Shown here: positions 1 to 35,303 of the stretch, piece after piece
Numbering within the stretch: position 1 is the stretch's first letter
How the letters are laid out: every line of letters starts with the position of its first letter
Assembly (NCBI GenBank): GCA_029856145.1
Contig: JAHQWK010000014.1
Location: forward strand, 1 to 35,303
Direction of reading: 5' to 3'
Length of the DNA stretch: 35,303 nucleotides
Source: Promethearchaeia archaeon
GTDB lineage: Archaea > Asgardarchaeota > Lokiarchaeia > Sigyniarchaeales > SOKP01
Notes under the pieces: generated by a model
The model's database searches: none
The model's input: only the letters and a program-made list of their open reading frames with translations
What the model was told of the DNA's origin: nothing
Program-made: the position numbers and the translations under genes

Positions 1-2
1 GG

Positions 3-1244
3 GATGTAACTGAGGATGAGTTTAAACTAATTTATGAGGTGTCAGAACATTCTGATGTTATCGGCACTTTACGAGGATTTGAGTATGAAGTTCCTATAGA
101 TTTCAAAAAGTTAGTAGAAAAACCATATGGTTTATTTGGAAGAACGGGAATTGGGAAGTCAATCCTGAATAAGATTCTATGTCTTTACATTTTAAAACAT
201 GAAGTATCTCAACTATTACTATTTGATATGCAAGGTGAATATGGTTTAGTTTCACGAGCAGACAAAACAAAGGGACTTGCATTTTATTTCCAACAAAAAA
301 TCCAGCTGTATCGCCTTAGTGAGTTAGATAAAAAGGATAAAGTGCTAGATGGATCAGAACAGTTTTTTATATATAAAGATAATATCTTGTCAGGAGATAT
401 TATTGCAAGCGCTCAGACTTTAAATGAACCTTCTATTAATACTCTTATCCAAATAGAGAACCTTTTAAGGAATGATCAAATCAAATATGATAATTTATTA
501 GCAGCTATACAAAATATAACTTCAGGAGAAGTTCAAACTCATAGAATCAATAATCTCTCTTTAGGAGCGTTGAAGAATAGAATCGTACCTTTTGAGAGAT
601 ATACGTTCTTAAAAGATCGAGGAGAATCTAAACGGGAGGATAGCATCGAACATATGTTTACAAAACTAATGGAAGGTAAATCCATCGTTATTGACTTTGG
701 GAAATATGGCACTAATACTCACTTATATCTATTTGTTGCTAATATGATTACAAGAAGACTGTATCATAAATATTCCCAAAAGGAAGATGAGGGCTCTTTA
801 CCTCCTTTAGTTGTTGTTGTGGAAGAGGCTCATAAATTTTTGAAATCTGGAATAATACAGCACACGATTTTTGACCGAATCGCACGAGAAACGCGAAAAT
901 TTCAGTTAACCATAGCGTTTGTAGACCAAAGACCTTCTCAAATTGATGAAGAAGTTTACTCTCAAATTGCTAACACTTTCGTTATGCACATGATTGATGA
1001 GAAAGATATCAAACGAGTTGTTCAGACGTTACCAGATTCAAAAAAATGGCGTGGGGTTATCTCTGGGCTTCAGAAAAGGCAATGTTTTATACGAGGAGAT
1101 GCTGTTGCGGTGCCCTCTATAGTTGAAATCTTTGACTATAATGATGAAAAAGAATTAAAGAAAAAGTTAGGAATAACAAAACCACTCTCAGAAACTCTTA
1201 AGGCTATAGAAGGATCAGACTTAACTGTTTTAGAAGATGATTAG
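3..1244 (+). CDS. herA: HerA/FtsK-family ATPase (DNA end-resection helicase), 5'-truncated by the window edge
   Basis: Frame is open from nt 3 (DVTEDEFKLIYEV...). Walker A GRTGIGKS, LFDMQGEY, Walker B VVVEEAHKF, arginine-finger region IARETRKF, DQRPSQID. Directly upstream of Mre11/Rad50. Confidence 0.9.
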   Translation, partial: DVTEDEFKLIYEVSEHSDVIGTLRGFEYEVPIDFKKLVEKPYGLFGRTGIGKSILNKILCLYILKHEVSQLLLFDMQGEYGLVSRADKTKGLAFYFQQKIQLYRLSELDKKDKVLDGSEQFFIYKDNILSGDIIASAQTLNEPSINTLIQIENLLRNDQIKYDNLLAAIQNITSGEVQTHRINNLSLGALKNRIVPFERYTFLKDRGESKREDSIEHMFTKLMEGKSIVIDFGKYGTNTHLYLFVANMITRRLYHKYSQKEDEGSLPPLVVVVEEAHKFLKSGIIQHTIFDRIARETRKFQLTIAFVDQRPSQIDEEVYSQIANTFVMHMIDEKDIKRVVQTLPDSKKWRGVISGLQKRQCFIRGDAVAVPSIVEIFDYNDEKELKKKLGITKPLSETLKAIEGSDLTVLEDD

Positions 1245-1284
1245 TATAATTAATTTTTTAAATAAATTGAAAAGGAATTAAATT

Positions 1285-4200
1285 ATGACAAGAATCTTTT
1301 TTATTGGAGATACTCACTTTGGAAAATCCTATCCTTTCAAAAGATTATATGAGCTTAATATTTCAGAAAGAAATTTGGATGTCATAAGTATTTGTGAGAA
1401 AATCGTTAACGCTGCTATTCAAGAAAAAGCAGAATTAGTAATTTTTCTTGGAGATCTCTACGATAGACAGAATATATCTCCAACAGTAAGAAAGATTGTA
1501 AGAGAACATATTTTCATTCCCTTAAATAAAAATGATATGAAAACAATAATTATCGGGGGAAATCATGATTCTATTAGAAATCCTAAAAGAGGAGCAGATA
1601 TTCAAGAATTATCTAATTTTCCGAATGTAGAAGTATATACTGGGCTTACATCAAAAATAATTGAAAAAAATGGTGTTAGAATTGGTATAATTTTTCTACC
1701 TTATATCCATTCTGATGTTCTAGTAAATTTTGCTAAAGAAAAAAATATCCCAATAGATCAAGATCAACATAACTATAGAATCGCTCAGCATATATTTGAA
1801 AATTATATTAAACAATTATGCGAAGGAGACCTTAGGGATTGTGATAAAAAAATTCTTTTAGGTCATTATTATTTAGATGGAGCAAAGATTCGCGAAGTTA
1901 ACAATCCTTCAATGATCTATGGAGAATTTAAGTTTAGCAAACAAATGGTTCAAAAGAATTTTTTCGACCTTGTTATTTTTGGACATGTTCATCTAAAACA
2001 AGTAATGTGGAATGATGAAAGAATTGTAATTCCTGGGGCTATCGATCAAATTGATATAGGAGAAAGAGATACTGATAAATTTTATTGCGTATATGATGTA
2101 GATTCAGATACTTTAGAATATCGAGAGATTGATTGTAGAAAACATGTAAAAACAGAGTTAGAAATTCCGGATGATTGTGAAGATTTAAATACATACTTAT
2201 TAGAGAATCTACCAAATAACGTAGAAATTAAAGATTCTGTATGTAAAGTAATAATTCATTATCCAAGGGGAAAAGAGACCAAAATTGATAAAAATAAGGT
2301 TGAGAAACATCTTAAAAAGTCGTTCTATACAGACATTAATTATAAGGAGAAAACTGAGAAAAAACTAGGAAGTCTAAGAGAAGTAAACTTGGACCCTAAA
2401 AGTCTATATCAAGATTTCCTTTATCAAAAATATAGAAATCATACTTATTATAATGATTTAAAATCAATCGGATTTGATCTTCTTGAAAAAGAATTATCAT
2501 CTGTTGATCTTACAGCAAAAGGCTCAATTTCTATCAAATCCATAGATATGCAGAATTTTAATAAGTATGGAAAGGGACCAAACAAAATAATTTTTGATAA
2601 AGATTTATATGTGATTAAAGGTCCTACAGGATCTGGTAAATCTTCTATTTTAGATGCAATTACGTTTGCGTTATTTAAAAGAAACACTCGAAAGGATGTC
2701 GGTCTTAATTTGGATGAAATTCTTTATCAAAATGGGTATGTTAATTTGGAAATGTTAATAGGGGATAATGTCTTAACGGTAAAAAGAAGTCAAAGATCTC
2801 CTAAATTGGATATAAAACTTGATGATGAGCCTCTCTTTTTAGGATTAAAGGTTCCAGAAAAAGAAAAAAGATTAGAAAGCATCATCGGATATGATTATGA
2901 GGCATTTATATCCTCGTTCTTTATCCGTCAACAAGAACTACAGATTTTCTCCACTTTATCATCTTCAGATCGGCATGAACGGCTTGTAAAATTGTTCAAA
3001 TTAAAAATATTTCAAAATATCTACAAAAAGCTAAAATCTACAATTAATGAGTTTGAGGGAAAACAACAAAAATTAGAAGGAATTATCATAGGAAAAGAGG
3101 AGAGATTTGATGAGTTACCTCAAAAGGAAAAGGATTTGAAATTAAAGGTTGATGAATTAGGAACAAAAGAAAAGGAACGAGATCAACTTTCAAGAGAAGT
3201 TCAAAATATAAGAGAGCAATTAGAAACCCTCCAAGAAGAAGCTACTCAATATGCAAGTACTCAAGAACGGATCAAAGAAATGAATGAAGAAATCGAAAAG
3301 AATAAGAATGACATTATAAATTACGAAAATCAACAAACCGAATTTGCAGAACTCCAAAAAAAATTAAATGAACTAAAGGATTTCAAAGAAGAAAAAATAA
3401 GAATGGAGAAACTAAAAGAATCGATTGAAACAAAGTTACATGAAAAGGAATTGATTGACACAGAAATTAAGAATTATAACAATCTAATAGCACAGACTGA
3501 AAAACAATTTACTACCCAATTGAAGTCGATAAAACATCAAGTTGAAGACAAAGAAGATCGTTTTTCACAGTTAGATGTTGATATGACAAAAGAGGAAGCA
3601 TTTAATATCTTAAAGGAAGATGGAATTTTAACAGAAAGACTTTCTCGACTTCAAAATGTAGAAATTCCTATGGCCAAAGAATATAATGACTCTACGCGTC
3701 TCAATGAATTCACTTCATTAGTTAAAAAAACTCAAAAAGAAGTATCATTACTTCAACCTAAACAAAAGCAGATATCAAAGGATATATTCATTGCTGATGA
3801 GTTAAAAAGCGATCAAAATGTCTTAAAAGATCAAATTATGGATATAGAGAAAAAGAAACAAGAAGAATTCGAGGAATTTTATGAAGAAATTAGGAAATTA
3901 GAAAAGCTCACTCAAGAAAAAAGTCTAAATGAAGATTTCAATGAAAAATTACAATTAGCAAAATCAGAATTAAGCATAATTCAAGAAGAAGAACAAGAGA
4001 AAGAATCATTAGAAGCACAATTGCGTAAATTGAAGGATTATTCACTTTTAATAGAGAAAGTAGAGAAAGATATTACTCAATTGAATAAGAACCTTAAGAC
4101 TTTAGATGATAAATTAATGAAATTAGAGTCGTCATATAAAAAGTATCTAGATATTGTTGAAGTATTTGGTAGACAACAACAAGAGTTACAAGACTTTGAA

Positions 4201-4854
4201 AGTACTATCAAAGGACTCCAAGTAGAAATTGGTTATATTACAAAGGATATAAAGGCTATAATGAAAACTAAAGACGAAGTAAAGAAAATCAAGAAAGAAC
4301 TTAAGGATATCAAAAACAACGTAGAAATCTATACTCTATTACGTAAAGATATATTTCATTTAAATGGTGTTCCTAGGTTTGCTATTGAAAAAATTTTACC
4401 TGAAATATCGATAAGGGCTTCTGAAATCTTAAGTGATCTTACAGATGGAAAGTTTAATCTAATTAGCTTTAAACCTTTAGGGGGCACTAGAGTAGGTTTT
4501 GAGATCTACGTATTTGATGGAGAGCGTGATCGTGAGGCAAGTAGTTTTTCAGGGGGAGAAAAAACACAAATAAATGCAGCTATACGGTTTGCGATTATGG
4601 AAAAAATTTCCGAAATTCCAGATACCACTGGAGCTTTGTTTCGAAAATCTAATACACTATTAATTGATGAGGGGGATCTGGGAACTTTAGATGATGAAAC
4701 TGCTCGGCAACGATTTGTTGATAAGATTTTCGAATTAAAATCAATGTTTAAGAAAATAATCCTTATAACTCATTTAGAAGATGTAGCAGAACAGTTTCCT
4801 AACAGGATTGTTATAGGATGGAATGAGTTAGGTAACTCAAAAATTTATCATTAA
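1285..4854 (+). CDS. Fused Mre11(SbcD)-Rad50(SbcC) nuclease/ATPase
   Basis: aa 1-~410 carry phosphoesterase motifs GDTHFG, GDLYD, GGNHD, LGH, FGHVH. From aa ~413: ISIKSIDMQNF, Walker A GPTGSGKSS (nt 2620), Q-loop FIRQQE, long coiled coil, signature FSGGE, Walker B/D-loop LLIDEGDLGTLD, H-loop ITH. No stop or frameshift between the halves. Confidence 0.93.
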   Translation: MTRIFFIGDTHFGKSYPFKRLYELNISERNLDVISICEKIVNAAIQEKAELVIFLGDLYDRQNISPTVRKIVREHIFIPLNKNDMKTIIIGGNHDSIRNPKRGADIQELSNFPNVEVYTGLTSKIIEKNGVRIGIIFLPYIHSDVLVNFAKEKNIPIDQDQHNYRIAQHIFENYIKQLCEGDLRDCDKKILLGHYYLDGAKIREVNNPSMIYGEFKFSKQMVQKNFFDLVIFGHVHLKQVMWNDERIVIPGAIDQIDIGERDTDKFYCVYDVDSDTLEYREIDCRKHVKTELEIPDDCEDLNTYLLENLPNNVEIKDSVCKVIIHYPRGKETKIDKNKVEKHLKKSFYTDINYKEKTEKKLGSLREVNLDPKSLYQDFLYQKYRNHTYYNDLKSIGFDLLEKELSSVDLTAKGSISIKSIDMQNFNKYGKGPNKIIFDKDLYVIKGPTGSGKSSILDAITFALFKRNTRKDVGLNLDEILYQNGYVNLEMLIGDNVLTVKRSQRSPKLDIKLDDEPLFLGLKVPEKEKRLESIIGYDYEAFISSFFIRQQELQIFSTLSSSDRHERLVKLFKLKIFQNIYKKLKSTINEFEGKQQKLEGIIIGKEERFDELPQKEKDLKLKVDELGTKEKERDQLSREVQNIREQLETLQEEATQYASTQERIKEMNEEIEKNKNDIINYENQQTEFAELQKKLNELKDFKEEKIRMEKLKESIETKLHEKELIDTEIKNYNNLIAQTEKQFTTQLKSIKHQVEDKEDRFSQLDVDMTKEEAFNILKEDGILTERLSRLQNVEIPMAKEYNDSTRLNEFTSLVKKTQKEVSLLQPKQKQISKDIFIADELKSDQNVLKDQIMDIEKKKQEEFEEFYEEIRKLEKLTQEKSLNEDFNEKLQLAKSELSIIQEEEQEKESLEAQLRKLKDYSLLIEKVEKDITQLNKNLKTLDDKLMKLESSYKKYLDIVEVFGRQQQELQDFESTIKGLQVEIGYITKDIKAIMKTKDEVKKIKKELKDIKNNVEIYTLLRKDIFHLNGVPRFAIEKILPEISIRASEILSDLTDGKFNLISFKPLGGTRVGFEIYVFDGERDREASSFSGGEKTQINAAIRFAIMEKISEIPDTTGALFRKSNTLLIDEGDLGTLDDETARQRFVDKIFELKSMFKKIILITHLEDVAEQFPNRIVIGWNELGNSKIYH

Positions 4855-4974
4855 TATTTAAGAAATATAGAAGTGATGAAAGATTTTGAATCAATATAGA
4901 ATAAAAAATATATTTAAAAATATCAATAATAAAATTTCGAAGATATTTATAAAAAAGAAAAAGAGGGTGAAATT

Positions 4975-5949
4975 ATGATAATTGAATTTCGATTTAACTC
5001 CAAGTCGTCAGGACAAAATGTACCTGAAGCTATTAGAATTGCCCTAAAATGTGGAGGTTTTATTGAAGATAGATTTTATAAAATTAAATTTGATGATCCT
5101 CAAGATAAGAATTTAAAGAATTTGTTTGCCTTAGTGGGAAATCTCAAGGGAACTGCTATTATATTGGAAGATGAGGAGCCAGTTATAGCACGTAAATTTT
5201 TTAATGCTGTAAACTGTCCAGAAAAGCTCATCTGCAAAGGAACTTGTCAGCATGTAAAGTTTGGCTATTATGATATCCTAGATTTCCTTGATGCACATTC
5301 AGAAAGCATTGAGAATAATGTATTTTCCACGTCAGAACATAATATAATTAGATACCTGTCGGACTTCTTAGAAGAGGTTGAAGAAAATAGATTTAAAGTG
5401 AATAAGGAATTGTTTCTAAATTACTTTAGACAAGAAACTGATATGGAGAATAAATTCTGTAAAAAATATAATATTCATAAAGCTCAAGAAGCAATACAGA
5501 AGTTACCAGATGAAATAAAACTAATTCCTTATGAAGAATCTCAGGAATATCTTGAGAAATATGAAGAAGAACTTGATATTGAGAGTATGATTCGAGGAAT
5601 TTTAAGGCACAGTGAGATAAGTACAGAACTAACTATACCCGAAATTATAGAATGTTCTAAAACAATAACTTACTTAATAACAGCATATTTCATATCTTTA
5701 GAGAATTCAGATGTTTTAATATCTTCGTTTCCTGAATTAAAACTAATTTCATTTACAAAGCTAATTCTTGATGAAGATTATGAACATATTGATGAATTGG
5801 AAGATGAGCAAATGAAATATATTGTAGCCAAAGAGAAAGAATTCTTTTGTGCATCAAATCCTTTTTCAAAACTATATTTCAGACTTTTTCAAGAACAAGA
5901 TAATACTCTAAAAGACAAACTCGAAATGCTTAAAAAACTGAAAAAATAA
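4975..5949 (+). CDS. Hypothetical protein with a Cys/His cluster (C-x5-C-x3-C-x-H)
   Basis: 324-aa ORF with upstream GAGGGTGA RBS-like motif; NCPEKLICKGTCQH. No family recognised. Confidence 0.7.
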   Translation: MIIEFRFNSKSSGQNVPEAIRIALKCGGFIEDRFYKIKFDDPQDKNLKNLFALVGNLKGTAIILEDEEPVIARKFFNAVNCPEKLICKGTCQHVKFGYYDILDFLDAHSESIENNVFSTSEHNIIRYLSDFLEEVEENRFKVNKELFLNYFRQETDMENKFCKKYNIHKAQEAIQKLPDEIKLIPYEESQEYLEKYEEELDIESMIRGILRHSEISTELTIPEIIECSKTITYLITAYFISLENSDVLISSFPELKLISFTKLILDEDYEHIDELEDEQMKYIVAKEKEFFCASNPFSKLYFRLFQEQDNTLKDKLEMLKKLKK

Positions 5950-5994
5950 AAACAGTGCACGGACAAGATACATAAAAATGTCATAGAGATCAAT

Positions 5995-6408
5995 TCAAGG
6001 TTCTTTATATTGTATATTTATAGAACAAATGTCATATTTAATTTTCATTTTTTTGAATATTTCTTCTAACACTTCTCCCCTAAATGAGTGAAGGCATTCT
6101 GTAAAGTGACAGCGTAGGTTTATATCTTCAAGTGCAGTATCTATTATATCTTTTAATATATCAATATTTTTGATATTGTTTCTATTTAAAATATCATAGT
6201 CATCATCTATATTATAAAGGTCCCAATTCCAAGAAAGTAATAAAATGGTTCTGAAATGTTCTTCTAATGTAACTTCACGATCATTCACATATCTCTTAAA
6301 AATTTCTTCATATTCCAATTTACCTAATAATTTTTCTCTTAATTTTTCTCTCAACTCCTCATATTCTAATAATTTATTAGTTTCAGTTATTTTTTCTTTC
6401 AGATTCAT
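5995..6408 (-). CDS. Hypothetical protein
   Basis: 137-aa ORF with ATG start, GAGGT upstream on the minus strand and Glu/Lys/Ile-rich protein-like composition. Confidence 0.6.
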   Translation of the reverse strand: MNLKEKITETNKLLEYEELREKLREKLLGKLEYEEIFKRYVNDREVTLEEHFRTILLLSWNWDLYNIDDDYDILNRNNIKNIDILKDIIDTALEDINLRCHFTECLHSFRGEVLEEIFKKMKIKYDICSINIQYKEP

Positions 6409-6546
6409 ACTTCATTACCTCTTGATTTATATTTGTCTTTATAATAAAATACTATTTTTAATAAAGGAAAATTCCAAAAGTTCCCTCTATTCTAATCTTG
6501 TCTTAATAATACCCATGTACTTTCTCAGATATAAATATTTTGTTTA

Positions 6547-6614
6547 GAAGATTGGTTAATCCCCACATTAACCAATAGTAATTTGAAGATTAGTTAATCC
6601 CTTCATTAACCAAT
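6547..6614. repeat. Two tandem 30-bp direct repeats, each an inverted repeat (10-bp arm, 6-bp spacer, 10-bp arm); candidate recombinase core sites or operators
   Basis: Copy 1 (6547-6576) GAAG-ATTGGTTAAT-CCCCAC-ATTAACCAAT has perfect arms. Copy 2 (6585-6614) GAAG-ATTAGTTAAT-CCCTTC-ATTAACCAAT has one arm mismatch. Gap 8 bp, period 38 bp. Confidence 0.92.
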
Positions 6615-6669
6615 TTTTCTTTTTATAGAAATGAAATAAATGGTATAAACAAAAAAATTATCAAAGACC

Positions 6670-7083
6670 ATGACAAGAAAAATAAACAGATTGGATATTA
6701 GAGAAGTGTCCTTGAAAATGAGAAGTGAAATTGATAGCATGTCCCGCTCTGATCCACGACTACTCGTATTTCTTGAATTCTTCCATAAGACGTTTCTCAA
6801 ATTAGTGAAAAAGATACAATTGCCTGTTAATACAGATGTACTAAATGCCGTAATAGGTGATTGTATTGAGGACGATGACAGGTTTCCGGATAGAAGCGAA
6901 ATAAATATGACAACGGGAGGATACTCTTTAGGTGAAATTTTCAATTATTTTAATAACTTTCTAAGTTCTACTTCCGACCTCATTCAGTTAATGTATATGT
7001 ATGGATTCAGTCAAGGGATATTAAACAGGATTATGAGGAAATTAAGGATTGAGTATGAAATTCCCCCACCATTTCCTGTGTAA
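6670..7083 (+). CDS. Hypothetical protein, first gene of the atypical block
   Basis: 137-aa ORF with ATG start, apparently helical, ending PPPFPV; co-oriented with the four downstream genes. Confidence 0.65.
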   Translation: MTRKINRLDIREVSLKMRSEIDSMSRSDPRLLVFLEFFHKTFLKLVKKIQLPVNTDVLNAVIGDCIEDDDRFPDRSEINMTTGGYSLGEIFNYFNNFLSSTSDLIQLMYMYGFSQGILNRIMRKLRIEYEIPPPFPV

Positions 7084-7171
7084 ACATTATTACTTTTAAT
7101 TGCCGAGTAATCAAAGTCATTTATTTCATTTCCAATTTTTTCTTTATAAAGAAATAGGTGATTCATCTTGC

Positions 7172-8605
7172 ATGACTCAATCTATTCAAATTAACAAGAA
7201 TAATTACAATGTACTCAGGCAACAATTTATCCAAACTCTAACCGACATAGACCAAATTCAATATAGTGATTTATTTGAGGAGTTTATATCAGTATTTAAT
7301 ACGGTACACTCGAAGATAAGGAGATATACTAAATATCGTAATATTAATCTTGCGTTTCCCCCTATTCTCTATATGTTTTTAAAGGTAAATGCTGTAGTGA
7401 TTAATAGACATATATTCTCCCAAAGTCTTGATTTAGCTTATAATCAACTTGTAAAAGACATGAAAAATTTTATTCCCTTGTATCCTGATTTTAAAAATCG
7501 CGATAAATCTCGGATGATATTTGCAATTATAGAGGATGTTGTAAGCTATTTTGACTTGCACCACCATTTTACTGATAACACTAAATTGCTTTATAACCAT
7601 TTTTATCCCTTACTCCAATTTACCTCAGAAGAACTTAGTGCGGGCGTTATTCTAGTCTTAACATTGACCGTTTCTGGGATTACTTCAATCAATATGGCCC
7701 AAATCTGTGAAAGGATCTGCGTTTCGAGTGGTTCAGTTTCGAATAAAATAAATAAGTATATTATTCCAAAATTAGGCATTCCCAATTTCCAATCCCCCAT
7801 TAATTCAGCATATTTATTAAGAGAAAAATTAGTGTCATTGATGACATTTCACCCAGTGCCTTGCCCTAGTACTTCTCTTACTGCCCCTTTAATTGAGAGA
7901 TCTTCTCTATGGACAAAAAACTTAAATGAACAATCCCTTCTATTGCTGAATATTATAATTGAAAGGATAACTAAGAAACAGAGTAACTATGAGCTACTAT
8001 CAAGATCAGAATTTCTCATTCATAGAAATATAAAAACCATTAGAAAGAATATAGACTATTTCATTAAATTATTGAAGCGAAAAAACATTAAACGAGATCA
8101 TAAAAGAATTGTGGGTGTATCTATTGCTTTCGCTTGCCCCAGAGCCTCGTTAAAAGCTATTTCGAGATTAATAGAGGTTTCAGGGAGTTCTTCTTTGAGT
8201 TGTTTATTCCAGAAAATAAGTCATAAAGGAACCTTTACCCAATATGCCAGTAAATTTCCCTATTTAGATTCCCATTATGCTAAGGAAGTCTTTCGAATAC
8301 TAAAGTATCACATCAAATCTTTAGATCTTGACTACAAATTCTATTGTATTGATTCCAAGCCTAAAACTATTTGCAATAGCATTGAGAAAATATGTGAAAT
8401 CGCAAACGAGATCGGTTTTCGGACACGAGAGCCTTTGATTGTTGCCACCAGCATAGCGCTTACAGACCCAAACTTATCTCAAAATGACATTAGCCAGTTC
8501 ATGACGGACACACTAAATATTCATGTTAATCACACCACATTTAGTCATTGTGTAAGATTATTTAGAGTTGTTAAGTTAGATGATCAAATTGAGAAAAACA
8601 CATAA
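7172..8605 (+). CDS. Divergent TFB/TFIIB-like protein with repeated cyclin-fold/HTH units and no Zn ribbon
   Basis: SEELSAGVILVLTLTVSGITSINMAQICERICVSSGSVSNKINK matches the pattern of the TFB C-terminal cyclin repeat and recognition helix. Similar units at RDHKRIVGVSIAFACPRASLKAISRLIEV and REPLIVATSIALTDPNLSQNDISQ. ATG 7172 is preferred over TTG 7100 because of AGGTGA at 7156-7161. Confidence 0.6.
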   Translation: MTQSIQINKNNYNVLRQQFIQTLTDIDQIQYSDLFEEFISVFNTVHSKIRRYTKYRNINLAFPPILYMFLKVNAVVINRHIFSQSLDLAYNQLVKDMKNFIPLYPDFKNRDKSRMIFAIIEDVVSYFDLHHHFTDNTKLLYNHFYPLLQFTSEELSAGVILVLTLTVSGITSINMAQICERICVSSGSVSNKINKYIIPKLGIPNFQSPINSAYLLREKLVSLMTFHPVPCPSTSLTAPLIERSSLWTKNLNEQSLLLLNIIIERITKKQSNYELLSRSEFLIHRNIKTIRKNIDYFIKLLKRKNIKRDHKRIVGVSIAFACPRASLKAISRLIEVSGSSSLSCLFQKISHKGTFTQYASKFPYLDSHYAKEVFRILKYHIKSLDLDYKFYCIDSKPKTICNSIEKICEIANEIGFRTREPLIVATSIALTDPNLSQNDISQFMTDTLNIHVNHTTFSHCVRLFRVVKLDDQIEKNT

Positions 8606-8654
8606 TTATTTTTACTTGATTTTTTATTATATATCCTATAACTAGAAGACAAAA

Positions 8655-9548
8655 TTGATGGTAATGGCAAAAATAGACGTAATTATTTCAGATCCGTTAT
8701 TTGCTCGGCTTCAGAAGATTTCTACATTACTCGACCTCGAATTTGATGAAGTTCTCGAATTAGTTCTTGTGGACGGAGGATACTATAGATATTGGGTTAA
8801 TATTAATAAGTTCATAGAAGATACATCTGATTTAATAGACTCACCAGATTCCACAGATAATATTTATGAAATTAAGATAGATTTAAGGCAACAATTCCAT
8901 GAACGGTTCGAAATTATAAGTGATATTGATTCCCTTGAGAGTAAGTTCAAAGAGAAATTTAGGCATTTTAAATCCGATATTGAACAGCATAGGACATTTT
9001 TAGATTTCATTGATATTCTCCATTCAGAGCAAATAATAGAAGGAGAAGAAAGAACAGAAGTCAAGGAAGAGCCTTCTGATATTCTGTCAGAGCAAGATAT
9101 TTACAGTATTCCTTCAACTGAAAATTCTTTAGCTCCAGACTCAGAGAAGTTTGTTCTTTCAGTAAAACTTTTGCCTAAGAAATATATACCCATGTTAGTG
9201 TTAATCGCAATGGCAGATTTTTTTGTTATCAAGTTAGCTCAGGTATTTTGGCCCTCATTTACTTTTTTAGATATACTTCATTATAACCCTCTTCAATTTT
9301 TCCCGTATTTCCTTTTGATCATTTTTACATCACTTCTAACAGGAGTCCTTTACCGTCATTATTATAATAGAACTAAGGCGAGTATACCAGTAAGAAGAGA
9401 GAAAAAAGAATTAAGACATTTTATTAAGAAATTCGATTCAAAAAATCCACGTACTTATTCCAAAGACCCGATAATACAGATCCATAATGATATAAAACGA
9501 CTTCAGAAACTTGAAAGGGAGTTTAGAATTAAAAGACAAAATAAATAA
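8655..9548 (+). CDS. Membrane protein with a putative N-terminal ribbon-helix-helix domain
   Basis: N-terminus AKIDVIISDPLFARLQKISTLLDLEFDEVLELVL fits the CopG/RHH strand-helix-helix pattern. Acidic linker, two hydrophobic segments (YIPMLVLIAMADFFVIKLAQVFW; FFPYFLLIIFTSLLTGVLY), basic tail. Confidence 0.6.
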   Translation: MMVMAKIDVIISDPLFARLQKISTLLDLEFDEVLELVLVDGGYYRYWVNINKFIEDTSDLIDSPDSTDNIYEIKIDLRQQFHERFEIISDIDSLESKFKEKFRHFKSDIEQHRTFLDFIDILHSEQIIEGEERTEVKEEPSDILSEQDIYSIPSTENSLAPDSEKFVLSVKLLPKKYIPMLVLIAMADFFVIKLAQVFWPSFTFLDILHYNPLQFFPYFLLIIFTSLLTGVLYRHYYNRTKASIPVRREKKELRHFIKKFDSKNPRTYSKDPIIQIHNDIKRLQKLEREFRIKRQNK

Positions 9549-9554
9549 TGGGAA

Positions 9555-12281
9555 TTGAAGAATATGTTTCAAGCTCAAGAGTTTAAAAAATTCGAGGAAA
9601 TATATCCTCTTGTAGTAGATTTGGACTCCCTCTGGGAAACTTCTCAGTTTAAGAAAATTCCAAAAATATTGGAGAAATTACTTGGTTATGGAAGTGATAT
9701 GAAATATCGTGTTCCAGTATCTTATATCTTTAGTATTGTCGCTGAACATGATAGCTCATTGCTTCCCCATGAAATCATTGAGAAATGTAAAGGATGGCTA
9801 ACTTCTAACAATGAATCTTTACGATTAAATTCTATAGCTATCATCGGTTCCTATCTTGTAAAAGAAAAAGACAACAAAGAAACTTTTGAGCCTACATTTT
9901 CAATTTTTATAAACTTACTGAAAGATCAATCGTCTGATATTAGAAATAATGTTATTTTTTTTCTTGATCAATTATCAAGTGAAATCGATTTTTATCACCA
10001 TCTTAGTTTGTTTTTACAAGTGTTACATATTGAAAGGACCCCACGCAATATTTTATCACTATTTAAATTTATCTCTTCTCGTGATGAGTTGACATTTCAC
10101 GAACTACAAAATTTACGTGAAATATTAATCCAAGTGGTAAAGAAATCTTTTTCTGATTCACAGAAATTTCGTATTAGCCTCAAATCCACCATTTCCAAGT
10201 TTTATCCCGGATTATCACGAATTGATTTTCCCACTATCACCCCTAATGACTTAATATCTGCTTTACAAGAACAAATTATTATCATTCGGCACGAATTTCC
10301 AGCACCTGAGACTCCATTCGAAGAAGAAATCACTAAGCACTTTAATTCGGTTATTAAAAAACATAGACAGACCGATGATAGGGTCAAATACATGATTTCC
10401 TTTTCCCTCAGAATGAAAGACATGTTATTCATTTACACTTTCGAGAAAAGACCTCTTATCAGCTTTTTTAATCAGCCTTATCCTATTAAACCCTCTGAAA
10501 TCGACACTCAATTCTCTTATTTTATTACGGAAGATGAAGAATTGAGAGCAGTGATTTCATATCTCTTAAAATCTAGATTTATCAATGGATATTTTTCCCC
10601 TTTAGGTGTTTTTTATCCTGAACAATATTTAAGATCTTTAGTTTTATCAGAATTAGAAAATACAGGAAAGATTGATGTGAACAGTTTCACCCATCTTCCA
10701 TTTCACATTGTTGAAAGGATACTAAAATCACTTAACAATATCATATTGCTCGAAGCCAAAAAGTTGGGTACATATTATTCTTCCCCCCATATTTATGAGA
10801 CTATAAACGAATTAGCAAAAAGGAATAGTTCTATTAATTTAAGAGAATATCGGAAAAGTTTATCCCCTTCAAGTTATTTTACTTTGATTCAAAACCTTCC
10901 ATCTAATTATTTCTCACAGTACCATGAGACGTCCCATTTTCTTACCAATATTGGTTTAAACAGAATCCTTAATGAGATTACACACTCACAATCAATCGGA
11001 TTTTACAGTATTTCAAAAATGAGCGCCCAATTCAATATCAATATTAAGCTGGTGAAAAAAGTCTTAGACGATATTGTTGATAAACGGAGTGGAATATATA
11101 ATACTTCAGGTGATACATTTTATTATACCCATTTCATCGAGAAAAAAATCAAATCAATTACCAAAGAAAAAGATAAGACTCAAGAGACAATCCAATCGAT
11201 AGCAAATGAATTGAATATTCATCAATTCCACATTGCTCAAACCTTAGAGGCTCATCAACATTCCATTGAAGAAGAGATCAAACAACAGGATAAAATTTCG
11301 ATTAAGAGATATTTGGATATCACGGGATTGAACTATAATGAATTCATGGACTTTATCGACTCATTAGACATTGATTATCTACGTCAAGGGATTTGGATCA
11401 TATTTGATGCAGAAAAAATTGAGAAGGCAAAAGAAGAAATAAAGACCACTCTATTAGACCAAGCTCAACGGATTAACCAAATTATTCTCACTTCACAGAA
11501 TTTTAGGATAACCTACAAGCTTATTTTTAGTATCGCTCAAGAACTCTACAATAATGGTGATTTAGAAGGCATTTTCTATAAGGGTGATAGAAGAACGTTG
11601 TTTTACACTCCCAAAGGCATTATCAACCTCATTAAAAAACATCAAATTCATTTTTCATATTCTGATCTGTTTCCAGGGAAAGAATTATCAGAAAAAGATA
11701 TTGAACTTATCACCAGCCTTATCAAGAAATTACTTACCAATAAAAAATTAAAAGGAGAATTCGATGAAGAAGGACGCAAATTCTCCAGCTATGATACGAT
11801 TTATGCCCGGAATACTGAAGACTTAATACGCCGATTTAAAGATATAATTTCAGAATATTTTAAAAAATTTGAAAAAACACACCTAGAAATTAAAAAGATT
11901 CTACTAAAGGAAGAAGAAGTTATTCGCCCTCAAATTGTTTCGACCATCACAAAAATTATTAACAACATCCAATCATATTTCATGTTTTGGGGCAGTGAGA
12001 TAGACAAAAATTTGTACAAAGCCAATAAAGTCCTCAATAAAATATACCCCAAACCAGAAAAAAAGGAAGATCAGAAGAACCAGAAAAAATTTAAACTCCA
12101 GGATGAACCTCTAATTCAAGAGCTATTAACAATATTTGACGGATGGACGAGCTTGTTTAATACTCTGGAGCAAAAATTTAAAAGTGTAATATTCCACCAA
12201 AAACAGCTGAAACGTGAGCCAAATAGTCTTGAGAGCAAACGAGCATTATATGAACTATTAAATGAATTAAGGATGAATTAG
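9555..12281 (+). CDS. Large HEAT-repeat plus tandem winged-helix (UFL1/PCI-like) protein
   Basis: HEAT-like WLTSNNESLRLNSIAIIG and NLLKDQSSDIRNNVIFFL. Repeated wing motifs INGYFSPLGVFYP, SGIYNTSGDTFYY, LEGIFYKGDRRTLFYT, LKGEFDEEGRKF. Helical C-terminus. Confidence 0.6.
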   Translation: MKNMFQAQEFKKFEEIYPLVVDLDSLWETSQFKKIPKILEKLLGYGSDMKYRVPVSYIFSIVAEHDSSLLPHEIIEKCKGWLTSNNESLRLNSIAIIGSYLVKEKDNKETFEPTFSIFINLLKDQSSDIRNNVIFFLDQLSSEIDFYHHLSLFLQVLHIERTPRNILSLFKFISSRDELTFHELQNLREILIQVVKKSFSDSQKFRISLKSTISKFYPGLSRIDFPTITPNDLISALQEQIIIIRHEFPAPETPFEEEITKHFNSVIKKHRQTDDRVKYMISFSLRMKDMLFIYTFEKRPLISFFNQPYPIKPSEIDTQFSYFITEDEELRAVISYLLKSRFINGYFSPLGVFYPEQYLRSLVLSELENTGKIDVNSFTHLPFHIVERILKSLNNIILLEAKKLGTYYSSPHIYETINELAKRNSSINLREYRKSLSPSSYFTLIQNLPSNYFSQYHETSHFLTNIGLNRILNEITHSQSIGFYSISKMSAQFNINIKLVKKVLDDIVDKRSGIYNTSGDTFYYTHFIEKKIKSITKEKDKTQETIQSIANELNIHQFHIAQTLEAHQHSIEEEIKQQDKISIKRYLDITGLNYNEFMDFIDSLDIDYLRQGIWIIFDAEKIEKAKEEIKTTLLDQAQRINQIILTSQNFRITYKLIFSIAQELYNNGDLEGIFYKGDRRTLFYTPKGIINLIKKHQIHFSYSDLFPGKELSEKDIELITSLIKKLLTNKKLKGEFDEEGRKFSSYDTIYARNTEDLIRRFKDIISEYFKKFEKTHLEIKKILLKEEEVIRPQIVSTITKIINNIQSYFMFWGSEIDKNLYKANKVLNKIYPKPEKKEDQKNQKKFKLQDEPLIQELLTIFDGWTSLFNTLEQKFKSVIFHQKQLKREPNSLESKRALYELLNELRMN

Positions 12282-12500
12282 AAATTTATTAATTCACCTT
12301 TAGTTTGATATTATTATATTATATTTTTTCTATTTAAGGGAAAAATTTCTTTTTCTATAGTTGAAATTATTAATCTTTTTACCTCTATTCTTATAAAATT
12401 AGAGATTTCTTCTTAAAATCCTAGAATTAAAGATTTTTTCTTTAAATAATCTCAAAAGATAGATAGTCCAACTCAATATAAATTATAAGAAGGTAGTAAT

Positions 12501-14363
12501 GTGGCTTCCGATAAAGATTTTGCAGTAGACAGGAACCCAACTCAGGACCCTCGAATAAATCCTGTAAGAGAGACTGAATCGAAAAGGAGAGAGCGTTATA
12601 TACAGACTAAATTCCGAGAAGATGTAAGACATATTACAAGGTTTTTACATACTGATATCACTAAATTTCGATTAGGAAACCCAATTATTAAGGAATTTAT
12701 GTGGAATTTCCAAGCTACATTTAATACCACGCATCTTCAATCTATCTCATATTTTCTTACCACAATAGGTTTTAAAGAAAAAGTGGAGGAAAATATGCCG
12801 GGTTTAACTGTGTTTCGCTATCCTCTCCCCATTGAAGGGCAATCCATCCATGTAAAAATTACGGAGCAAACAAGTAGAATTATAATCCATGCTCATATGG
12901 ACAAAAAGATACACACAGAACATGAACATAATGATTTTACCACATATCTTTTATCTGAATTAGGGAAATTCTTGCAAAATATTTATGAACCTTTATTTAT
13001 GAGACGTCAGATGAAGCTAACCCCTCAGTGGTTAAGGGACACAGAGATTCAAGAACCCCTAAAAGAACAAATTAACGCTGAAATCACCTCAGATACTGAT
13101 GTTCAGCTTATCAAAAAAATTAAATCTCAGTTTACACAGAATATTCCTGAGATTAAAGCCAAGTGTTTAGGTGAGTCAATGTCAAGAAATAGATTAATCC
13201 CAACAGGGAGGATACGCGAGATAGCATATCAACTTGTTACCTCTAATTTAGAGCAGGATGAAATCCAAAATTTGAGACATGTTGAATTGAATTTAAAGAT
13301 TTTTCTTGCAGACAAAATTGATATAATATATTCTGATTTAAAGAAGATCTATATGCAAGAAAAGAATAAGAACCCCCCACCCCCTCGTAGGCAGTTTTTT
13401 CCTAAAGAATACGTTAAAAGAAGCGAAATACTAAAGGCATCCACACCAGAAGTACCAGCCCCTCTACCTCAAAAACTTGACAAGATACCAAAAGAAGTTC
13501 TAACCGAAAAAATAGTAGAGAAAAGACAAATTACCCCTGAAAGCGTTTTAGAAAGAGCTGAAGAAATAGTAGAACCTCAGGGTTGGGGCTATTATGACGA
13601 GGAGGAGGAATTTAGAGAATATATAGATTCTGAAGTTACTGAAAGTATATTGATAGAGGATTCACTTACTCCTCGTAGTATACAAGAACATCCTAACATG
13701 ATTAGTAGCAGACCTTCCGAGATGGAGCAATCTTTGGCCCAACAGCCTCAGAGCGTGAGAGTGTCGTCTGTTCTGGAAGAAATTATTCATAATGAATTTG
13801 AAAAGATCTATCAGAAAGCTATAAGAGATATGGATTATCAAGTATTATTAATTGATATCATAAGAATAATACCCCCAAGGGTTAACGCTCGAATTGACCA
13901 GTATAACAATATTACGGCTCAGACATACAGATCCCAATTTGAGTATTATATGAAAAAACAATTTAATACAGATCTTACAGAGCTCCAGAATGTTGTAAGC
14001 TCTGAACGTAAAAGACTAAGAAAAAGAGCTTCTATAATCTCTCCAATTAGGAAAGTAGCGATCTCCTTCTTGTGGTGTTTATGCACAGTTGCTGCTTTTT
14101 ATTTCTTATTTTATCTCCTACATATCCAGTGGCTTCCCTATGAGGATCTTTACCGATTTTTCCCAATACAATGCACTCTATTTCTATTATGTGCATTTTT
14201 ATATGGGACAGATCTATGTACACTTATTATAGTGGGATATAGGGCAATTAGAGGGCGTGAATTAACAAAAACAGAAGAGGGGTTAGGTGCGGTAGGAACA
14301 TTATTTTGTATTAGTAGTATCGCAGTTATTTGCAACTTTTGCTTCTTGTTTTTTCTGCTATAA
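12501..14363 (+). CDS. Hypothetical membrane protein with a large soluble N-terminal region and about three C-terminal TM helices
   Basis: 620-aa ORF, GTG start after AGAAGGT. His cluster IHVK...HAHMDKKIHTEHEH, Pro/Glu-rich low-complexity middle, Cys-rich hydrophobic C-terminal helices. Confidence 0.7.
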   Translation: MASDKDFAVDRNPTQDPRINPVRETESKRRERYIQTKFREDVRHITRFLHTDITKFRLGNPIIKEFMWNFQATFNTTHLQSISYFLTTIGFKEKVEENMPGLTVFRYPLPIEGQSIHVKITEQTSRIIIHAHMDKKIHTEHEHNDFTTYLLSELGKFLQNIYEPLFMRRQMKLTPQWLRDTEIQEPLKEQINAEITSDTDVQLIKKIKSQFTQNIPEIKAKCLGESMSRNRLIPTGRIREIAYQLVTSNLEQDEIQNLRHVELNLKIFLADKIDIIYSDLKKIYMQEKNKNPPPPRRQFFPKEYVKRSEILKASTPEVPAPLPQKLDKIPKEVLTEKIVEKRQITPESVLERAEEIVEPQGWGYYDEEEEFREYIDSEVTESILIEDSLTPRSIQEHPNMISSRPSEMEQSLAQQPQSVRVSSVLEEIIHNEFEKIYQKAIRDMDYQVLLIDIIRIIPPRVNARIDQYNNITAQTYRSQFEYYMKKQFNTDLTELQNVVSSERKRLRKRASIISPIRKVAISFLWCLCTVAAFYFLFYLLHIQWLPYEDLYRFFPIQCTLFLLCAFLYGTDLCTLIIVGYRAIRGRELTKTEEGLGAVGTLFCISSIAVICNFCFLFFLL

Positions 14364-14578
14364 CTACTTTTTCCTTAAGATGACTTTGTACTTTTTATGT
14401 CATTTTATAAAGATTTAATACAAACAAGAATTTGTTTTAATTCAGTCCTTGATGTATCTCTAGCTGAATTGAATGATTTAAGCATTCTTGACATTTCCTC
14501 ACTCAATTCATTAAGATCTATATAATTATTTTTCTCAATTATCTTCAATTTAAAATATTATTCTTATAATTATTTCAT

Positions 14579-15058
14579 TTAACTTGGGAATTCATAAATA
14601 ACAATTTCCACATGTGATAAGTGCTTAAATTTTGCTGTACTACGTCCACGAGCACGTGGAATGTATCTTTTTATTATTCTTCCCCTATGTGTTGCAGCAT
14701 GAATGATTCTACAGAGATCAATGTCTAAACCTTTATATTCTGCATTTGATTCTACAGATGTGAGAATTTCATATATTCTAGCAGCTGCTTTTTGAGGATA
14801 CCGTCCAGCATACCATTTAAATTGCTTTAAATCGTGTCTATGAGCAGCTTTTTTCTTATGTCGTCTAAAAGGTACTGATTGTTCTAAACGAATTACTTTC
14901 TCTAAATAAGTTTTTGCTTGATCTACTTTCATTCCTTTTATTACAGCACAAATTTCCCTTGCTGGTTTTGGTTTAATTCTGATATCTCGACCTGATGCTT
15001 TTGCTAATCTTTCTGTATCATACTTTTGTTCTGTAAAAGAATAACCCCACGTTGGCAC
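14579..15058 (-). CDS. rpl22: 50S ribosomal protein uL22, archaeal type
   Basis: AKASGRDIRIKPK, VPFRRHKKK, AGRYPQKAA, NAEYKGLD, YIPRARGR, HVEIV. Confidence 0.97.
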   Translation of the reverse strand: MPTWGYSFTEQKYDTERLAKASGRDIRIKPKPAREICAVIKGMKVDQAKTYLEKVIRLEQSVPFRRHKKKAAHRHDLKQFKWYAGRYPQKAAARIYEILTSVESNAEYKGLDIDLCRIIHAATHRGRIIKRYIPRARGRSTAKFKHLSHVEIVIYEFPS

Positions 15059-15084
15059 TTATTATCAACTCACATAAATTATCT

Positions 15085-15660
15085 TTATTTTAATGGAACA
15101 TACTTTGAACTTCTTGTGGCTCCAATCCCTGGTGACCCATGCTGTACTCGTCTTCTTGTAAGAGAAAATTCCCCAAGATAGTGTCCAATCATCTCAGATT
15201 TTACTTCGACTATTTCAAAGATTCTACCGTTATATACACCTATTTTAAGACCGACCATTTCAGGAAATATTATCATATCTCTTACATGAGTTCTCGTGAG
15301 TAAATCCTTACCTCTCTTTTTAGCTCGATATGCTCGTCTTAACCTTTCGAGTAATTTCTTTTGTCTAGGAGGTAAACCTCGTTTTAACGATCGTCTTGCT
15401 CTAGCGGGTAATAATTGTATGAATTGATCCATATTCATTTTCTTCAATTCTTCAAGAGTATACCCTCTATACTTGAATCTTAGTCTATCTAACTCTGCTT
15501 TTGTATCTAGCTCTCCTTCTTCTATAGAATCTTCTTTAATTTCAGCCTTAGTTTCTGTTTCAGTCTCTTTCTCTGAATCTGAATCTTTTTCTAAATCACT
15601 CTGAAGTTCTTCTTCCCTTTCTTCTGATTTTTTTTCATCAGATTGTTCATCCGGAGCCAT
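15085..15660 (-). CDS. rps19: 30S ribosomal protein uS19, archaeal type, with an acidic N-terminal extension
   Basis: [66 protein letters not shown]. Confidence 0.97.
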
Positions 15661-15808
15661 TTTTCAACCAATCTGTTTATTCCATTTATATTATTCTGTA
15701 AATTTTTTCTTATCTAATATATTACGGTAAGGTTTTTAGTGTTGTATTGAATTTTAACTTTTAGGTTAAGTTAGCAAAAATCATAAAACTTATAAGTGTT
15801 AGATGAAG

Positions 15809-16483
15809 TTAAATATAGTGATTTGGATTGAAAACTCGTCTTATGTCATTCTCATCAAACATTCCATTCCATTTTTCTTTTATAATCACAAATTTATCTT
15901 CTTCTTTATTAGGGTTAATAACAGAATGGTATGTATTTATTGGATTATGAAACATTGTTCCAGTTTTTACAAAATAATGTATTTTATTCTTATTGATAAC
16001 AATGGGTTTTCCCTTAAGAATTTCCCAAGCTTCATTTCTGTATTTATGAATTTGTATTGAAAGTCCAAATTCTGGTCTAATAAAAATTAAATTATATTCT
16101 GGATAAGTAAATTTAAAACTATACCACTTAGGAAGTGTATCAATATATCCTTCAGGTATATTATATCTTTTTTTAAAAAATTCTGGATTAAAGTCAACCT
16201 TCTCTGTAAATTCATACTTATAAGGATCATAAATTACTTCGTGGTTAGAAATATCTTGATTATATTTAATGTTTAATCCATCTTTTCCGTTATTTAACAC
16301 CATATAATAAGAATTCGGTTTGATTACTAAATCTGAATTTGAAATTCCCTCAGTAATAAATGAATTTCCATTGATTAGGAAAATATCCTGCAATTTATTC
16401 TTATTTATCTCAATCCTTAATCGCCGAGAATCATTTTTTCTTAATAATGTGCCTTTTCGAGTAGGAATATTTTCTTGGCTCAA
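15809..16483 (-). CDS. Cupin-domain protein, C-terminal domain like type II mannose-6-phosphate isomerase
   Basis: GLSIQIHKYRNEAWEILKG and NPINTYHSVIN resemble the LSLQxH-x3-ExW and P-x4-H cupin motifs. 23 bp downstream of ribokinase. Confidence 0.7.
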   Translation of the reverse strand: MSQENIPTRKGTLLRKNDSRRLRIEINKNKLQDIFLINGNSFITEGISNSDLVIKPNSYYMVLNNGKDGLNIKYNQDISNHEVIYDPYKYEFTEKVDFNPEFFKKRYNIPEGYIDTLPKWYSFKFTYPEYNLIFIRPEFGLSIQIHKYRNEAWEILKGKPIVINKNKIHYFVKTGTMFHNPINTYHSVINPNKEEDKFVIIKEKWNGMFDENDIRRVFNPNHYI

Positions 16484-16506
16484 ATTAATTACTCCCTTTA
16501 ATTATC

Positions 16507-17466
16507 TTATATCTTTAACTTATTAAATTTGCCTTTAATTTCGTTTAAGACTGGCATTGATTCTTGAGCTCCTTTTCTAGTAACTGCAATTGAGGCGGCT
16601 ATAGTGGCAAGTTTAACAGCATTTAAAATTGTTTCACCTTTAGTTAACATACTTGCTAAAACTCCAATAAAACAATCACCGGCTCCTACCGTATCTACAG
16701 CTTTAACTTTAGGAGAAGATATTTCGAAAAATTCATTCTCTTTGCCTTGAAATATTAAACAACCTTTTTTTCCTAATGTAGTTATGATATATCTTATCCC
16801 TAAACTAGAAATATCTCTTGCTGCTTGTATGATCTTCTGTTTCCCTTCTTTAGTTATTTTTTCAAAATCTAAAAGTGAATGCAATCTATAAAGTTCACCT
16901 TCATTGGGGATAATGATATCCACATTCTTAAAAACATCAATTGGAATCGGTTTCAACGGAGCTGGATTTAAAATCTTAATAGCTTTTCCTTTAGAAGCTA
17001 TTGTAAATATTTGTTGAATTGTGTCAATTGGAATCTCCATCTGAACAACGATTGTCTTTGCATTTTTTATAATCTCTTTTCTATTATTTATATCTTCAGA
17101 ATTTAGTGTTGAGTTAGCACCAGGTGCTACACTTATCATATTTTCTCCATTTTCATCTATTAATATAAAGGCTACTCCACTAGGGTTCTGAGAGTCTCTG
17201 ACAACAAAATCCATATTTATACCTTCATCTTTTAATCGAGAAATCATTTGATCCCCAAATAAATCAATTCCAATCTTTCCTATAAAAATAGTCTTAGCTC
17301 CCGATCTAACTGATGCAACTGCTTGATTGGCTCCTTTTCCTCCCAAAAATTGCTTAAAAATTCCCCCTGTAACTGTTTCTCCAGGATTAGGAAAACGTTG
17401 AGAATAAATATTTAGGTCCATATTACTAGAACCAATTATCAGTACATATTCAGCTTCCTTAGTCAT
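16507..17466 (-). CDS. rbsK: Ribokinase (PfkB family)
   Basis: GSSNMDL, PNPGETV, GGKGANQAVA, GENMISVAPGAN, LNPAP, PNEGE, DTVGAGDCF. Confidence 0.95.
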   Translation of the reverse strand: MTKEAEYVLIIGSSNMDLNIYSQRFPNPGETVTGGIFKQFLGGKGANQAVASVRSGAKTIFIGKIGIDLFGDQMISRLKDEGINMDFVVRDSQNPSGVAFILIDENGENMISVAPGANSTLNSEDINNRKEIIKNAKTIVVQMEIPIDTIQQIFTIASKGKAIKILNPAPLKPIPIDVFKNVDIIIPNEGELYRLHSLLDFEKITKEGKQKIIQAARDISSLGIRYIITTLGKKGCLIFQGKENEFFEISSPKVKAVDTVGAGDCFIGVLASMLTKGETILNAVKLATIAASIAVTRKGAQESMPVLNEIKGKFNKLKI

Positions 17467-17699
17467 AAAAATGTCACTAAATTTTAACTATTTTTATGCG
17501 TTTAATATATATTTTCTATTTATGGATCATCATAATATTTTGTTTTCGATCAACTATATACTATACTCAATAGAATGGTTTTAATTCAATAATCTTTTAA
17601 AAATAATAGTAATATAAAATTTATTAACAAAACTTTTGTTTAAATTTAATCTAAATTTAATGAATTAAAAATTAAAAAAAATTAAGGAGTTGAACTACA

Positions 17700-18008
17700 A
17701 TCGCAAAAGATAAAGTTATTGGGGCTATAGTCATGGTTGTAGGTATCCTAATCGCAATTATTTATTCCATGGGTAGCATTGTCGATTTAATGATGGATGA
17801 ACTTTTTAAAAACCCCGATTGGGATTTATGGATACGTCTATTTGATATAGATTGGCTTGACTGGAGACTTTTTGTTGTAGCACCTATGTGGCTTTTAGTA
17901 TTACTTATCTCAATCATTGCTATTTGGATTGGCTACAGTATGTTAACCACACCTGCCCCTGTTCCACTCGAAGAATTGGAAGAGGAGCTAGCTGCTGAAG
18001 AAGATTAA
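17700..18008 (+). CDS. Small conserved archaeal two-TM membrane protein; probable start is ATC 17700 (track start is ATG 17733)
   Basis: xAKDKVIGAIVMVVGILIAIIY ... IWIGYSMLTTPAPVPLEELEEE. The WIGYxMxTTP-P-P-EE pattern is one I recall from a TACK/Asgard small membrane protein family. AAGGAG at 17684-17689. Confidence 0.75.
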   Translation: MAKDKVIGAIVMVVGILIAIIYSMGSIVDLMMDELFKNPDWDLWIRLFDIDWLDWRLFVVAPMWLLVLLISIIAIWIGYSMLTTPAPVPLEELEEELAAEED

Positions 18009-18017
18009 TAATATAAA

Positions 18018-18034
18018 TTTTTTATTTTTTTTTT
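18018..18034 (+). terminator. Oligo-T tract, candidate archaeal intrinsic terminator
   Basis: T6-A-T10 starting about 10 nt after the stop at 18008, between convergent genes. Confidence 0.5.
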
Positions 18035-18089
18035 CCAATTTAAATATGAATTTTGCATGGAAATTATTTATTTTTCAAATTTATTTCTT

Positions 18090-19202
18090 TTAAATTAAAA
18101 CGTCTTCCAATTTATAGGCAATAACAGTCCCGTCATCATGACAACAAAATAGTAATCTTTTTTCTATAATGAATCGAATCGCATTTAAACAAGAATTATT
18201 AGTTTTATTGAAAAGTATTCTTCCTGTTTTTTCTTCAATAATTATAAGCTCCCCTTTAGTAGTACCAGCACAAATAAGAATATTATCATAAATTTCTATT
18301 ATATGCAGACATTCAATGTTGAATCCTTTTAATTCCCATTTAACTTCGAAAAATTCGCTTAAACAGATTAGATTTGATGAAAAACTTATTTTTTGAAGTG
18401 GCAATGAATTATTAAAATAATCAAAGGAATAAGAACTTATAATAGCATTATTGAAAGTTGGAAAGGGGTAAGATATACATTTCCATATATAATCTTTAAA
18501 TTCTTTTGTTTTGAATTCAGTTTGTGTCTTTTTATTTATGAAATGTAATTTCTTGTCATCACCACCGCATAATACCACCCCTCCTTTAAATGAATTTAGA
18601 TAACAAACACTACGTATTTTATTAGAAAATTTTTTGAACCACAGCAGTTTTCCATTGACACCATTAAAAGTTCGTATCGTGCCATCGTTTCCCCCGGCCA
18701 ATATTATTTTTTTGTCGTTTATAAAAATAGTCACATCTCCTATGCCATCTTGAAAAACTTGTCCCCATATTAAGTTGCCGTTTAATGAATTTAAAACTCT
18801 TATTGTTTTATCAAGAGAAAACGCTATTATTTCACTAATATTATCATTATTAATATCTTCTATAAGAATTCCACTAATAGAGGCGTTAAAATTATGATTC
18901 CACAAACTTTCTAAATCATACGTTAAACTACATTTGAATGTTCTTAATAGTCCATCCATTCCTCCTAAGATTAATTCAGACTTTCCATCATTATCAATAT
19001 CAAATATTTTTAAATGCCAAATTGGTATATCTTTCGAAATTACTTCTTGATGCATTATCTTGCCATTTAAAGATAAGAATAATAACATTCCAGTTCTAGT
19101 GTAGGCAATAATTTCTACTTGCTCATCATTATTAATATCACCTAACTCAATTCCAAGAATAGGATCAGCATATTTAAAATTCCAGATCTCTTTAGCTATC
19201 AA
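18090..19202 (-). CDS. FG-GAP/WD40-like beta-propeller protein
   Basis: Repeated blades GDINNDEQVEII, DIDNDGKSELILGGMDGLLRTF, EDINNDNISEIIAFSLDKTIRVL, ILAGGNDGTIRTF, LCGGDDKKLHF, CHDDGTVIAY. Confidence 0.8.
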   Translation of the reverse strand: MIAKEIWNFKYADPILGIELGDINNDEQVEIIAYTRTGMLLFLSLNGKIMHQEVISKDIPIWHLKIFDIDNDGKSELILGGMDGLLRTFKCSLTYDLESLWNHNFNASISGILIEDINNDNISEIIAFSLDKTIRVLNSLNGNLIWGQVFQDGIGDVTIFINDKKIILAGGNDGTIRTFNGVNGKLLWFKKFSNKIRSVCYLNSFKGGVVLCGGDDKKLHFINKKTQTEFKTKEFKDYIWKCISYPFPTFNNAIISSYSFDYFNNSLPLQKISFSSNLICLSEFFEVKWELKGFNIECLHIIEIYDNILICAGTTKGELIIIEEKTGRILFNKTNNSCLNAIRFIIEKRLLFCCHDDGTVIAYKLEDVLI

Positions 19203-19375
19203 GGTGAACTAATAATTAACTATTGAAAAAATAGGTTTAGGTTTAAAAAATAATAATTAATTGATAACTTTTCTTAATAAGAACGAAATTTATATTTTTT
19301 ATATTATTATCAAAGTTAGGATTATTATAAAATAATCAAAAATTTAGATATAAGAACAGAAAGGAGTTAAAAACA

Positions 19376-19573
19376 ATGTCCTTTGACATAAAGCTAGATA
19401 TGGATGCTTGTACTGGATGCGGTACATGCTATGAAGTATGCCCTTCTGAATGCTTTGGTGAACCTGAGGGAGACAAAGTAAACATTATAGAAGAAAACAG
19501 GGAAGACTGCGTAGGATGTAGGGCTTGCGAAACTCAATGTCCTGAAGAGGCAATAGAGATTATAGAAAACTAA
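19376..19573 (+). CDS. 2x[4Fe-4S] ferredoxin
   Basis: CTGCGTCYEVCP and CVGCRACETQCP; AAGGAG RBS at 19361-19366. Confidence 0.95.
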   Translation: MSFDIKLDMDACTGCGTCYEVCPSECFGEPEGDKVNIIEENREDCVGCRACETQCPEEAIEIIEN

Positions 19574-19594
19574 CTTTTAGAACCAGTAATCATA

Positions 19595-19607
19595 TTTTCT
19601 TTTTTTT
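19595..19607 (+). terminator. Oligo-T tract after ferredoxin
   Basis: TTTTCTTTTTTTT about 20 nt after the stop, between convergent genes. Confidence 0.5.
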
Positions 19608-19647
19608 ATTTATTATTGAGTACTTTTCTTTTAAGAAATTTCAATAT

Positions 19648-20778
19648 TTACCATAATAATATTCTACCACACTTTTTACATATACCTTCATTGATTTGTG
19701 AATTAATACAATTTTCATGGTATGGAGCCTTGCATGCTTGACAAAGGTAAATTTTTCCTTTATATTCTGTAAAATCGTACTCACAATAAATACATTTATT
19801 AGCGTAGGAAAAGTCTGCACTATTTATATTTGCTTCAATTATTTGAGAAGTTTCAGTTAAACCGCTCCCTCCCGTAGAAGGTGTTAAATAATCGGCTTGT
19901 TGGGGTGGTGAAACCCATTGTTCTTCTAAAGGAGGTTGATATTGTTGTTGAGGTTGAGCATGAGGTGTCTGCCAATCAGAAACATATCCTGGTGTTGATA
20001 CTTTTGAAATACCCATTTTTTGGGACACTTTCTCATCTAAAATATTGGTAAGAATTAGAGCAGAGGCATACTTCCCTTTAGCTCCACCTTTTTGTAAATG
20101 AGTATGGCTGATCATGTGGATTACCCGTCCCCCCTTTTTACCATAGTCAAACTCTACAAGTACAGGGGATTCGCCCCATTTTTTTTGAATTTCCCAAGAA
20201 CCAATTAACACTCTAACAGCTTGAGGGTCTAAAATTTGAATTGGAAAAGATCTAGTTTCTAACCACCATCTAAATTCACTTTTCTTAGTGTTTTTAACTG
20301 TTTGTTTTTGCCACTTGCTTTGTTGAATTTCACTTAATACCCCATCTAAAAAGGGATGATTTGGATTAATAACTTGACATGCAACTACAGCATCAGCAGT
20401 TTTTGCACGATTCCAGCGAATAAAACCAGGGAATATATTTTCAATTATACTTTGTATAGCCCAATCAGTCGTAATTAACCATCCACCATTCATTACAAAA
20501 TCTTTAACTTTTGGATAAGCTGCGTGTGGTATATCACTTCCAGGACATCCAATAAGCACAACATCATATTGAGATAAATCTTCTTTCATAATTTCTTTTT
20601 CTTTAATGACATTTTTTAATGATGCGTACATGTGCTCTATCACCTTTTTAGGTTTTTCATATCTTCCATTAACTGCTAGAATTTTTCCATGTTTTTCAAC
20701 GGCTTGCACAACATCCTTTTTATTGAGTGCTTCCATTTTACGTTTCTTTACTTCCGAATAAAGATCCTTCCAACTCAT
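19648..20778 (-). CDS. Class I glutamine-amidotransferase-like fold protein with a C-terminal C4HC3 (RING-variant/PHD-like) zinc finger
   Basis: LSQYDVVLIGCPG...VKDFVMNGGWLITTDWA, then a Q/P-rich linker, then CIYC-x13-CQAC-x4-HENC-x9-CKKC. Confidence 0.7.
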   Translation of the reverse strand: MSWKDLYSEVKKRKMEALNKKDVVQAVEKHGKILAVNGRYEKPKKVIEHMYASLKNVIKEKEIMKEDLSQYDVVLIGCPGSDIPHAAYPKVKDFVMNGGWLITTDWAIQSIIENIFPGFIRWNRAKTADAVVACQVINPNHPFLDGVLSEIQQSKWQKQTVKNTKKSEFRWWLETRSFPIQILDPQAVRVLIGSWEIQKKWGESPVLVEFDYGKKGGRVIHMISHTHLQKGGAKGKYASALILTNILDEKVSQKMGISKVSTPGYVSDWQTPHAQPQQQYQPPLEEQWVSPPQQADYLTPSTGGSGLTETSQIIEANINSADFSYANKCIYCEYDFTEYKGKIYLCQACKAPYHENCINSQINEGICKKCGRILLW

Positions 20779-20874
20779 TTGATCAGCCTTTAAATAAAGT
20801 TATAAGGAATTTAGTGTTATTTTATAATTATTATAAATGAATTAATATATATATTTTGATTAAAAGGGATAATT

Positions 20875-22371
20875 TTGATAAATTTAAAAGATTTAGGACA
20901 ACCTTTTGAGTTTTGGGAATATTTCGAAAAAGTTTCTAAAATTCCTCGATGCTCTGAGCATGAAGAGAAAATTAGAACCTTTATAAAAGAAGAATCAGAG
21001 AGATTGGGTTTTAAAAATAAGATTGATTCTGTTGGAAATCTTTTAATCAGTATTCCAGCTAAATCAAAACAAATAAAAAATGGCGTTCTACAATGCCATA
21101 TGGACATGGTCTGTGAAAAAAATGAATCCGTAACTCATGATTTTTCAAAAGATCCATTAAAATTAAAAATTGAAGAATTAAATAATGAAAAATGGATTAC
21201 AGCTGAAGGAACTACTCTAGGTGCAGATAATGGTGTAGGGATATGTTATATGTTAACTCTAATGAAAAAAATTCAGAAAGGAGAATTAATTTTTAATTCA
21301 TTAGGATTAGATTTATTGTTTACAGTAGATGAAGAACAAGGCTTACGAGGCGCATTTGCGGTTGAAAAAGATTTTTTAGATGGAGACTTTCTTATAAACC
21401 TTGACTCTGAAGAAGATGACGCTGTAACCATAGGATGTGCTGGTGGTCTTGTTCACATAATAAAAATAAAAAAAGAATCAATAAACATTAATCTTCGAGA
21501 TAAAAAATTCATACCAATAAAAATTTTTATTTCTGGGTTATCAGGAGGCCACTCTGGAGTAGATATTCATTTAGGGAGAGGGAACGCATTAAAAATAATT
21601 GGACAAATTCTCTGGAAATTAAATGAAAAATATTCAATTCATATTTGTTCAATAGATGGAGGTAATCGAACTAATGCGATACCTAGAGAGGCAACTTCTA
21701 TCTTTTATATTGAAAAAAACAAGACATCAGAGATTTTCAATTTTATTGATATGGTTTTTAATGAAATAAAAGTGCTTTTTGATGGTATTGAACCTAATTT
21801 GGAGTTATCCATTAAAGAATTAGAAGATTATACCAATAACATCGTTATGTTAAAAAATCTTCAAGAAAATCTATTAAATATTATGTACCTAATACATAAC
21901 GGTCCTATCTCAATGCACCCTCGAATAAAAGAGTTGGTATTTTCATCCTCTAATTTTGGCGTAATATCAACTGGAGATGATGATATAGAAATCAAATTAA
22001 GCCAAAGAAGTTTAAGTGAATATTTTAAATATGTAATCTGGGAGAAAAATAAGGCTCTATTTGAGTTAAGTGATTTAAAAATTAATATAAAAAAAGATTC
22101 TGATTATCCAGGGTGGACACCAAATTTTCAATCCAAACTGTTAGCGAACTATAAGGAAGCATATAAAGAAATTTTTAAAGATGACATAAAAATTAAAGCA
22201 ATTCATGCTGGTTTAGAGTGTGGAATTCTAAAAAAAAAGTTTCCTCAAATGGAAATGATTTCAGTTGGACCTAAAAACGAAGGTGCTCATTCTCCAGATG
22301 AAAAATTAGAAGTTAAATCTGTTGAAAAGGTATGGAAAGTATTACTTACTTTACTTAAAAAATTAAGTTAG
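20875..22371 (+). CDS. pepD: Aminoacyl-histidine dipeptidase, M20C family
   Basis: LQCHMDMVCEK, GTTLGADNGVG, FTVDEEQG, INLDSEE, GGHSGVDIHLGRGNA, IHAGLECG, AHSPDE. Confidence 0.95.
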   Translation: MINLKDLGQPFEFWEYFEKVSKIPRCSEHEEKIRTFIKEESERLGFKNKIDSVGNLLISIPAKSKQIKNGVLQCHMDMVCEKNESVTHDFSKDPLKLKIEELNNEKWITAEGTTLGADNGVGICYMLTLMKKIQKGELIFNSLGLDLLFTVDEEQGLRGAFAVEKDFLDGDFLINLDSEEDDAVTIGCAGGLVHIIKIKKESININLRDKKFIPIKIFISGLSGGHSGVDIHLGRGNALKIIGQILWKLNEKYSIHICSIDGGNRTNAIPREATSIFYIEKNKTSEIFNFIDMVFNEIKVLFDGIEPNLELSIKELEDYTNNIVMLKNLQENLLNIMYLIHNGPISMHPRIKELVFSSSNFGVISTGDDDIEIKLSQRSLSEYFKYVIWEKNKALFELSDLKINIKKDSDYPGWTPNFQSKLLANYKEAYKEIFKDDIKIKAIHAGLECGILKKKFPQMEMISVGPKNEGAHSPDEKLEVKSVEKVWKVLLTLLKKLS

Positions 22372-22440
22372 AAAATTATATATTATTAGAAATTAATTGA
22401 AAAAATTAATAAATTTAATTTAATAATTATTTTATAATTT

Positions 22441-22944
22441 ATGCAAAAAAACGTATCTAAGAAAGAGGAAATTATTGGTTCTGAAACAGTTATAGAAAAA
22501 ATTAGAACTAAAACCCCTTGGATTTTCGGAAATTCATTAAGAAAACCAAAAATTAGTTTTCCGAAAATGAAGCTTCCAAGAATTTCCCTTCCAATGCCAT
22601 CAAGATCTTTAAGTATGGTAGCTATCCTTATAATCTTATTTGTTCTTCAAATGGGAGTAGTCTATTTAATAGTGAGAGAACCATCCGCGCTTGGGGCAAC
22701 TCAAAAAGGAGATCCTGTATTCATCTATCAAGATATTCACGACAGTTTTATTATAGAAAGTATTGCTGCATCCGTTTTGATTCTTTTTTGTTCAATAGGA
22801 TTTATTATGCTTTATCAGGCTTCTAAATATGTATATAATAAAAAAATGGCAATCTGGATTTTAGTAATTGGACTTTTGATGATTATTATTACCTTTATAT
22901 TGCTTCAATATATGATTGGTGTTAAAGCAGGAACTATTGATTAA
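22441..22944 (+). CDS. Oligosaccharyltransferase accessory subunit, OSTC/DC2 (OST3/OST6 family)-like
   Basis: Three TM helices. MPSRSL...GVVYLIVREPSALG...PVFI...FIIESIAASVL...SIGFIML parallels the eukaryotic DC2 pattern MPS...GIIYDVIVEPPSVG...PVAF...YIMEGLASSFL...LGFIIL as I recall it. Confidence 0.8.
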   Translation: MQKNVSKKEEIIGSETVIEKIRTKTPWIFGNSLRKPKISFPKMKLPRISLPMPSRSLSMVAILIILFVLQMGVVYLIVREPSALGATQKGDPVFIYQDIHDSFIIESIAASVLILFCSIGFIMLYQASKYVYNKKMAIWILVIGLLMIIITFILLQYMIGVKAGTID

Positions 22945-22987
22945 TTCCATTTGATTAATGAATCTACTGAATTTATTTATATATATT

Positions 22988-23001
22988 AAAAAAAAGAAAA
23001 A
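22988..23001 (-). terminator. Oligo-T tract (minus strand) after gcvH
   Basis: A8-G-A5 on the plus strand, downstream of the gcvH stop. Confidence 0.4.
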
Positions 23002-23037
23002 GTATTTTTAAAAAATATAAAGTTAAATATTTTAATA

Positions 23038-23430
23038 TTACCCTATAAATGCATTATATCCTGCTTCATCTAATAAATTACCCTTTTCTGCATCCCAATT
23101 TGATGTCTCGATTTTAAAAAGCCAAGCTGCAAAAGCGTCTTCATTAATTTTTTCTGGCTCATCCATCAAATCTGAATTAATTTCAGTTACACTACCGCTT
23201 ACAGGTGAATATATATCACCAACAGCCTTGCTTGATTCAACTGTGCAATCAATTGGATCACTTGAAGGTTCATCTCCATCCATTTTTACTTGTTCAAGTT
23301 CAACACCTTCAAGACCTTCTACATCAACAAAGCTGATTTCTCCAAGCTGTTCTGCTGCATAAGGAGTAAGTCCAACCATTTTGGTCGCATCATCAAACCA
23401 TTGATGTGTTTTAGTAAACCATTTAGCCAT
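23038..23430 (-). CDS. gcvH: Glycine cleavage system H protein (lipoyl carrier)
   Basis: FTKTHQW, VGLTPYAAEQLGEISFV, lipoyl-Lys motif VESSKAVGDIYSPVSG, PEKINED, WLFKI. Confidence 0.93.
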   Translation of the reverse strand: MAKWFTKTHQWFDDATKMVGLTPYAAEQLGEISFVDVEGLEGVELEQVKMDGDEPSSDPIDCTVESSKAVGDIYSPVSGSVTEINSDLMDEPEKINEDAFAAWLFKIETSNWDAEKGNLLDEAGYNAFIG

Positions 23431-23556
23431 TTTTATCTAACTCTTTTTTACTTAATTATGAATTCTAATAATATTGAATTAAATAGTATGTTTTTATTAA
23501 TTAAGGTAATATTTAAAATTTTATTATTGAGATTTTTAATTAAATGATCTAAAAAG

Positions 23557-24384
23557 ATGGATTCTAAACTAAAGGATCAATTAGATTTCTACGATGAATT
23601 TAAGGATTGGTATTTTCAAATAATAAATAACTTTAAATTTAGTTATCAAAAGGATTGTGAAGCTAGGGATTATTTATCATATTTGTTATCTAAAAAAAAC
23701 CAGAATTGGAGCTTAGAGAAAATTTTAAATTTATTTAGAAATAGAATATCGTCAAAACAAGCAATTGCAGTTTATGGGTGTGGACCATCATTAGAAAATA
23801 CTATTGAAATTATCTTGAAAAGAAAGGGGTTAAAATTCTTCAATAGATTTATTAATTTAACTGCAGATGGTGCTTCAGTTCTGTTAAGGGAAAAAGGAAT
23901 TAAAATCGATGCGATTTTTACTGATCTGGATGGTATAACTAAAAATGAATTCCAATTTACTATTTTCAATATAGTTCATGCACATGGAGATAATATTAAA
24001 ATTTTAAAATTTTTTGAGAATGAAATAATAAAATTCAAAAACATTATAGGAACGACCCAAGTAAAACCAGTGACAAATTTGATAAACTCTGGAGGATTTA
24101 CTGATGGAGATCGAATACTTTATTTTGTACGTACGTTATTATCTTCATTTCATAAATTATTTCTCATAGGAATGGATTTTGGAAGTGTAATAGGTAAATA
24201 TTCAAAATTGGATATAAAAAGAAATCAAAAGGCAAGCCTTGAAAAAATTAAAAAACTCAATTACGCTATGGAATTAATAAAGTGGGTAAAAAAAAAGATA
24301 AAAAATGAAATATATTTTGTGAATTCTGAGTTTATATCTGAAGATTTTGTAAGACTTTCAATAGAAGAATTTTTAAAATTCTAA
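23557..24384 (+). CDS. mptE: 6-hydroxymethyl-7,8-dihydropterin pyrophosphokinase (DUF115/MptE)
   Basis: VYGCGPSL, TADGA, IFTDLDG, VHAHGDNI, GTTQ, GGFTDGDR, LIGMDFG. Confidence 0.9.
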   Translation: MDSKLKDQLDFYDEFKDWYFQIINNFKFSYQKDCEARDYLSYLLSKKNQNWSLEKILNLFRNRISSKQAIAVYGCGPSLENTIEIILKRKGLKFFNRFINLTADGASVLLREKGIKIDAIFTDLDGITKNEFQFTIFNIVHAHGDNIKILKFFENEIIKFKNIIGTTQVKPVTNLINSGGFTDGDRILYFVRTLLSSFHKLFLIGMDFGSVIGKYSKLDIKRNQKASLEKIKKLNYAMELIKWVKKKIKNEIYFVNSEFISEDFVRLSIEEFLKF

Positions 24385-24395
24385 TATCTCAAAAA

Positions 24396-25223
24396 TTAAA
24401 TTTTATAATCTTGAATTCCCAAAGATGTAATTTTGTAGAGTAATCTTTTTTCAGGAAGTCTTAAAGAATTTACTAGTTGAACGTATCTTTTATCTTGTTC
24501 TTGATAGTCCAGATATATATATTCCGAAAAATATTGATTCAATAATTGGTTACCACCTGGTAGTACTCGAATCGAGGTTTCTCGAATTATATTTGAGATT
24601 ACTTGAGCTGTTGTTATTGTAATCAAATTATATTCTTTAGTAAGCTGATTAATTTTATCTAAAACCTTTAAAAAAGTTGTTTTAGTTTTATTTGGAGAAA
24701 TTCTCTTATTTGCTAATTCAGAATTATAATGGTTATTTATTGTGTCAATAATTAGGATATTAATATTATTTATTTCTAAAAAATTTTCAAGCGTTTTTAA
24801 GGATAATAACATAGCAGAATTACTCATAATTTTTGAAACAAGAATATTTCTAAGTAATTCATTATATTCAACTTCACTCTTTAGAATTAGTTCCTTTATT
24901 CGTTCAGGACGAAAAGTATTTTCTGTATCAAAATAAAATATAAATTGACGCCTTCTCTGTTCATAACTTTCGAAAATTTTAGAGAACTGAATATACGCTT
25001 GAAAACATAATTGATGGCATAATTGGGTCTTTCCGGTTTTATTTGCTCCAAAAATCAAATATTTCTTTCGTGAGCGAAACCCACCTCCTAAAGTTTCATC
25101 AAAACTTTTTGCTCCTGTATGTAAAACATATTTTTGTTTTTCTAAAACTTCGAATTCATCAATAATTTCTTTTTTTTTAATTATTTGTAGATGATTGATT
25201 TCTAATATTTCACTAATAGTCAT
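24396..25223 (-). CDS. RadA/Rad51 paralog (ATPase core only)
   Basis: TGAKSFDETLGGG, Walker A GANKTGKTQLCHQL, FDTENTFRPERI, Walker B LIIDT, KITSLGIQD. Lacks the N-terminal HhH domain of RadA. Confidence 0.88.
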   Translation of the reverse strand: MTISEILEINHLQIIKKKEIIDEFEVLEKQKYVLHTGAKSFDETLGGGFRSRKKYLIFGANKTGKTQLCHQLCFQAYIQFSKIFESYEQRRRQFIFYFDTENTFRPERIKELILKSEVEYNELLRNILVSKIMSNSAMLLSLKTLENFLEINNINILIIDTINNHYNSELANKRISPNKTKTTFLKVLDKINQLTKEYNLITITTAQVISNIIRETSIRVLPGGNQLLNQYFSEYIYLDYQEQDKRYVQLVNSLRLPEKRLLYKITSLGIQDYKI

Positions 25224-25417
25224 TAATATTTATTATTGAAATCTCTAGTATTAATACACTTTGATTTTACTAATATAAGATACACTAAGAATTTGTAAGA
25301 AATTTGAAGAAAATCGAAAGATTAATTTTAAAATATTCATAAAGATTATATCATAGTGCTTTTAATTATATTAATTTTCAATTAATTATCAGAAAATCAC
25401 GTTAATATCAAATAAAT

Positions 25418-26014
25418 ATGGCAAAGAAGAAAAAAGAAACATGTCCTTATTGTGGAAAGAGTTTTGCTTATCTGTCTCGTCATAAATGTAAGATTAAAGA
25501 GCGTGTTGAGGGTCCTTTAGAAGAGAAGTCAGATGTTGAGAGAAGAAGCGAAAGAATAGAAGAAAAAAAGAAGGAATTCAACCGAAACTTACGAAAAGAT
25601 GAAAAAACAGTTCTTAATATAATAAACCGAGAAAAAGATATATTATTTGATAGGTTAATGGGTCTAAGTAATAAAAAACGAAATGATCTAGAAGAGATAT
25701 TAGAATTATTAGTATTACAGTCAAAAATAAAAATGAAACGGGAATTAGTTGATGCTTCATGGACTAAACATGTTTATGCTCTTGAGGAAATTGAAGCAAA
25801 AGTAAAAGATCTAAAAATTAATAAAAATAGAAACGATTTTATTTGGATAATGTTTTCAAAACAACCATGTTTTATTTGTCCTTTTCGGGAGAAATGCAAT
25901 GATACTAATCTAGACCAATTTAATCCTCAACATTGTCCATGGTTAACAGAATGGATTGAAATGGCTTCAAAAGGAGAAGACTATAGTATTAATTTTGATG
26001 AGATTAAATCATGA
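25418..26014 (+). CDS. TFEbeta / RPC34(RPC6)-like transcription factor with an additional N-terminal Zn-finger motif
   Basis: C-terminal PCFICPFREKC-x12-CPWLTEWI matches the RPC34/TFEbeta Fe-S motif. Central winged-helix-like region. N-terminal CPYCGKSFAYLSRHKC. Confidence 0.8.
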   Translation: MAKKKKETCPYCGKSFAYLSRHKCKIKERVEGPLEEKSDVERRSERIEEKKKEFNRNLRKDEKTVLNIINREKDILFDRLMGLSNKKRNDLEEILELLVLQSKIKMKRELVDASWTKHVYALEEIEAKVKDLKINKNRNDFIWIMFSKQPCFICPFREKCNDTNLDQFNPQHCPWLTEWIEMASKGEDYSINFDEIKS

Positions 26015-26029
26015 ATTCAAAATATGTAA

Positions 26030-26647
26030 TTAAATTTTATTTAAACCCACTAGAAAAATTTCATTACTTTTTTTTTTAGATGATTTCGGCTTATAAGATT
26101 TTAAAAATCTAAACATATACTTCATTTTTCTTGTAAAGTTATCAAAATCAGAACCTTGGAAAGCTTTGATAACCAAATTACCTTTATATTTCAGGTTTGT
26201 TTCTACTAATTTCAATATTTCATTGCAAAGTCTTATTTGTCTAATATTATCTGTGAATTTATTACCTGTCTTCTTTATAGATGCATCTGATAAGATTAAA
26301 TCTAATTTATTTTTAAAGAAAGAATCAATTTGCTCTTGTATTTCTAATTTGGTAAGATCCGCTTTAATAATGATAATACTTTCAATTGGAGATACTTTCT
26401 TGATATCAACACCCATTATTTTGTAGTGATCTCGATGATAAAATTGATCTTTATACTTAATTAAATTTTCTTCGGCAAATTTTTTAGCTACCTGCAACCA
26501 TGAACCAGGAGCGCATCCTAAATCTAATATATAAAATGCTCTTTTAAAGATGTTAAACCTTTTTTGAATATCGAATAATTTATATGCTGATCTTGCCCGG
26601 AAACTTTCTTTTTTTGCCTGTCTGTAAAATGATTCTTGTTTATGCAA
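26030..26647 (-). CDS. rlmE: 23S rRNA 2'-O-methyltransferase RlmE/FtsJ
   Basis: FRARSAYKL, LDLGCAPGSWLQVA, ILSDAS, VIKAFQG, KPKSSKKKSNEIF (K-D-K-E tetrad). Confidence 0.93.
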   Translation of the reverse strand: MHKQESFYRQAKKESFRARSAYKLFDIQKRFNIFKRAFYILDLGCAPGSWLQVAKKFAEENLIKYKDQFYHRDHYKIMGVDIKKVSPIESIIIIKADLTKLEIQEQIDSFFKNKLDLILSDASIKKTGNKFTDNIRQIRLCNEILKLVETNLKYKGNLVIKAFQGSDFDNFTRKMKYMFRFLKSYKPKSSKKKSNEIFLVGLNKI

Positions 26648-26681
26648 CTCTCTCTGCTATTAACTATTTTAAATTATATAA

Positions 26682-27899
26682 TTACTTTTTTATTTCTAAT
26701 AAAACATTTTTTATTGCGAGTAAATCCAAATCACTTTTTATTGATAAGAAATCAAAATGGGTCCTTGAAGCGTGATATCCCAATTTTTTAATTTCATTAA
26801 GAATATCTTCAATTTTTGGAACAGATGTCAGTTTTAAGTTTTGGCAAAGCTTATGAATATTATAATAAGAAATGGACATATCATTTTCTTCGATAGCGTA
26901 AGTTAAGAGTTTTTCTATTCTTTTTTTATTTGGAGATTTGGAATTGTTATTTAAAGTAAGTATTTTTTTTATAAAATTTGCATCATGAATTTTACCAATC
27001 CATAAAGGTCCAGCATAATCAAGATCTCCTATGTTATCACATACAGGGCATTCTTTGGGTAAATTTAAGACATTATTTCTAAACGCTGATCGATATCCAC
27101 AATTATTACAATGTATTATGTAACCAAAATTTTTATAAAATTTTGAAATTTTTTTCTTATCCTTAAATGATAAACAGAACAATCTGATAAAATGGCCAGA
27201 ATAGAAGGTTAACAGGGGGACTATACCGATCTTATTTATATTTGCTATTCGAGAAGTGAAGTATATTAAAATTCGTCCACCAATTTCTTTACAATATTCA
27301 GTATGAAGGGGTTTAGATAAATATTTCCTAATACATGCATTTGGTCTTACTCCAAATAAGACCGCTGTGTCGGTAGCTGTAATACACATCAAACCATTTA
27401 CTTTTTGTAATGTTTTAAAGGCAGAATCTATGTAAAGATTGGGCGTTCCAAACGGATCGATTGAAATTACATTTGGTTTTTTCTGTTTTTCACTTGATTC
27501 ACTCACAATTTCAGAAAAAAGGAGGTTTGCATCCTTGTTCGTTACTACAAATTGAATGTGCTCTTTATCTAAATTATTTAACTTCATATTTTCCTTAATT
27601 AGTCTAACGGCCTCGGGATTAATATCATTAATATAACTCTTTTTTACTTTTGTACACTCTTTTAAAATTCTAATAGCACTTACTCCCGATGCTGCCATAG
27701 AATCTACAATAATTAGCTCGTCTTGATTAAACAAATCGCTATAAGCACTTATACCTAATATTGAAATATCACGATTAATCTCCATTCTTTTATTATAAAA
27801 AACATTCATAGATTTCGAAGGGATTGAGTCCTTATCAACGTCATGAATGTAAAATTCTGTTGAGCCTTCCCTGATTAAAGTTAGATCTTTTTGTTCCAT
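26682..27899 (-). CDS. trm1: tRNA (guanine-N2)-dimethyltransferase
   Basis: VFYNKRMEINRDIS, DSMAASGVSAIR, INDINPEA, IDPFGTP, CITATDTAVL, HCNNC...CPVC, AGPLWIG, ASRTHF. Confidence 0.95.
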   Translation of the reverse strand: MEQKDLTLIREGSTEFYIHDVDKDSIPSKSMNVFYNKRMEINRDISILGISAYSDLFNQDELIIVDSMAASGVSAIRILKECTKVKKSYINDINPEAVRLIKENMKLNNLDKEHIQFVVTNKDANLLFSEIVSESSEKQKKPNVISIDPFGTPNLYIDSAFKTLQKVNGLMCITATDTAVLFGVRPNACIRKYLSKPLHTEYCKEIGGRILIYFTSRIANINKIGIVPLLTFYSGHFIRLFCLSFKDKKKISKFYKNFGYIIHCNNCGYRSAFRNNVLNLPKECPVCDNIGDLDYAGPLWIGKIHDANFIKKILTLNNNSKSPNKKRIEKLLTYAIEENDMSISYYNIHKLCQNLKLTSVPKIEDILNEIKKLGYHASRTHFDFLSIKSDLDLLAIKNVLLEIKK

Positions 27900-28026
27900 T
27901 ATACTATATTAAATAAATAAATAAAAAAGATTAACCTTTGTAATCTTTTTAGTAATAGGATTTGGAAAATCATGAAGATATCATATTTATAATATTAGAT
28001 TATCTGGAAATTAGCCATATCTTATA

Positions 28027-28716
28027 TTATTCAAATCCTTTTTCTCTTAAATTTGATATGAATTCAATTGTATGGTTTTCAGAAATACTAGTAAAATAAA
28101 ATTTTCTCTCATTTAATTTTTTAGTCTTAGTTATCTTTAAATTATAATTTACCCAAAATTTCATAACACTTCCCCCACTTTGAACAGCGATTATTTGATC
28201 ATCAAGAGCCTTTCTACTTATTTCATTTATTACCAAAATTTCAATACCATAAATTTCGTTTAAATAAGTTAAATTAGCTAGCATTTGATTCAATTGGTAA
28301 TTTAGATTATAGTTCTTCTCTTTCTTGTCTTTATTTAATTCTAATCGATATAAATTAGTTATTGAATCTAATATAATTAATTCCAATTTGGGCTTATTGC
28401 TGTTTAAATAATTTAAAATCAAAAATTCAAAATTAAAAATGATTCTATTCAATTCATTAAAGTTAGTAGTCTGAATAAACAATATATTATCCAAAATATC
28501 ATTATAGTCTTTATTAATCAATATTATTTTTTCAGAGGGGAATTTGGGTTTGGTATATACGTATATGGTGAATTTTCCAAGTTTTGCAGAATTCATAGCT
28601 GTTTGGAGCGCAAATGTTGTCTTTCCAACTCCAAAATCCCCAAATACAGAAAAAATACCTTGCAAAGTATCTAGAGAATTAAAATATTTATTTAATTCTA
28701 AGATTGGAAATTTCAT
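28027..28716 (-). CDS. RadB-like RecA-family paralog, degenerate
   Basis: Walker A GDFGVGKTTFALQ, Walker B LIILDSITNLYR, ILVINEI, SGGSVMKFW, C-terminal REKGFE. The DTE motif is replaced by YTK. Confidence 0.8.
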   Translation of the reverse strand: MKFPILELNKYFNSLDTLQGIFSVFGDFGVGKTTFALQTAMNSAKLGKFTIYVYTKPKFPSEKIILINKDYNDILDNILFIQTTNFNELNRIIFNFEFLILNYLNSNKPKLELIILDSITNLYRLELNKDKKEKNYNLNYQLNQMLANLTYLNEIYGIEILVINEISRKALDDQIIAVQSGGSVMKFWVNYNLKITKTKKLNERKFYFTSISENHTIEFISNLREKGFE

Positions 28717-28760
28717 GTAATTAAAAATTATTAATTTTATCTAATATTTATAATTATAAT

Positions 28761-29615
28761 TTGAGAAATAAAATTTTATATATTAGAACAGAAAATTTAA
28801 ACTTTTTTTATAGAATAAATAAGGAACTAACTCGATTAAATATTAAGTTCGTAGTTTTAAATGTAAGAGATAAATTACCAAATCTTCCTTCTGTAATTCT
28901 TACAACTTCAGAAGAGATTCATAGATTTAAAAATTCCTATGAAAAATTAAAAATACTCACTTATTCTTATGAGGAAAATTTTCAACATTATGTTTTAAAA
29001 GTACTAGCGGCTTATAAAATAGAATACAAAGATTATTATTCAGAGTTAATGTTTTCTATAGACCCTGGCACTAAACAAATCGGAATTGCTATATTTTTAG
29101 ATGACTTATTTTTAATTTCTCATACCATTTATGATAAAAAAGAATTCATTGAATTTATCAACGATAAAGTGGGTTGCTTCCAAAAAGATACCCCTTTTTT
29201 AATGAAACTAGAATTTAAATTTGGAAGTGGTGTTTTACCATTAACAATCGAGCTTTTAAAAGAGGTATATGATAGTTTTGGTTCGAGAAAAAACATGAAA
29301 TTATCATTAATTGATGAGTCTAAATCATCAAAAACTAAAATTAAAGATAAAAAAAAGAGAGTAAGAACCACACATGAAGTTTCAGCGTTGATTTTGGCTC
29401 TAAGAAATGGTATAGAAATAAATCAATCAAATTATTCTAAAATTTTCAAAAAGATTAAATTACAGGAGTCGAATTATAATAAGGATTATAAAAAAAATCT
29501 TGTAGAATTCGATGAATCTATAGTTGATTTAAAAGAACTAATAGGTAAAATATTAAATAATGAAATTTCTCTAAGTCATTCTTCTAAAATCCTTTATGGA
29601 AATATCACAGATTAA
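28761..29615 (+). CDS. Protein with a YqgF/RuvC-like RNase H-fold nuclease domain
   Basis: FSIDPGTKQIGIAIF, FGSG, LIDESKSS, HEVSALILA. Divergent from the RadB-like gene. Confidence 0.65.
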   Translation: MRNKILYIRTENLNFFYRINKELTRLNIKFVVLNVRDKLPNLPSVILTTSEEIHRFKNSYEKLKILTYSYEENFQHYVLKVLAAYKIEYKDYYSELMFSIDPGTKQIGIAIFLDDLFLISHTIYDKKEFIEFINDKVGCFQKDTPFLMKLEFKFGSGVLPLTIELLKEVYDSFGSRKNMKLSLIDESKSSKTKIKDKKKRVRTTHEVSALILALRNGIEINQSNYSKIFKKIKLQESNYNKDYKKNLVEFDESIVDLKELIGKILNNEISLSHSSKILYGNITD

Positions 29616-29882
29616 AACAAAATAATAAGCTATTATTATTCCTTGATTTTTCACATTAATAATTAAAAATATACTCAATTGAGATAATCATGAAGAGATT
29701 AAAAAGCATTGATATTTTTTGTGGATTATGTATGTCTTGAATGATTTTAGCACATTTAATTGATTGGTGGGTGAAAAGTGAATTTTCTTGGTTAAAAAAC
29801 CTTACATCGATGATATTAGTATCTAAACACGCACTAAGAATTGAAGAGAAAAAACATAATAGTACTAAAAAATAGAGCTGCA

Positions 29883-30665
29883 ATGAAAGAAAGAATTGAT
29901 ATTCTATTAGTAGAAAGAAGATTTGCTAAAAGTAGAATTAAAGCACAGTGGCTTATAAAAAATGGTTATGTATTCGCCAATAAAAAACAAATAACGAAGC
30001 CTAGCAAGAGAATTGATAATTTGATTGAAATCGAAGTGACAAAACAATTCCCTTATGTTGGTCGTGGAGGATTGAAATTAGAAGCAGCATTAAAAGATTT
30101 TTCAATTTCAGTTAAAGGAAAGATTTGTGCTGATATTGGAGCATCTATAGGAGGATTTACAGATTGTTTAGTCAAACATGGTGCATCAAAAGTATATGCA
30201 ATCGATACTGCTACTGATTTCCTTCACTCTTCCTTAAGATCCGAAGAAATAAAAGAAAAAATTATTCCAATGTTAGGTGTAGATGCTCGCAACTTAATTT
30301 CTGTTGAAGAAAAATTTGATATTTGTACTATAGATGTAACATTTGCTTCAATTACGAGCATCTTACCAAATGTTAAAAGAATACTCAAAAAAAATGGTGA
30401 TATTATTGCATTAGTAAAACCTATTTTTGAAACAGATTTTCATGATAGTAAAAAGTTTAAAATTATAAAAGATCCTAACCAACTTTTTCAGATTCTTAAG
30501 GATCTAATTAAATGGAATATAAAAAATCGATTTTATCCATATAAGATTGTTAAATCCCCAATATTGGGTAAGGAAGGGTCAATAGAATTTTTAATTCATC
30601 TAAGATTTGAGAAATTTGACAAAAATTTTGACTACAATAAGAAAATAAGAGAAATTTTGAAATAG
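29883..30665 (+). CDS. tlyA: TlyA-family rRNA 2'-O-methyltransferase (S4 plus FtsJ domains)
   Basis: MKERIDILLVER...SRIKAQWLI (S4), YVGRGGLKLEAAL, DIGASIGGFTDCL, TIDVTFAS, ALVKPIFE, SPILGKEGSIEF. ATG 29883 is in frame with the track start at 29841. Confidence 0.92.
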   Translation: MKERIDILLVERRFAKSRIKAQWLIKNGYVFANKKQITKPSKRIDNLIEIEVTKQFPYVGRGGLKLEAALKDFSISVKGKICADIGASIGGFTDCLVKHGASKVYAIDTATDFLHSSLRSEEIKEKIIPMLGVDARNLISVEEKFDICTIDVTFASITSILPNVKRILKKNGDIIALVKPIFETDFHDSKKFKIIKDPNQLFQILKDLIKWNIKNRFYPYKIVKSPILGKEGSIEFLIHLRFEKFDKNFDYNKKIREILK

Positions 30666-30712
30666 CTCAATAAATATAAATTTTTAATTAGCTTTTTTGA
30701 TATAAAGAATCC

Positions 30713-31885
30713 TTATTTCTTAGGGTAATTTAGGAACATTTTACCCCATTCTGTTTGAAAGAATCTCTTGATTGTTCGTTTTCCAATTGTTGGGTACCAT
30801 AACATATCATGATAAATCATCGAGGCATACGTAGGTCCTAGAAAGAAGAGTTCACTTCTAAATAATGGATGCAGAAATTGTAAAGCTCCTTTACGTACCA
30901 TTTGGTCTCCCCAAATGACTACACTTCGTTTAACTTTAAAATTCCAATTTAAATTAGACACATCTTCACCAACAATTTCAATTTGGTCGAAATCTCCACA
31001 TCCCAAACCTTCTTCGTGAGCCATTTTTATCGCGGGTAACTTTAAAGGTTCAAATCCCATCATTTTAGCAACAATCGCATCAACGGCAACTTGATCATAA
31101 CCAGCAAGAATATAATTTTTAATACGAGGGATCATAGTTCTTGGTCCAGCTCCATCACCACACACAGTTCCATCTACAATCGCCAGAATACTTGGATGAA
31201 TTTGTTTTTGGATAATAAGTAAATCTACTAACACTTCAGACATATACTGATGTGAGAAATGCCTTCTTTTTGTTAAAAGCCCTCCAAAAGCATTTTTCAT
31301 AGCACAAGTTATACCCCCATGCTTCATTTCTCCAGTAGTCTTTTTTAATGACCCTCCAACAGCCCCTGTATGCCCATGGGTTTTCATGGTCGGGAGATGT
31401 ATTATAGGTTTCCCTACATAAAACTCCGGAATAAGAAAACCCTCTGGAAAAATTTTAGAATCTAAAGCATGTAAACTTTTATTTTTCAGTGAAAGAAATT
31501 TGGATCTTAAAGATTCATATGGAACAAAAGGGATTCGAGTTAAGGGTACAAACCATACACCATATTTCTTGAAAATTGGACCCCATTTATTTCCCTTTAA
31601 GCCTTTTTCTATATTTGTAACCACAGTTCTATTTTCAGCTGTGAATAGTTTTTTAGGATCATAACCATCATGTATCATAGTTTTTAATATTCCTTCTACT
31701 TGCCAAGGGGGGCTAGAGCAAGCAGGAAAGAATTTTGACCAACTAAGATTTAATTTAAGAATAACTTTTTCATTTTTTTTAAAATATTTTGCATAATCTG
31801 CCAATTGCATTACTTTTCTATAATCATCAAGAACAGTTTTAGGTGAAGTTTTGATTATAAAAACTTTGGAATTTTTAGGCATCAT
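30713..31885 (-). CDS. DUF362-family (Fe-S-associated) protein
   Basis: ILKLNLSW, HLPTMKTHGH, ITCAMKNAFGGL, IVDGTVCGDGAGP, DQVAVDAIVAKMMGFEP. Confidence 0.85.
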   Translation of the reverse strand: MMPKNSKVFIIKTSPKTVLDDYRKVMQLADYAKYFKKNEKVILKLNLSWSKFFPACSSPPWQVEGILKTMIHDGYDPKKLFTAENRTVVTNIEKGLKGNKWGPIFKKYGVWFVPLTRIPFVPYESLRSKFLSLKNKSLHALDSKIFPEGFLIPEFYVGKPIIHLPTMKTHGHTGAVGGSLKKTTGEMKHGGITCAMKNAFGGLLTKRRHFSHQYMSEVLVDLLIIQKQIHPSILAIVDGTVCGDGAGPRTMIPRIKNYILAGYDQVAVDAIVAKMMGFEPLKLPAIKMAHEEGLGCGDFDQIEIVGEDVSNLNWNFKVKRSVVIWGDQMVRKGALQFLHPLFRSELFFLGPTYASMIYHDMLWYPTIGKRTIKRFFQTEWGKMFLNYPKK

Positions 31886-31963
31886 TATGTATTAAAGCTT
31901 ATACTCTTTTAACTTAATTTCTAAAAATTAATAATCTAATTACTTAAGACAAAAAAAGTGTTT

Positions 31964-31984
31964 AAAAAATAAAATAAAAAAAAA
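31964..31984 (-). terminator. Oligo-T tract (minus strand) after the opp operon
   Basis: A-rich run ending in A9 on the plus strand, about 20 nt past the oppF stop. Confidence 0.45.
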
Positions 31985-32002
31985 TGTTAATATAAAAAGA
32001 AC

Positions 32003-33262
32003 TTAATCAGAGACAAATTCCATTCCTTTATAGGATTTATCCTCTTTCTTAAATGGTAAACACATCATAAAGTGTGTTCCACCAAGTGGAATTCTTCTTG
32101 GATCCTCAATACCACATCCTACGTGTTCACTTTTGTCTTGGCATCTAGGGTGAAATGCACATCCCGCTGGCGGGTTAATAGGACTTGGCACATCCCCTTC
32201 AAGGATAATTCTATTTTGTTTTGAACTTGGATCAAAGGTAGGACGAGCTGATAATAGTGCTCTAGAATATGGATGTGTAGGATTATAAAAAACCTCCTCA
32301 ATAGAACCACCTTCAACAAATTTACCTAAATACATAACTCGAATATCATCGGCAATGTGTTGCACTACACTTAAATCGTGAGTTATAAAAAGGTAAGATA
32401 AGCCAAATTTTTGTTGTAATTCCTTTAATAAATTTAAAATCTGGGCTTGAACGGATACATCAAGTGCTGAAGTTGGTTCATCTAGCACAATTATTTCTGG
32501 ATTACATGCTAAAGCTCTTGCTATCACAATCCTTTGCTTCTGACCACCAGAAAATTCATGAGGATATCTATCTAAATGTTCAGCCTTCATTGAAACAGTT
32601 TCCAAAAGCTCAAGAACACGTTGTCTAATTCGAGATTTTCTACTCATGCCTTCTAAAATACGAAGTGGTTCGCCTATAATATTAACAATTCTCCAACGAG
32701 GATTTAAGGATGCATCTGGATCTTGAAAAACCATTTGGACTTTCTTTCTAAAAAACCTATTCATAGTGAAATCTTCAAAGATTTCATATCCTTTTCGTAT
32801 CATTTTTTTATAAAGTTTTCGTATAAATGGGGGTGTTTTAGCAAAGAAATTATTAAATTGCGTAGATCTTGGTTTATATATGTGTGTTGCTCCTGCAAGA
32901 TATATACTTCTTGCTCTTTTCGCAAATCTTTCCCATAATCCTTTAATTCTTCCTGGATCAACTCGGTGATTTCCAAAATATATTTCACCTTCAGTATTCG
33001 GAACAAGATTTAGAATAGTATTACCAATTGTTGTTTTTCCGCATCCACTTTCTCCTACCAATCCTAGCGTTTTTCTCTTTTGAAGTTTAAATGATACACC
33101 ATCTACAGCTTTGACTTCTCCAATTTTGCGTTTGAATATTCCTCCGAAAATTGGGTAATATGTTTTAAGATCTTTGACTTCTAATATTGCTTCCTCTTCT
33201 TTTTTAGAACTTATATTTCTTCCTGTTTTTAAATTTTTGACTTCTTCTTCTCCAATAGTCAT
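32003..33262 (-). CDS. oppF: Oligopeptide/dipeptide ABC transporter ATP-binding protein (OppF/DppF)
   Basis: KAVDGVSF, GESGCGKTT, QMVFQDP, YPHEFSGGQKQR, LDEPTSALDVSVQAQILNLL, PSPINPPAGCAFHPRC. Confidence 0.93.
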   Translation of the reverse strand: MTIGEEEVKNLKTGRNISSKKEEEAILEVKDLKTYYPIFGGIFKRKIGEVKAVDGVSFKLQKRKTLGLVGESGCGKTTIGNTILNLVPNTEGEIYFGNHRVDPGRIKGLWERFAKRARSIYLAGATHIYKPRSTQFNNFFAKTPPFIRKLYKKMIRKGYEIFEDFTMNRFFRKKVQMVFQDPDASLNPRWRIVNIIGEPLRILEGMSRKSRIRQRVLELLETVSMKAEHLDRYPHEFSGGQKQRIVIARALACNPEIIVLDEPTSALDVSVQAQILNLLKELQQKFGLSYLFITHDLSVVQHIADDIRVMYLGKFVEGGSIEEVFYNPTHPYSRALLSARPTFDPSSKQNRIILEGDVPSPINPPAGCAFHPRCQDKSEHVGCGIEDPRRIPLGGTHFMMCLPFKKEDKSYKGMEFVSD

Positions 33263-33293
33263 TTTTTTTATACTCTCTTTTCATATTCTAATT

Positions 33294-34571
33294 TTATATT
33301 TTAAAGGCGTCTTCTTCTTTTTGACTCCAAACATATTTTGGTGTGTCTTTATACTTAGGATCGAAAAGATGACAGGCAACAAAATATTTATCTCCTATCT
33401 CCGTTAATACAGGTTTTATTTTATCACAAATTTCTAACCTATAATCGCATCTTGGATGAAACCTACATCCAGAGGGAGGATAAATTAAATTTGGGACCAT
33501 TCCTCGGATAGTTTTTAATTCTGTATCTCTCTTTTCAATACTTGGAATAGCATCAATTAAGCCTTTTGTATATGGATGACGAGGATTTTTAAACAAGTCT
33601 ACAGCTGTTGCGTATTCAACTATATTTCCACTATACATAACGGCAATCCTGTCGCACAATTCTGCAATAATACCTAAATCATGTGTTATTAAAAGGATTG
33701 AAGTCCTAAATCTCGTTTTTAAATCTTTCATTAAATCGAGAATCTGAGCTTGAATTGTGACATCTAAAGCAGTTGTAGGTTCATCAGCAATTAGTAATGC
33801 AGGATTACATGAGAGTGCCATTGCAATCATTACTCTTTGCCTCATACCGCCACTTAATTCGTGTGGATATCTTTTTAAAATATCTTCAGCATCTGCGATT
33901 CCTACCTCTTTGATAATTCGACTTGCCTTATCTAATCCCACATCCTTTATATTTGGTATATGCGATGCTTCTTTTTTAAGTTCCACAATAACTTCTTCAA
34001 TTTCTATCTTTTCTTCTTCTGATAGTATTATTTCTTTATTATCCAGACTACTTTTAAGGTCTTTTATTTTCTCTAACTTCTTTTTCCTTTCTAAAATTCT
34101 TTTATCAAGGATTTGTTTCATTTCCTCTCCTTGATGTAAAAAGAATACCTCTGATACTTGTTTACCGACTGATAAGACTGGATTGAGTGAATTTAGGGGA
34201 TCTTGGAAAATCATAGTAATTTCTTTTCCACGAAAATCCCTCATATCTTTTTCAGTTAAATCTAAAAGGTCTCTACCTTTAAATATAACAGAACCCTCAA
34301 GTATTTTACCAGGCACTCTCACCAAGCGCAATATTGAAAGAGCTGTAACTGATTTACCACAACCAGTTTCACCAACGAGTCCGAGAGTTTCATCACCATA
34401 CATATCAAAGGATACACCATCAACAGCTTTTACTACTCCTTCCTCTGTATAAAAATATGTCTTAAGATTTTTAATTTCAAGAAGAGGTTTTTCTCCTCTT
34501 TTCATATTTCCTTGTTCAGAAGTTGTTTTTTCCATAATACTAAAAGTTTCAGTTTCTTTTACTTGTTTCAT
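33294..34571 (-). CDS. oppD: Oligopeptide/dipeptide ABC transporter ATP-binding protein (OppD/DppD)
   Basis: GETGCGKSVT, MIFQDP, YPHELSGGMRQRVMIAMAL, ADEPTTALDVTIQAQIL, PPSGCRFHPRC. Confidence 0.93.
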   Translation of the reverse strand: MKQVKETETFSIMEKTTSEQGNMKRGEKPLLEIKNLKTYFYTEEGVVKAVDGVSFDMYGDETLGLVGETGCGKSVTALSILRLVRVPGKILEGSVIFKGRDLLDLTEKDMRDFRGKEITMIFQDPLNSLNPVLSVGKQVSEVFFLHQGEEMKQILDKRILERKKKLEKIKDLKSSLDNKEIILSEEEKIEIEEVIVELKKEASHIPNIKDVGLDKASRIIKEVGIADAEDILKRYPHELSGGMRQRVMIAMALSCNPALLIADEPTTALDVTIQAQILDLMKDLKTRFRTSILLITHDLGIIAELCDRIAVMYSGNIVEYATAVDLFKNPRHPYTKGLIDAIPSIEKRDTELKTIRGMVPNLIYPPSGCRFHPRCDYRLEICDKIKPVLTEIGDKYFVACHLFDPKYKDTPKYVWSQKEEDAFKI

Positions 34572-34617
34572 TTTCCTAATTATTAATGTTAATTAAACTA
34601 ATTTTAATTCTAAAGTT

Positions 34618-35301
34618 TCACAAGTTTTTTAATCTTGGATCTAACGCATCTCTTAACCCATCACCGAGGAGCATGAAACCCAAAACCGTAATTAATATCA
34701 TAAATCCAGGCCACAGAGAAGCCCATGGTGCGTTATAGAGATTTGCTCTTGCAAAATTGATGTCGTTTCCCCACTCTATCATGCTGGGATCGCTAAAACC
34801 CAAATATGAAAGAGCCGCTAACCCTAAAACCCAAGAGCCAACATCAAACGTAAATGAAATGATGATTGGTTGAATAACATTTGGTAATATATGCCGAAAC
34901 ATTATTCTTCCATTTCCCGCTCCAGCCACTCTAGCTGCGTGAATATAGGGTAATTCTCTAGCTTGCAATACATTTCCTCTGATTAATCGTGAATAATATG
35001 GAATCCCTAAAACCCCCCAGACAATCATTATAATGTGAATTTGTTGCCCAACAATTGAAATCACTACTAGCGCTAGAATTAGCCCTGGAAAGGCTAATAA
35101 GATATCACAGATTCTCATCAGAACTGAATCAATCCATCCTCTATAATACGCTGCGATAACACCAACTAATATTCCACCGACAACACTCAACATAATCGCG
35201 GGTAATGCAACTGATAAAGAAGAATATGCTCCAAATATTAACCTTGCTAACACATCTCTTCCTAATTCTGTTGTCCCAAGAGGATGCATCGGGGAAGGAT
35301 C
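34618..35301 (-). CDS. oppC: Oligopeptide/dipeptide ABC transporter permease (OppC/DppC), 5'-truncated by the window edge
   Basis: HPLGTTELGRDVLARLIFG, EAA-like YIHAARVAGA...IMFRHILPN, LGDGLRDALDP. Frame is open to the window end. Confidence 0.93.
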   Translation of the reverse strand, partial: DPSPMHPLGTTELGRDVLARLIFGAYSSLSVALPAIMLSVVGGILVGVIAAYYRGWIDSVLMRICDILLAFPGLILALVVISIVGQQIHIIMIVWGVLGIPYYSRLIRGNVLQARELPYIHAARVAGAGNGRIMFRHILPNVIQPIIISFTFDVGSWVLGLAALSYLGFSDPSMIEWGNDINFARANLYNAPWASLWPGFMILITVLGFMLLGDGLRDALDPRLKNL

Positions 35302-35303
35302 TG

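Follow-up and report, generated by a model that had tools for sequence, protein, structure and literature searches.

An uninterrupted open reading frame in a 35,303 bp stretch of Promethearchaeia DNA (contig JAHQWK010000014.1, hereafter the window) encodes an Mre11 nuclease and a Rad50 ATPase as one polypeptide, the Rad50 part of which possesses no zinc hook. The gene terminates an accessory operon of the nurA-herA type. The preferred explanation for the whole, to which a probability of about 0.5 is assigned, is a single-chain, hook-less Mre11-Rad50 (MR) that processes or degrades the ends of invading DNA.

Reading frame and domain organisation

The fusion gene and its parts, all on the + strand of the window, are the following:

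1285..4854, +, mre11::rad50 fusion gene, 1189 aa
1285..2130, +, Mre11 phosphoesterase domain, residues 1-282 (invariant motif residues, Foldseek)
2143..2349, +, Mre11 capping domain, residues 287-355 (strands in the AF2 secondary structure)
2395..2499, +, Mre11 C-terminal helix-loop-helix, residues 371-405 (AF2 helices 371-383 and 389-405, pLDDT ~90)
2500..2526, +, junction or linker, residues 406-414 (alignment to a split relative; no stop in six loci)
2527..3003, +, Rad50 N-terminal ATPase lobe with Walker A and Q-loop, residues 415-573 (invariant residues, PDB match)
3004..3567, +, ascending coiled-coil arm, residues 574-761 (long AF2 helices)
3568..3777, +, apex element in place of the zinc hook, residues 762-831 (helices 769-799 and 803-828)
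3778..4353, +, descending coiled-coil arm, residues 832-1023 (AF2)
4354..4854, +, Rad50 C-terminal ATPase lobe with signature, Walker B, D-loop and H-loop, residues 1024-1189 (including the stop codon)

The frame contains zero internal stops. Pfam locates Metallophos at residues 3-236 (57.5 bits, cut-off 21.5) and AAA_23/SMC_N at 417-652, and NCBIfam locates SbcD at 3-266 and Rad50/SbcC at 416-806 and 1040-1168. The NCBIfam equivalog cut-offs for Rad50/SbcC are missed (sbcc 130.9 bits, cut-off 478.5; PRK03918 121.5 bits, cut-off 700); judged from its sequence, the Rad50 part is a diverged branch of the Rad50/SbcC superfamily. The AF2 model of the protein has a mean pLDDT of 77, and its best matches in the PDB are structures of Mre11 and Rad50.

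Full-length fusions are found in ~36 database clusters (NCBI, JGI, ENA and Logan assemblies), down to 48% identity. In 28 full-length homologues from Promethearchaeota/Lokiarchaeota (48-74% identity), the catalytic motifs of both halves are invariant. Junction DNA is open in frame, with no stop, in six of six diverged loci (48-72% protein identity), and the database searched contains no complete split Mre11 with more than 40% identity to the fusion. A sequencing or assembly error might be held to have erased the stop codon that ends a separate mre11 gene ahead of rad50, and in one split relative a lone in-frame TGA parts the two, such that one base change would fuse them. The six open junctions and the ~36 independent full-length clusters nevertheless exclude that this contig has lost a stop or is wrongly assembled, the lack of a close split Mre11 likewise speaks against it, and the probability left to an artefact is negligible. 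The uninterrupted frame beside HerA, as described in the initial annotation, is hence real and conserved, and the identity of its product as a single-chain Mre11-Rad50 is secure. No Met precedes the first Rad50 strand, as had also been stated: the protein has no Met between M241 and M422, the latter of which already lies within this strand.

In the Mre11 half, D9, H11, D57, N93, H94, H194, H234 and H236 are invariant among the 28 homologues and correspond to the metal-binding motifs I-VI of calcineurin-type phosphoesterases. Foldseek aligns the nuclease and cap part with SbcD/Mre11 chains (TM 0.62-0.77), and the capping domain aligns with the nuclease and capping structures 7DOG, 4LTY and 3AV0. 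The helix-loop-helix, at which the alignment to the split Mre11 of a Heimdall relative stops, is expected to be the Rad50-binding segment. Across the junction, the Mre11 of the split relative ends opposite fusion residue 408, and fusion residue 420 is paired with residue 9 of the Rad50 of that relative. The Rad50 half possesses G446, T448, G449, G451, K452, S453 and Q549 in its N-terminal lobe, and S1089, G1090, G1091, E1092, D1128, E1129, D1131, D1136 and H1163 in its C-terminal lobe, all invariant among the same homologues. By phmmer against the PDB, the first lobe matches Rad50 of M. jannaschii (E 9e-18) and the second Rad50 of T. maritima (3QF7, E 4e-13), with a long antiparallel coiled coil between the two head halves in the AF2 model. 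Mre11 nuclease and Rad50 ABC-ATPase are thus intact, and are covalently joined via ~9 residues.

Absence of the zinc hook

The Rad50 part had been called complete, which is not correct: the protein has no Cys past residue 320 and consequently no CxxC in its Rad50 part. CxxC is absent from every fused or split clade member (P0001-P0054) in direct counts. The unfused Rad50 of the same genome (contig C19) carries a CSLC hook at 363. The Pfam model Rad50_zn_hook (PF04423) missed even this CSLC-bearing protein, so that its negatives are meaningless and direct CxxC counts were used instead.

At the apex lies a conserved island of A772, F773, G780, E784, R785, R788, E793, P795, D802, F809 and T816 (28-homologue alignment), which is retained in the split hook-less relatives, too, and is modelled with a pLDDT of 94.7 (AF2). 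The whole clade, fused and split, lacks CxxC, the place of which is taken by a conserved helical apex. A Foldseek search of the PDB with the apex model yields generic coiled-coil matches only (best E 0.025), and therefore no known fold can be named for it. Prediction of two copies of residues 705-880 gives a homodimer with an ipSAE of 0.59, versus 0.01 for the best of three controls; 20 of 30 proteins solved as one-chain pairs, and 1 of 23 solved as single chains, reach 0.59. At least 92% of the contacts agree between runs, the partner pLDDT is at least 78, and the predicted interface comprises the conserved residues 773-805. The apex element is accordingly predicted by modelling to homodimerise, although the score may also reflect a generic pairing of coiled-coil fragments.

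Operon and genomic island

Further features of the window are:

3..1244, +, herA, C-terminal 413 aa (DUF87, E 1e-17)
4975..5949, +, gene of 324 aa, recurrent neighbour of the fusion (homologues beside both fusion copies of genome G182)
1..14570, strand not applicable, window part of the strain-specific island with the operon (synteny with the closest genomes)

The first ~143 aa of HerA are missing because the contig begins there; the remainder shares 76% identity with residues 144-551 of the HerA that a relative encodes in its operon (locus L016). PADLOC HerA models score the window HerA at ~111 bits, compared with 561 bits for a true SIR2-HerA partner. A nurA-like gene and herA are located upstream of the fusion in all 12 loci of relatives with enough sequence, and the fusion is the last gene of a conserved nurA-like / herA / mre11::rad50 operon. 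Comparison by hhalign with the NurA of the genome itself identifies the upstream family as NurA (probability 96.5%, E 7e-10). The NurA of the operon is too diverged for the Pfam threshold. Neither nurA nor the 5' end of herA of the window operon was found in the assembly by tblastn. The 324-aa gene downstream has no match in Pfam, NCBIfam, PADLOC or Atlas; its homologues adjoining the two G182 fusion copies show 58% and 40% identity.

Similarity of the window to the closest genomes is confined to the part from ~14569 onwards, and synteny with four relatives begins there, at rpl22. In these relatives rps3 directly follows rpl22; here, rps3 and the rest of the ribosomal operon are located on another contig (C8), behind an ORF of at least 3320 aa. 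Between rpl22 and rps3, this genome thus carries a strain-specific block of at least 25 kb, in which the operon resides. This inserted block is full of genes without Pfam matches. Direct repeats longer than 10 nt are absent from the island borders (contig C14 ~14.3-14.6 kb versus contig C8 ~31.6-32.1 kb).

T4 gp46/47 and viral Mre11-Rad50 fusions serve replication or recombination of their own element, and the operon might similarly belong to an integrated mobile element or virus. Fusions are known in viruses, plasmids and archaeal viruses, the inserted block, rich in Pfam-less genes, interrupts the rpl22-rps3 junction, and two loci with the same flanks (L015 versus L041) carry the cassette in opposite orientations, all of which would fit such an element. 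However, none of the copies has an integrase, capsid, terminase or replication-initiator gene beside it, a boundary repeat is missing, no close relative of the fusion occurs in 50,697 phage or 72,556 plasmid records, and the flanks vary between loci around a constant three-gene core. This origin is therefore considered improbable.

Neighbouring genes

In four lineages, a CARF-like regulator and a pAgo (593 bits) are located directly upstream of the operon in the same orientation (PADLOC, Pfam); the pAgos of these lineages share only 54-55% identity. An OLD/GajA-like nuclease follows directly downstream of the fusion in two loci, SIR2-HerA lies near the fusion in two loci, and type IIG restriction-modification, NOV_C and a NERD helicase lie near it in one. 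Loci L015 and L041 possess housekeeping flanks, i.e. gyrAB, an HhH-GPD glycosylase and an F420 ligase. The source genome of the window contains no Piwi gene. PADLOC 2.0 has no full-length component match for the fusion. Its matches are weak and partial (at most 54 bits): LmuB (54, the best), mad3 (45) and the PtuA head, besides mad8 for HerA.

Distribution and phylogeny

An unfused pair, the search for which had been proposed, is present in the same genome as a separate nurA-herA-mre11-rad50 cluster on contig C19, the Rad50 of which bears the CSLC hook. The fusion is not the standard form of the lineage, as it occurs in 3 of 54 genomes of the genus and 6 of 135 of the family; a Rad50 of ~700 aa occurs in 52 of the 54. 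Genome G182 contains two diverged fusion copies. The genome therefore has a hook-bearing Rad50 cluster and, in addition, this operon as an extra copy that is rare and patchy.

The tree places the fused Loki clade (100/100) next to split Asgard forms as its sister group, within a hook-less clade (97/91). Nearest relatives of the fusion are split, hook-less mre11 and rad50 pairs in other Asgard lineages, among them a Heimdall relative with the gene order nurA-herA-mre11-rad50. The tree requires two changes of state between fused and split, and a single origin is still compatible with it. The fusion has become fixed in a Lokiarchaeial clade. In one family (f16), 19 of 22 genomes possess the split hook-less sister operon, and its Rad50 is the sole Rad50 match at E<=1e-10 in three of five genomes checked, one of them closed. 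Because the split sister operon prevails in this family, the ancestral job of the hook-less clade was probably ordinary repair.

Proposed function

According to the preferred explanation, two chains would form the usual M2R2-type head of an Mre11 dimer and ATP-engaged Rad50 heads, and the conserved helix 773-805 would hold the tips of their coiled coils together without metal. Such a machine would recognise DNA ends, nick or open them, and pass them to the NurA-HerA nuclease-translocase for processive degradation. Invading foreign DNA, linear or replicating, would be its substrate, the ends of which it would degrade or process. In the one subclade where it lies co-oriented directly behind a pAgo, it may cooperate with that pAgo. 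A role against foreign DNA is likely, albeit unproven, since the operon is dispensable, lies in an island and recurs next to defence genes; guilt by association is a weak form of evidence.

Routine chromosome repair is the less likely role. In its most explicit form, the operon would be a second, redundant or specialised set for resection of chromosomal double-strand breaks with no part in defence, in which fusion just fixes a 1:1 stoichiometry. All repair-type motifs and the four-gene logic are retained, the split sister operon seems to be the main or only MR in family f16, gyrase and DNA glycosylase genes are among the housekeeping flanks of two loci, and the coiled-coil arm of ~190 aa is similar to that of the 704-aa Rad50 encoded by the genome itself. 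On the other hand, the fusion is restricted to so few genomes of a genus with near-universal ~700-aa Rad50s, it is duplicated in one genome, it lies here within a strain-specific island, and pAgo, OLD, SIR2-HerA and restriction genes surround it in the majority of the informative loci. A purely chromosomal resection set is accordingly possible, at somewhat less than even odds. Accessory status, island location and defence neighbours lean towards an activity against mobile elements rather than a variant resection machine, the two functions considered in the initial annotation, without settling the matter.

More doubtful is a further-reaching version for the subclade with a CARF-like regulator and a long pAgo directly upstream, in which hook-less MR and NurA-HerA would be the dedicated DNA-end partner of the pAgo, either for the generation of guide DNAs from ends of invading DNA or for destruction of targets cut by the pAgo. 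Independently of this, the metal-free apex helix would be a new joint of Rad50 coiled coils. RecBCD-pAgo cooperation is known in bacteria; if the proposal were true, the operon would be its archaeal counterpart and a new Argonaute-associated effector module.

Comparison with known systems

In the canonical archaeal nurA-herA-mre11-rad50 end-resection operon, e.g. of Sulfolobus and Pyrococcus and on contig C19 of the same genome, the four activities and the catalytic motifs are the same, and its gene order is shared by the Heimdall split relative. The Asgard fusion operon differs in that Mre11 and Rad50 form one polypeptide, a helical apex replaces CxxC, and NurA is diverged; furthermore, it is accessory, island-borne and patchy, whereas the canonical operon is a core set. 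Best structural and sequence matches of both halves are E. coli SbcCD and the Mre11-Rad50 of T. maritima and M. jannaschii (6S85, 7YZO, 3QG5, 3AV0, 5DNY), and an ATP-driven clamp-and-cut mechanism on DNA ends, as in these complexes, is likely. In contrast to the fusion, the structures consist of two subunits with a zinc-hook apex, and identity is just 13-18%.

A Rad50-like coiled-coil ABC ATPase in defence islands is a feature shared with Lamassu (LmuB), PARIS AriA, Gabija GajA and MADS mad3/mad8, which lack both an Mre11 nuclease and NurA-HerA and have other effectors. Membership in any of these systems was rejected, the matches spanning only part of the ATPase head and the coiled coil.

The initial annotation knew Mre11/Rad50 fusions from giant viruses, which is too narrow: Mimivirus R555 and 12 other Mre11/Rad50 (SbcD/SbcC) fusions have been reported from eukaryotes, bacteria, viruses and plasmids (Yoshida, Claverie & Ogata 2011, PMC3175470), and a 2026 preprint adds fusions of archaeal viruses (bioRxiv 10.64898/2026.07.21.739742). 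The 2011 fusions share with the Asgard protein the architecture of Mre11 nuclease, cap and helix-loop-helix followed by the Rad50 ABC ATPase with coiled coil, as well as a sporadic distribution, but they do not derive from archaeal chromosomes, whereas the Asgard fusion is chromosomal. Distant fused bacterial forms (22-24% identity) occur in Gram-positive-type contexts, some with a CPxC hook, in contrast to the NurA-HerA-linked, hook-less Asgard fusion. As its nearest relatives are split Asgard genes and no close phage or plasmid relative exists in the records searched, the Asgard fusion appears to have arisen independently; common descent with the viral, plasmid or bacterial fusions is not supported by the tree, which does not include the 2011 sequences. 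Literature searches retrieved no description of the Asgard fusion, of the hook-less Rad50 or of the pAgo-HerA-NurA linkage.

Implications

Mre11/Rad50 fusions as such have been known since 2011. The zinc hook of Rad50 is regarded as a hallmark, essential for Mre11-Rad50 function, and the hook-less Asgard clade is a natural test of its purpose, because the whole clade is hook-free and possesses a different conserved apex. A natural single-chain MR of fixed 1:1 stoichiometry would be convenient for structural and single-molecule work, and the pair of split and fused forms shows how one stop codon can give rise to a gene fusion. Lamassu descends from Rad50 in bacteria. That a complete NurA-HerA-MR set is accessory, lies in an island and is linked to pAgo, OLD, SIR2-HerA and restriction genes suggests recruitment of the archaeal machinery for end resection against mobile elements, which would parallel the descent of Lamassu.

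Single-chain Mre11-Rad50: architecture and conservation

The assembly (3.55 Mb, 30% GC, 32 contigs) contains the window as its complete contig C14, which begins with:

3-1244: herA, upstream of the fusion, its 5' part cut by the contig start
1285-4854, + strand: mre11-rad50 fusion ORF, 1189 aa, uninterrupted
4975-5949: 324-aa protein without detectable family

The initial annotation proposed a single-chain Mre11-Rad50 fusion beside HerA, and domain matches, invariant motifs and full-length homologues establish it as real. Pfam finds Metallophos (residues 3-236) and AAA_23/SMC_N (417-652), NCBIfam finds SbcD (3-266) and Rad50/SbcC (416-806 and 1040-1168), and the closest solved structures by sequence are the Rad50 heads of M. 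jannaschii and T. maritima and SbcD of S. aureus. The AF2 model (mean pLDDT 77), with Mre11-Rad50/SbcCD structures as best PDB matches, arranges nuclease, cap, helix-loop-helix and a linker of ~9 residues ahead of the Rad50 N-lobe, an ascending helix of ~190 residues, a two-helix apex, a descending helix of ~190 residues and the C-lobe. A search of 5.8 billion proteins yields ~36 clusters of full-length homologues carrying both halves (1186-1200 aa, 48-74% identity; NCBI, JGI, ENA and Logan assemblies), the named ones all Promethearchaeota or Lokiarchaeota. All Mre11 metal ligands and the Walker A, Q-loop, signature, Walker B, D-loop and H-loop residues of Rad50 are invariant in an alignment of 28 homologues. 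The molecular identity is secure: a one-chain, ATP-dependent Mre11-Rad50 nuclease that recognises DNA ends and partners a NurA-HerA resection motor.

The junction DNA is open in frame, with no stop, in six diverged loci. Short database matches above 50% identity are fragments at contig ends, and no complete stand-alone Mre11 comes closer than 37-38% identity. An artefact, i.e. a stop codon lost between separate genes, is excluded by the ~36 full-length clusters, the six open junctions and the lack of any close complete stand-alone Mre11.

Hook-less apex

Rad50 was initially described as complete, which holds for its ATPase motifs but not for the zinc hook: no cysteine follows residue 320, and CxxC is absent from all fused proteins and their ~784-aa split relatives. 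The other Rad50 of the genome (704 aa, contig C19) carries CSLC exactly mid-chain. At the hook's place, midway along the coiled coil, the fusion possesses a conserved island with invariant A772, F773, G780, E784, R785, R788, E793, P795, D802, F809 and T816. Its core pattern AF..L...G.L.ER..R is kept in the split relatives, at only 15-23% identity over the apex segment, and in a divergent fused form (genome G130).

Folded alone from 36 sequences, the apex segment forms a confident four-helix tip (pLDDT 94.7), with PDB matches that are all generic coiled coils (best E 0.025) and none specific. Two copies of residues 705-880 score 0.59 (best of three controls 0.01); among proteins of solved structure, 20 of 30 one-chain pairs and 1 of 23 single chains attain this value. 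At least 92% of contacts recur between runs, the partner has a pLDDT of at least 78, and the predicted interface is symmetric and lies on conserved residues 773-805. The predictions support self-association of the apex segment, with the caveat that helical fragments can pair generically; the coiled coils would probably be joined through a metal-free helical apex.

Operon, split relatives and phylogeny

In all relatives with enough flanking DNA, a 351-361-aa gene and then a herA (544-607 aa) lie upstream of the fusion. The former only grazes the Pfam NurA model, but as a family profile it aligns to the NurA of this genome with 96.5% probability (E 7e-10), the PGYP.GL motif region included. Next in similarity come split proteins, encoded by separate mre11 (402-412 aa) and rad50 (781-790 aa) genes in operons with nurA-like and herA genes; their hosts are further Asgard lineages, of which one is named as Heimdallarchaeota and others belong to Hodarchaeales. 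The Heimdallarchaeota locus (L023) has a gene order identical to the fused operon; its mre11 ends in TGA, directly followed by the TTG start of rad50 in the same frame (7998-8003). Its Mre11 aligns end to end with fusion residues 1-408 and its Rad50, from residue 9, with residue 420 onwards. Fused and split forms thus differ by essentially one stop codon, and read-through in this Heimdallarchaeota would yield a fused protein too.

In the head-domain tree, the hook-less clade of fused and split forms is monophyletic against hook-bearing outgroups (97/91), and the 14 Lokiarchaeial fusions form a single clade (100/100). Another fused lineage, divergent at ~27-30% identity (G130, proteins P0138/P0142/P0144), is placed with the split forms at weak support (88/70); the tree needs two changes of state between fused and split forms, though a single origin, by fusion or with later fission, is possible. 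More distant fused proteins (22-24% identity) occur in bacteria; the gene for one of them has sortase, pilin and methylase genes around it, and a CPxC hook is retained in some. Phage and plasmid collections contain no close relatives of the Asgard fusion, which is thus independent of the fused set of Yoshida et al. 2011. We consider it improbable that the fusion belongs to a mobile element's own replication toolkit.

Distribution

A second, unfused pair was sought in the same genome and is present on contig C19, beside uvrD: nurA (385 aa), herA (526 aa), mre11 (429 aa) and hook-bearing rad50 (704 aa). The fusion operon is therefore an accessory copy. Contig C9 additionally contains a NurA-domain ORF (427953-428834; 486 aa, 63.6 bits) and a third Mre11/SbcD-like ORF (303576-303848; 400 aa), both distant from the fusion operon and the C19 cluster.

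According to a Rad50 model search, a ~695-720-aa Rad50 occurs in 52 of the 54 genomes of the genus and a ~906-aa form in three; the ~1190-aa fusion is confined to the source genome, G182 (two diverged copies) and G213. Among 400 phylum genomes, the fused frame is found in 6 of 135 in the family and two further genomes of the order, and is thus not the standard form of the lineage; many are incomplete MAGs, which makes absences soft, though the contrast with the near-universal short Rad50 is still large.

Of the 22 genomes in family f16, 19 have the split hook-less operon, and it supplies the sole Rad50 match at E<=1e-10 in three of five genomes checked, these three including a closed one. This prevalence speaks against a purely defensive role and in favour of a tentative alternative, a redundant or specialised repair paralogue; ordinary end resection was probably what the hook-less clade did ancestrally. 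In Lokiarchaeia, the fused copies look like an extra set, secondarily acquired or retained.

Genomic neighbourhood

Four lineages (L016/L017, L020/L021, the contig of P0017, L042) share the order CARF/Csa3-like gene, long pAgo, nurA, herA and fusion; the CARF/Csa3-like gene is divergent, the others co-oriented with short gaps. The CARF/Csa3-like (HFX_2341_N) gene and pAgo lie directly upstream of nurA-herA-fusion:

L016, 3815-7122
L020, 3795-7127
L042, 3819-7147

The long pAgos (781-788 aa; PADLOC score 593 bits; nearest solved Argonautes 9IAD and Aquifex 1YVU) are only 54-55% identical to each other, which indicates that the linkage is old within this subclade. Other neighbours are an OLD/GajA-like nuclease 3' of the fusion (two loci), SIR2-HerA pairs (two loci), a type IIG methylase-nuclease with NOV_C and a NERD-type helicase (one locus) and an HNH/PtuB-like gene (one locus). 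Two related genomes have housekeeping flanks in place of defence genes, with the nurA-herA-fusion cassette inverted (L015 7248-13564, L041 6883-13181) between the same neighbours, F420 ligase/NosD/gyrase on one side and Robl/response regulator on the other. The 324-aa protein has homologues beside both G182 fusions (L044 8085-9038, L045 7324-8277) and may be an accessory component of the fusion system.

Directly downstream of the L020 fusion, a 115-aa ORF (13610-13957) with weak SbcC_Walker_B/SMC_N similarity seems to be what is left of a Rad50 C-terminal lobe. In L043, a 1654-aa SBBP beta-propeller-repeat protein (3274-8238) lies between nurA and herA, and related fragments flank the G182 operons (L044 5516-7843, L045 14881-15552).

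The rpl22-rps3 island

Matches to the four closest genomes, 71-88% identical in DNA, begin only at window position ~14569, immediately beyond the rpl22 stop codon, and extend to the right. In these genomes rps3 directly follows rpl22, and the two genes adjoin in relatives G206, G181 and G179; in the source genome, rps3 and the remaining ribosomal operon lie on contig C8 (stretch L062), where a 153-aa ORF and a giant ORF separate rps3 from the contig end. Besides herA, the fusion and the 324-aa gene, window 1-14570 holds a run of ORFs without Pfam matches.

Window 6670-14363: five co-oriented ORFs (137, 501, 297, 908 and 620 aa) of the same non-syntenic block, without Pfam match at E<=0.001
L062 1865-2683 (C8 30864-31682), - strand: rps3, with an in-frame TGA within a ~33-nt insert
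L062 3331-13464 (C8 32330-42463), - strand: giant ORF, at least 3320 aa, reaching the contig end, without Pfam match

The strain-specific block of at least 25 kb comprises window 1-14570, an unassembled gap and C8 31700-42463 (L062 2700-13464), and splits rpl22 from rps3, whose adjacency is conserved in relatives. Since synteny is lost on two independent contigs at one and the same intergenic position, chance chimeras are unlikely; a search for border repeats was negative. The rps3 insert is absent from the G206 orthologue (…ELEN*VLIKISSLLPQIEV… versus …GLEMPQIEV…) and an RNA fold prediction gives a stem with symmetric loops (z only -1.6); candidate explanations for the in-frame TGA are a mini-intron, a recoding site and an assembly error.

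Novelty and biological role

Mre11/Rad50 fusions, initially attributed to giant viruses, have been known since 2011 from Mimivirus and also from bacteria, eukaryotes and plasmids, archaea not being included (PMC3175470); a 2026 preprint extends them to viruses, among them archaeal ones (bioRxiv 10.64898/2026.07.21.739742). Archaeal NurA was reviewed in 2026, Asgard homologues included, with no mention of a fusion, and our literature search found no paper on an Asgard fusion, on a Rad50 clade lacking the hook or on linkage to pAgo. The present analysis adds the hook-less apex with its predicted dimer, the split sister clade with its in-frame stop, the hook-bearing cluster elsewhere in the genome, counts of how the fusion is distributed, the rpl22-rps3 island and the defence/pAgo neighbourhood. 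We infer, with a probability of about one half, that the fusion serves as an accessory module whose targets are foreign or linear DNA and which probably cooperates with pAgo in some lineages.

Follow-up and report, generated by a model that had tools for sequence, protein, structure and literature searches.

Gene content and extent of the cassette

The stretch of DNA analysed here, referred to as the window, is 35,303 nucleotides long (GCA_029856145.1, JAHQWK010000014.1:1-35303) and belongs to a Loki-type Asgard archaeon of the Promethearchaeia, whose genome (G000) is a metagenome-assembled genome (MAG) of 32 contigs with 97% completeness and 5.4% contamination. Five open reading frames (ORFs) in one orientation are present at 6670-14363, and with the start of p2 at the ATG at 7172 they are separated by gaps of 88, 49, 6 and 219 bp, just as the first-pass annotation of this locus had described them. 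The palindromic repeats and the convergent uL22 gene that were said to bound the block are real as well; the tandem palindromes lie at 6553-6613 and are unique in the genome, and the position of uL22 is given in Table 1 together with the other features. A Pfam scan of all five proteins returned no match above the threshold.

The five ORFs had been grouped into a single module, which holds for the co-located and conserved genes p2-p5 and fails for p1. Among 1377 ORFs, the coding-strand GC skew of p2 and p4 falls at the 0.4th and 0.5th percentile and that of p3 and p5 at the 6.7th and 6.0th, whereas p1, at the 41st percentile, is typical of the genome, as are the genes neighbouring the cassette. 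A second copy of p1 was searched for in the genome and none was found, the nucleotide homology to the second copy of the cassette (copy 2) starts only at 7117, downstream of p1, and the homologues of p1 elsewhere are sparse, weak and not accompanied by p3. Residues 80-123 of p1 give a weak match to a SIR2 profile of PADLOC (E 5.5e-4), and the PADLOC anti-phage defence profiles gave no match to p2-p5. The real unit is a cassette of four genes, p2-p5, at 7117-14363 of the window, with p1 outside it; it is accessory and has a foreign composition. Upstream of p2, a TATA-like TTTATAAA at 7143-7150 is followed by GGTGA at 7157-7161, and positions 7117-7171 are a putative promoter of p2. The spacer of 219 bp may hold a separate promoter for p5.

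Table 1. Features of the cassette and its surroundings, in positions of the window.
Feature	Position	Strand	Description
p1	6670-7083	+	137-aa ORF adjoining the cassette, not a member
Conserved 5' region of the cassette	7117-7171	+	nucleotide homology to copy 2 begins here
p2	7172-8605	+	477 aa, TFB-type double-cyclin core (modelled) and helical extension
p3	8655-9548	+	~294-297 aa, acidic N-terminal domain, 2 transmembrane (TM) segments, basic tail; orphan family
p4	9555-12281	+	908 aa, HEAT/ARM domain, winged helices and helical tail; UFL1-like scaffold
p4-p5 spacer	12282-12500	+	219 bp, conserved in copy 2
p5	12501-14363	+	620 aa, orphan with 3 C-terminal TM segments
Right-hand junction, insertion/ribosomal-protein operon	14364-14578		rpl22 stop at 14579
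uL22 (rpl22)	14579-15058		convergent to the cassette

A second copy and metagenomic relatives

The cassette is present twice in the same MAG, in different genomic contexts and with a nucleotide identity of 85-91%. Positions 7117-9869 of the window correspond to C2:83077-80328 (91% identity) and positions 11523-13340 to C31:1-1819 (85% identity). The homology begins exactly at the putative p2 promoter region, and the gap between p4 and p5 is 223 bp in copy 2 versus 219 bp in the window. Copy 2 is interrupted, as its part on contig C2 ends abruptly inside p4 at about codon 105, and in one complete relative approximately 149 kb separate the flanks of C2 from those of C31. Both copies are reproduced by the JGI contigs L087 and L089, and in L087 the genes p2, p3 and p4 are continuous at 99.5% identity across the point at which copy 2 breaks. 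Relatives of p3, p4 and p5 with 65, 66 and 42% amino acid identity can all be traced to a 20,674-bp JGI contig, taken here as one and the same contig. Because the genes are found side by side again in copy 2 and come from a single JGI contig, the homologues cannot be described as scattered and never co-located, and the co-occurrence check proposed in the first-pass annotation comes out in favour of a unit of p2-p5.

These data also bear on the simplest explanation, namely that p2-p5 are unrelated orphan genes which became neighbours by chance in a variable region and have no joint function. Such an explanation would agree with the lack of recognisable domains in p3 and p5 and with the gap of 219 bp before p5, which permits separate transcription. 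It is nevertheless highly improbable, since the association of the genes persists in copy 2 and in the JGI contig at 42-66% amino acid identity, far beyond the point to which gene order is retained neutrally, since only 49 bp separate p2 from p3 and only 6 bp p3 from p4, and since the unusual composition is common to all four genes.

The UFL1-like scaffold p4

The model of p4 has a pLDDT of 84.5 and consists, according to DSSP, of a HEAT/ARM domain (residues 1-240), about seven tandem winged helices (approximately 298-745) and long helices (746-904), with a beta-rich element at 243-297 before the first winged helix. This bears out the HEAT and winged-helix scaffold that had been read from the sequence. 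The ARM/HEAT domain has structural matches at Z-scores of approximately 13-14, and the first five ranks of the Foldseek search with p4 are all UFL1 chains, the best of them human (best 8qfc_B with E 2.9e-7, then 8ohd_A, 9gy4_E and 8b9x; E 2.9e-7 to 3.3e-5, probability 1.00, 676-688 aligned columns, full-length chains). The global TM-scores against UFL1 are low (0.16-0.22), therefore it is the succession of domains that is alike rather than a rigid overall shape. In sequence, p4 has no match to the Pfam family PF09743 (E3_UFM1_ligase) at E<=1 and the copy of p4 on C31 contains a faint PF09743 stretch (E 0.29); the genuine PF09743 match of the genome is a different gene on contig C3 (67.7 bits). 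When p4 was aligned with hhalign to the genome's own PF09743/PF09756-positive protein, a probability of 92% and E 6.5e-7 were obtained.

A core paralogue of p4, 33-36% identical along its whole length, occurs in 24/24 genomes of the genus as well as in two other families, and in a tree the p4 of the window sits on a long branch. Judged from these alignments and the tree, p4 is an accessory, divergent and fast-evolving paralogue of the core Lokiarchaeial gene combining HEAT and UFL1-like parts, a relationship that had not been recognised in the first-pass annotation. It is unlikely that p4 catalyses the ligation of UFM1. A six-frame search of the 97% complete genome for UFM1 and UFC1 (PF03671, PF08694) found nothing at E<=1, and enzymatic UFM1 ligation by the cassette is unlikely because neither protein was detected, with the reservation that divergent Asgard Ufm1 homologues have been described (PMC12962969) which might escape the PF03671 and PF08694 models.

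A TFB core in p2 and the membrane-anchored proteins p3 and p5

In the model of p2, in which residues 30-225 have a pLDDT above 90, residues of approximately 8-230 form two tandem cyclin repeats arranged as in the core of TFB. The structure search, which upholds the TFB-like cyclin core suggested before, gave a VIA Z-score of 15.9 to TFB of P. woesei (1d3u_B; rmsd 2.8 Å, 189 of 201 residues aligned); the approximately 38 entries ranked directly after it are all TFIIB or Brf chains, and cyclins reach a Z-score of at most 10.1 and match one repeat only. The best Foldseek match is 1ais_B with a TMt of 0.73. The C-terminal part of approximately 230 residues is a poorly modelled helical extension (pLDDT 35-70) in which no internal repeat was found by BLAST, so the idea of four cyclin repeats in p2 finds no support.

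In terms of sequence, p2 is homologous to a family of the genus with a length of about 415 aa (18-25% identity), in which the TFIIB zinc ribbon (PF08271) is present in 36/64 members and the TFIIB repeat in six (PF00382, 6/64, best E 3.3e-5). The protein p2 itself matches neither PF08271 nor PF00382 and contains no zinc ribbon and no CxxC or Cx4C motif. In alignment A2, it begins downstream of the ribbon carried by the relatives of ~415 aa, and at the place of the B-reader and B-linker there is only a short non-conserved stretch; in the model, the first cyclin repeat, and with it the region resembling TFB, begins at about residue 8. A profile of A2 found nothing among the PDB sequences. The genome contains seven canonical TFB genes. 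TFB and TFIIB recruit RNA polymerase via the zinc ribbon and the B-reader.

The two proteins predicted to be membrane-anchored, p3 and p5, are so according to hydropathy, with TM segments at 176-200 and 213-233 in p3 and at 518-545, 558-580 and 593-620 in p5. In both, a large N-terminal domain is anchored through TM segments on the C-terminal side, and this domain is predicted to be cytoplasmic because the flanks of the TM segments are basic. Only four relatives of p3 were found among 5.8 billion proteins (aligned in A5), the close ones occurring only in metagenomes, and these homologues suggest the ATG at 8664 as the start of p3. No Pfam family, including PF09756 (DDRGK) or PCI, matched p3 at E<=1, and the profile of A5 gave no match below E 0.2 against the PDB. 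The ribbon-helix-helix (RHH) fold proposed for p3 is thus unconfirmed; judged by eye only, the conserved N-terminal ~45 residues of p3 are compatible with a beta-alpha-alpha pattern. In p5, the N-terminal ~290 residues are conserved and the middle is variable. Its only two known relatives are P0002 (JGI, 42% identity) and the copy on C31, it is found in 0/40 of the relatives searched, and a fold search gave no lead. Neither p3 nor p5 has a recognised sensor domain.

The position of the TFB-core gene p2 49 bp upstream of the membrane-protein gene p3 invites a reading similar to bacterial sigma and anti-sigma factors, in which p2 would be an alternative initiation factor that p3 and p5 keep at the membrane in an inactive state until a signal releases it. 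The gene of a more distant relative of p3 (40% identity) is preceded by that of a tandem MarR winged-helix protein, which is not TFB-like; this would fit, though weakly, with a transcription factor being paired with a membrane partner, but it is a single case. Since p2 lacks the zinc ribbon and the B-reader, recruitment of the polymerase is not expected and its release would not yield an active initiation factor; with no sensor domain recognised in p3 or p5 either, we regard this reading as quite unlikely. The DNA-tethering role that the first-pass annotation also considered found no support.

A probable insertion in the ribosomal-protein operon

In 5/5 genomes of the same genus rpl22 is directly followed by rps3, the spacing being approximately 40-50 bp in four genomes and 145 bp in the fifth, G011, and the right flank of the window is syntenic in 5/5 relatives. 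In the present MAG this junction is split, as the synteny check against relatives brought out: rps3 lies on another contig (C8:31679), together with the rest of the operon, and a giant ORF precedes this remainder. The splitting of the rpl22-rps3 junction had gone unnoticed in the first-pass annotation. Two separate contigs break at the same rpl22-rps3 spacer and each runs on into non-core DNA, and the contigs document a presence/absence polymorphism against close relatives at this conserved site. On the contigs as they stand, the cassette would be part of an insertion peculiar to this strain that separates rpl22 from rps3 by at least 25 kb and whose extent (window 1-14578 plus C8:31680-42463) is joined by inference from the two contigs. 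There, its neighbours are orphan genes and a defence-like HerA/Mre11-Rad50 cluster.

A chimeric join beside rpl22, made through conserved or low-complexity sequence, or a copy 2 derived from a co-binned strain would make the arrangement an artefact of assembly or binning. The fragmentation of the MAG and its contamination of 5.4% would allow for this, as would the split of copy 2 over C2 and C31, with the C2 part ending inside p4 and the flanks ~149 kb apart in the complete relative. An artefact is still very unlikely, because the break at this spacer recurs in two independent contigs, both of which enter non-core DNA, because L087 spans p2-p3-p4 over the break point of copy 2, and because, of the words sampled from window 6000-15500, a fraction of 0.89-0.93 is present in sequencing runs from three studies. 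Moreover, the unity of the cassette does not depend on the insertion junctions.

The block had further been suspected to be cargo of an integrated element. This holds in so far as the block is accessory DNA carried by an insertion specific to the strain and does not belong to the core genome, whereas strict mobility was not borne out, as neither an integrase nor an att site or tRNA was seen. Searches with Pfam and PHROG in the left part of the window, the C8 side and the flanks of copy 2 found no integrase or recombinase, capsid or replication genes and the PHROG scan gave no matches; they cover the assembled parts of an insertion that is not fully assembled. No tRNA target and no terminal repeat were found, no word of 11 nucleotides or longer is common to both junctions, and scans of IMG/VR with the alignments of p4 and p5 gave no match. 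These results count against the possibility that the cassette serves a mobile element or virus for takeover or maintenance. A host TFB-like factor and a UFL1-like scaffold would in that case have been captured, the ribbon-less TFB core acting as a dominant-negative decoy that redirects host transcription and the membrane proteins serving the element. Such an origin would account for the foreign composition, the two copies in different contexts, the long branch of p4, the patchy distribution (p5 in 0/40 relatives, close relatives of p3 only in metagenomes) and the proximity of the defence-like cluster and orphan genes. Taking both sides together, we consider it fairly unlikely.

Proposed function and comparison with known systems

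Our preferred reading, which we hold tentatively and at somewhat less than even probability, is that p2-p5 are a foreign accessory cassette in a strain-specific insertion whose products function as a membrane-tethered scaffold complex. In this complex, p3 and/or p5 would tether the scaffold p4 to the inner face of the membrane, comparable to the way in which ER-anchored DDRGK1 holds UFL1. The TFB-like core of p2 probably still binds TBP and promoter DNA and is predicted not to recruit the polymerase, which would make it a client or regulator of this complex, as a decoy or a sequestered TFB. The membrane-scaffold mechanism is suggested by the adjacency of the genes and by analogy with DDRGK1 and UFL1. 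Points against the preferred reading are the position of the TM segments of p3 and its lack of a DDRGK or winged-helix match, the MarR-type neighbour of the p3 relative with 40% identity, the interruption of copy 2, and the negative searches for an integrase, att repeat or tRNA.

A more specific form, which we judge to be unlikely, is that the cassette is an archaeal, UFM1-independent counterpart of DDRGK1-UFL1, in which p4, docked to the cell membrane by p3 and/or p5, would hold a large nucleoprotein client, either a ribosome or, via p2, a complex of the TBP/TFB type. The origin of UFL1 and DDRGK1 has been placed in Asgard archaea (PMC10183829). If the specific form were true, the linkage described here would point for the first time to the partners of the Asgard UFL1-like scaffolds, the presumed source of the eukaryotic ligase, and to their function before UFM1.

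Among the known systems, bacterial sigma factors with membrane-bound anti-sigma factors share with p2-p5 the position of an initiation-factor-like gene beside genes of membrane-anchored proteins, whose domains would be cytoplasmic; however, there is no homology to the cassette, and p2 lacks the polymerase-recruiting part. The core of archaeal TFB and eukaryotic TFIIB (1ais, 1d3u) has the same two cyclin repeats as modelled for p2, which differs from them in the absence of the zinc ribbon, the B-reader, the B-linker and a PF00382 match of its own and in the additional helical half of ~230 aa.

The core Lokiarchaeial scaffold (~908-925 aa) has the same length and domain order as p4, and its cluster is annotated as "hypothetical protein", with PF12717 (Cnd1) on 28% of the members. 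Its gene lies between a HAD hydrolase gene and PriL-PriS-Gins51 and has 23.6% GC and a typical skew, whereas the p4 gene lies beside p2, p3 and p5, has a foreign composition and falls on a long branch. UFL1 (8qfc, 8ohd, 9gy4, 8b9x) resembles p4 in having a tandem winged-helix array followed by a helical C-terminal domain; its N-terminus is a UFC1-binding helix and a partial winged helix that is completed by DDRGK1, whereas the N-terminus of p4 is an ARM/HEAT domain of 240 residues, which probably takes their place. DDRGK1/UFBP1 has a C-terminal winged helix of the DDRGK/PCI type, whereas p3 has no DDRGK domain and carries its TM segments on the C-terminal side. Nevertheless, as UFL1 works with the ER-anchored DDRGK1/UFBP1, so the p4 gene is preceded, with a gap of 6 bp, by the gene of the membrane protein p3.

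A conserved four-gene cassette

The window carries a conserved, compositionally foreign four-gene cassette, p2 to p5, with an accessory, patchy distribution. It is the entire contig C14 of a 3.55-Mb MAG (32 contigs, 97% complete, 5.4% contamination), whose gene content, with seven canonical TFB genes and a PF09743/PCI/DDRGK protein, fits an Asgard archaeon, and the GC content is ~30%. The five co-oriented ORFs p1 to p5 described in the first-pass annotation are present, with gaps of 88, 49, 6 and 219 bp if p2 starts at ATG 7172, upstream of which lie a TATA-like box and a GGTGA motif. None had been regarded as an ordinary enzyme, and none of the five reached the Pfam threshold. They are bounded, as was also claimed, by palindromes on the left, together with HerA, a fused Mre11-Rad50 and two orphan ORFs, and on the right by uL22 and uS19, which are convergent. 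The two palindromes are the sole occurrences in the 3.55-Mb genome and, because they are absent upstream of the second copy of the cassette, are not part of it. The coordinates are collected in the following table.

Coordinates of the cassette, its flanks and the related loci (window unless a contig, locus or protein is named; C, contigs of the same genome; L, loci read for comparison)
Feature	Position	Strand	Description
HerA	39-1244		left of p1
Tandem palindromes	6553-6575 and 6591-6613		T[GA]GTTAAT-N6-ATTAACCAA; between divergent orf137 and p1
p1	6670-7083	+	ORF, 137 aa
p2	7100/7172-8605	+	ORF, 501/477 aa
TATA-like box	7143-7150		upstream of ATG 7172
GGTGA	7157-7161		upstream of ATG 7172
p3	8655-9548	+	ORF, 297 aa
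p4	9555-12281	+	ORF, 908 aa
p5	12501-14363	+	ORF, 620 aa
p4, domain 1	residues 1-240		ARM/HEAT domain (VIA Z ~13-14, generic)
p4, domain 2	residues 243-297		small beta-rich element (AlphaFold model)
p4, domain 3	residues 298-745		~seven tandem winged helices (AlphaFold model)
p4, domain 4	residues 746-904		four long helices (AlphaFold model)
Copy 2, first part	C2:83077-80328		equals window 7117-9869, 91% nt identity
Copy 2, end of p4 on C2	C2:80322-80642		abrupt end with TAG at codon ~105
Copy 2, second part	C31:1-1819		equals window 11523-13340, 85% nt identity
Copy 2, p4 part on C31	C31:1-756		p4 C-terminus
Core p4	C24:67631-70351		33% identical to window p4
Core p4 gene row	L015:6225-14914 (G005); by ORF sizes C24:60000-79999		conserved row of metallo-beta-lactamase, unknown ORF, HAD hydrolase, scaffold, PriL, PriS, Gins51
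UFL1/DDRGK/PCI protein	C3:58900-61269 (L081:439-2808)	-	789 aa, Pfam-recognisable
TFB-like paralogue (locus)	C22:118141-122476 (L059:6142-10477)	-	ribbon-bearing, ~415-aa family
p3 relative	L088:1613-2969		JGI contig Ga0209427_10080384
Giant ORF	C8:32330-42463 (L055:1831-11964)	-	at least 3377 aa, no Pfam match
rps3	C8:30867-31679 (L055:365-1183)	-	30-nt insertion compared with the G005 orthologue
rps3 5' end, G011	L053:10250-10460		extra segment

The second copy is split over two contigs of the same genome. The part on C2 encodes p2 with 90%, p3 with 80% and residues 1-105 of p4 with 93% amino acid identity, and that on C31 encodes the p4 C-terminus (88%) and the first 345 residues of p5 (60%). 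The exact starting point of the homology is the p2 promoter region; p1 is left out. Two JGI contigs of one metagenome match the two copies with 99.5% identity each, one of them (L087, the other being L089) unbroken across p2-p3-p4. On C2, the p4 reading frame stops ~280 bp ahead of a conserved thymidine-phosphorylase-like gene, and the p4 C-terminus and p5 open C31; ~1.65 kb of this p4 is unassembled or deleted, and the end on C2 reflects either truncation of the copy or a break in the assembly. On C2, copy 2 has a conserved core gene to one side and orphan genes to the other; on C31 it is flanked by a core gene. In a closed relative, the two core genes are separated by ~149 kb.

In a collection of 5.8 billion proteins, p5 has two relatives, p3 four, and the island-type p4, the accessory paralogue found in the cassette, only one (P0010, 66% identity over residues 2-763). 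JGI relatives of p3 (65%), p4 (66%) and p5 (42%) each lie on one contig only, 20,674 bp long, and because this length is identical for all three they are taken to be co-located on one contig. The five-gene system originally proposed is thereby reduced to p2-p5, which are conserved together in copy 2, with p3-p5 represented among the JGI relatives as well; p1 lies outside the unit. Distant p3-like genes in the genomes G021 and G017 have neighbours unrelated to p2 or p4. That the cassette consists of unrelated neighbouring genes is a rival reading; the joint conservation of its genes argues for a unit.

The sense strand is unusually C-rich in all four genes. Among 1377 ORFs of at least 300 aa, the coding-strand GC skew places p2 (-0.094) at the 0.4th, p4 (-0.088) at the 0.5th, p3 at the 6.7th and p5 at the 6.0th percentile; copy 2 has the same skew, and p1, HerA, Mre11-Rad50 and orf324 are genome-typical. 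There is no second copy of p1 in the genome, and its homologues elsewhere are sparse, weak and in genomes without p3; p1 relatives from two other genomes contain TGA codons in frame. Residues 80-123 of p1 weakly match the C-terminal part of SIR2 models in PADLOC (E 5.5e-4). p1 is probably part of the defence-like left portion of the insertion described below and may, together with HerA, be the remnant of a SIR2-HerA-type defence gene.

A probable insertion between rpl22 and rps3

The part of the window that starts at rpl22 and extends to the right is syntenic with five genomes of the same genus, two of which are closed. In all five, rpl22 adjoins rps3, with the remaining genes of the ribosomal-protein operon after it; the spacer between rpl22 and rps3 is ~40-50 bp in four and 145 bp in G011. 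In the genome studied here, the operon continues on contig C8 from position 31679 downwards, where rps3 is preceded by a 153-aa orphan ORF and a giant ORF running off the contig end, which we infer to be the other end of the insertion holding the cassette. By contig structure, window 1-14578 and C8:31680-42463, at least 25 kb, separate genes that are adjacent in relatives, so that the position of the cassette would be a strain-specific interruption of this otherwise strictly conserved junction. An assembly or binning artefact could have produced both this position and the copy number; against it, two contigs break at the same spacer, which argues for a real insertion. Of the words sampled from window 6000-15500, a share of 0.89-0.93 is present in runs from three studies, a result that does not bear on the junction as such; no RNA data set was among the listed runs.

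The suggestion that the block is cargo of an integrated element stands in part: it is accessory DNA that the contigs place in an insertion, but no integrase gene, tRNA gene or att-like repeat and no PHROG or PADLOC match was found for cassette or flanks, p2-p5 included. Likewise, no direct or inverted repeats of at least 11 nt are common to the two insertion junctions, and none of at least 12 nt, only AT-rich 11-mers, to the cassette flanks. The foreign composition would also be compatible with a takeover cassette of a mobile element that was itself not assembled; scans of IMG/VR with the p4 and p5 alignments, and of metagenomes with the p5 alignment, gave no match.

The rps3 gene of the same genome has its KH and S3_C parts split into two ORFs by an in-frame TGA at ~C8:31451 within the 30-nt insertion, which might have arisen through an error in sequencing or assembly or might represent a small intervening element. 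In G011, the rps3 5' end appears to contain an extra stop-bearing segment after a short conserved N-terminal stretch.

p4, a UFL1-like scaffold

The HEAT/winged-helix architecture proposed for p4 was recovered in the AlphaFold model (mean pLDDT 84.5), with its ARM/HEAT domain and about seven winged helices. The best five matches in a Foldseek search of the PDB were all UFL1 chains, namely 8qfc_B (E 2.9e-7, 688 columns), 8ohd_A, 9gy4_E and both chains of the UFL1-DDRGK1 chimera 8b9x (TMt 0.46 over 233 columns for chain A). The p4 family profile matches the 789-aa protein of the genome that is positive for PF09743, PF09756 and PCI (92% probability, E 6.5e-7, 222 columns), PF09743 having no match in p4 itself. 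A condensin/HAWK-type or adaptin subunit was considered and rejected, as the generic HEAT part alone matches those. The 789-aa protein has a Vps28-like C-terminus, and its gene adjoins that of a DsbD_2-type membrane protein.

All 24 of the 24 same-genus genomes contain a core p4, the conserved genus-wide counterpart, as do most of the genomes sampled from two further families. In G005, and on C24 judged by ORF sizes, its gene has a HAD hydrolase gene on one side and PriL-PriS-Gins51 on the other; the core scaffold gene thus adjoins replication genes. No homologues of p1, p2, p3 or p5 occur beside it in 20 relatives. In a midpoint-rooted FastTree phylogeny, window p4 groups with the JGI protein on a long branch (support 1.0) whose sister is the genus core clade; another family is the outgroup. 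p4 is an extra paralogue of the core gene.

p2, a TFB-like core without ribbon

Residues 30-225 of p2 are modelled with pLDDT >90 and superpose on the TFB core of P. woesei (1d3u_B; VIA Z 15.9, rmsd 2.8 A, 189 of 201 residues), which bears out the TFB-like cyclin fold reported before. A further ~38 TFIIB/Brf entries follow, cyclins reach Z values of at most 10.1 with one repeat covered only, and the best Foldseek match is 1ais_B (TMt 0.73); a PDB profile search with the p2 family gave nothing significant. The four cyclin repeats proposed earlier are unproven, since the helical C-terminal ~230 residues are poorly modelled, and a comparison of the two halves of p2 revealed no internal repeat.

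The protein shares 18-25% identity with a ~415-aa family of the genus (481 cluster representatives at E<=0.001), 64 members of which show a TFIIB zinc ribbon in 36 and a TFIIB repeat match in 6 cases. It begins downstream of the ribbon and B-reader region of these relatives and contains no CxxC motif. A TFB/TFIIB core that lacks ribbon and B-reader is able to sit on TBP-DNA, but not to recruit or position RNA polymerase. A sigma/anti-sigma-like model, with p2 as an alternative TFB controlled by its membrane partners, is a rival reading, which the TFB fold and the two membrane-anchored neighbours would suit and the missing polymerase-recruiting part would not. In the same genome, the ribbon-bearing paralogue is followed 3' by a 999-aa prenyltransferase-like alpha-alpha-toroid protein and a DEAD/ResIII helicase; relatives of this gene likewise have a large ORF downstream.

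p3 and p5, membrane-anchored orphans

Both proteins are membrane-anchored, as predicted: p3 has two TM segments (176-200 and 213-233) with a strongly basic tail after them, and p5 three C-terminal ones with a basic stretch ahead of them. Because these basic regions flank the TM segments, the N-terminal domains are probably cytoplasmic. Searches of Pfam, PDB profiles (nothing significant), the Atlas, PHROG and PADLOC gave no lead for either protein, the model in the Atlas search for p5 having a pLDDT of 0.48. The RHH fold proposed for p3, a candidate for its conserved N-terminal ~45 residues, is neither supported nor contradicted by the Pfam and PDB-profile searches. A distant p3 relative on another JGI contig (40% identity over residues 3-122) has upstream, in place of the TFB-like protein, a 312-aa tandem MarR/TrmB-type winged-helix protein; this one case weakly hints at a pairing of p3-type proteins with DNA-binding factors.

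Possible function and relation to known systems

By analogy with DDRGK1 and UFL1, p3 and/or p5 might tether the p4 scaffold at the membrane, and p2 might be a TFB core that is associated with the scaffold as a decoy or in sequestered form; in these specifics we consider the proposal rather unlikely and offer it tentatively. The linkage of the genes points to candidate partners, with p3-p4, p5-p4 and p2-p4 as possible binding pairs, besides possible binding of p2 to TBP-DNA. If the cassette were only strain-specific baggage, its interest would be modest.

UFL1 and DDRGK1 have been described as of Asgard archaeal origin with a possible UFM1-independent role (Picchianti et al., 2023, PMC10183829), and Ufm1 homologues have been reported in nine Asgard clades (2026 study, PMC12962969). 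Models of UFM1 and UFC1 had no match in the present genome. The eukaryotic UFM1 ligase platform is believed to descend from UFL1-like winged-helix scaffolds of Asgard archaea. Here, a paralogue of such scaffolds, p4, forms a travelling unit together with two membrane-anchored proteins and a TFB core predicted to be deficient in polymerase recruitment, and host-derived transcription and scaffold genes apparently move as cargo in Lokiarchaeia. What is new is the accessory p4 paralogue and the genes linked to it, and the cassette is best filed as a variant composed of two known kinds of Asgard protein and two orphan partners.
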